Program-made: the position numbers and the translations under genes
NCBI GenBank assembly: GCA_951804945.1
Contig: OX638166.1
Coordinates: 11,532,001-11,596,000 of the forward strand
DNA length: 64,000 nt
Direction: 5' to 3'
DNA from: Podarcis cretensis
Lineage: Eukaryota
Part shown: positions 1-64,000 of the stretch, piece after piece
How positions within the stretch are numbered: the stretch's first letter is position 1
Layout: each line of letters opens with the position of its first letter
Notes under the pieces: model-generated
What the model was told of the DNA's origin: nothing
Database searches by the model: none
Seen by the model: the letters and a program-made list of their open reading frames with translations, nothing else

Positions 1-701
1 CAGGACACTTTGAAAGCCCCTTGCTCCTTGCAAAGAGTCCCGCCCAGCTCTTTGAAGCCCCAGTAATCAGTGGCATTTCAAAGCACCGTGCAGGGCTCTT
101 TGCAAGGAGTGCCCCACCCACCTCTCATCTGTTCTCTGGCAGGGTGAAGGGGGAGATAAGGCTCTGGCCTGCTGACCAGCTACAGTTCCCTACTCCTGTG
201 CTAGGTGGAAGTTTATCAGCTGGATGTGGGCCACAGAGCAAGGCCCCATTATCTCTTTCCTCACTTTTAAGAAAGAAAACTATTTTAAATGCCTGCATGT
301 GAGAGAAAGAAATTCCACACTTTCATGTTATGCTGCTCTGTTTCGATTTTGTGTGCAGCTTGGCCGAATGTGCTGTGTAACTGTGAAGTTTTTACTACAA
401 GATGGCAGTTCCTGATGCAAATAGATCAGTTTATATGGCAAAATATATTTTGGGTTTCGGGGTCACTGGAGGATAGAGCTTGAATGAGGCAACTCTGGCA
501 CACTATTTTTGGATTTTCAGCCACCGTAATCTAAGCTTCTTTTTTTAAAGAAACAAACAACTCAGTTGTCTCCTATCTATGTTTCTTTGTTTTCAGGTTG
601 CAAAAGAGGAAAATTTGAATCCTGCCTAGGAGCTGCTAAGCATTTTGTGTGTGTTGCCTTGTTTATTTGTTTATTGAAATAAAATCTGTTGTGGTTTACA
701 G

Positions 702-842
702 ATTAGAAGCAGCAAAGGATGATTATCGAATTCGTTGTGAAGAGTTGGAAAAGGAAATTGTAGACTTGCGGCAACAAAATGAAGAATTAACAAACCTGGC
801 TGAAGAAGCTCAGTCTCTGAAGGACGAAATGGATGTATTAAG
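702..842 (+). CDS. HOOK3: HOOK3 coding exon (approx. human exon 10): (R)LEAAKDDYRIRCEELEKEIVDLRQQNEELTNLAEEAQSLKDEMDVLR
   Basis: tttacag|A acceptor and AG|gtaagc donor, 141 nt; coiled-coil peptide recognisable as Hook microtubule-tethering protein 3. Confidence 0.96.
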
Positions 843-967
843 GTAAGCCACTTCTCTGCCCATAAGAATGTATATTTCTTCATGGGGCTGATTCTCAAGA
901 ACAAAGTTCAGTGGTACATTCTATACACAGTTTTCTAATGGATGTACGTTGCCGGTTCTGAATAAGC

Positions 968-1210
968 CACACTGGCTTCCTGTCCGTTACTGAGACAATT
1001 CAGTGTGCTGGTTTTAAACTTTAAAGCCCTAAATGGCTTAGGAACAGCCTACCTAACAGCTTGCCTCTGTCTGTATGACTCCCTCAACATTTAAGATCTG
1101 CCTCAATGTCCTCCCAGCATCTGAACTAAGGCTGCTGGTGTGATAACTGAGACAGGGCATATTCAGATGTGTCTTTTGCTTCTAGAATTCCCAGAGAGAT
1201 TGCCTGGTGC
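968..1210 (+). mobile_element. Old L2/CR1-clade LINE 3' fragment
   Basis: Degenerate HWLPV...FKALNGLG.AYL motif typical of L2 ORF2 C-termini; boundaries approximate. Confidence 0.6.
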
Positions 1211-1441
1211 AATCATTGCCTTCCTTTTCTGCCAGGTGAAAATATCTCTGTTTGCTCCTTTCTTTTTGATTGCTTGATTTTATATTATGCTGGAATTCTG
1301 TTGTTATTTTGTAGTATGCTTATTTTTTTAATAATGCTTTCTAAGAGCTTCGGCCGAGCAGCAGCTAATAAACGCTTACATTAAAACACATGCAGTAAAG
1401 GTTTTCCACCTATGGAATCTGTGCAACATCCCTCCCTCCAG

Positions 1442-1643
1442 GCATTCATCTGACAAAGTGGACAAGTTAGAAGGCCAGGTGGAATCATACAAAAAGAAGT
1501 TGGAAGATCTTGGAGATCTACGGCGGCAAGTGAAGCTCTTGGAAGAGAAGAACACAATGTACATGCAAAACACTGTCAGCTTAGAAGAAGAGTTGAGGAA
1601 AGCCAATGCAGCCCGCAGTCAGCTGGAAACGTACAAGAGACAG
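1442..1643 (+). CDS. HOOK3: HOOK3 coding exon (approx. exon 11): HSSDKVDKLEGQVESYKKKLEDLGDLRRQVKLLEEKNTMYMQNTVSLEEELRKANAARSQLETYKRQ
   Basis: ccctccag acceptor, CAG|gtgagc donor, 202 nt; frame continues from previous exon. Confidence 0.97.
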
Positions 1644-3042
1644 GTGAGCACAGGAGGGAGTGAAATTGGAGCTACTCCATTTCCCATTACTTGTAAATCG
1701 CTTTATGCCAGTCACCTTACAATTTCTTCTGTTCCTCAGCCAAGCTAGTGACCAAAAAATCCCTCATGCAGTTTTTCACAGAAATGCTTTGAAACACTAT
1801 TCCAAATTTCATAAAATCCATATGATATTTTGGATTGAGAGTTGGACTTGGACTAGGGATGATTAGGTTTATATTCCCACAGCTACAAAACTCACTTGGC
1901 GACTGCTATTTTTAAAGGATCAAGTCTTAGAAGTGAACTTGGAAATAGTGGTGAATTTGTTAACAAGTAAAAACTAGAAGAAAAGCAATCCCTGTCATTA
2001 ACAGATGTGTTTGATAGAATCTGGTCAACTATAATTATGATTAAAATGGCACATTTTAGATGAGTGTGTAATGAACAGCCAATAGTTTTTCAAACGACGG
2101 TCATTAAACATAAATATAAAATATAATGCCTTTTGTTGTAATTATATTCTTTTGTACAAACGTTTTCAGTTGAATCAATATTTTAATTGTTTTAAAAGTA
2201 AAATGGGGAAGGGAGTTAAAATGGGTTATTTATAGGGCACTTGGGGCCCATGGTCCAAAAAAAGGCTTCCAATTTGCCACATTTTGGTTTAGTTTTATCC
2301 TTCGTTGCAAAATCATCCACCTGATATTTCTCCATGTATCTGAGGAAACAACAGCTTTGTCTTTCGTAAGAGTCCCTGATAGGGCAGAACAAATATTGCA
2401 TTTATTTTATATATCTGGTATAATAACCAGAAAAGCAAGTCATACTCTGAGACAGTGTATTGAAGAGAGTGTATTGAGATTCAGCTGCATTAACGTAGCT
2501 GTGTTATGGAGTCAGTTGTGAGATATCAGTAGCAGTCTGCTTACATCTTTGAGTAATTCATTCTGCAGGAGACAGCAGCTGGACACCAGTTTCATTTCCA
2601 TGAATACTTGCTTCTCCATATCTACTGATATTACCACCAGTAAAACAACAGATTGAGTAGTAATTGTATTTATCTCAGTTTAGCAATTTCAGTATTTGAA
2701 AATGGAAGGCAGCTATGATTGCCATTGAGTGAAAATCGACCATTGATACAGCTCCCTTATCAGCTGGTTCGTTTCAATGAATCATTCTAAAGTTTACCAG
2801 TTTAGGGTGTGATATAAAGCTAATCTGCACTTAACTGAAATCAGAAGCAAAAATTTCTGAACTTGTCATTACTGCACCCGAGGAAGATTGCAGCGGGGAG
2901 TGCACAAGTCCAAGACTCACCTGGGCTCATTCTTGTAACAATAAACATTTTTTTATTGTTGCAAATGAACGTGCCATTGGCTCTTACGATGATTCATACA
3001 TTTTTGTGTTATTGGTGATGTGATCCCTTCTTGCTCTTACAG

Positions 3043-3153
3043 GTAGTTGAACTCCAGAATAGATTGTCTGAAGAATCCAAGAAAGCAGACAAATTAGAAT
3101 TTGAGTACAAGATGCTGAAAGAAAAAGTAGACAGTCTGCAAAAAGAAAAAGAT
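3043..3153 (+). CDS. HOOK3: HOOK3 coding exon (approx. exon 12): VVELQNRLSEESKKADKLEFEYKMLKEKVDSLQKEKD
   Basis: ctcttacag acceptor, GAT|gtatgt donor, 111 nt, phase 0/0. Confidence 0.96.
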
Positions 3154-5775
3154 GTATGTATCTAAATGTTGCTTTTTCATCCTTGATAGAAGCAACTTTA
3201 TTAACTCTTATCTCTTAAAAGAGTTGGTTTTTGATGTTGTCCCCTTATAAATCCTAGGTTAAATGTCTTTCTCTGTGCTGTAATGTAGTAGATTTCCGGA
3301 GTGCTTCTAAAAGCCTCTTCCAGCTCTTCTATTGGTTTCCTGCCTTCTTTATCTTTGTCTACCTTCTTTGACCTCCTCTCCCACTCTAAGTCTCCATGAC
3401 AGTTCCTAGTAACTTCTTTTAACTACTGCAACTGATCATGTTGTCTCACTTTCTGCGTGGTTTTCTACAAGGCTCCATCGCTGTTTCACATGTCAGTTCA
3501 TATGTAATGCCAAACCATGGTTTACCCTATGTCTATGGGTTGAGCTTGCATGCTGTTCCCTCTCTCACTCCACAGTTTATTTGTGTGTTTAGAGGGCCTG
3601 TGGAAGCCATGGTTTGCCATAAACCAAATAACTTAGCAGTTCAGACAGGGACGAAAGAGCATTGTGAGCACAGGGCTCTTTCTTGTTGGCATAAAACCAT
3701 AGCTTGGAGTTACATGTCAACCAACCCATGGTGTCTGTTGGTGCTTGCATTTTCATCTGTGGTTTTAGGTTTATGCAAATAATTCCCAGATCTACTTTCT
3801 CATACCTGACTTTTTGTCTTCCATGTGATTGTTTGATGTATGATGTTTCCTTCTGGATGTGGTTGTCTCCCATCTCAGATTTAATGTGGTGAAAATTGAA
3901 AAGTTCACTGTCTACCTTAATCTTTCCCTATCCTATGCTTTTCCATCACTATTTGTGATGCATTTATCTTTCTTGTTTACCAGAACTATAGTTAGTTAGC
4001 TCATCTCTGCATTCTTTTTGACACACATTCAGGCAATGCCCCAGAGCTGACATTTTCTCCTGCCACTTTCACTATCCTTTAAAAACTTCAGAATACCTTT
4101 CACAAAACATCCTATCACTAAGGTCATTGTACTCCTCTATTTAAATCTGCTTCTATACTTCGATTCTCTGTTGACAAAGTGCATAAAATAAACTTGAAAA
4201 AGCTTTCAGCGTGCAGGGAGAAAATGGATTTGGCTGTAACACCAGAGCCAGCTGTCATCAACACTACTTTTTCCCTTCTTCAGATGATATACATGAGTAG
4301 TTGCACAACTTTAGGTAGAAAAGCCCTTATTTCATTAACTAGAGCAGGCTCTGTGGAGAAAGGGAGGTTTGTCTGTACATCAACATCTTGCTCTTAGTCT
4401 ACTCGTTAAAAACCTGGGTCACTTTCCATCTTCATCTCTTTGGCTTGGCACAAGTTTACCCTTTCCTGCTGCACATATTTTCTCCCAACATCTGTGTTCG
4501 TTGCTTTTCCCCCCTGCTATTGTCTGTCTCGTCCTCGCCTTCCCTATGCTTCGAGGCACCTCGCTGTCTCTCCAGCCTAATGCTGTCTCTCCTTCCTCCC
4601 ACAATTGCAACTGCTTCATCGTTGTCTGCTTCCTAGGTAGAAATTAAATCTCTTTTCAACGTATTTCAGCATGATTCCTTTTTTGTTGTTTATTGTTGAG
4701 GGCCCTGCTGCCACCATAGTGTAGGCCTGACTGGGCCATTTCTGAACCTACATACCATTCATACATTGAAAACATAAAACGTATATTAATTTCAGGTTCT
4801 AAAGGGCCAAGCATTCTAGAGCAGTGGCTGTCTAGCTTTTTACATTCAAATACATTATGAAGTACATGTTAGAACACTGAGATGTGGCTGAAAATGGCAG
4901 CCCCTTGCCAAGTCTCTTCCCCAGCCCTTCAACCCTCCCTCCACTAACAATTAGTTCAACTTGTCTGGCCCTGACGCTGTTATGTTGTGCATTTTGCTGC
5001 GTCACTCCATTTCATAGGTTGACAGCGGGCAAGGAAATGCACACTGTAATGATGTTGGAACACTGACAAAAATTGAACTAGTTGCTATAGAACTCTTGGT
5101 TTTGGCAACAACCCCTCGTTCAATGTAAAAGAGGGTTTGACTGGAGGTGGTGGACTGTTGGGACAGTGTGTGCAAACATTCAATTAATATATAGCAGGGG
5201 GACGTCTTTGTCTTCTTTCTGTTTAGTAGATGGATACGGCCAGCTCTAAACTGCTAGGCACACAGGCATTTTTGCTCTGGGGGTCACAAGGAGTTAATGC
5301 CTTTCTGCTTTAAAGCAATGCTGCTGATTTCCCCCAAAAAGTCCCCCCAAAAGTGGCATGGGGAATATATCAGATACTTCTTCACTGCATTACTTTGCCT
5401 GTTTTCCTTCCCCATAACTTTCTGGAATTGCTAATACAATTTTCCAGTTAGTGCAAGGAACTGTTTGACAGTTGGCACTGGCATTTTTCCTCTGCTGTTC
5501 AAAGCCCTGCATGATGTTGATGAGTTTGAGATTCCACAAGTCTGTGGAGTCTGGATATATTTACCTACTGCATAATAGGCCCTTTCAGAAGACAAACTAG
5601 CAGATATTTCATTTCATTTCTTTTAGTTTTGCTTTGAAGTTCTTCACATGGAAGACTTTTTTTGGATACATAGATGATTAAAATCCTGACATGCAATGGT
5701 AGCCATTTTAGCAGTGCTTCATGAGTTGACTTGTAGAATTGTCACATATTTATCTATGTTTTTCTTTCTATGTAG

Positions 5776-5863
5776 CGGTTAAGAATGGAGAGAGATTCCC
5801 TGAAAGAAACCATTGAAGAGATTCGATGTGTACAAGCACAAGAGGGGCAGCTTACTACTTCAG
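5776..5863 (+). CDS. HOOK3: HOOK3 coding exon (approx. exon 13): RLRMERDSLKETIEEIRCVQAQEGQLTTS
   Basis: ttctatgtag acceptor, CAG|gtaaag donor, 88 nt. Confidence 0.95.
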
Positions 5864-6625
5864 GTAAAGAAAATCAAGATTATGAGATTTCACCTAAAAC
5901 ATCATGTAGAGAGTGTGGTGTGTGAAATACAAGATTTTGTTGTGGCATTTCAGGGAGTAGGTTGGTGCTGTTATTCATGAGTATATTTTAATAATCTGTG
6001 TGTCCCAAGTTAGTATCCTTTGCTGGGTCTCTTTTCCATTAATATTCCTTTATTGCTCTTCCCACATTTTGGTTTATATTGCATGGAATAAATAAATTGG
6101 TTGACGTTACCAGAGAAGAGGGTCATTTGCTTTATGGTCCTAGGGTGTAAGAGTAGGTTCCTTCCATATGGAAGATAAAACATGCAGGGAGGGAGGGAGA
6201 GACTTCAGATGTTATAAATAAACTGCTTTTTTCAGAGCACTTGAATTCTAGAGAATTGGAAAATCAGGCTGTTGTTTCTCACAATATCATAAAAATCTCA
6301 CAGTGGTTTGCTTCAGGGGTCATAAAAGGTGTAACAGTCTATTGAAATATAGTTCATTTGCCTGTTCACCTGGAGCAATCCTGCAAGGGTGCATGCAGAT
6401 ACAGCAATTTGAGCTCAAAACGCCTTAATTCAGAATTTTTGTCAAGCACCTGGGTTTCATTAATCAAAATTAAGTTTAAGATTATATCAGTTACATTTTA
6501 AGTCTTTCTATTGTAGCATGAAAGTTGGAATATGCATTGAAATACATTTGAAATAATTTACTTCTGTCACATCCTAGATTAGCCCTACATGATCTAAGCG
6601 TTTTCTTTTTCACTCTTTAAAATAG

Positions 6626-6695
6626 GATTGTTGCCCCTGGGAGGTCAGGAATCTTCTGACAGTTTAGCAGCTGAAATTAGTACCCCTGAAATCAA
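6626..6695 (+). CDS. HOOK3: HOOK3 coding exon (approx. exon 14): GLLPLGGQESSDSLAAEISTPEIK
   Basis: aaaatag acceptor, CAA|gtaagt donor, 70 nt; frame consistent with neighbours. Confidence 0.94.
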
Positions 6696-6930
6696 GTAAG
6701 TCTGAATTATATGGTCCTCTTTATGTCAGCATTGTATTTCATTAATGTTTTCATTAGTAGTAAGAGAAGCTGTTGTTATCAGTCTCCACTCCGTTTATAA
6801 TGTTCCCTCCCCGCAATGTTTGGTAAGGCAGTTCTTAAAATACTGTTCTTTCTGTGTTAATGTTACTGATGTGTTCTTCTGAGTCCCATTGCTGAATTTG
6901 TAATCCTGGCTCTCATCTTGTTTATTCAAG

Positions 6931-7071
6931 GGAAAAACTCATTCGCCTTCAACATGAAAACAAGATACTAAAGTTGAACCAAGAAGGATCTGATAATGAA
7001 AAAATTGCCTTGTTACAGAGCCTTCTGGATGATGCTAATCTCCGAAAGAATGAATTGGAGACTGAGAACAG
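6931..7071 (+). CDS. HOOK3: HOOK3 coding exon (approx. exon 15): EKLIRLQHENKILKLNQEGSDNEKIALLQSLLDDANLRKNELETENR
   Basis: ttattcaag acceptor, CAG|gtaaga donor, 141 nt. Confidence 0.96.
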
Positions 7072-8353
7072 GTAAGAAAGGGCTGTTTCCCCTTCAAAAT
7101 GGGGTCGTGTTCCTCTTTTCTTCAGTTCTACTTGCCCTGTGACAAAGGTTATGGGCTCTAATAGCTTTATCTTTCACTGATCATATGACATGACAAAAGT
7201 TCTGTTTCTGCAGTGTATTCCACAGTATTTTAAGGGGAGATGCATGTACTCATGGTAAACATGATAATATTTGAAAGGAAGAAGAATGTGCTTTTTGAAG
7301 AAGGCCATTGTGTCTGCAGATATTTGGTGAACACACTTACAAGCCACAGCTGACCCCGGGATATATTTATTGCATGTTTGAAGATCTTTGTGTGCCTCCT
7401 TCATATGCTGCTGTGTTCATCATGGGAGACACTTATCGCATACACCTACGTTTGTACTGTGTAATGCATTCCTAAATCTGTACAAAATGCAAAAAGACCC
7501 ATGTTTGAAGTGTAGGTCTTAGGGAAGTCTTATGACACAGGCTGTATGTTTTTAAAGGTAGCTCTAAAATTCTTCAGGCTTGAAGACCCAGTTTCTCCTT
7601 TCTTTTCTCCATTCCACAAAAGATCATACTCTCTGGTGAAATTATGCTTCTAAACTGGGGCTCTAGGAAGTCTTCTAGCCATAAGCTTTATCCCTGGTGG
7701 TTCAAAGGCATGCCCTGCCGAGCTCTGCTTTCTTGCAGTCTGAGACAACGGGATTCTGGAAAAGTTTTAATGTCAGAGGGGTTTTTTTATACTGTGTTAA
7801 TATTTTCTTATTGATTTTCCTTTGGAAGCAGCTTGCAAGGTGCTGTATTCAGCAAGAGATGGCAATCAATATTGTTCTTTTAGCTGCCCTTTAATTCATC
7901 ACACTATAAAGTTTGTTTAGAAAGGCCCTATTATTGTCAGTTCCCAGTTTGGTTGGAATGACAGAGAAGGTCTTTTCTGTTGCCATGCCCTGACTTTGGA
8001 ATTCCCTGTTTTGCTGCCTCCTTTTTTGGCCTGCCAACTTATCGTTAAGGCCTTTGGCCTTGTCATAATTACTTGTCTATTAGATTTTTATTGCTGCTAT
8101 GTTTAACTTCTTCAATTGCTACCTTGCTATTTTTCACATGTTTTATGATTTCTGTTAGCCACCTTGAAATGCACAAGGTGAGGCTATCACTGTGTTTAAA
8201 AATAATACTTTGTGCCACGTGTTCAAATGCTGTATGAATTGCACACTGAATTGTAAACAAAATTGGGCGACTATGGTTTTTTGTTATAAGGAGAATAAAT
8301 AAGACTTAATAGTTGTGTCTGAGAAGAAAGTGATTTTTTCTCATTATTTCTAG

Positions 8354-8441
8354 GCTCGTAAATCAGAGACTGCTTGAAGTACAATCTCAGGTTGAAGAAC
8401 TGCAGAAATCCTTACAGGAACAAGGTTTAAAAACAGAAGAT
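8354..8441 (+). CDS. HOOK3: HOOK3 coding exon (approx. exon 16): LVNQRLLEVQSQVEELQKSLQEQGLKTED
   Basis: atttctag acceptor, GAT|gtaagt donor, 88 nt, ends in phase 0. Confidence 0.96.
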
Positions 8442-8789
8442 GTAAGTGGAAAAAGACAAAAACTTCTTGCAATCAGTTTATAATAATGCTGACTTTTCCA
8501 GCATCTGGTATTCTAACTCAATCGACTTTAAATTTTTCAAAGCTTCATTTGCTTTCACATGTAAAAATAAAATAATGTGATTCCCTGGTTCTAACTATTT
8601 TTAAATGGGATCAGAGTTCCCAGTTTCAGATAAGAAGCTTCCTGCTGGCAAGTCTAGTCAATATGGAGCAACTGAGTTGATCACCTGTTTGGTGTGTTCA
8701 CTGTACAGGACCACCATGTAAACACTAAATCATAGGTGGCTAACTTGTGGACCTCCAGGCATTGTAGAACTACAGTTTGCATCATCTGT

Positions 8790-8930
8790 GGCACAATGAG
8801 CCACAGTGTGTGTGGCTGTTGACAAGAAGTTTGTTGGTTCGAGCCCACCCAGGGATGGTTGTGGGCAGGATATTCCTTCATTTCAGGGGGTTGGACTAGA
8901 TGACCCTCGGGGTCCCTTCCCACTCTGAGT
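8790..8930 (+). mobile_element. tRNA-derived SINE with CR1-like tail
   Basis: B-box-like GGTTCGAGCCC followed by the tail ggggttggactagatgacc...cccttcc; the same tail recurs at about 41335-41390 (+) and 62290-62372 (-). Confidence 0.6.
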
Positions 8931-9501
8931 CTTTGGAGTTGTGATTCAGCAGTAGCTGGAGGCCCACAGATTAGCAGCCCATGCTCTTAAAAGCATTCAA
9001 CAAAGTGTGTCAGTTTTTTACTTTTCCTTGGATGTATATACTGTACAACCCCAGCCACTTTTGAATGGGGGGAAAAAAGATTTGCATTTTGTATCATTGT
9101 TAGGTGGGCTGCCATTCACCTCATCTAATTACTTCTGGTTGCTTTCGCATGTAGTCCTTACCTTACAGTGACCTCAACCATCTTTTGAAAGTTAAGGTCG
9201 AGTTGATATTCGTGTATGTGTTTTATTCAAAAGATGTCTCGTTGCAGCATTTGTGTTTTAATTAGAGCACTTATTCATATACTTGAAACGGGTTTGTGCT
9301 AGCTTTCCACAGCTCTCTAGAGGATGAGACAGGAGGAAGAGACCTTAGAGAGCAGAGAGAGAAGAAAATGTGCATGCTCTGAGAATGCCTTGCTTTAAAT
9401 GTGTTCTCTTCAGAAAGATACTATGTAGTTTATTCTGTTGGCTGCTGTTTGCTTCGTACTAATCTGTTGCCTCTGTCTCTCGGCACGGGTTTCTGCTGAA
9501 G

Positions 9502-9507
9502 GCTATT
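9502..9507 (+). CDS. HOOK3: Putative 6-nt alternative microexon of HOOK3 (GCT ATT = Ala-Ile)
   Basis: Branch point TACTAAT 9457-9463, pyrimidine tract, TGC at 9494-9496, aag|GCTATT|gtgagt; frame-preserving between two phase-0 junctions. Confidence 0.8.
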
Positions 9508-10869
9508 GTGAGTATGGCTTCCTATTTACTTCAATCTGCTCTTAATCAGTCAATGCCGATTTGTGGCTCTGTTTTTTCTTTTTAAGAGAAACTTAAATGG
9601 ATAAAGTTTCCGTTCTTATTCATGTTATGTTTCACGCTTTCTACGTGTTGTGCACCTGTGGCTTAGCAGAACCTTAGGGGGCGTACATCTCCCAAATATT
9701 TTTATGTGTGTTGTTATCGTGGCAATGCTTCAGCTGTGTTTGTTGCATGCTTCCTTAGACACAGGTGAAGAAGTTTGCAAGTACTGCAATCAACCACAAT
9801 TTCAGTTATTTAATTTGTAGTTAATGCTTTTACACAATTTTTATGTAGGCGTTTCCATACAGGACTGAGCCACATTAAAATTTACATTTATTGCGGTGTT
9901 CTCGCATTGTTCTTATGACAGAAATCATGACATGGGCTGTAAATCCCTTGTTTCTTAAATAGGGGTGCCTTAATATTTTATAACATTCCTAAATGAACAC
10001 ACTTCTGTGTAGGAATTGGCATGAAACCCATGTATGACTCAACTGCACCTTCTGAAGGGGAGGGCATTGGAGATCATCACCGCTCCTTTGCAAATGTTGC
10101 ACATGGCAATGTACATGTCGATTGCATGTACAAGATTTTTACATGAGACTTGCAATATGCTCCTCAAAACCTAGCTATACCTTTTTGAACAATTTGGAAG
10201 TGGTTTTAACAAATTTATGTACTATGCATTCTTATATATTTAGAAAGCAAAAAATTTCCATACTTGGTCAAATTAGTGCATTTAGATCAACGGTGCACAT
10301 ATGCTATGAACCTTGTCTGAATAGGGCTACATTGCATGTATGTAGCAGCTATGTTTTTGGCTTGTGTGGCACCGGTTAACTCCCTCGACTGTATCTCATT
10401 TTTTTTACAAAGTCGCTGAGGGTAGTAGCTGTCTGACAATTGACAAAATTGCTGCCAGAACAGAGCAGCCACATACCCAGCCTGTAACATAGCATGCCCA
10501 ATGCAACTGTGGGTCAGTTCATGCAGTAGGCACTAAATGAGACCATTCTGCCTGGCCATGCATACAGCTTGGAGGGTACCACTACTTTTCACTGACCTTC
10601 CGACAGCTTCAAGGATTCCTTCATCTTTCGAGGTGGGTGAATGAACAGGTAGCTGCTACAGATGGAATGGGTCACGTAGGACTTGGCTTAGGGGCTGCTG
10701 TGTGAACTGGACTCGAAATGAATTACATTACATTACATTGTACATGAGCGGTACAAAGCAGAACAACCTTAATCTTTTTTTAAAAAGCATTTTGTTAAAT
10801 TGTAAAAATGTCAGTTCCACCCATAAAATACATCTATATGCTAATGTTGGCAACAAAACCCAGTGGTGG

Positions 10870-10902
<33 letters not shown>

Positions 10903-11280
10903 ATACCCCACCCATCTGGCTGGGTCCCCCCCAGCCACTCTGGGCGGCTTCCAACAAAACACTAAAATACAATAACCTATTAAACATTAAAAGCTTCCCT
11001 AAACAGGGCTGCCTTCAGATGTCTTCTAAAAGTCTGGTAGTTATTTTTCTCTTTGACATCTGGTGGGAGGGCGTTCCACAGGGCGGGTGGCACTACCGAG
11101 AAGGCCCTCTGCCTGGTTCCTCATAACTTGGCTTCTCACAGTGAGGGAACCGCCAGAAGGCCCTCGGCGCTGGACCTCAGTTTCCGGGCAGAACGATGGG
11201 GGTGGAGACGCTCCTTCAGGTATACTGGACCGAGGCCGTTTAGGGCTTTAAAGGTCGGCACCAACACTTTGAATTGTGCT
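10870..11280 (-). mobile_element. L2-clade LINE 3' end, 5'-truncated, with (ATC)n tail
   Basis: Minus strand translates AQFKVLVPTFKALNGLGPVYLKERL...RAFSVVPPALWNALP with stops; (GAT)n microsatellite at 10870-10900 forms the tail. Confidence 0.85.
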
Positions 11281-11611
11281 CATGGCGCACTTTTGTCAGA
11301 GAAAAGCTACTTTTGGGAGGGGGGTGATATTTGGTATAAGAGCAGGTGGTCCTTAACCTTTCCCTGCTCCAATTCTCACCCCTCGCCTGGTGGGATTCCA
11401 GGTTTATATTAGTTTTTCCTTGCTTTCACATGTCTTGCACTGTGAGAAGAAATAAACTTAAGAGGGTCCAGCTGAAAAATATTAAGTACCTGAGGCTGCC
11501 CATTTAGGCTTTGTTGCACACATTTGCTTTAACTTTTTGTTCTACCCTCAGTTTTCAAATCTATGCCACAATGAATGCTTCAAATAACACTTTTTTTCCT
11601 TTTGTTTTTAG

Positions 11612-11646
11612 TCAGTCATTCTGAAAAAGAAGCTTGATGAACATCT
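11612..11646 (+). CDS. HOOK3: HOOK3 coding exon (approx. exon 17): SVILKKKLDEHL
   Basis: Long T tract plus ttag acceptor, CT|gtaagt donor, 35 nt. Confidence 0.93.
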
Positions 11647-11994
11647 GTAAGTAGTAAAATGTTTTCTGCTACTTATGTAAGGATAGTAAAACAATTATTC
11701 TTATCCCAGGCAGCACAGTTAGGAGTGAACCAGCTCGAGATGGTTAATACATTGAGCATTTAAAAGCTATTTTTAGATCCTAACCCTAAATATATTTTTT
11801 TAAAAGTTAGTACCACCAGTTCAGGGTATCTTGAGACTGTATTGTTAGCTTAATGAATTTTACCGATAGGGATCAGGTGGCATATATTTTGTTAAATTTG
11901 ACAGAAGTTTTAGAGTGTTATTCTGAAATAGGAATTTTCCAGGGAAAAGTAGTTCAGCAACCGGTCATACTCTGGCTCTATCTTTTTTTAATAG

Positions 11995-12077
11995 TGAAAA
12001 GCTGCATGAAGCTAATAATGAGCTTCAGAAGAAGCGAGCTATCATTGAAGAGTTAGAGCCTCGATATAACAACAGTT
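11995..12077 (+). CDS. HOOK3: HOOK3 coding exon (approx. exon 18): EKLHEANNELQKKRAIIEELEPRYNNS
   Basis: ttttaatag acceptor, T|gtaagt donor, 83 nt. Confidence 0.95.
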
Positions 12078-12951
12078 GTAAGTAGTGTTATATTTTGCCT
12101 CGTAACTGATTTTTATTGTTATAATCGTAAAAACACTTCTTTCGAAACACAAATAAATGTCTTAAGACAGCTAATTTAGGACTCTGCATTTGGTTTATTT
12201 ACAACACAGCATCTAGTTATTTTCCTTTAAATCAGCTAAACCATGATAATTGGCTCTTTTCTTCATTTAGATAACACAGTGTTGTATGTTTGTAACTGGC
12301 ACTTACTCTGAATGTCATTGAATAGTCTGGCATAGGTAGCCTCCATTTGTATTATATACCACCACTATATGGAGACAGGTAATCTTTTTAAAAAAAACAA
12401 CAGCACACAGGTTGCAAGGCTGTCCCAAGACATTTTGCTGCCTATAGCGAAACAGCAAATGACATCCCCTAACTCCCCCACCTCCCAAAAGAAATCGAGT
12501 CAAGGATCATGGTATGTAAGATTGCCCATATCATTTTGGCACCTGATACAAAAAATCGCACAAACACCTCTCCCAGGGAGTATAAACAAATAAACAAAGA
12601 ATGTTTTGCTGCCCCTTAAAGATCTTCTGCTTGAGGTAGACACTGCACTCTCCCTGCCATGAACATTCCCAATACATATGCCAGAATTAGGCTTGTCAAC
12701 ATCTTAGTTTTGAGTACCCTGTCCAGCCTCGGAAATCTATTTGCACAACATCTTTAAATGGTGTACTAAACTCCCTAACAGCAGTTTAATTGCATATGGG
12801 TTCATGGTCCTTGAAGAACTCGCGATAAAAAACGTCCACACAAATGAAACCCAAAGGAAGAGGAGGACACAAGGTTTGCTGTACTCTGCTGCCAAGTTTT
12901 CCTCTGCATCTCCATTGTTACGCTGGATGGAGGGGTTTCAACCTCCCCACC

Positions 12952-12955
<4 letters not shown>

Positions 12956-12995
<40 letters not shown>
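12956..12995. repeat. (TG)n microsatellite
   Basis: About 20 perfect GT units. Confidence 0.98.
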
Positions 12996-12997
<2 letters not shown>

Positions 12998-13247
12998 GTA
13001 TAGGTATAGAGAGAAAGAGAAAGAGAGAGAGCTGTCTGACTTGAACATCATGTTTATGTGCAATGGGGGCTGTTCTTGGGGGAGGGTGTTTCCAAGCCAG
13101 CAATCTTCCCTGTCAAAGGGATTGGATTTCCATTTCCAAATATTCTTAATAGCCCCATAAACACACCTGTCTTTTCAAACTTACTTTAAAAAGTGTTCCC
13201 ATAAGCTGTCAGCAATATCTGAAATGTGACATCTTCTCCCAATAAAG

Positions 13248-13348
13248 CTCTCAAAATAGAGGAGTTGCAGGAAGCTTTGCGTAAAAAAGAAGAAGAAATG
13301 AAGCAAATGGAGGAAAGATACAAGAAATACTTGGAAAAGGCTAAAAGT
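13248..13348 (+). CDS. HOOK3: HOOK3 coding exon (approx. exon 19): SLKIEELQEALRKKEEEMKQMEERYKKYLEKAKS
   Basis: Weak aataaag acceptor, AGT|gtgagt donor, 101 nt; frame consistent. Confidence 0.94.
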
Positions 13349-13527
13349 GTGAGTATCTTCTGTTCTCCACCATGTTCCTTAGAGGGCTGAGACTTGTCCT
13401 CCCTCTGTAGCCTCACAAAATTATCAATTGGAATTAACAATATGCCAATACCAAGAATAAGTTAGATTGTGTTTTAAGATTTTTTTTTTAAAAAAATTAA
13501 CTCTACCAGCTCTGTGTATCTTGTTAA

Positions 13528-13738
13528 GGATCCATAGCGCAGTTGGTAGAATGCATATTTTGCATTTGGAAGGTTCCCAGGTTCTCTAGCATCTCAGCCT
13601 AAAGGATTTGGGACGTAGGTGATGGGAGAGACATCTGTCTGTCTTGAGACCCTGCGGAGTCCCTTCCAAGGATAACAGACAATGCTAGGATAGATGGGGA
13701 AATAGTGTGACCCAGGAGAAGGCATTTTCCTGTGTTCT
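13528..13738 (+). mobile_element. Old tRNA-headed SINE
   Basis: A-box-like tagcgcagttggtaga head; body and tail resemble common squamate SINEs; degenerate. Confidence 0.55.
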
Positions 13739-13771
13739 TACTTTGTGCTGTATGGTTCTTGCCCCTTGCAG

Positions 13772-13876
13772 GTGATCCGTACTTTAGATCCCAAACAGAA
13801 CCAAGGGTCGGCACCTGAGATTCAGGCACTGAAGAATCAGCTGCAAGAACGTGACAGGATGTTCCATTCTTTAGAG
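13772..13876 (+). CDS. HOOK3: HOOK3 coding exon (approx. exon 20): VIRTLDPKQNQGSAPEIQALKNQLQERDRMFHSLE
   Basis: ccttgcag acceptor, GAG|gtaact donor, 105 nt. Confidence 0.96.
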
Positions 13877-14161
13877 GTAACTTATGCTGGGTTAGCCTAA
13901 ATTGTTTTAACTTGAGTTTGACATTGGGCAGGATTCAACCAACAAGTCCCGCCAATGGAAGCCTGTACTTGCGCAGTGGGGTCCCCCCCCCGCCACCACG
14001 CCCTTCAAAATTGACTTGTTTCGGAAGCTAAAAAGCTTCCACCAATGGAACAATTGCCATGGGGCTACATTGAATTTCCCATCTGTATTTTTACTCGGTT
14101 GTATCCTACCCTGAGACCTTATTGCCAAGGGTAGGTAAGACATCTGTAATAAATAGCAGTA

Positions 14162-14384
14162 CAGTGGAACCTCGCTTTTCGAACGTAATCCATTCCGGAA
14201 GACCGTTCCACTTCCGAAATGTTTGAAAACTGAGGATCAATGGGCGGTTGGCAAACTCTATTGAAAAAATAGATAAATACGTAGCGGAAGCCATTCAAAA
14301 ACGGAAGCAATTACTTCCAGGTTTTTGGCGTTTGGGTTCCGAATTGTTCGTCAACGGAGACGTTCGAGAACCGAGGTTCTACTG
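14162..14384. mobile_element. Tc1/mariner (Tigger/pogo-like) MITE
   Basis: TA|cagtggaacctcg...cgaggttctactg|TA: terminal inverted repeats and TA duplication. Confidence 0.9.
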
Positions 14385-14992
14385 TAGTAGTAACTTGCAG
14401 ATCAGTTCTATGTGTGTTTTCTCAGAAGCAAGTTCCACTAATTTTTCAGCTGGCTAATCCTCTGGCAAGAAAGCAAAACTGTCCCTCCCTGATGCTGATG
14501 AATGAGGGCAAGATTTGCATCGTGAGCAGCTCGCTGCCTCTTCATCACAGAGAGGAATATTGCCAGTCAGAGGGACTTCTCCTCTGCGTCAGAGGTCCCA
14601 GCTTTGCCCAGGCATGCAGAAAGCCACCACTAACAGATCTCCTTCCAGTGGTAGCAATTGGAGTGCCATAAAAAGCGGGGTGCAATGCCTGCAACTCTGG
14701 AACTGGCATAATGAACAATTACAAGAAGCTGCTCCCTCACACGCCCACCTCCACTCACAAACCTTTTGCCCTGGTTGGTGTGAGTGCCAGAGCTCCAGAT
14801 GCAGCAGGAGATCTGCCACTTCACTCTTTCCTGGCCCCAAGTTAGGATTGCTCTATCCTTGTGCATAGAATTGCTGCGCTGTTGGCAATTATATTGTGCT
14901 CCTGAATGTTCACTGTTGGATTAAGTTTTCATCCTGGGCTCCTGATTGGAAGTAGCAGCCTGAATGTAAAAACAGGCAGCCGTGCACCACGT

Positions 14993-15296
14993 AAAGGTAA
15001 AAGGTAAAGGACCCCTGGACAGTTAAGTCCAGTCAAAGGACACTATGGGGTTGCGGCGCTCATCTCGCTTTCAGGCTGAGGGAGCCAGAGTTTGTCCACA
15101 GACAGCTTTCTGGGTCATGTGGCCAGCATGACTAAACCGCTTCTGGTACAACAGGACACCGTGACGGAAACCAGAGCACATGGAAACGCTGTTTACCTTC
15201 CCGCCACAGTGGTACCTATTTTTCTACTTGCACTGGTGTGCTTTCCAACTGCTAAGTAGGCAGGAGCTGGGACAGGGCAACAGGAGCTCACCCCGT
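14993..15296 (-). mobile_element. Sauria (Squam1-type) SINE, 5'-truncated
   Basis: (ACCTTT)n-type tail, homologous to the copy at 47439; flanked by tgcaccacgt / tgcaccatgt duplication. Confidence 0.9.
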
Positions 15297-15496
15297 TGCA
15301 CCATGTGGTCACTAATTGAAAATGCTTTTTTATGATGGCTCTAATGACGTGAGGTGTCTGTGGCCTCCAGCACATGTTGCTACAACTAATGGGGAGTAAA
15401 ATTCATGCACTTGGACCTGCAATGCTGCGCTGCATAAATACCTTTAGCACGATAGCCAAATAATCAAAAGCGCTTGATAATGCTTTTCTTAATTAG

Positions 15497-15568
15497 AAAG
15501 AATACGAGAAAACGAAAACTCAAAGAGATATGGAGGAGAAATACCTTGTCAGTGCCTGGTACAATATG
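15497..15568 (+). CDS. HOOK3: HOOK3 coding exon (approx. exon 21): KEYEKTKTQRDMEEKYLVSAWYNM
   Basis: ttaattag acceptor, ATG|gtaagt donor, 72 nt; conserved Hook family motif EEKxxxSAWYNM. Confidence 0.96.
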
Positions 15569-17259
15569 GTAAGTAGTCCAAAGTGAAAATAAACACTCAG
15601 ATATGACATGTGTTTGTAATAGGTTTTCCTGAACAAGGATGTTAAGTGCAGGGGCGTCGATTGGATTACCATAGAGATTTGTAGTTTGTGGTATGTTTTT
15701 ACTCTTTGCTGCTTCAGGACCTCTGCTCCAGGCTTCAGGAGGAAGTGTGTGTGCTGTGATGCTGCAGGAAACAGGTGGGAGAGGGGTGGGAGAGCACAGC
15801 ATTGGTCCTAAGCCCCAAGCATACCTGGAAACTCCATAACGGAGGTACATGAGATAGTCTACTATGGCTAAAGTCACTTTTCACATGAAAAGCCTACCTT
15901 CTTTCAGGTTTTTTTTGAACCCATATTTGATTTTTAAAATGCCACCTAAATACTACTTTTCACTCCTCCTTCTGATTAGTAGATCAGTTGCAGGTGTAAG
16001 CTAGAGGAATTTTTAAAATTCTTTCCGTAACATGACTCATCCTTCTGTGGCTTCTGTATCCAGGCCTATTTCTTTCAGCTGTCTCATTATAATTGTCAAA
16101 CATAGTTCAAAAACCCTTCTAAATGGCTGGCTGATTTTGCCTGAAACAGCAGGGTACAAAATCTAGCTTCCTGAGAATCTCGGCTTTCATTTTTTTAAAA
16201 GAGCTTTTTTTCTATATTTCTTGGCTCTGAAGATGCACCTGAAAGTACATCAGCTATGAGCCTAATAAAATTTCAGAGGCCTCAGTAAGATTTCTGGTCA
16301 TTGTAGGGTAGGGTGTATGTGCTTTATATACTTTCATGTATGTACATATAGATGTATAAAACCACCTCCTGCTTTGCACGCAGACGGGACAGACACATGT
16401 ATAAATACACATTTGCTGCCCCATCATGTCCAGCTTAGCTGTTGGATGGGAAAAGGCAAATTTCTGTAAGATTTAAACAAGTATTCAGCAGCACACAGCA
16501 AAGCTAAGGTGGAAAGCTTTTGAAAAAATGGTGTTCACTGTGGCCCTGTGCTGCGTTACGTGCATTTTATGAGCATCTGCCTTCTCCAAAGTCCGTTTTC
16601 TCTCTACAGGCGAGGAAGTGAGGCTTGCAAGTATTCTTACCATAATCAGAAAGCGATAATGGAAATAAAGGGTGACAGGTTCCTACTGTCATAGCCTCCA
16701 TAATTCAAGAATCATGATCCATCCGTCAAGCAGTGTGAAAGGAAAGGTTTTGATAACCTTAAAGCTGGGTCTAGGGGCATGTTTTCGTCTTCCAGGAGGT
16801 ACCCATACATAGGGGTTGGTCAGCAAGCGTCAGCTCATCTGTGGAAGCTTTGCACCTGTACACAGGAAGCAACCTCGTCACAGCCATGCTACTATAGTTG
16901 CCATACCTCTGAAGTTTAGTTGTTCACCACTGCCACTGGAGAATTGATAGAGGTCATGCATGCTGGTGCAGTGTGGCTAAGATTGTCACCTGGGAAGTTG
17001 CCAAGTTCATCTCATGCCTGCCATGAATTTATTAGATGGCCTTAAGCAAACTACTCTCTCTTAGCTTTAGCCAGAACTCTCAAAACGTGCAATGGAAATG
17101 CTAAATTTGATGATGAACATTTGGGTTTTACTATGGACTCTTGGCTCCCTGCCCCAAATCTGGGTGGCCCTGTTTGGGAAAGGGACGGTCTAGCGCAGCC
17201 AACACACCGTAGTAGAGCAAACTTAATGCATGTTTTAGTTATTACCTCTTTCATAATAC

Positions 17260-17645
17260 AGGAACCCAGGGTTATCGATGAAGCTGATCCATGGCAGAAC
17301 CAGGACAGACCAAGGAATTACTGCTTTGCACAGCACATGGTTCAGTTATGGAATTTGCTACCACAATTTATAGTGATGGCCACCAATGTGGACACCTTTA
17401 AAAGGAAATTTGACACATTCATGATGGATAAAGCTATCAATAACTACCAGTCATGTTAGTTGCATTAGTTCTAGTATCAGAAGCACTGTCTCCCTGAGTA
17501 CTGGTTGATGAGGAGCATGAATGGGAGTTTGCTGTTGCATTCATGTCCTCATAGTGGGCTTCCCATGGGTATCTGGCTGGTTACTGTGAGAGCAGAATGC
17601 TGAACAGGAGGGGCCTTTGATGTTATCCAGCAAGGCTGCTCTTAT
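17260..17645 (+). mobile_element. CR1 LINE 3' fragment
   Basis: Encodes ...YCFAQHMVQLWNLLPQFIVMATNVDTFKRKFDTFM, a CR1 ORF2 C-terminus, followed by a CR1-like 3' UTR. Confidence 0.8.
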
Positions 17646-17668
17646 ATACCTGCCTTTTCTCTTCCTAG

Positions 17669-17809
17669 GGTATGGCTCTTCATAAAAAAGCAGCAGAAGA
17701 CAGACTTGCTACCACAGGCTCAGGACAGTCCTTCCTGGCTAGACAAAGGCAAGCCACCAGCACAAGAAGAGCCTATCCTGGCCATGTCCAGCCAGCGACA
17801 GCAAGGTAG
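17669..17809 (+). CDS. HOOK3: HOOK3 terminal coding exon: GMALHKKAAEDRLATTGSGQSFLARQRQATSTRRAYPGHVQPATAR*
   Basis: cttcctag acceptor; SFLARQRQAT Hook C-terminal motif; TAG stop at 17807-17809. Confidence 0.97.
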   Translation, partial: GMALHKKAAEDRLATTGSGQSFLARQRQATSTRRAYPGHVQPATAR

Positions 17810-20800
17810 AAGAAGGCCCTGCCTTTTGAATGGAAGCCATCCTGGGATCAAGGCCTACTTCTGTTACGAGTGACAGCATTTCAGGAAACTTTAGCCAGCA
17901 TCCTTTCTGTATCTTTGTTCCTTGCGGTTGCTGTTAACTTCTCATTTCAGGAAGGTAGTTGTTTTTTTTTTTCTTTTTTAAGAAAACACTTTCTCAGTGT
18001 TTTTAGTCTTACTTTCTGGAGCCTTCCCTTTGTCTTTTGATGTGCCAAAATGTTGGAAAACACCTAGTGGAATGTAATAACGGAATCTCCCCCTCTCTTC
18101 CCCTTGTTTATATGGAATTGTCCTGTCTCACCTGAAAGCTGATGATGGCTAAGTAGCAAACCGGAAATGTCCCGTTGGCAAATGATGTTGCCATCCTTTC
18201 CAAGGCTACCATTGTATAAAGGGAATTACCTTTTCTTTCTCAATCCAGTCTGATCTGTTTAAATTATGTGATGGAATTTGCAATGGTGTTGCATAGAATT
18301 GTTATGAAATGTGTTAGCAGCAATAGTCAGATGCTGGCAGAAGCTGTAACCTGGCTGCAAGTACCTGATCACGTGTGTTCATGTCCTTCTATTTATCCTT
18401 CTCTTGGCTTTAATTTGGAGAGGCAAGCTGATTTTTGTCCTTATTTGCCCATGTTCTTTTTTTCCTTTTTAGCATCACTAAGGTTTAAAATGATTTGATG
18501 TTCCTGTTCCATTCTTGGTTAGTTCAATCACAGTGGAATATGGCAACCATTCATTGCATGGCCAATTGCTTTAAAGCTTCCCCCTCTGTACTCTAACCAA
18601 GTGGAGCACCCATCCTTTTCATTGTCATGTTATTGCAGTTCTCCACCTGCTTGGAAATCCTAGGAGATGGGACCATAGTAGTATTCTACTTACTGTGTGC
18701 CTTGATCCTACAGATGCCTAGTATTCTACATGGTTAAACCATCATGGAGAAATTTTATGAAGCAGTGAACTGTGTAGAACAGTGCCCTCCTGGTCCCCCA
18801 GATATCATTTGACTCAAACTCCTCTGAGTCCCAGGCAACATGATCAGGCATGATGGGAGTTGTAGTTCAAAAAGTTCCCCATCCCTGGTGTATCAGGGTT
18901 GATTTTGATTGGATGTCTTTGGTGGATGCTGTCTTCAAATTGCCATCTACCACTGAGGACAATTTTTAATAGGTCAATAAGGAGGGAGAGTCTATTCATT
19001 GCCTTACAGATGGTACCATTGCCTTCAGGCTTGGTGATTCTGACATGAAAACTCACTGTCCTTTAGTGCCAAATCTTCATACACACATGCCTGTACTGTT
19101 AATGGGTCTTTGTCATGAAGGAAGGCTAGCAATTCCCCTTCAGATTCTGATCCTTCCAAGTACTGCGTTCTAGATGTTGAGCCACTTGCACCCTTTTCAA
19201 ATTAATGTGTGAGAAGTTTGAGGTTGCTCAAGACGAGTAGTTCCATATGGATCCGCCATGGAAGTAGTTTAGAGGTTTTGTTGGAAAACTTCACCTTAAA
19301 ATAAAAATTCAGTGTGTCTAACGTTCAGCAGAGAACAGCTTTTGTTGTGTATCCTTCCAAATGTAGATCATAGTGACCTTTTCCTTTTCAGGAGGGGAAA
19401 GGAATCAGAGATGGCTTTAACTTGGAAGTCCACCTGGTTTTTATGGTCACATTTTCAGTATAAAATGTTTTTCTTCTCATCCTCATTTTGTGCGAGAATG
19501 CACAGCACAACTTAATTTTAAGAAAGGAATTTTGCCTTTATTCAGCACCACCCTAGTACATAAAAGGAGTTCTTAAAGTTCAGTAATGTGTAGAATAGTA
19601 ATTAAAAGGCAAGGTGTGGTTGTTAGCCCTTTGTAGTATGGTTTCAATGTTAGATGAAGTAAGTCAGGTATTTCCCTCAGTAGGCATAAAAGTAAATAAA
19701 AAAATCCTTCACGGGATCATTCACTTGGTAATCTGCCTTTTTTCTGCAATGGTGAATTTGAAGCTGGAGACAAAATATGGGAGGTATCTATGCATAGTTT
19801 TCAATTGCACTTACAAGCAAACGTGTTAGATTGGCATCCTGTCTTTTTTTGCTGGTGGCAAGTAGTGTACTGGAAGCAAAAGAGCAGTGATTAGTATTGA
19901 GTTAACCAGTTTTAGAGTAATGCATATTATTACACTTGCTATTCCGGGTCAGATAACATCTCCAAGAGTCTTAATTTTGCCAGCTGAATGCTTCTGTAGG
20001 CAAAAACTTCTTATTCTGTTGGGAGTGGCAGGAGAGTGTTTTTTTATTTTCCACAGGCTGTTGTGCATCTTATAGAACTATTCCTGTTTGTTCTGTGCCT
20101 GAAAGAAACTTGAAGACAACTTTAATTTTACAATTGAACCCGCATCTTTTTCTTTTTCTGCTTTTGATTTCCGTTCTTGCTTTCCTTTCTCTCTTAGCTG
20201 GCGCTGGGGTTTTGCCTGTCTTCCACAGCATATTTTTGTTTCGTTTTTCATCTAGCATGAAAGCAAAAGCAACTTCTTTCTCCACTTTGGCTGCCATATT
20301 TTTTGTTTGCATTGAAGTGGGAGGCAGGCTTATTATCAGTATTCTGAAATGTCAAGAACCCTTCATTAAAAACACAATTAAATTTTACTTTGATGCATTG
20401 AGAACCGAATATACATTCTTGTTGATCATTAAAAACCAAGGAAAGCAACAGTCAAGGATGAAATTCCCAGAACGACAGTTGCACTTAATTCCTTTTGAAA
20501 TGAATAAAGACAGTTGTGGTTATATTAAGTGTCTCTAATTTCTAGAGGACTTAAGTGCAACTGACTTTCTATATATCAAGGTCATTGTGTCTTGCTGCTG
20601 TATGCAGATTTTGTGGCAAAGACAGAAATAAAAGGCTTGTTTCTAAAATATTTATATTGGGTGGAATGGAAACAATTCATAAACCAAGCAAGTCTGTTAA
20701 TTTTTTATAAACATGTTCACTGAATTTTCCTCGGATAGAGCAGCAGTAATGTTGGCTTGTACTTCCTTATTCGAGATGTGTTCTAACGATGGATAAAATT

Positions 20801-23800
20801 TGGGCTAGGCAAATGGAATGGAGTTCATATTTTTCTAAAAGAAACATTTAGCAGCAAATTGTGTGGGCATTACCAGGCTTGTATTTAAATGTATCCCTCC
20901 AACTAAGTTGTCTTCAGGCAGTGAAGGCTAGGGAGGCGGAGGGGGCTGCTGTAAGATGAGTTGCCTTGATGCAACAAAAAACACACCCTACAGTTGTGTG
21001 GGTTGTAGCTTTTGCTTGTATGATTTTTAACTTAAAAATTAGGCAATGTTCCCTCTTGTATTCCAAAAATTTCCTTTTCATGTTTGTATTTTTCTCCAAA
21101 TTTAGGACATTGGTAGATTTTTATCTGTCTCTTGCGTTCTTCCTGTCGAATTAGGTCTTTCATCGGTTACAATATTCGGTTGCAGTTGAATACTGGAAAG
21201 TGAAGGGACGCTCTGAAAGGTGTATCAGATTATTTTTATGGCTTGCAAACAGATCAGATATGTGGCATTTCTGACAGTGTCGCCTAGTAAGTCATAACTG
21301 GGAGGGTTAAAGAGAGGAAAACCTTCAGTCTCCTAGCCATTAAAATAGATGATACTGGAGGAACATAATTCTCTTTGGGTTAGCTGTGTGCACACCCCCC
21401 ACCCACAGGGTAATGTCTGACAAAGTTCTTTGTGTGAATCACTGCATGCAAGCAGGATCAGGAGCTGCACCTCCACCTTGCAAAGAGACAGGTAAATGTG
21501 GAACTCATCCCTGGGACACCTTTTTTTAAGAAAAAAGAAAGGGACATTATTCCTGAATGGGAGTGCTCTTTTTCAGACTGATACACATTTGAACCTGCCT
21601 TTATCCTGTAATGAACTTCAGGTTACAGGTCACTTAACACAATAGCCCCAGTCCACTTCCACATACAGGGGAAGTCTGAAGATGTGTTTGTGGCTTGAAG
21701 ACAGACTAGAACTATCCTCCCATACTAGTTCTGTGTTGGATACTGGAAGTCTGGGTTGGAGAATGGTTCAGGCTGAACCAATTAAAAAAAAAGCATCATC
21801 TGAAATGGACACTCATCTACGAAAGCTTATGCCATAATATATCCCTTAGTATTTTATCTTAGTATATCTTAGTAATTAAGGTGCTACAAGACACTTAGTT
21901 GTGTTTACTGCCAGCAGACTGACACTGGTTGCTCTTTTCAAAACACTGTCAGTTTGGGTTGAATTTTTTATAAAACTACGTGGATAGAACCCCAGCCAGA
22001 GTTAGGAGAAAAGATGTCGACCTCCATGTCAGAGAAGCCTTGACGTTTCTGCATTGGAAGCAATTCTGAGTTTTTAAGATGTACAAAATATCTTTTAGTA
22101 TATTAAAAACCAACTTCTACATGCTCTCAACAATGGTGTTTTTTTTGTGGGGGGAGCATATGGTCAGGATCTCCTCCAGTCAACCAGTCAGGAAAGTTTT
22201 AAATTGCAAGAGCAATTTATTTTCTTTTTCTTTCAGCACATTGACATCCTATCTAATATAGGGGTACATAGGTAGTCAGCTGGTAAAATCTTATGTGGAT
22301 TTATTAGCAAATGAGCTTTCAATGCTTAATACTGTAGCTTATGTTTTATGAACCATTTCCTTGTCACAGCAATGTTGCAGTGTGTAAGTCCATAAACTAT
22401 ACATATTTGCTAAACTTCTTAAAATGTCTCTAAACAGGGTAGTCATCATTTTTTATGTCTTTTAAAAAAATACATTTTGACAGCAATTAAATATTTGCTG
22501 GTTCTACGCCTCCCTTTTTATTTTGGATATATGCGATGATATGTGGCTGCTTAACCTGCTGCACTGTTTATCAAACAAGGGCTCTTTGGTCTATGCCATC
22601 TCTCTTTTTATCTCCTGTTCAGTCAACATAAGCAAAACCTCTCATTTTAAAGGTCTTGGCACCTTTTTCTCCAAAGCAAAAAGTTGCTTGCAAAGATGCT
22701 TATCGCCGTGTGTGTATACGATTTTACCACTTTCCCATCCAACATTATAAAGCCCCCAATTCTTCTCAGCCACCAAGAGAGTGAAACTTGATGCAGTATT
22801 CATAAGTTCTAAAAATGAGTGTTGGGTAGGTTGTTTTGCTCCTCTAGCACTTAGTATTCTAACATCCATTGCCGCTGCTACTTAATTCTTCCTGTTAACA
22901 GTATTAACATGCAAGTCTCTTGCAACTTCTTCCATTTACTAAGCTACCATTTAATCTTAAATGTATTTTATAAATGCACCTTTGTTTACTGCTATTATTT
23001 TAAAAGTGCACTAAAGGAGCCATGTTGTTCAATACTATATACATACATATAGATATTATATATATATATATATACTTTTTTTTTTAATACCAGCAAAGTC
23101 CAGAAAGACGTTTCCTTGGAGAAAGCAGATAGGAAGTGATGCCTGACCTCTTCCAGGTTTTTTATTTGAAACTCCGAGGCTTGACATATATGCAATATTT
23201 TATTTATTGATGTTGCATCCTGTCTTAATGTGTATATATCCTTTCTTGCTCCCCCCCCCCTCGCCCACTGCGGACTTGTACATTTCCTTTTAAAGGCTTC
23301 TTTTCCCATCTGTGCAGATGTGTACAAGCAGCTCCAGAAAGGAACATCAGTGGAGATCACAAATATCAAAGAAGCATACTCTTCCTTGGTTTCAGTATTA
23401 TATGTGACATGGTCTTTCTGGATTACATTTAGGGTTGTCTGTATTTATCTTATGTTCTCTCTTCCTCATACCCGCGTTAACTTCCTTTCAGATTGCACTA
23501 ATGTCTTTCTTTACGTTATGAATTATTGCTATCATCCATGCGATACATGTACATGTTGACAGTGTAACTTGGAATGCTTTGTGCTGCCTTTAAACTATTT
23601 TTAAAGCTGCTTTTTTTAAAAAAGAAAAAGGTTATACTCTTTTAAGCACACGCTTGTGCTGCTCTAGATTCTGTTTTGTATTGAAGCAGACCTAGGAAAT
23701 ACGGCAGTGTGATAGAAAGCCCGAGGAAAGGTTGCTTTGTGGCTGCATTAGTATCTTACTGTTACGTTAGCCGTCCTGCGGGATGGTGAATGATCCTTCC

Positions 23801-25545
23801 AAGCCTCTGGTCAGCAACCATTTTTATAGGAGGGCTGCTTTGAGGATGGAATAGAAATTGGCAGGCCAGCTCTCAATCCCTGTGCTTCCAAAATGCCAGC
23901 GAGTCCCATTGGCAGGGCTATCACATCCACTCTGCATGCCTCTTGGTTGACAGCTGGCCTTCATCCTGGGACTGCTTAAGGGGACAGACTTGGCCTCAAG
24001 GCGTGCAGCTGCTGGTCTCTGCTTTTAAGCCATAGGAATTGTCTACACAGTCATGTGAAAGAAGAAACTCTTACTAAGCGCTGTATGGTTTGATTAGCAG
24101 GCCTTTTCTAGCACAGCCTTACACTTTTAGCCCTGGTGTCGCCTGCTTAAACAGAGAGGAAGACTGTGTTCTGCAGAACCAAAGCCTCTCTGTGTTGTGA
24201 GCATGCAGAGGGGGATTAAATTGAGGACAAGTTATTTGATCCAAGACTTTTGCTGAGCACCAGCAACTTCTAAACGTAGCCTTTCCCCCCCTAGAATGTT
24301 GGTTGTGTTCCAAATTTGATGATTCAAGGTCGTAGTTTAGGTGGAAATTAACTAATTGATCAGTTCCAAAGTAGCAGAGCAGCTCAGTGAAAATGTGCAG
24401 CTCTCCCAAGCTGCCTCCAAGATAGGTGTGGTGGCAAAAGTTCTCTCCCCAACTTGAGTAAGGAATGTGTGAGCCAGGGGAGGGGGAAGATTGAGGTCCA
24501 GTTTGAATCCTGGTTCCCTTGCAGGCTCAGATTGAATGTCAAGGATGATCAAGCCTGCATGTCACTCACCATTGCCCACTTGGATGTGGGGATCTCTGGC
24601 ATCGAGAAGCTGGGTTGCTGTTGGCTTAGGATTGAATTAGGCAGACGTGTAGGACCCGGTAGTAGGAATTTGATGTTCAACATTTGAATGTAAGACTTGC
24701 CGGATACTTGGATAGACAAGTACTATGTAAGTTCCGAACTCCTTGCAGTTTGAGGGGGAGATGTCCGCTGCCTTCATTATTCCAATACCTAATCATGAGA
24801 CATCAATATCCTCTCCTACCTTTTCTTCTCTTGCACAAACTTTTGAGTTAACTGGTTTGCAAGGAATTGCTTTGTAGTTGGTCTGGTGTGGTTGCTTTTG
24901 GAGTCTTCTTGTTTTGTGTTTGCTGCTGCTCTTAGCATACATGGCTTGAGGTCAGGGGCTTTTTTGTATCTTGTGTCTTTTTCCCCCTTGCCTACTAAAA
25001 CATGTCAGACCACTAGCTGGAGTCATAGAGGAATGTGAGATTAAAGTATAAACTCCAATAGGCACTTTTGGCTGTCTATTTGAAACGGTTTGGGTTTGTG
25101 CAACTGCAACTTTCTGAGATCCTAAGCATGTTTTAAACATATCGGTTACTGTGTGTTATGTAGTTTTCATGTTCTCTCTCCCCCCCCCCCCCCGCCCTTG
25201 TCCATTTTTCAATAGCAACTTGACTGTCCTGACCTAGATGTTGACTGGTTACCAAAATTACTGTTTATGAAACTGCTGGTGATATTTTTTCCCCCTGTAA
25301 GAGTGTAAACTCCTCCAACCACTAAATATTAATTCTCTCCCCACCTATGAATCTTACCCTGTATCTACCATCTTGCCATGGTAGAGGTTTTAGTATGAAT
25401 GTGTGTAAAGACAAGGTAATATGGTCAGGTTTTCGAAGCACCCTCCCCTTCCCCATTCAAACAATAATGCTTCCAAGGCTACAAAACCAGTGTACAGTTG
25501 TTAAACAAGTTGTAAATAAAGGCTTATATAAAACTTGGCGCTGCT
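17810..25545 (+). other. HOOK3: Probable long (about 7.7 kb) HOOK3 3' UTR
   Basis: U-rich and nearly free of recognisable young transposons; ends in TGTACA...TGTAAATAAA followed by a U-rich tract. Mammalian HOOK3 also has a very long 3' UTR. The 3' end is inferred. Confidence 0.55.
25515..25520 (+). terminator. Candidate distal HOOK3 poly(A) signal AATAAA
   Basis: AATAAA with upstream TGTA elements and a downstream T-rich tract (ctgctttttatt). Confidence 0.55.
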
Positions 25546-27847
25546 TTTTATTACATGAAGCAATTGTTATTTATCATACACATATCCCGGCATTTCTCTG
25601 GAAAACTCAGGTTGTTGCGCATGGTCTTTCCCATTTTATCCTCAAACTAGTCCTGTGAGGGAGGGTCAAGACAATTCACCACTAAGAAAAGAGGGGCTAT
25701 TTGATATGATGTATCCATGTTGAAAATTGGGGTTTGAACATGTTTAATAGTGCTGCACACTCAGTTTTTAAGGCAGTGTAATTATAGGTAACAGTGGGAC
25801 AATCAAAGTTATCAACCTAGACCCGTGATAGAGGGGAGAAAATCTTATTGCACAAAAGAAATGTATTCCAAAGGAAAGAGAACCAAATGTCAACCAACAT
25901 GCTATCCTAGCCCCAAAATGCATCAAACCCCCAGTTTGGAAGCGGGGGGGATTTGTCTGAGGAAGTTGCAACATCACACTTATTTACGTTACTAATTTAT
26001 TTTCCTGCTGATTTTTTCACCCCCGTTTTGAAAATGCCTTTTATAGCAAAAGTTTCATTATCTTGGTTTGGTTACAGACTTCCTCTAATACAGGTTTTGC
26101 AGAACTCTTCACCGCCACCACAAATAGTCTATTAGCACTGCCCCAAGAGCTGTTTTAGGATGAGTGAAGAGATGTAGCTGGGTTGGGTGGGAACAGCTTT
26201 ATGTTGCTTTGAGCAAGCAGGCTATAGGTAATTTTCATCTACGCAGATGGTGAAGGTGCTTGTCATTTGCATTGTGTGAAGACATCCTCAAAGGCAGTGA
26301 TAAACTTCATAAAATAGGTAAGATTATAGACTTTTCTTTACTATCTCATTCTCAAAAAAGCCTAACCAAAAGTTAGCAATGTGTCAGATGGGCTTGAACT
26401 TACTTGGTGTTGAAAGAGAAGTATGGTGTATGTCAAAACACTAAGCAAGCATTCACCAATAAATAGCACATTGTGACTACTCGCTGGAGATGCTAAGTTG
26501 CCTCTCGTGCTAATATAGATTACTTCTGATAAAAGTAGATAAAATCACTTTCCATAAACAATACATAGCCCTTCTGGCCATGATACAGGTTTCTCCAAAT
26601 AACCTGATTACAGTATTATACCCAGGACAGTAGCAGGTTGAAACAGATGGGCTGTCAACTACAGTACCTGGAAGAGTCTGGCCAGGTGTTTTTTCTTGGA
26701 TGCAATCAGGGGAAGCAAAATGTGATGCTGTTGTGCTGGCAAAAAGGCCCCCTACCTGCAGCCAGCTCAGAAAGGTATATATACATTTCACCGTCTAGGC
26801 ACTGCTGCTGGTGAACCTGTGGCGTGACTTTTATATCTTTTTAAAGATCTCAAAACAGTACATAAAACATTGGAAGGGAATCAGCACCCAATGGACAACT
26901 TTAGCACATTATTTTGGCCACTGTCCTGTACCGTGAACGAAGCTTAGCACCAGGAACAAGCAGCACTTAGTAGTGCATCCAAGCAAAAAATGGCACATGA
27001 CCCATTCACCAAGAACCTCTCAGAAATGTGGAGCTAATCCCAATATTGAAGGTAGGTTGGAAGGTCCCCAAAACTGTTCACATACAATGCCTGAAATGCA
27101 TTACTGAGAAGTGCAGTGTCACGGCAATTGTATTCTCAGCATCAGAATCTATACACCTACTTGCAAGTTTCACCGAGGTGTTGAAAGTGCCTTGGCTCCC
27201 CCACAAACCTGTTCAGTTAGGTGAGTGGTGAAGGCCTTTGTGGGTACAGCTGTCCATCTCTGGACTGCTGTCCCCAGAAATGCTTGGGTTGGTGCCCACA
27301 CTTCTGTCCTTTTCCTGCCAAAAATGTTTTTTTTTAAGAACAAAATTGTCAGTCACTGATAACCATTAACTGAATCTATTTTTAGTCTACTTCTGTGATA
27401 GCCATCTGCTTTGATGTGTTGAATTGTGTTGATTGGTAGTGACACTGCCAGCATAATTGAAGAGCAGGATGCCAGCAAACATCTAACAAAGCCTGGAAAA
27501 ACTGAAATGTAACACACCTTTGCACTCGGGGGAGTTCACAGTAGTTGAGGCTTTAGAGACTGGATCTGTCTTTATCAGCTGGTGAGGGAATGCTGTGGGT
27601 GCCCAAGTTCGGCACAGTCTCAAACCCGTACTTCTGCCGCAGATGCCCCAACACATACGGATACTGGAGATTTACATTTTACAACAAAACAAACTCAAAA
27701 AAACAGCAATGTCATCTTATGAGCCAAGAACTTCTCCAGTGTAGGCCTTATTAAAATATCACTGAAAAAAGAATGCCTGGCATCAATGTGTCTGGATAAC
27801 ACGCCAACACCAAAGAAGAACCAACTGAACAACAGTCTTGAAAATGC

Positions 27848-27853
27848 TTTATT
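27848..27853 (-). terminator. Candidate KCMF1 poly(A) signal (AATAAA on minus strand)
   Basis: TTTATT on +; minus-strand downstream context is GT/T-rich; about 1.8 kb after the KCMF1 stop. Confidence 0.4.
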
Positions 27854-29242
27854 GAACTGCGTGTCTTATTGTAATGTGCAGGTGTGTTTGAAAAGACTAC
27901 AGCTTGAAAACTGGTTTTGAAAATCCTCAACAATTAAAAAAAAAATCCCTAGCTGGGTTAAACTCCCAAGATAACCAGAGGGCTGCTGTAAAATTCCCCC
28001 TTAGAACATTCTGTTGCAGAGACTAAAAAAAAGAAGAACCAAATCTAGTACTGCATTTTATATAGAAATAACTGGAGTCAGAAACTAAAAACCAGTGGGT
28101 GGGGCGTTTTCCCATTTTCGATGAGAATCTGTCCTTTTAAAACCCCACCATCCTGCTCAAGTCTGCAATTTAATTCTAAGATGCTTGCTATGTAGCAGAA
28201 GTGGAAAGGGTAGAGAGGGGAGATAGAGATGAAGAAAGTGAGAGAACCAGAGAGAAACATGATTATTGTCTAAGCCTAGTTTAGATTTAATCAGAAGCTG
28301 TGTGCAATTTTGTCTTTATAGTCTAACTTTACATTCCCTTCCCCACCACCCCAACCCCCCCAAAACAAAAAAACCCTCCTGTCCCTGCCTTGGGGCTATT
28401 ATGAAAGTCTATGCACAAAAACACTGTACATTTTTATACATACAGGATTAATAGTATAGGCATGTAGGTGGCATGATTCAATTAAAAAGGCTTTTTACTT
28501 TTTTTATACCAGGAAAAAAAATCAAGAAATAATAAATAAAAAGGTGCTAGAATTAGCATTAAGAATGCAGTTGTAATATATTGACAAAAGTTTGGGAAGT
28601 CAACCTCCTCAAGCTCTCCTGTTGCTGACAAGTCTCTGCAAACTAGGTAGCAAATACATAAATAACTCAAAAACATATGATTGAGACTGTGAAGGTTTTT
28701 AAAACTAAGACAACATAATCCAGGTTAACTTTTGTTTTCTTTTAAGACAATGAGCAAATGAATAATCTACACCTGAATAAAACATGTTTTAACAGTTTGA
28801 AAATGGTTTTCTTTTAACAACCACAAAAAGGAAAAAAAAACTTTTAAACAAAGTTGAACAAGTATTTTGATTATAGGGCACACAAAAAGCCCCCTTTGCC
28901 AGAAGATTTTGGCAGTGGCCTTACTTTTGTGTCTCCTAGAGATGCATAAAAAGCAGGCTGAAACTCCACGTGGATGTGCGGTGGTTATAGAGAGCAACAC
29001 AAGGGTCACACCGAGCAAAACGTCACACCCTGGAAACAAGCTGTCCCACTGCAGAGCTTGCATGATGTGCAAACGGCACATGTAATAAAAGTGGTTCAGA
29101 CATACATTATTCAAAAGCTACTTGATGGCCACACAATGCTAAGTGAGCATTAACTTCTTTGCCTTGTAACCTTTGAATAATGGGAAAGCTTTTGGGGGAG
29201 GGAGAGGGAGTCGTTTATAGTTTTACTCCTTGTATTTAAATT

Positions 29243-29672
29243 NNNNNNNNNNNNNNNNNNNNNNNNNNNNNNNNNNNNNNNNNNNNNNNNNNNNNNNNNN
29301 NNNNNNNNNNNNNNNNNNNNNNNNNNNNNNNNNNNNNNNNNNNNNNNNNNNNNNNNNNNNNNNNNNNNNNNNNNNNNNNNNNNNNNNNNNNNNNNNNNNN
29401 NNNNNNNNNNNNNNNNNNNNNNNATGTCAAAAAGTACAGGGCACAGAGGATTTCCCCNNNNNNNNNNNNNNNNNNNNNNNNNNNNNNNNNNNNNNNNNNN
29501 NNNNNNNNNNNNNNNNNNNNNNNNNNNNNNNNNNNNNNNNNNNNNNNNNNNNNNNNNNNNNNNNNNNNNNNNNNNNNNNNNNNNNNNNNNNNNNNNNNNN
29601 NNNNNNNNNNNNNNNNNNNNNNNNNNNNNNNNNNNNNNNNNNNNNNNNNNNNNNNNNNNNNNNNNNNNNNNN
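29243..29672. other. Assembly gaps (N 29243-29423 and N 29458-29672) around a 34-bp island, in the proximal KCMF1 3' UTR
   Basis: Runs of N in the sequence. Confidence 0.99.
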
Positions 29673-29673
29673 A

Positions 29674-29935
29674 TCAAAGAGGAGGTGGAGGAGGCTCATT
29701 TCCTTTATTACTCTCTTTTAAATTTAGATTTTCTAAAGCAACATCTAAAGGCATAATATCTACACAGCCCATAGCACCAAAATCGGCAACCTCCCCACGC
29801 TCGTCCTCATCAGAGGAGGAGCTTTCTTCCCGCATTAAAGTGGACAGCAGAAGCTCTTGAACAAACAGGCTGCGGTCAGCTCGCTCACTCTCCATTGACT
29901 GACGCTCTACTTCAGACATCTTGGGATCGTTCAAC
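29674..29935 (-). CDS. KCMF1: KCMF1 exon 7 (terminal coding): LNDPKMSEVERQSMESERADRSLFVQELLLSTL...KESNKGNEPPPPPL*
   Basis: cttgtgcag acceptor on -, TGA stop 29676-29674, 262 nt; recognisable KCMF1 C-terminus. Confidence 0.97.
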
Positions 29936-30868
29936 CTGCACAAGAAGGGGAGACAAAACAGGATATAGCTGAAAATTCTGAGGCTTGGGAACACTGTACA
30001 CACCAAGTGTCTAATAATCTACAGGATCATGAAAAGACCTGTGGATGTCTTGGGTTCAGAAAAGATGCATCTGATTTATTTCTACACTAGGAAAGAGATG
30101 ATCAGGGACTGCCAGTGATCACTCCTTGCTTATATCCAATACCCTGAGTCCCTAGCGCCAGCACTCTTAACTGCTCCAGTGCTGCTTCTATGGAACCCAT
30201 TCAGTTCTCCTGAAAAATTCTCGGTTCACCGCAGGGTAATACAACTTTAGCAAACCTGCATAGTAACTGGAGAGATTACTGCTCTCATAGTTGAATGTAT
30301 GCTGCACACGCCATTCAACTTTCCCATCTTCTGCTATCAGATAGTTTGCCACCTTGGTACTTTTTGTGTGAAAATGGAACAAAATGGAGGGTTGCTGTGA
30401 CATTCTGCTACAAAGGGAGGACCCCAGGAACCTATTCAGGAGATGAGATTAAAATCTATTTCCCAGGAATCTTCACGCAGGGATTATTCTGACCCAAAGA
30501 TGGTACTGGGTATCTTTTAGAATTTATCTGATCAAAAGTATAAAAGTTGCCGAGATGTAAGCAAAGAAGGAGAAGACCTTTTTAAATGAAGGAATCACAA
30601 CAAACGAGATGTTTAAAACAAGGTTCCTTCTCTATTTTTTTTAAAGAAGGCATTCCCTTAAGATTAAATTGAGGAAGGAAGAATAATCTTACAGAGGAAG
30701 CAAGCAAGGCAAAGTTGAAGGGCCAAACTGAAGGGGCCAAGATACTGAGGCCAATATGAGTTAGTGGGAAAGTGGCTTAAGAATTCTCTTTTCAAATTTG
30801 TGGCTAAGTTTTTCAAAATATGGCAACTGTGTATATCTGTGTAGATTTGAAAGGCCCATGCCGTGGTA

Positions 30869-31162
30869 CAGTGGTGCCTCGCAAGACGAAATTAATTTGT
30901 TCCGCGAGTCTCTTCGTATTGCGGTTTTTTCGTCTTGCGAAGCACGGCTATTAGCGGCTTAGCGGCTTAGCGCTATTAGCGGCTTAGCGGCTTAGAAAAA
31001 GGGGAAAAAAGGAAAAAAACTCGCAAGAACTTGCAAGACGTTTCGTCTTGCGAAGCAAGCCCATAGGGAAATTCGTCTTGCGAAGCACCTCAAAAGACGG
31101 AAAACTCTTTCGTCTAGCGAGTTTTTCGTCTTGCGAGGCATTCGTCTTGCGGGGCACCACTG
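30869..31162. mobile_element. Tc1/mariner-type MITE with internal TTAGCGGC tandem repeats
   Basis: TA|cagtggtgcctcgcaagacgaa...ttcgtcttgcggggcaccactg|TA; CpG-rich, so probably young. Confidence 0.92.
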
Positions 31163-32158
31163 TATTTTACTCCACTGGGGTTACCTAAGACTTCTAATGG
31201 TACAAAAGCAGGCTGTTGGGAGACATTGTGCAGACAGTGGAAGCTGCTAATCACATGTAGTGGGCACACGAGGCACGCAGATGATGATTAGTCTCAGTTC
31301 TACCGGATCTAACTTTCCTTTTAGGCTTTATAAACTATTTCAAAGTTAGCATATAATGTAAATTGTGACAGTAAAAAGTTGGCCATAGCTTGAAACTGAC
31401 AACACACTCAGTCTCCTTCAGTAAAATAATGTCTTTGGAAGATGTCAGAAGAGATGAAAATGATTTTAAAATAACATATGTAAAATATTTTAATCAGTCT
31501 ACAATGGAGGGCCATTATTAATTGGTTCCATTTTGTTCTATATTATGAGTTCTCATAGAGATTTTGTTTAAAGAGAATTAAAGAGGAATTAAAGAGAAAT
31601 ATCTGATGAATCCATTACTATCTCGGTATTTCTACTTTACAACAGATACCATTTTTGTAATGTGTAGATTTGAGAATATATGAAGGATTTAATTTGTAAT
31701 GTATTTTGAATCATAAAAAAATTAAAATATGCCAGCATCTTGGAATTCAGAGTTAAACATAATGAATTGCAGCTACACATAACAGCACTGTATTAAACGG
31801 CCCTCAGATTGCTCAGTAATTTTCTTGATTTTTCCAGGAATGCGAATTGCAAGAAAAACTTGTATTCAACGCCTACTTCTAAATTACAGTTTGAGCCACT
31901 TTAAAACTCTATCCCCTTCTCTGCCCTTTGCCACTTAAGCCAACAATCTCTTTTTAGTAGATACAAGCAGTAACAGAAAAGGCACAAAAGTTTACGTGTG
32001 CTTGGCTGCAGATAATGACTGCTGAAGGAGGTGGCTAAAAAGCAGTTTGTGGGGAGGAGGAAGATGCCATCAAAATACACAAATTTCAAAAGCGGGGCTG
32101 AATTCCTGGAGTGATTCAGAACCAATAATTACAATTCCGACCCTCTAGAACGAGTTAC

Positions 32159-32441
32159 CTTGTAAGGAGGAACTGAGAGTTTTGGATAGCCTGCTGACTG
32201 TTTTCTGTGTTGGATGTGTTGGTTGTTGCTGTGGATTGTGTTATAGTGGTGGTGACGCCGCTAGTGTTGGCGCGCCTTGTCGCGTTACGTGCAGTCTCCA
32301 GTTGTTGCCGTGCCGCCTGTGCATGCTGCCGTTCTAACTGCAGTTGCATCTGCAGTTGCTGCAACTGAGACGCGGAAGGGCCAGAGGAATTGAGCTGTCC
32401 CCCTGCAGAACGCCTCACGCCGGACAACTGAGATAAAAGCT
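32159..32441 (-). CDS. KCMF1: KCMF1 exon 6: ELLSQLSGVRRSAGGQLNSSGPSASQLQQLQMQLQLERQHAQAARQQLETARNA...SQFLLTR
   Basis: ttggcag acceptor, AG|gtaact donor, 283 nt. Confidence 0.97.
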
Positions 32442-32959
32442 CTGCCAATATAAAAAAAGGATTCGGGAAGTAAGAGTGGACTCTAACATAACCACACAGT
32501 CCTCTGCCACTACCACCTCACTCTCCCACAGTATCTATTCCATAAGCTTCCCATTTTGTTACTACAGGGTAAAACGGGTGAAGGTATACTCATAGTCCCT
32601 AAAATGCAGCCCCAATGATCTCCTACCCTGACACATCATTAGTGTTTTAACAACACAGTAGTACATTCAACAAGCCGTGAAGATACTTTGAAGCGGCTGG
32701 AATTATTGCTCAGAGCAGTTCCTTAAAACTCTCTCAGCCAGCTCAAATAGTTCATCATTGCAGCAACTTCTTAAAAATATAAACATCCATGTGGATGTTT
32801 AAAGCTCTGATTCACTGAAGACTATTCTAGAGGGAAGAGAGATAAAATCTAACAACAGATATTCCTGCTTTTGGGGGGGGGGGGGGGCGAGGTGGAAGAA
32901 TTTAAATCATGCAAGTGCACAAAAATACAAAGGGATATGTAAATATTCACAAATCTTAC

Positions 32960-33134
32960 CAGCTATAGGATCCATGGCTTCCCTATTGCTTGGAGAATAT
33001 GAACTCTGCGAAGATGAAAAACCACCAGTGGAACTGCTAGTAAAGTGCATGTTGGATCTACGTGCGCGAGGGCCACCCAAACCCCGGCCTGGGTGAAACA
33101 TTCTACGTACATGCCGAACACCACTGGATTCGTC
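32960..33134 (-). CDS. KCMF1: KCMF1 exon 5: DESSGVRHVRRMFHPGRGLGGPRARRSNMHFTSSSTGGFSSSQSSYSPSNREAMDPIA
   Basis: Preceded by a U12 AC acceptor; G|gtaaga donor; 175 nt. Confidence 0.96.
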
Positions 33135-34826
33135 GTAAGCAATGAGTTAAGGGAAGGAAAGTGTCAACACGCAAACAGGAACGCCTTAGCCACTAAGACA
33201 ATGGACTTGTAAAGAACAGGAGCAAAGCTTCCTTCTTAGTTTAGAGGAGAAATGGCCACAATTCAAGGCTAGCCAGCCCTCCAAGGCCCGTGCACTACAC
33301 TCACCAGGCATCCATACTGTATGCAAACACACCTCCCCGCCCCAGCTCTTGTTAATGGGAACACACCACTCTCGTGGCCAGCGCTGGGCTGAGAGCCCTA
33401 AATCTCTCCTCCCAAGCCTAGGGCTGCAATCATGGCATCTGAAGAGCAGACACAGCAATTTCCCTCCCCATTGCATGACTCGCATGGGAGAAATGGAACA
33501 CCAGACTTGGTGAAAGGGCCCAATTATTCGACACAATTATGGCCACATAAAGCAGATGCACTGAGTATGCAGACTCTGCTTAGTGTGCCGCTGGCATCCC
33601 AAATGTGTTGAATTTGGGGTGCGCTGCTCTGCTAGAGGCATGCTCCAGCTTGCCTGCCCCCAATGCTATAATACAGTGGTTCCCAATTAGCTATGTATCG
33701 TGGATTTCTTGTTATTCAAAAGTCAAGCCATGGACGCTCCCTGCTTTGGAAAATTTTGATTATCTCCAAGGTAGTTTTTGTTATGTGAATGGTGCCACTG
33801 ACCCCCTGGGTGGGTTAGGCAATTCCCAATTGGGAACCACTGCTATTTTGTGTCTTCTCAAGCTTAGCGTGGTGTGAACCAAGCACAACCCCAGTAACTA
33901 GCAAGGTCATAAAAAACAGTTACATTTCTATCTTCAGATCCCCTTATCTAAAAAAATCACACTGGGTGTATTAAAAACAATTTTGCACAATATTAGCATT
34001 ATAGATGCAAAGAGCAGGGCAATGCGCAGCAAATGCCAAATCCAGAGGAAGAACTGTGAGGGGAGAAAGACTTTGTTTGCTATCAGGGGGTGGCTAGTTT
34101 CACCCGCGTTGCCCCAGTTCCAGCCCAAGGAACCTTCAGAAGGGAGTTGCTCCCCTGGGCATTATGGGTATGTGTATTCTAATGAGCTGAATACAGTAAA
34201 AGATTATCAGTCATGGGGAGTGGGGAGTGTGTATTTGTTAAATCATATACTTTTGCATTAATTGTGATGTTTACCTTATTTTTTTAGTTGTTGCTTTGTT
34301 AATAATGTTTTATAGATTGTAATTGTTTCACCGAGGATCTGTAAATTATTCTATATCATCTGTGCTGTATTTGTGATGTTCTGTCATGTTATTGTCATTT
34401 ATTGTTTGTAAGCCGCTTTGGGATATATCTGAATGAAAAGCGGCATAGAACTATAACAAAGCAAATCAAGAAAATACAGTCTCAGAGGCAACATGCCAAC
34501 GGAATTACAAGCTACAGGAATGTATTCTTCTGAACTCTTTCTTGGAGCATTCCCAAAGCTTGAGGAGAGGTTACTTGCTCAGACAGAACGTATTTTCTTT
34601 CAAATCTTTCCTCAAAAGAAAGGAAAATAAATCCTATCAGTTTATACTAGCCAATAGTGGTGCAATTAACATGAAGTGCTCCAAGCAGAGTATAGCTTAT
34701 CTAGCTATTCAAAGAAAACTATGTAACACGCTAACAAAAGCACCTATTTCAGAATCAACATGGGTGGCTTTTAGCATAGAAGGCAAAAATTCTTCAGTTG
34801 CTTCTTCTTGACTTAGGCAAGGATAT
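33135..34826 (-). other. KCMF1: U12-type (minor spliceosome) AT-AC intron, KCMF1 intron 4
   Basis: 5' end |ATATCCTTG, branch site TCCCTTAAC about 12 nt before the terminal AC|; joining gives ...RAPRDL|DESSG... in frame. Confidence 0.95.
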
Positions 34827-34928
34827 TAAATCTCTTGGAGCTCTATGTTCCAGTGTAAGATGAGCTGCAAAGTCATCCGTAACATGATTGGGATCTCCTC
34901 CTGGTAATGCTGCACATATCGGACAAAT
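34827..34928 (-). CDS. KCMF1: KCMF1 exon 4: ICPICAALPGGDPNHVTDDFAAHLTLEHRAPRDL
   Basis: cattacag acceptor; U12 donor; 102 nt; CxxC...HxxxxH zinc finger. Confidence 0.97.
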
Positions 34929-35640
34929 CTGTAATGACAGAAGAAAGAAAGGCCATATGAGCAAGTGTCTTCCAGGCCAAAAAAAAATTGACCAACACAC
35001 TGAACAGAAACTACTCTCTCATGCTGAGAAAATAGCAGCCCTTGTACAACTCACCCTTCAGTTCATAACGATTCTCAAGACCAGCCTTCCAAATAATCAG
35101 GAAGTCAGTGAAAGCCCCCAACCAGATTCATTCACCTGATTGTCACCTGAGCACTGCTCCCCTCCTTGCTGCCAGTACAAACAGGAAGGAGCTGCTATCA
35201 TACAAACAGGTACAGCCCTGTGCCTTTTATGCTCCTGGACAGGGAAGAGCCAAGATGAGCAACTGTCTTTGGTACTTCATAGTTTCTTCCCATACCACGG
35301 CTCTTAAAGCAACTGCTTCTTCTCTGACTCCCCTAGACGTAACACGGAGGACTTTGTGTCTAAAAGAAACCAAAAGAGCAGGCAGCTTCCATGGCACTGC
35401 TATGGAGACAGAGTGTGGGCTGGTATATTCTTCCTTGCTAGAGAGGAAGCAGTTCATCAGCTCCACCTAGTTTATCCTGGCAAACTCCAGATGAGGGGGC
35501 TTGCTTGGACTGATTCTCTAGCCATCTCTCCCCAACAGAACTGCTTTTTGTCCCTAAAACTCTGCTACCAAGAAAGGGAAGGAAAGAAATATAGGGTCAG
35601 TCCAGGCAACTGGGGCACATCCTTCCAAACAGAATTCTGT

Positions 35641-37466
35641 TTTTTATTTTTTAATAAAAATTTTATTAGGTTTTCACATTTTATACACACACACACAACA
35701 AAAACAAAAACAAAACATATATAATTTCATACTCTTACTTTCTTTACCCTCTTTCCTTGACTTCCCCCACCCCCTCTTCATACATCCCAATTCCAATAAT
35801 TAATTCAGCAAGTTCTTATCTCTCATCTTTAACATATTATTATTATTTTTAAAACTTAACTCTTTTTACTTATCCACATTTAACGTATCCAATTCTCTTA
35901 TAAACATTAAATCTTTTTTCTAAGGTCGACCTAATTTCTCTCCCACGAATTTCTCCCTTTATATTTTAATTAATTATATGTCATAATGGCCAAATACAAA
36001 AATCATAAAATTTTAAAATTCTGTTCTCCCCTCCCTCCCTACCCCGGTTTCCATCCCTTATGTCCACAGAAACAGTTCCTAGCCCGGATTCCTCACATCC
36101 GAGGCCTTCAAGTCTCTGTCAGTCTCTCTCCGCCGATTTTGTTGGTAACCCTTTTTGTTGGTCCTCAGGTCTCGAAGGAGTTCAGTCGCGGTCACACCAA
36201 GTTTTCTTCCATCCAAAATACTTAAAAGCAGTTGCTGCAAAAGGTCAGCTGCTCTCCCATACTCAAAGAGGAAGTCCCAATCATATTTCTTTATTCTTTT
36301 AAGTTCCAGTATTCCAGGTACTCCAGGGACTTCCTCCTTCATCTTTCTCATCTTTCGCAGATTTGTAATCCGAAGATCTTCTTCTTTATTTCCTGACAAT
36401 ATAGGCTTCTGATTGGTATTTTCCTTTTCCGCTCCTTCTTTCCTCTCCACCTGTTCCAAAAATGTCTCTTCTGGTTCAGCTGCAGATTTCTTATTAGTCA
36501 AATCCTTTATGCATTCAGCAGAGTTGTTTGTTTTAGAATTCAAGGTCATAAGTTCTTTGTTCATAGCCGTACTCTGCTCTTGCAGGATTCCCACGAGAAA
36601 AAACATTTTTTCTATCTCTGCCAGTAATTTTCCCTCTGCAGCCATTGTAATGTCTCTAGTTCCCCCTAGGGGGATTCCAATTACTTGATAGTCCTTTTCC
36701 AACAGTCCATTACTTATTGTTTATAGCTACGTTGTTTCCAACCACCTCAGTTCAAATGCAACACTTTTAATTCAGAGAGTTATTAAGTAACAAAGTTCTT
36801 AACTTTAACCGCCCGTTTGACAGCTCCTTTGACAGCTGTCAAACTCCTTATTCTTTTTCCTCCGGCTTACGCACAGGACACTCCCGGGTTCGGGGGGGGG
36901 GGGTTTACACAAAAGCTTCCAAAATTCCTCACTTTTTCTCCAGCACAAAGACTTCTTCTGTCAAATTCACTGAAGTATCTTTTATCTGACACCAAAAACA
37001 ATACTCTCCACCTTGGTTCTCCAATCCTTGCTTTAGATCGTTTGTAGGTAGGGGGGGTGCGGACTTCCCTTTAGCACATCCCCCGATTGTACCAAATTCA
37101 AAGGTATAAATTTTAAAGTCCAGATTCCAATCTACTCACGGGTTGTTTATTTTACAGTCCGAATTTTGGGGAAAAAGTCAGCGCTCTCTGGCCATGGCTC
37201 GCGGCTACGCTCCACTGAAGTAGCGGTCTACTCACAGCACCACGCCGCTCCCCGTACCCTCTCCGTAGCCTTTAAAAAGGCTCTTCGTGGGTCAGGGAAG
37301 GCGCTTAAAGGTGCCCGCCGAGTCACCAAGTCCGCAGGCTTCCGCGCCTGCGGTTTCTAAGGGTCCCCGCGTCGCCGGCGTGGTAAGACCCGTCCTCAGC
37401 AGAGCCGATTCCCTCCGGAGCTCGGAGGGAATCCGCCATTAATCCGATCGCGCTAACCCGGAAGTC
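35641..37466 (-). mobile_element. Full-length non-autonomous L1-like (HAL1-type, ORF1-only) retroelement
   Basis: Perfect 16-bp TSD CCAAACAGAATTCTGT (35625-35640 and 37467-37482); 5' end GACTTCCGG...AATGGCGG; single ORF; AATAAA plus A-rich tail; no reverse transcriptase. Confidence 0.8.
36079..36645 (-). CDS. 188-aa ORF of the retroelement, possibly a divergent L1 ORF1p-like coiled-coil protein
   Basis: ATG at 36645 in strong context (ACAATGG), uninterrupted to TAG; heptad-like N-terminus. ORF1 homology is judged by eye only. Confidence 0.5.
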   Translation of the reverse strand: MAAEGKLLAEIEKMFFLVGILQEQSTAMNKELMTLNSKTNNSAECIKDLTNKKSAAEPEETFLEQVERKEGAEKENTNQKPILSGNKEEDLRITNLRKMRKMKEEVPGVPGILELKRIKKYDWDFLFEYGRAADLLQQLLLSILDGRKLGVTATELLRDLRTNKKGYQQNRRRETDRDLKASDVRNPG

Positions 37467-39655
37467 CCAAACAGAATTCTGTATGAGAGAGCTCCATTCT
37501 GGAGGTTTGCACTTGCCCCGCCCTCCCACTCCTCTCTAGAAAGGCAGAGAAACAGAAAGCCTAGTAAGCAGCCTTGAAAGCAGAGGATCTTCATTCTGGA
37601 GGCAGCACACAGAAGCTGTTTCTCCTTTCCAGGAGATGAGGACAAAAGCAGATCACCTACCACTTATACTAGTATTACAGGACAATACTAAACACAGGGC
37701 TGTCTTGTCTGAAAACAATTATTACCCCAGCCAAGAGGTTATTTTCAAGCCAGATAAAAGTACTGAAAGTAGGACTTGTGCAAAAAGCAAACAAAACCAC
37801 GAAGCAGATGCAACATCAAATATATTTCCCAGATGGATAAATGGGTGTTTACCACGAGTGTCCATTTGTTAAAAGATTTAGTTCTGTTTTAAAGGCATCT
37901 GTTCTTTTTTGTGTTTTTAACTGTTTTTAATTATCCTATGTGCAAATTGCCTTGATTCAGTGGTTCAAAAGGCAATACATAAAACAACTGTAATAATAAT
38001 TAGAAACATGGCACACAGCAGCCACTTTACACAGAAAACAAACGATTACAAAGGGAAGATTTAACAGCACTTGTGTTTCAATAAATATGAGAGATTTGAT
38101 TTAGCTCAATCATTTTACTAAAGGGACGGGAAACAACTTCAGACATGTCTCCATACTTTTAAACTTGCTGTGTCTTCTTTTGCCATTCTGTTTTCAATAA
38201 TGAGAAATAAAATGAACACAAAATGCAGACTTATCTGACTATGCAAAAACATGCACTGACACATACGAAGTTTTGCTTCCCAATAATTCTTCCATCCCTT
38301 TATGCAGAGTCTCTTTAAACCCAAGTATTTTTATAAATGACAGATAATCCTGTGTGAATTTATCCAGGAGACCAAAACATACAAGACTTCAAAGCTTTTC
38401 TGTGCCACACCTATTGGTGCATCAAATCTGATGAATACAATTTTAAATAAATCTATATACAAGTTCTGATTTTGTTAGGCAGTGCTCAGGCACCTTTGCC
38501 CCTTCCAGTCTTCTCCTTTGCTGTTACCTGAACTGCCTTTGCTAAGTCACCAGTTTGGAGCACGGGGGGAAAACCTTAAGAGCTGCCTGCAAGCAACCTG
38601 CCACATTTGCAGAGACAGAGAGACTTCTAAGTGAATGAGACAGGATTATGGATCCTCTGATTACTTCTGGAATAAGCCTAACCTCCCTACGGCATTGCAC
38701 AGAAAACTCTCAAGAGCAATGCCTGGGATACCAGGAAGAATGGAGCACTTTGCTAAGCACTATCATCACCATTCAGACTGGTATAGTATTTCACATCTAT
38801 GAAACATTACTGCCACCCTGTGGAATCAATCCTAACTAAGTTACAGGCTGAATTGTAAGATCAGTAGTGCTGCAAGGTTTAATTGGTAGATTAGTCAATG
38901 AAAGCTTGAACTCTGAGTATTAACTGAGCCTTTCAAGAAGGTATACAAACACCTCAACTGCAGAAAGGTGTGCTTGGTTACATATTTGGAACGCCTCGCT
39001 ATAAGGACAATAATGGAACAGATGTTCTTCGTCCAGTATTTCAAGCCAGCATATGGAGGTTTTGATAATGTGCATATTTAGTTACACATAATCAATTAAA
39101 AGGAAAATGATGAATCAGCTGAACATTCTTTAACTGAAAACTAGCAAATTTCAGCACCAAATTTCTTATTTAAACCTGCACTTGGAAGCAAAATTTGTTT
39201 TATTCTCCAACCACTAAACTGTCCACAAGCTGATGGACTCAGAATATGCTGATTCAATGACAACACTATATAGGTATTTTTACCTAGGTAAAAGTGAAAC
39301 TGCACCCTACTAAGCTCAAGCCTGCGATGTTAACAAAAGAACAGGGATCTTACTGTAACCAAAGCATAGAAAATGAGAGAACCAGGTTTCCTCTGATGCC
39401 CCCCCTCCCAAAAGAAATCACAACCCAAATATTTTTGAATATTCTCCCATGCATGTTATCCTCTGAAAGCTAGCATATTGCATAGTTAAAGAGTATGAGC
39501 TACAAGCTAGCAAGTCTCTGGCTCAAATGAGCTTCATGGGCAGCCTCTGGAAATGCATGGATAGTAATACTGGTCTACCTTAAAGGGTAGTTGTAAGGAT
39601 TATTGAGATAAAGTACTTGAAGGTCTCTGAACACCCTAAAGATAGATATTTGGCT

Positions 39656-39905
39656 GAAGAGCCTGCTGTATCAGGCCAGTGGCCCATCTAATCCAGCATC
39701 CTGTTCTCACAGTGGCCGAACTCATGCCGAAATCAGCCAGCAGGATTCAAGCACAAGAGCACTCTCCCCTCCTGTGGTTTCCAGAAGCTGATATTCAAAA
39801 GCTCTGCTGCCTCCAGCTATGGAGGTAGACCATAGCTATCCTGGCTACTAGCCCTCAATAGCCCTCTGCTCCATGAATTTGCTTGATTCTCTTTTAAAGC
39901 ATTTT
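39656..39905 (-). mobile_element. CR1 LINE 3' fragment
   Basis: gaagagcctgctg.atcaggcca.tggcccatcta.tccagcatcctgttctcacagtggcc, the reverse complement of the CR1 3' end seen at about 17560-17645. Confidence 0.8.
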
Positions 39906-40245
39906 GGTCACACTTTTCCTCCAAGTGTAAATAAGAGGCCTTGCATTCAGAATGGAGAAAGGGCAACTGCATTTGCTCAGATATGGCACAAAGCATTCTC
40001 AAGGTAAAGTCTGTATTATTTTCCATGGGAGGATTTTCCATGGGAAGCAGGGCCAGAAGAGAAAACCTGAAAATAAAATTGTCAATGGGGGAAAAAAGAC
40101 ATTGGTAAGTGATCTCCTGCAACTTTTAATATTAAATTAGTATTCATTCATTGTAACTAATTTTCTATTTTAAAAAACCCCCACGATAGGCAAAAATTTC
40201 AAGTTATTGTTGGTGTTATTCAGAAGCAAGGCAGACTGTGCTTAC

Positions 40246-40385
40246 CACTTCTGTTGATGTTTCTGCATGTTCTGAAGTAACGTGTTCTTGAAGAGATGTT
40301 TCCGTATACCCCATTTTTCCACAATAAGGACAAGTAAAAGACTGTGGCTGCTCTACAGAGAAAGCTTCTCCACCATAGTACAAAT
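40246..40385 (-). CDS. KCMF1: KCMF1 exon 3: DLYYGGEAFSVEQPQSFTCPYCGKMGYTETSLQEHVTSEHAETSTEV
   Basis: cccccccag acceptor, GTG|gtaagc donor, 140 nt; C2H2 (Di19-type) finger. Confidence 0.97.
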
Positions 40386-40748
40386 CTGGGGGGGAAATAA
40401 GATATGTGAGAATTCCATTCATAAAAAATGATCATGGTTACAAATATAGGACACACCAAACTTAGCTCAAACATACAGTCTAATGTACAATTCAATTAAG
40501 AAGAGTTGCATCCAACTAATTCACAGTATGTGTGGAACTTCCATGAGTACAACACAACTTTTCCTCTCTTTCTTCCCCCTGCAGCCCCCAAATTTGCTTT
40601 GGGTTTGCCCCCAACTCTCCAGAGCAGATTTTGGGGATGCGGAAGTTCTACTGTGTTTACACAAGTTGTTCTGCACACCCAATCGAACACAATTAATCAT
40701 CTCTCACAATACAGGATTTTCGTTTTGTGTTTTGTTAGCCACATAATC

Positions 40749-40785
<37 letters not shown>
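40749..40785. repeat. (TAT)n microsatellite
   Basis: About 12 perfect units. Confidence 0.98.
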
Positions 40786-40788
<3 letters not shown>

Positions 40789-42190
40789 AATTGAGAAAGA
40801 ATCTACAAGGCTAATGGCATTTCCCTACACAAAGTAATCCTAATAATACTATGCTTAGAAGTGCTAAGTGTGCTAATATTTTCACACCTGAAAACAAACC
40901 AGTGTCAACAACCACTGAGGCATCTTACAGAATAATATACATCATTAGTTCTTTAAACAAGAAAAGCTCAAACACCAGATCCAGTTTTCCTCTGCTGCAT
41001 TTGTAGCTGGTAGGAGTTTATACACCTGGACTCACAAGAAAGTGGTCACAAAGCTAAGCAACCCCAAACAAATATACAAGCAGAAGCACAAACTGCTGCT
41101 CTCCACCACCACAACTGTAGAATGGCAATAAAGCCTTACTTGACATGTGTTTATGCAAGGAAAATGCTATCTCCCCATTGAAAGCAGAAGCATTTTCTTT
41201 GTTCCCACAGAAGTCCCACAATGAAATGAATATACCATGAGTAGCAGCAGCAGCAACAGCAGCAGTGCACTTGGCAGACTGGACTCAGCCAGTAGAGCAG
41301 GAGAACTGATCCCAGGGTTGTTGGTTATTAAAGATTCCTGCATTGCAGGGGGCTGGACTAGATGACCCTGGTGATCCCTTCCGATTCGACGATAATGAGA
41401 GACATAACCTCTACTAGAAATATGTGCTGCCTCCCTGAAAAAACTCCCACCCATTCCCCATGTCTTAACTATGCTGAAGGAATCTGTCAGCACTAACATT
41501 AAACTTGGTTACAACTAACCAACAATTCCCTTAAACCAGAATCTGAAACCAAGATTAACATCCACCAAACTGTTTAACTGCAGTCCAGGGGAAAGGTTTA
41601 CTTCAGGAATGAGACAGGCTGCAGGGACAGAATGCAGGTCCCAGAGGTTGGATTCTGATTTGCTGACCCCTCTTCTCAACAGGGAAGAAATGTTATGACT
41701 GCACAATGCAAACATTAAAGCAACACGGAACGCTTGAGGCTGGATAATCCCACTCTCCCCGCAGTGAAAGTTACTCCAATACAAGAAAGGTTGGGTAAAA
41801 GATCCAAGTACAGCTATTCATACAATACAAAAAATATCCTTGAATGCTGTTGTACATACCAAGCTATGAAAATTCACAAAGGATGCTTATGTGAACTTGA
41901 AGAAGAGCATGAACATCACTCGGGAATACAGACTGCTACCTGGTCCCACAGAAACCAACAGAAATAGGACAGTACTTAAGAAAGCTTGCTCTGCATAGCT
42001 CTACTCTAGCACTTAAGCAGATTTTAATGAGGCCACATAAGTGACATTAATACGGTTTTCAAGTGAGTTCTAATGAATATCCCAGAAAACTATATCCATG
42101 GCAATAAGCTAACAAGCTCCCTACGCCACCTTGTAGTCAACCAATATTTTCTTAAATGAAAATCTACTGAAGAACCATCACTTTTTGTAA

Positions 42191-42434
42191 CAGAGTGGTA
42201 CCTCAGGTTACATAGGCTTCAGGTTACATAGGCTTCAGGTTACAGACTCCGCTAACCCAGAAATAGTACCTCGGGTTAAGAACTTTGCTTCAGGATGAGA
42301 ACAGAAATTGTGCTCTGGCGGCACGGCAGCAGTGGGAGGCCCCATTAGCTAAAGTGGTGCTTCAGGTTAAGAACAGTTTCAGGTTAAGAACGGACCTCCG
42401 GAACGAATTAAGTACTTAACCCGAGGTACCACTG
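42191..42434 (+). mobile_element. Tc1/mariner-type MITE, family A copy 1
   Basis: TIRs gtggtacctc.ggtta / taacccgaggtaccactg|TA; near-identical to the 54728 copy and reverse complement of the 49401 copy. Confidence 0.9.
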
Positions 42435-43027
42435 TACATGTGTTTCTCACTATAAAAGATTTTAATCTCTTTAGGAGCACGAAGAGTTTTTAAGAGTACA
42501 CGTAGCCTCCCAATCAGTTTTGGTCTGCAGAGCAAAGCTTTTGGTACCATTACCGCTGTTTCTGTAAACGATGTTCTGGTTTAGCTATTTGCAACAGTCA
42601 TCCCAGACACTAGCCAGAAACCTCTGGAATCCATGTCCGAATAGGGCAAATCTTAAGTTTCGCACTGCAATCCAGGCATCACAATGTATCTGTAAGACCA
42701 TAGATAAAGCTAGTGGTGGTTTGTGGTTTTGACGGGTGGGGAGTGGTGTTCTCCTGACAGCAGCACGGTGCTTGCCAGCAGAGCTCCAGGCTGAAGCAGT
42801 CAACCCTGCAGGTGAATCCATTTGCTGAGGCACTTAACTGCTGGCTTTGATGGACCTGTTCCATTTTATGCTATTGGTTTTCATTTGATGCTTATTCATA
42901 TTGTTTTATTTTTCTTTCGCAAGCAGCTCTGAGAACCCATATTTAAAAGTGGGATAGAAGTCTTCTATATTCTAGACCCTACTATCATAATAAAGGTTGT
43001 TTCATCAGAGAGAAGGAAATGCAAAGA

Positions 43028-43644
43028 ATCAGTTCTGGGTTGCAGTTATGGGGGAAATTAGCAACATTATTGGTAACGTAGTCCAGCCAGTTCAAACTCG
43101 GTACCTCCTCTCTACATTTTAAAGCAACAACTCTTCAGCAACATTAAAACCATTTGTCCTTTATCTGGTAGCGGAAACCTGCCCTGCTGTGGGCCCAGGG
43201 ATGGAAAGATGGTTTCAAATTTTACAATCAATAACTGGCTCAAAAGGGTTGTACATGCTGCAGTCATGGAAAAAATTGCTCATCAGCGGTGTAAGCTGCA
43301 GGAAAATGCAGAGCCTGAGGATTATGCGGATATTTGTTGTAATTTTATTACATATCTCAGAATCGCCCAAGCTCAATATAGTACCCACAAATTATTTATC
43401 CGAAAGTAGTTTTAGTATTTTCCCCATTTGTTTACCTTACCCATGACTTACCCCAATTTTTCTTTCTTAGTTAGAATCTGTTAACGTTCTTTCATTATTT
43501 TAATCTAAATGTGCATTTATATATATAAAAATGGTGCCATTATTTTCTTTTATATATCCAAGATGTGTACTGTTGTTTTGTTCTTTTCTTTTTAAAAAAA
43601 CACATGCTTACCCACTGAATTAAAAATAAACAATTTTTTAAAAG
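43028..43644 (+). mobile_element. 5'-truncated L1/Tx1-like LINE with long flanking duplication
   Basis: Residual ORF2 C-terminal motifs (FW..V..EI; WK...TI..W......MEK), AATAAA/A-rich end, 33-bp direct repeat on both sides. Confidence 0.7.
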
Positions 43645-45293
43645 GGTTGGTTCATCAAAGAGAAGGAAATGCAAAGAGCCGCCTGTCCCTTTGTGTTTAT
43701 GAATTGTTCCTGCTCCTCACTCCTGAATCTTCTTTTAAAATGAAATGCAAAGCAGAATGATATGCCAATAATAGCGAGAAAGGCCCAGTATACTCAGGTC
43801 TTCCAGTGACACATGTCTGAACAAAATGTAACATGGGAAAAATTATAAGCCACAGTAGACATTAGTCACATTTCACAAAGTGAAACTTGGCCCCCTCATT
43901 TTCTGCAAGAAGTCTGGAGCTCCAGAAGTCCTTTTCTACACTACAGCAAACAAACCAGAAAGCAGAACAGGATATGAGCTGGTCTGTAAACAGCAAGTTA
44001 GTTCCACTCAGGCCTGATTCATAACTCATCTCTCCCCTTGTGCTTCTGATGCACAGCGCTGCAGAAGCAGCACAGTTCTTCTCAACGCACAGTCCGGCAC
44101 AATCACACCCCTCTGCTGGTTGTGCATATAGCTACCATCAGTAATCTATGTCCTGTGCAGACTCTTCTATAATAAAAGGCACCATACCAACGATACACTT
44201 CCCTGTACTGGCACGGGTTGTGGCGATTTACTATGCATACCATCCTATCCATGAAGGGAGGCAATTACAGATATTCCATGACTGGAACCCTGACATGCAA
44301 CCACCACCACACTTCCAGGATGAACCCATTTTCTTGAAATAAACACATCTGAGCCTTTAGATTTTCCCTCGACCCCATCTTATCCTTGCAACAAGCTGTG
44401 AAGTAGCCAATGAGTTTGATGGTGCAGTGGAAACTTGGACCTGGGTCTCCCCAGTTCCCTGCTTGACACCACACAGGCTCTTTCACAGATCCTCTTCTCC
44501 CAAAGATTTCACAGAAAGCCTGGCTGAGAAATGGACAGGCAGAAGGGAGGGAATAAATTGCGGGAAATTTCTGACTGGACTTCCTGCAACTCCACTCGGA
44601 GAATAGGGACAGGACAAGCTAAGGGCTGTATGTTGAACCTGGAATACAGCAGACAAACATAATTCATAAGTGGATGAGGAGGAAACACTGTAATGTGTGA
44701 ATGAAGAAACTGCAGCTCTCCTATTTTTGTCAAACCACCAAACAAGCTTGAGAGGAGGCAGGTAAACCACACTATAAACAAACCTGTACTTGATAGACTT
44801 ACAACCACATACCCTGGAAGCAGTATTCCGCTAAATATAGGCTCTGGTACTTGTCTGGAGAGCTAATATGCCCCCCCCCATTTGAATACCACTTCAAAAC
44901 AAAATATTGGCCTCAAAGAAGTCTTATCTCAGGCTGAAGAACGGAGTTTAAAATGCTTCAGACAAGTAAATTTTGATCATAGGTATTAAAAATAACTTTT
45001 CAACAATGATAAAGTCATAGAACCTCAAGGTAAGAGAGGTCTATAAAATTAGTAAAAGAGAACCTGCTTACATCACTGGAAGGTATTTTATAGCTACACT
45101 CCCATAGCACCATTACAACCCAGGTAGCGGTATGTCCCAAGGAGATACAAGAAATGAGTAAGGTGCACTGAAGCTACAGAGGCTGCCCAAACCTGTAGTA
45201 TGTCTAGCAAGGCAAAATTACATGGTTTAAGCAAGTGATTATGTTATGTATCAAAGTCAAAAGGTGTAGTGCAGTGGCTACAGCAGTTCTTCC

Positions 45294-45331
45294 GAGAGAG
45301 AGAGGGGGGGAGAGAGAGAGAGAGAGAGAGA
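45294..45331. repeat. (AG)n microsatellite interrupted by a G run
   Basis: Direct inspection. Confidence 0.9.
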
Positions 45332-46228
45332 ACAAGAAACAGTTACAAATTAGACATCTAATTCCATTTTGGTGGTCAAAACATACACCAGCTGAGCCAA
45401 CACATGTTTTGACCACCAAAATGGAACAACTTGTTGTTTTTGATGGAATGCTGGCCACTTTTACTCTGCTCTGATTACGCTGTGGGCTTTTCATATATAT
45501 GTTATTGGAATTTAATATTTGAAGTTCTGTACCACTAAAATGAGAATAGCCATATTGCACAGGTTTATATCTTCGGTTTTCTGGGGAAAGGTAGCAATTC
45601 ATTTTTGAAATTTTTTCTCTCGCTCTCACATCTCCCTACACTTTGAATTCTGTATCTACAATTTGCATTCTACTTCCACTTGCCACACTACTACTTCCTC
45701 TTGAAAGGCTAAGGAATTAACTTCACTTGTTTTTCCTTCTAATTCCGGGTTCAACAAAATAGAACAAAACAAAACAAAACACTGATGAACAGCAACAATA
45801 AAAAGTAATTAACCTGTATTTGATTATTCATGTTTATGAAAATTCATGTGCTTTTAAAATAATTGAATATCCCTTCCCATCTTCCTGTTTCTTCTTATAC
45901 ACAAAACCCAATTCTAGGCAAGTTGACTCAGAAGTCTCACCTAGTTCGGTTAGGCTTAACTCCCAAGTAAACATCGATTGGATGGGAGGCTAAAAATCAT
46001 AAAGTGTCAGCAAGGGGCTTAACTTTTTTTAATTCCCTGTGCAGTGCTTGTTTGAATAGTGCTCATATTAAATGCAATCAAAACTAAATGAAGAAAAATA
46101 AAAGCAAAACAAAAGAATGAATACATATGCCATCTGAAAAGAGCAAGGTTAGTTTGGGAAACATCCTAAGTTATATAAAAATGACGATATATGTATTGTG
46201 ACCAAAATAAAAAGCAAGAATAACTTAC

Positions 46229-46396
46229 CAAAATCTACCCTTGTTAGTATGCACTGCATTGGATGGTCAGTTGTATGCCTTGTCGTCGTTGCACCACTTT
46301 CATAACAAGATGCACACAGATCGTAATCGTAGCAAATTAAACACTTGTATCTGCGACCTCGAAAATTTCCTTTTAAACATGCATCGCAGCTGACAC
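46229..46396 (-). CDS. KCMF1: KCMF1 exon 2 (ZZ zinc finger): [56 protein letters not shown]
   Basis: tttgtag acceptor, G|gtaagt donor, 168 nt, phase 1/1. Exons 2-7 total 1130 nt; with the 16-nt coding part of exon 1 expected from the orthologue (outside the window) this gives 381 aa. Confidence 0.98.
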
Positions 46397-47438
46397 CTAC
46401 AAACAAAAAGAAATGGTTATTAACTATACATTATACTATATTTAAATGTAAAATAGTGAACCTAGTAATACCTACAACTTTTAAAATTAATTTAACTCCA
46501 CTGTTAAGTGTTTCATGTTAGTCACATAGTTTCTATTGGGAAAGAAAGGTGGGCTATAAACTGGATGAACAAACAACAAATTTGGGTGTAGTTATTGCAG
46601 TTATGTGAAAGAAACCCATTTGGGTTGCTTAGTGAATATCTTCTTAATTAACCCTGAAAACAAGAACTCAAAGTATGAAAATCGCTGGGTATCATTAACA
46701 TACTAATTGTAGCACGCTTGAAGAGCTGTGTAGATAAATATCTGTGCTTCCAATGGTAGTCACCTAAAAGTTAATGGTAACTTTGAGTTTAACTATAACT
46801 ACTATTGTGTCCACTTCAGTTGACTTGCAATGTGTTAATTCAGAAGAATGGTCAATAACAAAATGAAATAATGAGTTTCTAAAAGGAGGAACTTTTCAAC
46901 AGAAGAATATGGTAGAAGGAAATTTTCAGCTCCAGATCTTTCATCTGACACAACCACACAACCTCTCTATTAGTCCTTGTTACCAAAGTAGCAACAAGTT
47001 ATTCTTCTGTCAACATTTGTCAGATAAAACACAGAAAAATCATTCATCTTCCCTTTCAAAACACACAGTAACCCACAACAGGTGCAAGTTTAACATTCCA
47101 GAGAGCTCCTCGCTCTACAATACAAATTTTCTTCACATTCTGCAATGTTTCTGCAGCCAGGGATTTGAACGCAGACTTTCCAAGGATAATGCTGTTCCTG
47201 GAACACTCTGCTGGAGGAAGGGTAAGAAGAATTTCACCAATTTCTTTCACCTACAGCCCTTTGAAAAGCAGCTCTAAAAGAAGAGCATGGGAGATGGTGC
47301 TAGGGGGCAAACCTGCAAAAATCACTTTCCCCCACTTTGTCCTTAAGGTGGAGCTACTGCTGGAGCAGAATCCCATCCACCAAACAGAATAAGTTATTCT
47401 GTTTGATTTTATATTTGCACAAGAGTATATCCTGATCC

Positions 47439-47792
47439 GGGGACACAGGGGGGGACGCTGTGGGTTAAACCACAGAACCCAGGACTTGCCGATCAGAAGG
47501 TTGGCGGTTCGAATCCTCGTGACGGGGTGAACTGCCATTGCTCAGTCTGTGCTCCTGCCAACCTAGCAGTTCGAAAGCACGTCAAAGTACAAATAGATAA
47601 ATAGGTACCGCTCTGGCGGGAAGGTAGACAGCATTTCCGTGCGCTGCTCTGGTTTGCCAGAAGCAGCTTAGTCATGCTGGCCACATGACCTGGAAGCTGT
47701 ATGCCGGCTCCCTCAGCCAATAAAGCGAAATGAGCGCCGCAACCCCAGAGTCGGTCACGACTGGACCTAATGGTCAGGGGTCCCTTTACCTT
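47439..47792 (+). mobile_element. Sauria (Squam1-type) SINE, near full length
   Basis: tRNA-like head with B box GGTTCGAATCC, tail ccctttacctt, 7-bp TSD CTGATCC. Confidence 0.92.
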
Positions 47793-49400
47793 CTGATCCA
47801 ACCCAACGTATGCATAATCCTAAAGATAACAATTTGCAAAAAAAACAACAACCCACAACTACAAAGTGTAATAACCTTCCCACTTTTTATTTAGAAGTTT
47901 GCATGAATAGGAATCTTATTTATGTATCTGTTAAGAGCCACATAACATTTAACCAACTTTAAAATGTTTCTAGGTATGTTTTAAAATACCTAGTAAAATC
48001 ATGATCTCAAGCTTCTAATTTATAGTAATTGCACAATTGCCTGTCTGTAATTGCCATGCAAAAGTTCAAAGAGAACTGAACGTTCTCTTTCAGTTACAGA
48101 TCTAGAGCAAAGATCGTGAGCAGTACCTCGCTTCAATCCATGCCAATCTCTCAAAACCACAACTATTTTTCAGAAGACCTGGCAGCTGGTTCTGTATTTC
48201 TACAATGACTCTCACACTTAACTGGCAGACACCAGCTCACAGCCTTCACAAGGGCAGTACTGCCACGGATCACTTACTACAAATCAAGGTACTCAAAATA
48301 GTGCTTACAGCAACACTGTAACGTAGACCACACAATTCGGCGGAGAGCAGGGAGCACCGAGGCTGAGAAAATATAGCAACTTGCTATGCAGTGAGCTTGT
48401 ACCAAGAATGCACCATGCATCTTCGTCTTTCAGACTACCTGGATGAACAACAGTAATAAGGACACCCCCCCCCCAACATTGCCAGCCCTAGTAAATTACT
48501 GATAAGTGAAATATGAATGTGCATCAGTGACAATGCAACAGAACTGCTTTCCTAACAAAAATCACACCCACACTTTCAGCCAACAGTCCTCCAACTAAAT
48601 GGCAGGCCTCAATCAACATACAAGGACTCCATTTATCAGCAATAAAACTACCTCTCTTTGGATTTCCAGAACGCTGACCCAATTTCTAACGTCGTTCTAT
48701 GACCATGCGCCCTTGAACTTCAGCCGAGGTATTTTCTGTCTCCCCAATCCCCACAAACACTTTTACTTCCCCAACAGATTTAGATTGCCAATAGAAATAG
48801 GACAGAACCACTGAAAGCTATGCCACTGGAGGGTAGAAGGATAAAGATAAAAATGGCTCATTCTAATTTTAATTGATGGAACAGACTACTTTCCTAAGAT
48901 GTTTTCAGCATTATTCAGGCGCTAACGTTTCCGCGTCCAAATTTAAAAGGCTGTTTCTTTTGGTATCATCTAGAAATGTTAAGGTGAACTTAAAGGGGTT
49001 TGCTTTCTCATCAAAATGTTATAAGCTTTCTTATAATGAAGGCGTAAATAATGTTTGTATCAAACAACAATATACAACATCACAGTATTTCAATTTTGTA
49101 ATTAACTGCTCTGGAGCAGTGTTTACTTAATTGGATTCCTTTACAAGAGCACCCCCCCCAAAAAAAGTTGCAGGGCCAGGCTGGGCTCTGACGGTTGATT
49201 GGGGCAGCCCTGAAGGAGCCTGGCAACCTTGTGCAGTTTCCGGTGCTCCTTTTGATGCTTTCTTTTCAGAATGGTTAATTGCTTCCATTTTTCAAAGGCC
49301 ACAAAAGACACCTGAAATAACCCAAGGGAATCAAAACAGCAGCAAAAGTGTGGAAAAACACCACATTGTGCCTTTTGGATTTTATTGTGCTGATGATATA

Positions 49401-49625
49401 CAGTGGTACCTCTGGTTACGTACTTAATTCATTCCGGAGGTCCGTTCTTAATCTGAAACTGTTCTTAACCTGAAGACCACTTTAGCTAATGGGGCCTCCC
49501 ACTGCCGCCGTGCTGCCGCTGTGCGATTTCTGTTCTCATCCTGAAGCAAAGTTCTTAACCCAAGGTACTATTTCTGGGTTAGCGGAGTCTGTAACCTGAA
49601 GTGTATGTAACCTGAGGTACCACTG
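49401..49625 (-). mobile_element. Tc1/mariner-type MITE, family A copy 2 (inverted)
   Basis: TA|cagtggtacctc...gaggtaccactg|TA; reverse complement of copies 1 and 3. Confidence 0.92.
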
Positions 49626-51108
49626 TACACAATTTATTTTCAGCATTACAACGGGGGTGGGGGTGGCGCCTAGATATTCCATTGTGGCGACTGTAACTCA
49701 GGCTTAAAGTGTCATTTGGCGACTGTATCAGAGTTTCTAACACTGATTTACAATTCATAAAGTGGGAATGGCCCAGTTTACACCACTTACACACCTTTCC
49801 AGTGCAAGTTCAAGAACCTGATCACTTGTTGCAAGGAAGTTCAAGAGACTCCAGTACCCAAACTACACCAGTCCATGAAGGTGCAAATCCTCTTCTGTTT
49901 GAGGGATCAATTTTAAATTGGCAGATTGAGCTAAAGTGTCATTTGTCCAATCGTTCTCGCTTTTTTCGCTGTATTTTCCATAGGCCACTTGAAAATTGCT
50001 GAGGTTCTTTGTGGATCTCGTAATAAACCAGGCTAGACTGCTAAGATGAGTCACTTAACTGGCAGGTGTTTAGGGAGAAATCAGTAATCACCAGCAACAT
50101 ACTATGAAGGTCAAGGGCCCCACGCCAGGGCCTTGTTATCTAATTCAATAATCTGGCACTGGTCAAAACAGCCTCAATCTCCACCATCAGAAAAAAAATT
50201 AATCAAGCACAGGGCCAAGGTCAAATATTCTTGACTCTTCTGCAGCCTTTCTGTGACCACATGAACAAAGATCGTAGACCACAATTTGAGAATTTCTACT
50301 AATTAAACAATGGTAGTCAAATTGTAATAGATGTGGCTGAGAGGGAAGGCTACACTCCTTTATTGGTTGAGACAACTATGGTTGCAATATGCTACTACAG
50401 TAGAGATTGAAAAACTATTTTTAGAAGCAAATGTGATTTTTAATAGTACATGGTAGTTTGGGGTTAATAAATTTGTATGTTAAACTTATTACAGTATCTA
50501 TTAAAATACCTATAAATGATATTTTGGCAATATTAATTTAAGTCAATTAGTTAAAATACATTCATATCAGTGTTCGTAAATGGACACATATGTCTCTCAA
50601 CAAATTTTTAAAAAAGCTCAACCATTTTTTTGAGGTGTCCTGGTTTTTACTTTTTGAAATGTGGCAAGCCTAGTTATAGGGAAATTTATTTCACACTGAC
50701 TCAAAAGCATCACATGACACTGCATTAATTAAGCCATCAGGATATGCAACGGTCCCTCCCCCCTTCAACTTCCAGAAGATGAATAAGCAATAAAGGGAGA
50801 AAAAATACGTTCTTCAGTCCTAATAAGAGAAATGTTTGATTTGGATGTGCCTTTATGTACAGTAATAGACCACATCTTGGAATTCCACATTTGTTCATGG
50901 CAGTTTTCAGAATACAATATAAAAATAAAAAACATCTGCACTTCTCAAAAATAAACCCATGATGACAAGTTCAAGGTACAGGAAATACATCCATGTTCTC
51001 ATCATTGCCAACAGCTATCATTTTGCGGTTTTCAGGACTTTTGAATTCAGATAGTGATTTTTTCCGACTGTGGCCCCCTTCCAACCTTGTTTCCTTCCTG
51101 TGGCCCCC

Positions 51109-51239
51109 CATGGGTGTAGCCAAGGGGGGCAATTGCCCCCCATAAGTAAAAAGCAATACAAATCAATACAAATCTGAGGTTAGGTTCTGTCCCCCAACAT
51201 AAGCCTGCCCCCCTAACAAAAATTCTGGCTACACCCATG
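51109..51239. mobile_element. Small MITE (unclassified) with 14-bp TIR
   Basis: catgggtgtagcca ... tggctacacccatg; no clear TSD. Confidence 0.7.
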
Positions 51240-53199
51240 TCCCCTTCCATCCTACCGGTAGAAAGGTTTATACCTATTTAAATGTTTTGTTTGTAAATAG
51301 AACATGTTTTATTTATATTTTTTATAATTTATACAATGTAATTTATTTATATTTTTTATAATTTATACAAAATACAATTACATAAAATGATAGGAACATA
51401 ATGAAATAGTTAAAGCGGAAAAACATGGAATCATCTTTCTAGTGCAACCCCTGTAATGTAAGAAACTCTGCTAAAGCATCCATGACAGATGGCCATCCAA
51501 CCTCTGCTTAGAAACCTCCAAGAAAGGAGAGTTCAGAACCTCCCCAAGGAGATCCATCTTCCATGTATTATAAAAAGTAAACAACATTTATTTGAGCACA
51601 GTTATTTGACACAGAGGGGGAAACCTACAGATACAATCCAAAAGGCACACAGGGAGTTCTGTATATATGGGAAAATTTTAAAAAGCAAGTGGTCCTCACT
51701 GACCTGGTGCAAAAAAATCTTGTCATCCGGAGGAGTCCTGGCTGCCTAGAGAAAACTCTATAGCCCCACACACCTTTACCTGGGAGTAAGGCCCACTGAA
51801 CTCAGTGAGGCTTTCTTCTGAGTAGACACTTAGGTATTAACTAGATGCAAGTCAGCAGCACCAGACGACCCCATTAAGCTAGGCACTGAATGGGGTGGAT
51901 TTCACCCTGTGCCTTGAAGAGCCAGGCGGAAGCTGTCAACAGGCCGTGTCCCTTGGCAACACCTGAAAGCCCTGATCTGCCAGGCGCTGGGGTGGATTGC
52001 ACCTTGCAGAGTCAGGCCTACACTGGTGGCAGCAACAAGCAGCTCAGACTCGCCTGGCCCTACCAATTGCCACCCCACCACCACACATACCTGACCTAGG
52101 GGTTCTGGACCGCACATTCTACTGGTCAAAATGGGAGGCTTTGCAATCACTCTCTCCCTCCAGAAACAAACCAGAACTCCTCTAAGAAAACGCATGTGGC
52201 AAAAAGGAGCATTAGGCCCTGATGGGCTGCCTCCTTACCCACTTGTAATTGGCCAAGCGGATTGCCAGTCAATCAGATTTTTTAAAAAAGAAATGATTCC
52301 CCCCCCTTCACCTCTTACCTCCCTCGGCGATCCTCTAACCTCATGCTGTGGCCCCCATTTACGCGATTTTCACCTGTGGCCCCTCTTGGAATATCCAGGG
52401 GGCCCCACGGCCCCTGGTTTGGAAATACTGGTGTAGGGTGCAATTTAGCTAAATTTTTCAAATAGTTTGGAATAAGTTTACAGTTAAGCATAAAAAAACT
52501 AAGTGCTGATGCTTACCACAATATTTTTGTAAACACTTCATTTCCTTTGACTAGCCAGAGCCCACAGAATGTACAGTATTTTAATGATAAAGGAGATACC
52601 CTCCTGCACAATTAGGAAGTAAAAAGATTTATCACCATTCTTTAAGCATTCTGACATCAAGTTGAGCTGCACAATAAAAAAATAATGCTTTTAGAAAAGC
52701 TAAGTTACCCTGTTTAAGTTTTGAATCATATTAATTTGTATACTTTAGTAATTATTTTATCCAAAGAAAGATTCCAACATTCTCTGTAACATGGGGAAAG
52801 AGGTTATAACTGTAGATACTGGCAGCCTGATATAAAACAACAAACTGGGAATAGTATGCATCTTTTATCACAGCTATTTCCCCAAACCAAAGAACCCCAT
52901 ACTTCAAAATCTAGTTAAAACTGAAAAGAAACTTGGATCTTACGTCATTTATGCCTGTGGGTAGGTGGGGGACAGATTCTAAATGTACAGATTTACAATT
53001 CTGTATTGTTCCAAATATACTAAATACTTCCGCTCTGTTACTCATTATGTTAAAACATTGTAAGTTTGGTTTTGTCTTCATTTTAAATTCACCCAAAGTC
53101 CTAATTTCTCCTTAGCTTTTATTAGTGAGATCATTGGACTTCTACACTAAATGTATCTTTAGTATTAAGTATAATTTCAACTTGTATAGGAGCTGACAT

Positions 53200-53680
53200 T
53201 ATACTTTAGGCCTTACAGATTAACTTTTTACTCCTTAACTACATACTCATTTTATTATAATGTGGCTTCTCTGCCTTCTGCTGTGCTCAAAATTGGTTTT
53301 AGAAAATTTTAAATTATATTGGTACAAGGACTGAAAATTAGTTGCAATTTTTTTAGTAGCAGCAGTAATGTTAATAGCAGAGTAATGAAAAACTAATGAA
53401 TTGTCCTCAGTTCATTGTTGGCTTAATAAGATTAATATTGCATTAGGAACAAAGGACATTTCAATCCATTGTATCTGAAATCATTTCAATGTTTACTAAG
53501 CATTGAGAGGTGACTTATGGGGCAAAAAATTATTTATAACTTTATGGGGGTGTTGTTGTTGTTGCTATGTGATGGAAAAACCATATTACATATTTTATCA
53601 ATGTAGTTTTTTGTAGGTAGGATTCCTGAATGTATGTTTATTGATAATTAAAGTTATCAATAAAAATATGAATTCAAAGA
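53200..53680 (+). mobile_element. Degenerate L1-like 3' fragment
   Basis: AT-rich; remnant VAAVMLIA..K..E..S...W-type motif and terminal AATAAA; boundaries approximate. Confidence 0.4.
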
Positions 53681-54727
53681 GTCTGTTTATGTGAGACTTC
53701 ACAGCCTCCTTCACAAGCACCCAATATAATGTCTTGAAATGTTCATTCCTATAATTAATTCAAGAAGGCGTATCACTGAACAATATCCATGGACTGAAAG
53801 GCTTGCTGGTGTGCCAGAAAAACACTACAAAACAGATTTCAGTTGTTCTAACTAGGGATGAGGGGAAGTCCTAGCGCAGAAACAACAGGCTGATTTGTAT
53901 TGAGTAGGGACCTAACACTTTGCTGCCATGAAGAAAAACAGAGAAGTTGCAAGGTAAAAACAGGAAGGGCAAATAAAATAGTTCTGGCAAAAAACAAACA
54001 CACAGATATGAGTAGCAGAGGAGAAATACAAACAAGCTATGATTCTGAACAGGCTCCAATGAATATAATGTGGTGGAAATAGTTCAATTTTCTCACAATT
54101 CTGACACATTTTATATGCTGAAGTCATATATGCAGCAATTTCCCAAGCATGTTTATTCAGAAGTTAAGTCCAACTAATTTCAGTTGGGCTTCCTGTCTAT
54201 AGCTGTGCAACCTCACTCATTAAAACTACTTTCCAATGCTGAAGACAAGGAAACAATATAATCAAGAGCAATTATCAGCTTTATCCTCAGATAAATACCT
54301 TAGGAGCGACCATCTCTTACTGGTTTCTGACCCAATTTCTTATAGTTCAGCTGGTACAAAAGCAAAAAGAGCTTTCCTGTTGGGCATTTTAACATGCAGG
54401 CTGCAGTACTATGAACACTTATTAGGGAGCAACAATGGGGCTCATTCCAAATATGCACAGGACTTCACTGGGCATGTAATTTACTAGGTGAACTAGACTA
54501 TATTTTTTAAAAAATCAATGAAGATATAGGACTTCACCTTAAAATCCTTACCTATGAATAAGACTGAACAAAAATATTTCTCCCATGGAAGTCTGCTTGA
54601 TTTGCCCATGATCATGGTATCATGCACCAAGGTTTTATGTCCATTTGAACTATGACGACATTCAATTTAAGGGAACTGTATTTCTAAAAAGGCTTCTAAA
54701 TGGCAACCTAGTCTTCCATTCAAAGTA

Positions 54728-54942
54728 CAGTGGTACCTCGGGTTACATATGCTTCAGGTTACAGACTCCGCTAACTCAGAAATATTACCTCAGGTTAAGA
54801 ACTTTACTTCAGGATGAGAACAGAAATCGCGCGGCAGCAGCATGAGGCCCCATTAGCTAAAGTGGTGCTTCAGGTTAAGAACAGTTTCAGGTTAAGAAAG
54901 GACCTTCAGAACGAATTACGTTCTTAACCCGAGGTACCACTG
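54728..54942 (+). mobile_element. Tc1/mariner-type MITE, family A copy 3
   Basis: TA|cagtggtacctcgggtta...taacccgaggtaccactg|TA. Confidence 0.92.
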
Positions 54943-55020
54943 TAGACACAAAAAGTACAACAGGGAAAACTGGGCAACACTGTAGCATTAGTTACCCCAA
55001 CTGATGAAAACACTAACTAT

Positions 55021-55252
55021 GAGTGTGGTGTAGAGAAAGGTTAGAATGTCAGACCTGTGAGACCAGGGTTCAAATCCCACTTGGCCATAAAGCTCACTGA
55101 GTGACCATGGGCCAGTCACTGCCTTTCAACCTAGCCTACCTCACATGGTTTGTGTGGGGATTAACAGAGGAGGGGGAGAAAGCTGGAGAAAATGTTCCTT
55201 GGTGGAAAAGGTTTGGTATAAATGAAATAACAACAACAACAACAACAACAAC
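55021..55252 (+). mobile_element. MIR/CORE-like SINE with (AAC)n tail
   Basis: gtggtgtag...gggttcaaatccc...gtgacc.tgggccagtcact...cctacctcaca; a similar older copy lies on - at about 60610-60790. Confidence 0.7.
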
Positions 55253-58093
55253 TATTCACTATAGCAGCTACAGCTGTGATGGATCAGGCTGATGGAAACT
55301 GTAGCATCTAGAATGCACAAAGTTGGGGAATGAGAAAACCACAATACACAGTTACCTTATTCTAACTCTAGTCATGGCTATGTGTGACTAGCTGTGTTGG
55401 AATGTCCATGCAAATGAAAATGATCTAGCCAAGATACATATTAGCATTTATATACACACCTGAGAGCTTAAATCAAACACATATCCAAAAGCAGATGTAA
55501 TTTCAATGCACTGCACTTCTCTGAACTAGATGTGCACTCAGATACGTATTGCAAACCACATTCTAGCAGAGCCAATGACACATATTTCCACAAGGGATAT
55601 TAACTTCAGTGAGACTTCCAATATACTCTTATGTACATAAAACCATTTATGGCAAAATAAAGGAGGGGAATATTGCTTTGTTTCCATTTTGCAACCATGA
55701 CAATCAAAGGCGTGTACCAACATATGGCAAGACATACTCAATTTTCTCAACTGAGCAGGAGAACAGCAATCTGAGGGTGAGGGATTTATTAGCAAACACC
55801 TTGTCATTGTCAAGATTACTTCCTGTCGAGGTTTAGATTATTGGTGGCTTCTCCTCCATGCAAGGATGGTGGCCTTATTAGAATGATACACACACAGGGA
55901 GACTAATAGACTCTCCATTACTGGGGACCCTAGGGGGCTTTCCAGCTGGCATGGCTAACAGTCCTGTCAAATTACTGGCTACTCTGCAGAATGGAGACAC
56001 AACACCAGGTGGCTGATGCAACTCTTCTCCAGCTCCCTCTCCAGCTTCACAAGAGTCTGCTCCAATCTTTGGTATACATCAGAGCTTCAGAGTGCTAGAA
56101 CCCAGGTGGCAAAAAACCCACAGCAATTCTGATAAAACACAGCTCATTATGCCACCTTCCTCTTGTGGCAGTGATTACGGCAAATAAATATTTCTTCACC
56201 ACCCCAACATCTACAAAGTGCTGTTCAACAGACCTTTTCTGGATGGTTCTGTCTGCCCAGGTGGGGCCGGTGAAATTGGGAGAATAAAACTGCTTGCATC
56301 CACAACAACCAGGATACTACCATTGGACACCACTGATACTACCACTATCCTATTTTGATGTGTGGTTATTGTTTATTGAGGCTAACAAAGTAGACAACGT
56401 GCTTTACCCCTTTTAGGACTTCAATTAAGATGCACAATTCTGCACAAAAACTGGTCTACACTGGAAAACTATTTCCAAACTGAATTAGACAGACAGACAG
56501 AAAACTATTATACACTCAGGTTGCCCAATTAATGGAGTGCATACACTCTTGAATTAGTAAAATGACAGAAACACACCATAACAAACAACTGCAGTACTTT
56601 TTCAGTTTGCATCTGCCCTGCACGAATTCAAAACATTTAATGAATACAAATGCATCTCAAAGATATGAAAATTTCCCTAATAGTTATGATTGTCTTTAAC
56701 TTCAAATAACGGAAAACAATGTGGGGAATACTTTCATGAGGTTGTTTAAAAGTGTTTTAACCCTTTAAACAAACAGAAACTAAAGACAACTCTGATTTCA
56801 TTTACCAACACTCGAAAATTGGTCCCCAATTCCCACTGGACATCTATCAATCTGGCTCTGCTTCCTCATTCTGCTCAGTCATATGATTTGATACCCCCCC
56901 TTTGAAGAACAGCTTGCCTGTTTGTACCTGTCTTCATGCAATTTCCCACCTTCACAACAGGAATGGAAGCCAGGGAACTGAAACCATTAGACTAGAATGC
57001 ATTCTTGAGACCAGGGACACCTAAAGCCAAAATAATAGCATATTTGCCACTTAATTATTCCACATAAGCTTCCCTCTCCTTCCTCTGTTGTCTCCCTCAC
57101 GTCCATTTTTAGAGCAGCGTTAGAAACTGAGATATGAAAGCTAGGAGCTAAATGGCACCTTAAAACTAGATTATAGGCGCCGCAATGGAATGACTAGGCA
57201 CGCTTTTTTAAAAATAATAATATCAAGCTGAAAATGAACTGCAGCAAAAATCTTATTTTCATTTTTTGAATGGTCTAGTCCTCATCTGAAGACTGCAAAA
57301 AACAAAACCCTACTTCCCCTGCCCACCCCCATAATATTCTCATGAGGGTCCCTTCTTCAGTCCTCATACAGTGGCTGGAAGTGGGTAGCAAAAAAGCTTC
57401 TCCTTTCGTTCCAGCAGTGGCACTTTTAAACTGAAATCTTAGGCCCAGTACTGCTCCCAGAGCTCAGAAACTGCTTGCATTAATGAAATTCCCTGTCACA
57501 AAACAGGGAACAATGGGAATTTCAAACACTGTTCTAGGGTGTAAGCCCCTTGGGGAAAGGGCCTGTCCTCTCATTCTGTGTAAAACATCTTGTACTGTAC
57601 ATGGATGACGTAGTAGCAGCAATAATACTACAACAATGAAGTTCTTCACTACCATTGGCTATGGACCATAGACAGGAAGGTGATCTCTTCTATGCAATCT
57701 TCCTTTCATAAAAAGCTTGAACTGATTACAGAACACCAAGCAACCAGAAAATGGAACAGGAGCGCTATGGAAATAAAAGATGCTGCTACTGACCAGCTGA
57801 CATGAGAAGCGTGATTAGGACTCTGCCACCAGATTTTAAATTTGCCATCACTAAGAAATGCAGCTTCAATACAATTAACTGTATCATGTACATACTAAAT
57901 GCTCTTAGAAACCATAGTTGCAAAACAAATGTTTAATCTGTGTCATTACAAAATATATACATCTTGCTTCTAAAGTATATAAACAGTGCCAAATTTAGTT
58001 ACTTAAATTTGTTAGTCTTTAAGGTGCTACAAATTCTTTCTGCTACAAAGAGGTTACTCCTCTGGGGGGGGGAAATACTAGAATAGGTTAATA

Positions 58094-58280
58094 CAGTGGT
58101 ACCTCCGGTTGCGGACGGGATCCATTCCAGAGGTCCAGGTGGATCCCGAAGTTTCTGCAACCTAAGGACCACTTCTGCACATGCACGCGTGGCAAAACCT
58201 GGTAAAATACTTTCTGGTTTGCTGTGCACGCATCCCAATGTTTACGTAACCAGAGGGTTATGTAAACGGAGGTTTGACTG
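58094..58280. mobile_element. Tc1/mariner-type MITE
   Basis: TA|cagtggtacctccg...cggaggtttgactg|TA; imperfect TIRs. Confidence 0.8.
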
Positions 58281-58474
58281 TATTTCAATTTAAAATTTAC
58301 CTAATGTTAAGAGGACCTCTGAGTGTTTTTAGTAACAGTGCTTTTGGCCAATGACTGGAGTCAGAGCTGTGTTTCATATGTGAGTTGTTTGGACACCAGG
58401 GAGCTCGTAAGAGCTGGTCAATGGTTAAGGCTTATGAGAGCTACTGTAATCCAACAATATTTGACAGCCTAGGC

Positions 58475-59226
58475 CAGTGGTGGCGAACCTATGGTACATG
58501 TGCCAGAGGGGGCATTCAGAGCCCTCTCTGTGGGCACACGCACCGTCACCCCAGCAGGGCCATAGCTAGGGGGGTGAAACTGGCACTCCAGCACTGCTGG
58601 AGGCTCTTGGCCGGTTCCAGCATGGTCCCAGCACTGCTAGGGCACCATTTTCACCCTCGGGGCTGCACCGGGGGTGGGGTGTGGGGAGGAGGACTCATGC
58701 TGGGAAACTGCTGCTCCATCCAAAACCTGTGCCACCGCTACTCAAGTCACCGATAAAGCCCATCTGCCACCGCAACCAAACCTGACGGCCGCCTCTGGGC
58801 TAGCTCCACCTCTCCGCCATCAAGTTTGGTTGTGCCTGACCCGCCTTCCTGTTCTGCTCTCGGGTGGTAACCCTGGTGAGCAGTTGAGCAGGTGTCAACT
58901 TCTGAAGTGCCAGTCTGTTGTTTCTACTTGGGAGGAAGCCGCCTTGAGTTCAGCAAGGTTAGACAAATTATCGGCATGCATACAACAGCAAAAATCACAT
59001 TATTTGTTCAAAAGCATGCCAAATGCAAACTTTTGCCTTTCAAAAAAAGTTTGTACCATTGAAAGCTCTGTTATTGCGTTTTCCTTTTAAGACAAAAGAT
59101 GTTAATGTATAAATTGTTTTTTCTACACTAAAACCTCAGTATTCAGGTTAAATTGCTGTGTTGGCACTTTGCGATAAATAAGTGTGTTTGGGGTTGAATT
59201 TTGGGCACTCGGTCTCTAAAAGGTTC
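58475..59226. mobile_element. hAT-type non-autonomous DNA transposon
   Basis: Left TIR cagtggtggcgaacct, partial right TIR aggttc(gcc); 8-bp TSD GCCTAGGC at 58467-58474 and 59227-59234. Confidence 0.8.
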
Positions 59227-61316
59227 GCCTAGGCTTCGGTTTATGGTTGACATTGGGGGGGGGGACACACAGGATTCTTGTGCCTTTAATATGGCATACA
59301 GAAATTCAACAGGTTAAGCCTTTTCTAGCATGAAAATACAATTATGGGAAAGCTTAACTTCAGTTCCACAATAAAAATAGTTTTCGATTCCAATTCTTTA
59401 AATAAAAGTATTGAAGGAAATTTTTACTGGTTTTCAGGTAATTACTTGATCACTGTCTTCTTTTTCCTTCTTTTCTTTATATTGATAAAACACACATGCA
59501 TGTCACTTAGGCTTAAGCTGGAACAAGACTAAGCAAGTATCAAGCTCTCACACTTCCCCTCTCCCTTGTCTCCTCCCATGCAACTGTGAAGACGATTTCA
59601 GCAGCATTTAGTTTTGCTTTTCCTGAACCTCAGCTAAAGGAGCTGCAAACTAAAAGGCAGCATTTCCAGTGCTGGAGTGAGTGAAAATGCTGCCCATTAC
59701 ACTTAAAGAGCAGGCAGGGGCTTTATCTCCCAACTCTGCTATCTCCTGAGATGAAACAATAAAGTATGCTGCCCTTAAAAGATCACACCAGGAATTGGAG
59801 ATAAAGCTGTGGAGATGGGTGGGCCAGATCCAGCACACAGGCCATATGCTTCCTTGTTTTACTTACGGTAATTTAGTACCTTTTCCTCAAATAGTTTGAA
59901 CTCCTCGTCAATTTAATGTATTGGAATAAATTCAAGAGACTACATGACACCTTTTTCAAAAACTGATGCCTATGAATACTTTGCACCAGATCACAAGTCT
60001 CATTTCCTAAAGACAAAACACCCATTCCAATTCATCCTGCATTTAGACTTACGAATCGTCAAGCACTGACCGCATTACACCACCCACACACTGTTTGTAA
60101 ACACACTCATTGTATTCTCACCAGCTCCCATAATCATAAACCATACAAGCCACTGTATTTTCATATTAGTACACAGATTGGGCCATCAAACTTTTTGTAC
60201 CAAGTCTCCTAGGGAATGCCTGAAATCCTCTCTATCCAGATTTTGTAATCTCCAAAATAGTACAGAGCAGTCTAGCCCAGAAGCCTGCAAAGTTCGTGGA
60301 TTTTGTAAGTTATAAGCTGTTCCTGCACTTAGAATTTTCTTTCATCTGTTTTCAAAGAAAAACCCCTTCTGCCATATACCTCCATCCTCTCTTGAAATCA
60401 GACATTTTAAAAACAGGTTGGACACCATTTACTCGATCATAAACTACCAAATTGACAGGTTTAGAAAAATGAGTAAGTTTTAACAAATAATTATACTTCT
60501 TCACATCTACAATGTATAGGAGATCTCAGACAACAAGATGTTCAAAAACTGTGGCTCTGTCAATTTAATTCTGTTCTTCAGAATTAAAGTTGTATCCTAT
60601 CTTTCTGCCAAAGAGCTCAAGACAGGGTAGGGTCCCCTCTCCTTACTCCTCCTAACAACCCTCTGGGATAGAATCAACTGACACACAGTGACTTGGCCAA
60701 AGTCATCAGTATGCTTTGTGACTCACTAGGGATTTGACCAAGATCTTTCAGGTGCAAGCCTAACGCCCAGGCCAGTACATCACTGTCACTCAAGAACTGC
60801 AGTTCCTGACACGCAAGACAACTGGTCCAAACATGACAGTTCTGAACTGCTGAAGAGCTGCATTTTGAGAGCGAGGAAAGATCAGGTAAGAATCTATATT
60901 ATTAGTCAAATAATAAATAAAAATATGAATATGAGCAAAATGTTCAAAATGAAGCAGGATGCAGAAAAGACTACGCTCTTCAATCCAGATTTGATTATTT
61001 CCATGGCTAATGTTCATCAGCAGGTGTCTGACATCCTGACATTTTGACAAGAGGGAACTCTAATTAACCTTAACAATAGTAAGTATCTGCACCAATGTAG
61101 TATGTTGGTGGGGGGTAAGCAGAGATAGAGGACAGGCAACCTCATGTCCCACTAATGATCTCATAACTATCAGACCATCTTGGCTGTGAGTCCTGGAATA
61201 CCAGCTCCCTGCCTTGCAGGCCGTTTCCCACCTGCCCTGGAAGGGCAAGGCCAATGACTCCAGCTACAAAGGCTAATGCTTCTGAACAGACGCTTGGACT
61301 GGGGTACCGTTTAGGT

Positions 61317-61553
61317 CATGGGGAGGCAACTTAAGGCCCAGGGGCCGGATCTGGCCCAATCGCCTTCTCAATCCGGCCCGTGGACAGTCCAGGAAAAATG
61401 AGTAGAATGTGTCCTTTTATTTAAAATGCATCTCTGGGTTATTTGTGGGGCACAGGAATTTGTTCATTTCTTTTTTCAAAATATAGTCCGGCCCCCCACA
61501 AGGTGTGAGGGACAGTGGACCAGCCCCCTGCTGAAAAAGTTTGCTGACCCCTG
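61317..61553. mobile_element. hAT (Charlie-like) MITE
   Basis: Perfect 8-bp TSD GTTTAGGT (61309-61316, 61554-61561); imperfect TIRs catggggaggcaa / ttgctgacccctg; repeated ggccc motifs. Confidence 0.88.
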
Positions 61554-63253
61554 GTTTAGGTTGTTTTCTTGGGGGGGGGGAGTTGCTGCTGCTACTAATA
61601 TTAATTTTTTGTACCTTTATTTTAGATCGTATCACGATTTATATGGAAATTGTTTAATTTGGTTGTGTACTTTTTGATATTTTATTTATTGTTTACAACT
61701 ACTTTTGCTATGTTTGCAATTATAATTTTTATGTTGTAAGCTGCCTTGAACTGGTTTTAACTATGGAAAGGCAGCATATAAATAAAATGATGTATGTATG
61801 GAACTCTGGGTGAACTTTCTATCAATGTAAAGTCTGCTCTGGACCAGCGTGATATAAGAAGCCTATACTAGGAGTTGTAAGTAGAAAGAAGAGCTAAAGG
61901 CAAAGTAAAATTCATCCTTGCATGGACTATAAAAGAATCCCTTGAAGCTAGCAAGAGACTTTGCAGTTTCATATATAAAAAGAACAGAAATCATGTGGAG
62001 CCACTGTACCTAAAGGATGGAAAGGAGATTAAAGAGCATTTGTCTTGTTTGTCTCAGTTTTTAATCAAAGAAAATGATACCAAACAAGACTGTGCAGAGG
62101 CCTTTTGTCCCCTTCCAACCCAATGATTCTGTGTGTCTGTTAACGGAATAAAGGAATGTAGCATTGACCATAATTAAGCACAACAGTGGTCAAATTCAAC
62201 ATTGTGTCGCTGGACAACACAACTATAAAATCCAGTGCAGCATCTGAATTAAAACAAAATCAAATGAGGGCTGTTAGTGCATTGCTATTCATAGAATCAT
62301 TGAACCACAGAATTGTAGAGTTGGAAGAGACTACCAGGGTCATCTAATCCAACCCCCTGCAATGCAGAAATCTTTTGCCCAACGCGTCATCAGCAGTTAG
62401 AAGTGCCTGCAAGCTGCATGGAGTGTAAACAGCATGGCACACTTACAACAAAAAGGGCCAAAATAATCCCACAAACTGCAAAAGATTTCAAATGCAAAAT
62501 GATTCTAAATTAAACAAGAAGAAACATATTGGTATGTTACACAGAAGTCTAATAAGAAGCTGAAGTAGAAGATCTGAGAACTACCCAAAGATGTGCAAGG
62601 CTAAAAATAAATTCAATTTGGCAAGAAGACCAATAACAATGTTTTTTTTAAAAAAAAAAATTATGGTTTTATACAGCAAATATTGAGTGCTTCATGTACA
62701 TGATCCCAGTAACTCCTACAACTACCCCAGACAGGAAAACTTTCATTATTCCAATATCTCAAGAGATAGTGGAGGAAGCAACGATGTGGGTTCTCCTAAG
62801 CAAATTAGGTTAATTCTTCAGTTTGCATTGTAAATCCTTCAGATGCACTATAGAGCAGCGATGGGAAAGCTCAGGTCCATGGGCCAAATGCAACCTTCCA
62901 GGCCTCTTGTTGTAGTAAACAAAGCTAAAAACTTTGAAACTTTCAAGCTTAGCCAATGCTGTATTTGCAACTGCCATCTATTCACTGTTAGTACTTAACT
63001 TATGAAACAGAAAATATTCCACCCCGCATCATAGGGGAAGAGAGCATTTCGTTGTTTCATTGTTGTCTTCTAAACTTTCTGTATAGCTTGTTTTTTTATA
63101 TATATTTATACCTTTTTTTGCTTATACTGTTTTCTTGCCAATTCTATAATAATTTTAGATGTTTCAATGTTTAATTACACTTGAATGTAATTAATACTGT
63201 GAGCTGCCTTGCAAGGACTAATCCCTGTAAAGTGCCCTACAAATATTTAAATA

Positions 63254-63448
63254 CAGTAGACTCTCGAGTAACGTAAAGTTCAGGTTGTGAAAGCGGCAAA
63301 CTTGGAAGTATTTTTTTTGGATTTCGCCTCTTGCGCATGCACAAAAGCACTCTATCACACTCATGCGCAGAAGCGGCGCCTCTGGATATTTTCCGGGGTG
63401 CGCACAGAACCCCGGAATGAATTAAATTTGTATCCAGAAGGTCCACTG
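63254..63448. mobile_element. Tc1/mariner-type MITE
   Basis: TA|cagtagactctc...gaaggtccactg|TA. Confidence 0.75.
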
Positions 63449-64000
63449 TAAACGACTAAGCTTTTCCATGCATACAAAAGTTGAGTAGGGCCAGTCCCAT
63501 CCCCTTCTCCTTCATAGGACTTTAACTCCTACAATGTCACTGAAGGCTGTCACTGTGTATGTATCCTTGCTGTCATATCCTGGCCCATCCCCTTGGCTGC
63601 TTCATAAAAGGATCCTTCCTTCTCTTGTAGATCCTGGACCCACTGCAGGAATGCCATATTTGCTCTGCAGAAGAAGCCTGCCCAGAGATATATGCAAGTA
63701 TTGTGTGTATCTTCCTTCCATTCCTTTGTGTATGTGCTTATGAAAAGCTTTAAGGAACTGGAACCCCTTATGGCAATCTAAGGATGTCTGGAGACTGGCA
63801 ATAGTGGGCTAACTGCTGGTGGTGTCACTGAGGCTGATGAGGAGGGGTGTTCTGGTGTAATCTTGGCTGTTGCGTGTATGATGGTGCAGATGTGTGTGCT
63901 CAATTTGGTGATTTCATCGGCTGTTAGAAGTGTCTCTGATTGATGGGCTGTACCCACCAATGGGCTGCATTTCAAAAGATTATGCAGGCGGGTGTTGCTT

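Follow-up and report, generated by a model that had tools for sequence, protein, structure and literature searches.

A six-nucleotide HOOK3 cassette microexon in Podarcis cretensis, with the splice-signal layout of SRRM3/SRRM4 targets and a predicted effect on coiled coil CC3

The HOOK3 genes of human and mouse contain a 6-nt microexon that is already catalogued as a target of the splicing regulators SRRM3 and SRRM4. The human exon (HsaEX0030349, chr8:43000271-43000276) is listed in the tables of PMC7935315 as a microexon among the 314 exons that SRRM4 changes in HEK293 cells. In these tables its PSI rises with SRRM4 from 35.9 to 88.8 in HEK293, from 18.8 to 64.3 in HeLa, from 21.4 to 77.8 in HCT116, and from 0 to 13.6 in xenografts; it is 10.0 in normal breast and 15.6 in kidney. 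Inclusion in non-neural human tissue and cell lines is thus listed there at 10-36%, with a shift in breast tumours that is opposite to the one in kidney tumours. This baseline indicates that SRRM3/4 is not the sole route to inclusion and sets the exon apart from the two-thirds of SRRM4 targets that, according to the same source, are excluded outside neural tissue.

In mouse, the 6-nt exons MmuEX0023183 of Hook3 and MmuEX0023175 of the paralogous Hook2 are both recorded as eMIC-dependent (PMC8797185, table S2), a class defined by Srrm3/4 knock-down in N2A cells and by Srrm4 knockout brain. The Hook2 exon has a PSI of 91-93 in wild-type cortex and 73-93 in mouse brain, with a change of -14 in the Srrm4 knockout, in the supplement of PMC4387716. 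In mouse Hook2 very short introns (~94 and 98 nt) flank this exon, and an alternative acceptor lies 3 nt upstream of it. As described in PMC11554263, two Hook2 isoforms differ by two coiled-coil residues, with different predicted packing. Hook3 itself was absent from the supplement files searched (5/6) of the Srrm4-knockout study PMC4387716 and was not found in the zebrafish, CHyMErA-seq, or photoreceptor (12/18 files) supplements, and none of the tables consulted gave a brain PSI for it; no Hook3 row was present in the files searched of PMC12626424 (12/12 files), PMC12868881 (1 file), or PMC9303857 (12/18 files). The portions consulted of PMC13262244, PMC8764412 (on exon 2 of HOOK3), and PMC4176328 (on editing of an acceptor) were unrelated to the microexon. 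A full-text literature search, whose scope excluded most subscription journals, returned no functional study of the HOOK3 microexon.

We analysed a 64,000-nt stretch of the Podarcis cretensis genome (hereafter the window; contig OX638166.1, positions 11,532,001 to 11,596,000), in which an initial annotation had proposed such a microexon from the letters alone. The HOOK3 protein of Podarcis raffonei (P0019) mapped to 13 exons at bases 694-17806 with ~95-100% identity apart from splice edges (tblastn). The protein contains the Pfam domains HOOK and HOOK_N, and a 47-residue exon query returned proteins named HOOK3 or Hook, which identified the host gene as HOOK3. The relevant features are as follows, placed by inspection of the sequence unless other evidence is given.

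8354-8441, + strand: constitutive HOOK3 exon 5' of the microexon, 88 nt, residues ~511-540 (tblastn of P0019, RNA joints)
8442-9501, + strand: intron 5' of the microexon, 1060 nt (also unspliced contigs)
9427-9428, + strand: nearest upstream AG, equivalent of the bird long-form acceptor; candidate acceptor in the lizard
9429-9499, + strand: AG-exclusion zone (71 nt) and conserved acceptor-side element (also tblastn)
9457-9463, + strand: predicted branch point, TACTAAT of the CTAAY type, with 9462 as the likely branch A
9464-9493, + strand: pyrimidine-rich tract with a UCUC run
9494-9496, + strand: TGC (UGC), predicted SRRM3/4 enhancer at -8 to -6 from the exon (role from features in PMC8797185)
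9500-9501, + strand: 3' splice-site AG, weak AAG context
9502-9507, + strand: cassette microexon GCTATT (Ala-Ile), 6 nt, phase 0/0 (inclusion contigs, Ala-Ile protein isoforms)
9508-9513, + strand: consensus 5' splice site GTGAGT
9508-11611, + strand: intron 3' of the microexon, 2104 nt (also RNA joints to 11612)
11612-11646, + strand: constitutive HOOK3 exon 3' of the microexon, 35 nt, beginning SVILKKK (tblastn, RNA joints)

Re-examination of the sequence placed the branch-point motif, TGC, AG, hexamer, and donor exactly where the initial annotation had put them. The upstream exon ends in ...KTED at phase 0 and is followed by the donor GTAAGT at 8442, so that inclusion would insert Ala-Ile after HOOK3 residue 540. 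With 6 nt, phase 0/0, and canonical AG/GT borders, the microexon falls in the class of 3-27 nt frame-preserving exons. Its surroundings have the eMIC cis layout, that is, UGC, a long AG-exclusion zone, a UCUC-rich tract, and a strong CUAAY branch point, and these match the features of eMIC targets described in PMC8797185. The tract is 70% C/T and is broken by a G-rich patch at 9482-9489, and three further TGCs lie upstream of the acceptor at 9443, 9450, and 9468. The lizard exon therefore shares with the SRRM3/SRRM4 programme a length of 27 nt or less, a preserved frame, the cis layout, and a consensus donor. High-copy interspersed repeats, with RNA-contig depth in the tens of thousands, occupy 8870-8930 and 10880-11280 of the microexon introns, with a run of ATG triplets beside them at 10858-10907; the surroundings of the microexon are repeat-free.

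RNA was surveyed as assembled contigs in eight of 18 runs guessed to be RNA, all 18 without tissue labels. The eight runs behaved as RNA, with GT-AG joints and empty neighbouring introns. In runs X1, X2, and X4 (3/8), contigs joined 8441 to 11612 via exactly the six microexon bases, the mapping placing the first G on base 8442 and the other five letters between the joined exons. In each of these runs a second contig led from the upstream exon directly to 11612. Depths of the inclusion and skipping contigs were 26 and 64 in X1, 36.1 and 40.2 in X2, and 33.4 and 57.4 in X4, giving rough, depth-based inclusion values of ~29%, ~47%, and ~37%; the three runs represent one sample of one study, from a close relative. 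The exon is therefore alternatively spliced in this organism, as both inclusion and skip forms occur in its RNA. Runs X5, X9, and X13 gave the skip joint only, and X3 and X14, which were mapped at stricter likeness (96), gave neither joint. Because contigs drop rare forms, a missing inclusion joint in these five runs does not mean absence of the exon. The mixed joints across runs fit regulated inclusion, without demonstrating regulation.

We then compared 171 fetched HOOK3-type proteins at the junction. Ala-Ile alone was inserted in 15 of them, from 13 tetrapod species (a caecilian, a gecko, a fence lizard, two turtles, five birds, Mus caroli, Leopardus [cat], and a colugo), 75 had the skipped form, four had other inserts, and 37 fell outside the pattern used. 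In gecko and caecilian isoform pairs Ala-Ile is the sole difference, and the Mus caroli protein P0150 carries it at 541-542 as a single indel relative to the 718-residue forms. The P. raffonei model P0019 has the same junction without Ala-Ile. These proteins, together with the RNA contigs, bear out a HOOK3 cassette microexon adding Ala-Ile with both junctions in phase 0, and they contradict the expectation that most annotation pipelines would miss it.

The pattern scored a further 40 as a longer form. In 41 of the 171 models, all birds by name (e.g. P0113), the insert is hydrophobic, 26 residues long, and has Ala-Ile at its end. It corresponds to a 78-nt exon form whose acceptor is 72 nt further upstream, and is either a real isoform or a by-product of modelling. 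The bird peptide had its best match in the window at 9442-9507 (tblastn, E 1.5e-5), in three blocks and three frames. This pattern indicates that an intronic element including the branch-point motif is kept between bird and lizard as nucleic acid, not as a reading frame. Contig mismatches were also lower near the microexon (5/419 letters in X5, versus 40/1223 in another intron piece; 3/366 in X14), a modest signal of local conservation. The case for intron conservation is built on the bird protein extension and the contigs of close relatives. Deep conservation was seen at three levels, namely in the 13 tetrapod species, in the upstream 79 nt compared with the bird extension, and in the equivalents in HOOK2 and lamprey described below.

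The initial annotation had put forward an alternative Ala-Ile in HOOK2 at the equivalent position, and the HOOK2 proteins confirmed it. Among 120 hits of a HOOK2 search, four (coelacanth, two caecilians, and shad) had Ala-Ile and one had Val-Ile; 106 had the skipped spacing, three had VS or VR, likely from mis-modelled donors, and six were unscorable. HOOK2 cluster members of turtle and caecilian included isoform pairs that differ by Ala-Ile alone at the same ED|S junction. In the lamprey Petromyzon, Pro-Ile at this junction is the sole difference between the Hook isoforms X1 and X2 (P0322, P0324). Across AI, PI, and VI the second residue of the insertion is constantly Ile, and the first varies (Ala, Pro, Val). 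Because HOOK2 has Ala-Ile and lamprey Hook has Pro-Ile at the same junction, the two-residue switch is likely to predate the split of HOOK2 and HOOK3, and the lamprey isoforms suggest that the microexon also predates jawed vertebrates. Its occurrence in HOOK3, HOOK2, and lamprey Hook suggests retention over ~500 million years.

No counterpart of the insertion was found among the invertebrate Hook representatives compared, in which the spacing across the segment corresponding to Gly535-Asp540 varies widely. An isoform difference in scorpion Hook was rejected as a counterpart, since it comprises one residue at the C-terminus. In the fly/mammal eMIC tables, Hook rows are absent ahead of the mouse sheet. 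The idea that HOOK1 has the +2 length constitutively was unsupported by the few HOOK1-like representatives, of which the lungfish protein P0205 has the skipped spacing.

The lizard exon agrees with human HsaEX0030349 in gene, 6-nt length, and microexon class, and the SRRM4 responses given above are those of the human exon. It likewise agrees with mouse MmuEX0023183 in gene and length, and Mus caroli P0150 carries Ala-Ile; the mouse introns are ~2.3 and 1.6 kb by the listed coordinates, compared with 1060 and 2104 nt in the lizard. The paralogous MmuEX0023175 shares the 6-nt length and is eMIC-dependent, and HOOK2 models insert Ala-Ile at this ED|S junction too. From the agreement in gene, length, and the single two-residue indel of the mouse model, we infer that the lizard exon is almost certainly the orthologue of the catalogued human and mouse HOOK3 exon, the tables giving coordinates and length only. 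By analogy it is very probably regulated in the same way, enriched in neural tissue with a basal level elsewhere. The initial annotation had predicted a neuron-specific switch; neural enrichment is very probable, since SRRM3/4 regulates the exons that are its likely orthologues in human and mouse, and specificity does not hold, given the 10-36% inclusion of the human exon in non-neural samples.

The signals suggest how such control may operate. The weak AAG acceptor, long AG-free zone, strong branch point, and consensus donor would make skipping of the 6-nt exon the default. SRRM3 or SRRM4 likely binds the UGC at -8 to -6, which would raise inclusion. By analogy with short targets with a marked UGC in PMC10250204, the downstream intron may be removed first. 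We conclude that 9502-9507 is, in all likelihood, a frame-preserving HOOK3 cassette microexon whose inclusion is likely raised by SRRM3/SRRM4 via the UGC and which is predicted to loosen mid-CC3.

To relate the insertion to the protein, we examined the coiled coil around it. In published work, CC3 and CC4 of HOOK3 fold back on CC2, KIF1C binds residues 607-632, and FTS/FHIP1B binds 653-718 (PMC11996680); PMC12152161 places KIF1C binding in 591-624. Two HOOK3 structural papers use 1-718 numbering, that of the skipped form, and the word 'isoform' does not occur in the text consulted. Residues 571-718, the C-terminal fragment whose structure was solved, correspond in alignment to 573-720 in the +2 mouse model, so that the published numbering follows the skipped form. 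The microexon site therefore lies in mid-CC3, ~50-66 residues before the KIF1C site and >110 before the cargo module, and not next to the cargo-binding region as had been proposed.

The heptad offset across the junction is +3 in the skipped form (17 residues) and +5 with Ala-Ile (19 residues), in agreement with the predicted two-residue change of coiled-coil register. In a canonical supercoil, these offsets correspond to rotations of about -51 degrees (skipped) versus +154 degrees (included). The skipped +3 offset is what we take to be an overwound stammer. Only two arrangements could absorb Ala-Ile: an underwound 7-4-4-4 run that takes the new Ile into the core (Leu531, Ala/Thr538, Ile542, Leu546, Leu550), or a brief interruption of the helix, for which the lamprey Pro speaks. 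Either would rotate the C-terminal, KIF1C-binding half of CC3 against the N-terminal one, and a turned CC3 could retune the CC2-CC3 fold-back, that is, autoinhibition. On this model we regard it as possible, rather than probable, that Ala-Ile loosens the middle of CC3, whose fold-back holds HOOK3 in the inactive state. A broader proposal is more tentative still: a two-residue switch older than the HOOK2/HOOK3 split may convert an overwound stammer in CC3 to an underwound or hinged segment, giving neurons a Hook adaptor that differs from the 718-residue form of the published structures in its autoinhibition threshold and in its balance between dynein and KIF1C transport.

A rival of considerable standing, which we place only a little below an even chance, accepts the exon and its SRRM3/4 control and holds that the two residues are nearly neutral, the soft Gly535-Asp540 segment absorbing Ala-Ile. 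AlphaFold2 monomer models of the gecko isoform pair placed the site within one helix (461-617), after an elbow at 433-458. The site is thus distant from both the elbow and the mapped binding sites, as near-neutrality would predict, and the secondary structure is the same in both isoforms, with the helix unbroken at the site, although monomer models do not resolve coiled-coil register. The pLDDT fell with Ala-Ile from 70 to 62 and from 80 to 71, a small difference that later blocks partly share, between models built on different alignments. The variable spacing of the segment in invertebrate Hooks and the variable first residue of the insertion also speak for tolerance. Against it, the insertion in HOOK3, HOOK2, and lamprey Hook keeps a length of exactly two residues, with Ile last, and the 17-residue skipped spacing in 106 of the 120 HOOK2 hits argues that length is constrained in vertebrates.

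The exon itself adds little, as its counterparts are catalogued and many gene models include it; the effect of Ala-Ile on the protein is the testable question. The fold-back of CC3 on CC2 is the means by which HOOK3 couples dynein and KIF1C, and if Ala-Ile alters it, neuronal bidirectional transport would use an adaptor form outside those published reconstitutions.

We also considered a main role at the RNA level, in which the element slows intron removal or feeds an upstream acceptor, thereby restricting the output of HOOK3 mRNA where SRRM3/4 is low. The whole interval between the constitutive exons (8442-11611) was covered at a depth of ~5-16 in all four runs checked, with contigs crossing both exon-intron borders, whereas the adjacent introns were at zero depth in these runs except for a depth of 3.4 on one intron in X9. 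This cover suggests slow removal or partial retention of 8442-11611. Use of the AG at 9427-9428 in the lizard would also yield a 79-nt exon, which would shift the reading frame and bring in a stop codon 26 nt inside the following exon. However, spliced forms exceeded the unspliced cover ~4- to 7-fold, and no contig using this AG was listed in the runs examined. Moreover, the same acceptor is in frame in the bird models (41/171), which argues that a decay switch is not conserved. We consider a predominantly RNA-level role improbable.

Still less probable is an ordinary alternative exon under other factors, such as muscle or epithelial regulators, with a secondary response to SRRM4. The basal inclusion in non-neural human samples and the opposite shifts in breast and kidney tumours would suit such factors, as would the lack of tissue labels in the lizard runs. 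On the other side, SRRM4 adds 45-56 PSI points in three human lines, the mouse exon is eMIC-dependent, and the lizard exon has the full eMIC-type layout.

The distinctness of this layout was assessed in the window by collecting AG-N(3n, 3-27)-GTRAG candidates and requiring TGC, CTAAY, an AG-free zone, and a pyrimidine content of 60% or more. One of the 75 candidates on the + strand had the full architecture, and it was the microexon at 9502-9507, in support of the SRRM3/4-type architecture claimed for it. Within bases 1-17800 of the + strand it was likewise the one passing candidate among 24, and on the - strand of the window one of 62 passed. Dinucleotide shuffles of the microexon intron yielded a passing site in 1 of 300, a figure that is generous because the motif was already known when the criteria were chosen. 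A chance motif in an intron is refuted, since loose AG-N-GTRAG patterns are indeed abundant (75 on the + strand, and a mean of 2.5 per shuffled intron) but spliced contigs hold exactly these six bases and the insertion is conserved across vertebrates.

Several other observations were made in the gene and its surroundings. The four extra residues of 722-residue HOOK3 models relative to 718-residue ones were considered as a possible second microexon; this was rejected, because the caecilian pair that was compared differs by an alternative C-terminus. An alternative C-terminus, ...SDVIA, occurs in 12 of the 171 HOOK3 models, and a possible donor for it overlaps the stop codon (17790-17830); no match to a strict pattern for its exon was found in 17800-30000. 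On the - strand, exons at 29674-32517 belong to a convergent gene, presumably KCMF1, and assembly gaps at 29243-29423 and 29458-29672 (396 N in all) lie at the 3' end of this neighbouring gene. A 213-codon open frame at 36079-36720, also on the - strand, presumably resembles a fragment of a retroelement ORF1. Pfam gave no confirming hit for the fragments of the convergent gene and no hit for the 213-codon frame. Contigs of 7.7-8.0 kb extend from the exon at 11995, and an AATAAA is present at 25515; the length of these contigs implies that the HOOK3 3' UTR is ~7 kb (window ~17810-25500).

Follow-up and report, generated by a model that had tools for sequence, protein, structure and literature searches.

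The element described here is a complete insertion that probably belongs to a HAL1-like, L1-dependent family of lizard retroposons. Its ORF likely comes from L1 ORF1 and is predicted to retain no more than a coiled coil and a short conserved tail. It lies on the minus strand of the window (the whole stretch of DNA that was analysed, 64 kb), is 1,826 bp long and is bounded by copies of a 16-bp TSD. It is made up of a leader of 821 nt, an ORF of 188 aa and a 3' part of 438 nt. Because ORF1-only retroposons are a known kind, with HAL1, HeT-A and Ag-Sponge already described (PMC5786205), we treat it as a variant and not as a new system. The features that we located are listed in the order of the sense strand.

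37467..37482, no strand: TSD copy on the 5' side (exact direct repeat)
37434..37466, minus: L1-type 5' terminus, GACTTCCGG, 18-nt spacer, ATGGCG (motif positions)
37407..37433, minus: hairpin with a perfect 11-bp stem and the loop AGCTC, adjoining ATGGCG (RNA fold and sequence)
37167..37466, minus: CpG island, 63% GC, 31 CpG, observed/expected 1.06 (composition of the first 300 nt)
36646..37466, minus: leader, 821 nt, four upstream ATGs; likely internal Pol II promoter and 5' UTR (promoter role by analogy with L1 anatomy, PMC5381506)
36079..36645, minus: single ORF, 188 aa, 567 nt (ORF list; full-length relatives)
36490..36636, minus: heptad repeat and predicted coiled-coil helix, codons 4-52 (permutation test and structure model)
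36082..36120, minus: most conserved block, codons 176-188, ending in ASDVRNPG; a small RNA hairpin predicted here overlaps it (75% mean pairwise identity)
35641..36078, minus: 3' region, 438 nt, G-rich and T/GT-rich tracts, without a detected ORF2 domain (composition, Pfam)
35662..35667, minus: poly(A) signal AATAAA (sequence)
35641..35652, minus: short A tail, 12 nt including one T (sequence)
35625..35640, no strand: TSD copy on the 3' side (exact direct repeat)

Ends of the insertion

The original prediction reported a perfect 16-bp TSD, and the two copies are indeed identical (35625-35640 and 37467-37482). They form one of 10 exact 16-mer pairs spaced 100-8000 bp apart in the 64-kb window; the other nine are found around 30.9-31.1, 42.4/49.6 and 43.0-43.7 kb. 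We also read the reported AATAAA (35667-35662) and A tail in the sequence, and purines make up 60% of the element's sense strand but 49% of the flanks. The evidence supports insertion of the TPRT type, with ends like those of L1. The insertion site is intronic.

The 5' terminus had been called L1-like, and we agree: GACTTCCGG stands at base 1 of the element and ATGGCG at base 28, which resembles the consensus for lizard clade-1 L1 5' ends, GACTTCCGGTGN8ATGGCG (PMC5381506), although the spacer is longer here (18 nt vs 10 nt). Judged by eye, seven of nine Anolis clade-1 L1 5' ends have a comparable layout of a GCTC-loop stem-loop with ATGGCG. The leader had been put at about 820 nt with a CpG-rich first part. 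At 821 nt it falls inside the span of clade-1 leader lengths (792-1465 nt; PMC5381506), and the CpG observed/expected ratio in its first 300 nt far exceeds that of the 3-kb flanks (0.15 and 0.28). Our feature test thus found both an L1-type 5' terminus and a CpG-island leader. The first 267 nt are predicted to be strongly folded as RNA (z = -4.3, with 0 of 200 shuffles equally stable).

From the stop codon to the TSD there are 438 nt, and their tracts bear out the GT-rich 3' UTR of the original prediction. We read the three sense frames of the element through stops and matched no Pfam family in any of them, so endonuclease and reverse transcriptase are undetected, and the claim that the element carries neither holds for this copy. 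This sets it apart from an autonomous L1, which has an ORF2 with both activities. A search of Rfam gave nothing above chance.

The target site on the sense strand reads T/ACAGAA. The L1 endonuclease prefers TT/AAAA, so the match is a loose one only and counts against the HAL1-like, L1-dependent reading.

The open reading frame and its relatives

An uninterrupted 188-aa ORF in a strong Kozak context had been described and was confirmed at 36645-36079, with ACAATGG as its start context. When the whole element was shuffled 2000 times, an ORF of at least 188 codons arose twice, and when the ORF region alone was shuffled 2000 times, none arose. The other two frames of that region contain stops and gave no family match.

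The N-terminal coiled coil of the original prediction also stands. The heptad a/d hydrophobic contrast is 0.51 for residues 4-52, a value that none of 10000 permutations reached, and the structure model has a helix at residues 2-52 (pLDDT 76-91 for residues 1-40). No heptad pattern was found in the C-terminal helices (4978 of 10000 permutations), and a trimer prediction for residues 1-60 scored 0.10, which speaks neither for nor against a trimer. Two other descriptions of the protein fared less well. The 'RRNNLRI.G.PE-like' segment is not conserved: it falls in one of the most divergent parts of the protein, and an R of this copy is replaced by W in most relatives. The 'basic tail' exists in a mild form only, with 10 K/R and 6 D/E in the last 35 aa. 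The whole protein is near neutral and 13 of the 17 relatives introduced below are net acidic, a charge that would be poor for an RNA chaperone.

All nine first-round matches spanned 100% of the query, at 44-62% identity, and further searches added more distant full-length members. From these we selected a full-length set of 17 relatives, which are 171-215 aa long and 30-66% identical. Compared with this copy, each has 2-9 indel blocks, yet both ends stay in frame and all terminate in ASD(V/L)xxPG; at the protein level, the frame is kept at both ends even in relatives down to 20-30% identity. The ORF is thus open in other copies as well. Seven partial or otherwise-ending members were also among the matches, and such searches favour intact ORFs. 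One supposed relative (P0026, 1336 aa) was dropped as spurious, as it is a fibronectin-III repeat protein.

In Podarcis lilfordi we found nine accessions on six chromosome-size contigs; loci in this species include CAI5764958, CAI5772847 and CAI5788794. The eight distinct sequences among them are all 94-100% identical where in frame, with some intact and some broken, which is consistent with a young dispersed family. Together with the many deep lineages (20-68% identity), this supports placing the ORF in what appears to be an old, diversified family with open frames, of which one lacertid lizard has a young subfamily spread over several chromosomes. It is probably a lizard family of protein-coding retroposons, as had been proposed, and not a lone copy.

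This bears on the idea that the element arose once, when an ordinary L1 suffered an internal deletion, and that its frame is open by chance. There is a single copy in the 64-kb window, as such an event would leave, but the at least 17 diverged full-length relatives with the same size and ends largely refute it, and Pfam detected nothing left over from an ordinary ORF1 or ORF2 in any sense frame; we consider it extremely improbable.

It is also very unlikely that the element was processed from a host gene, such as a domesticated gene of the L1TD1 type, with orthologues and retrocopies as its relatives. GACTTCCGG and ATGGCG are common at CpG-island gene starts as ETS/YY1 motifs, retrocopies likewise bear TSDs and A tails, and the P. 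lilfordi members carry annotation as hypothetical host genes. However, a host gene would not be expected as nine near-identical accessions on six chromosomes of one species, and the many deep lineages, the L1-like hairpin layout and the strand asymmetry also speak against it.

Exact 31-mers of the element occurred at shares of 0.28-0.68 in sequencing runs of seven coded organisms from six studies, after rows with a share of 0.20 or less were set aside; in these runs the same locus and other copies look alike. There were no RNA runs among the listed 31-mer matches, and no loci in metagenome or viral contigs.

Search for kinship with L1 ORF1p

The motif of the original prediction, read as RRM-like, is not supported, and neither is any detectable likeness to L1 ORF1p domains. 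Neither Transposase_22 nor any other L1 ORF1p domain (RRM, CTD) was matched in Pfam by this protein and 16 relatives. L1 ORF1p was also absent from the PDB sequences that two profiles of the family retrieved at E<=10, and full-length ORF1p was not retrieved by sequence searches at 36-377 aa, at 376-2000 aa or among 1.84 billion representatives. Both AlphaFold models are of low confidence (mean pLDDT 53, and below 60 beyond residue 40) and have zero strands, and Foldseek gave no match at E<=0.001. Matches in the ESM Atlas were all unnamed and all below 0.9. VIA-align returned generic long-helix matches (best Z 6.1, rmsd 4.2, 74 residues); L1 ORF1p was not among the matches listed, which excludes nothing.

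Because Pfam, the PDB profiles and the sequence searches gave no ORF1p match, the case for descent from ORF1 comes from position and the coiled coil only. The RRM and CTD are undetectable by sequence, and a much degraded remnant may be present.

The same lack of detectable homology would suit an L1-dependent family whose ORF was captured or newly arisen, or whose ORF is useful mainly because its translation brings the RNA to ribosomes close to nascent ORF2p, in which case the conserved end would reflect an RNA hairpin and not a function of the protein. The middle of the protein is variable and indel-rich (27-39% mean identity) and so seems to drift freely, and the most conserved codons coincide with the predicted hairpin. 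However, the hairpin region is no more stable than shuffled sequence (z = -1.4, not significant; 15 of 200 shuffles as stable). Hydrophobic residues at the a/d positions are preserved over 18 sequences, and conservation is 60% in residues 1-25, which indicates selection at the protein level, and the ORF occupies the place of ORF1 behind an L1-type leader. We regard such an origin or role as unlikely.

A further alternative is an autonomous lizard L1 lineage in which ORF1 is normally this short, with ORF2 lost by internal deletion only in this copy or in a minority of copies. The relatives are known as proteins and not as DNA, so the absence of ORF2 is established for this copy only, and the Logan contigs, at 910-1865 nt, are too short to reveal the sequence downstream of the ORF. 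ORF1 is only 762 nt long in one Anolis family, but that is the minimum in the survey and the ORF here is 567 nt. Moreover, the surveyed L1 families all keep the CCD, RRM and CTD, with the RRM and CTD very conserved (PMC5381506), whereas in the lizard protein the part that follows the coiled coil varies most and is rich in indels. We consider this quite improbable.

Proposed mechanism and related systems

For a HAL1-like, L1-dependent family, the CpG-island leader would likely act as an internal Pol II promoter, judging from L1 anatomy, and the RNA would be polyadenylated at the AATAAA, where both signal and tail are visible. Translation of the ORF, and selection on it, are likely, to judge from the ends kept in frame across distant relatives. 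The coiled coil may co-assemble with the ORF1p of a helper L1 and so carry its own RNA into the L1 particle, a step that we find plausible but somewhat doubtful. Helper ORF2p would then insert the RNA by target-primed reverse transcription, which would produce the 16-bp TSD; here the product is seen and the enzyme is inferred. A more specific reading, which we offer tentatively and think rather doubtful, is that of an old, still-active L1 parasite in lizards, which has lost ORF2 as well as the half of ORF1 that binds RNA, and whose one remaining part, a coiled-coil adaptor, enters or poisons helper ORF1p assemblies.

The closest known system in lifestyle is HAL1, which encodes ORF1 only, keeps its coding capacity for long times and has ORF2p supplied in trans; in the parts of the literature that we drew on, it is known from mammals only. 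Both have an L1-type 5' end, one ORF without ORF2, a poly(A) tail and a TSD, and the lizard family has likewise retained coding capacity over long times. A figure legend has HAL1b ORF1p drawn with CC, RRM and CTD (PMC7586669), whereas the lizard protein, at 171-215 aa, has neither domain in detectable form and often carries a net acidic charge. With the lizard clade-1 L1s (Anolis L1_AC1-AC15) the element shares the GACTTCCGG...ATGGCG terminus, the long CpG-island 5' UTR, AATAAA with an A tail, and T-rich 3' repeats. They are 6.1-6.7 kb long with an ORF1 of 1026-1101 nt, an ORF2 and a 10-nt spacer, against 1.83 kb, 567 nt and 18 nt here.

HeT-A (Jockey-derived) and Ag-Sponge (CR1-derived) have the same ORF1-only lifestyle but belong to other LINE clades in other hosts; a proposal for both is that the protein forms multimers with that of the autonomous partner (PMC5786205). 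L1TD1 and Bex/Tceal, which are domesticated derivatives of L1/HAL1 ORF1, also bear coiled coils, and L1TD1 has been proposed to act as a dominant negative on trimers of L1 ORF1p. However, these are fixed host genes and the lizard family is dispersed and multi-copy, with the hallmarks of retroposition. No lizard or reptile half-L1 was among the papers listed by our literature searches.

The reason that HAL1-type elements retain ORF1 is still inferred and not demonstrated. A family that keeps only a coiled coil and a short tail, in many lineages and with young copies, would allow the part that ORF1p plays in assembly to be told apart from its work as an RNA chaperone, and it would supply many natural variants for a trans-mobilisation assay. 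Half-L1s would then be known from reptiles too. If the coiled-coil adaptor does act as a parasite of L1, this would be the first non-mammalian half-L1 among vertebrates and a natural test of the ORF1p coiled coil acting alone. Since the P. lilfordi copies are annotated as hypothetical genes, counts of lineage-specific genes may be inflated.

Anatomy of the insertion

The element is a genuine insertion that looks young, and the lizard retroposon family to which it belongs is likewise real, old and diversified. The original prediction had described a perfect target-site duplication (TSD), a leader of about 820 nt with a CpG-rich first part, a single 188-aa ORF, and a GT-rich 3' part with AATAAA and an A tail, and these all held up:

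37466-35641, minus: element, 1,826 bp, bounded on both sides by a perfect 16-bp direct repeat
base 1 of the element onward, minus: 5' start, GACTTCCGG, read directly
base 28 of the element, minus: ATGGCG, read directly
directly 3' of ATGGCG, minus: hairpin with a perfect 11-bp stem and the loop AGCTC, read directly
between the 5' end and the ORF, minus: leader, 821 nt, from the sequence
36645-36079, minus: ORF, 188 codons
after the ORF, minus: 3' part, 438 nt, containing tracts rich in G and in T/GT, the AATAAA signal and an A tail of 12 nt

The first 300 nt form a CpG island (o/e 1.06 vs 0.15 and 0.28 in the flanks), and the RNA fold of the first 267 nt is far stabler than shuffles (z -4.3). 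The ORF exceeds chance length, with frames as long in 2/2000 and 0/2000 shuffles. A Pfam scan of all three sense frames, translated without halting at stop codons, gave zero family matches, in line with the claim that endonuclease and reverse transcriptase are missing. Comparison within the 64-kb window found no second copy. Because the CpGs are undecayed, the TSD is perfect and the frame is open, the sequence suggests a young insertion. The 5'-terminal motif and ATGGCG are ETS/YY1-type motifs, also common where CpG-island genes start, and the target site (T|ACAGAA, sense strand) fits the L1 endonuclease preference TT|AAAA only loosely.

The leader has GTGAGT donor-like sites at 37235 and 37139 (minus) and four upstream ATGs, and could possibly undergo splicing. 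Donor-like words also occur at ~240-380 nt in several Anolis L1 leaders inspected by eye.

A family of short coiled-coil proteins

The first protein search gave 9 matches (176-214 aa), each with 100% query coverage and 44-62% identity. When a profile was run against 1.84 billion representatives, 11 matches came back: nine full-length members, one partial member with a different end, and a fibronectin-repeat protein, which we discarded as spurious. An N-terminally weighted profile gave 14, including two Podarcis lilfordi clusters that comprise nine accessions on six contigs of differing chromosome-scale length. The statistics cover the window protein (the 188-aa product) and 17 full-length proteins, each standing for one cluster, out of 43 retrieved; set aside were the spurious match, 17 near-duplicates and 8 sequences that were partial, ended differently or were redundant. 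With 17 diverged full-length relatives and the P. lilfordi accessions, the proposal of a family was borne out.

Pairwise identity in this set is 20-94%, and each relative has 2-9 indel blocks against the window protein. Because the searches are biased toward intact frames, frame retention is evidence of long-kept coding capacity and not a measure of selection. The P. lilfordi copies are eight distinct sequences, 94-100% identical where in frame; one falls to 85-87% solely because its alignment runs past a frameshift. Some are intact and others truncated or frameshifted, the mix that recent spread of an element would produce. Sequencing runs of 7 organisms from 6 studies contain exact words of the element, at shares of 0.28-0.68; these may come from the same locus or from further copies, and the run with the highest share is possibly the source sample itself.

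A coiled coil, as originally predicted, is well supported and lies at the N-terminus: a heptad repeat at residues 4-52 keeps hydrophobic a/d positions family-wide (0/10000 permutations), and AlphaFold gives a confident helix there, with low confidence and zero strands elsewhere. Conservation peaks at residues 176-188 (75%) and 1-25 (60%) and is lowest (27%) at 76-100 and 126-150. All 17 relatives end in ASD(V/L)xxPG, and 13/17 are net acidic. The predicted RRM-like segment is not conserved across relatives. Comparison with L1 ORF1p (Transposase_22), also proposed originally, drew a blank: Transposase_22 and related families matched no member tested, and PDB sequences queried with two family profiles did not return L1 ORF1p. 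Full-length ORF1p was also missing from the results of word-based searches in the length ranges 36-377 aa and 376-2000 aa, which is weak evidence of absence. RRM and CTD are thus not detectable in the family proteins.

Position and architecture argue that the ORF probably descends from L1 ORF1. One of the two main rivals, which we consider unlikely, is that the ORF is unrelated to ORF1 or matters only as translated RNA; the most conserved codons do overlap a small predicted RNA hairpin (36081-36106, minus, spanning the last codons and the stop), which by itself is without significance.

Relation to L1 and to other ORF1-only elements

PMC5381506 gives the lizard clade-1 L1 5' consensus as GACTTCCGGTGN8ATGGCG and the 5' UTR length as 792-1465 nt. 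By eye, ATGGCG is followed in 7/9 Anolis clade-1 5' ends of its supplement by a stem-loop whose loop contains GCTC and whose stem differs in sequence; in this comparison of 5' ends, the element is arranged alike. According to that paper, CCD, RRM and CTD are kept in all L1 ORF1s it examined; its shortest ORF1 is 762 nt, against 567 nt for the element's ORF. The other main rival, also unlikely, is that an autonomous L1 lineage exists whose ORF1 is unusually short and that the element is a deletion copy from it.

We consider it likely that the family is L1-dependent and non-autonomous. A putative internal promoter in the CpG island would drive a transcript that is polyadenylated and translated, and ORF2p of an autonomous L1 would reverse-transcribe element RNA at a nick, leaving the TSD. 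The leading candidate role for the retained coiled coil, held at somewhat less than even odds, is to let the new protein join assemblies of helper ORF1p and thereby carry the element's RNA into the L1 particle. Co-assembly with a partner protein has been proposed for other ORF1-only LINEs (PMC5786205).

The proposed working mode resembles that of HAL1 (the mammalian half-L1), HeT-A and Ag-Sponge. In the strict sense the element is at most a candidate HAL1 member: the homology of its ORF to ORF1p is tentative, and the RRM/CTD that HAL1b retains (PMC7586669) are undetected here. What is unusual is the vertebrate L1 context beyond mammals, together with the reduced protein. Our search, confined to papers, found no reptile half-L1; other sources were PMC5753468, PMC3627910, PMC13756887, PMC4161310 and PMC10214862. 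The P. lilfordi annotation used Repbase and RepeatModeler libraries for repeat masking and nonetheless called family ORFs as genes, a hint, no more, of poor cataloguing. NCBI and UniRef list the P. lilfordi copies P0029-P0036 as hypothetical proteins of the host.

Host gene and surroundings

The element lies in sense orientation inside an intron of a gene that we take to be KCMF1-like; the neighbouring coiled-coil gene is presumably HOOK-like.

29677-46388, minus: region of the ZZ / zf-Di19 host gene, from exon domain matches
1335-1748, plus: coiled-coil exon of the neighbouring gene, convergent with the host gene
42219-42439, 49396-49628, 54725-54944: 220-bp repeat, three copies, 87-92% identical, unrelated to the element
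15001-15296, 47522-47792: older 300-bp repeat, two inverted copies, 74% identical

The next host exon is ~700 bp downstream of the element, which carries in several AATAAA signals, and the host transcript may possibly be polyadenylated prematurely at them. Assembly gaps at ~29.2-29.7 kb and near 10.8 and 40.7 kb (396 N in total) all leave the element untouched.
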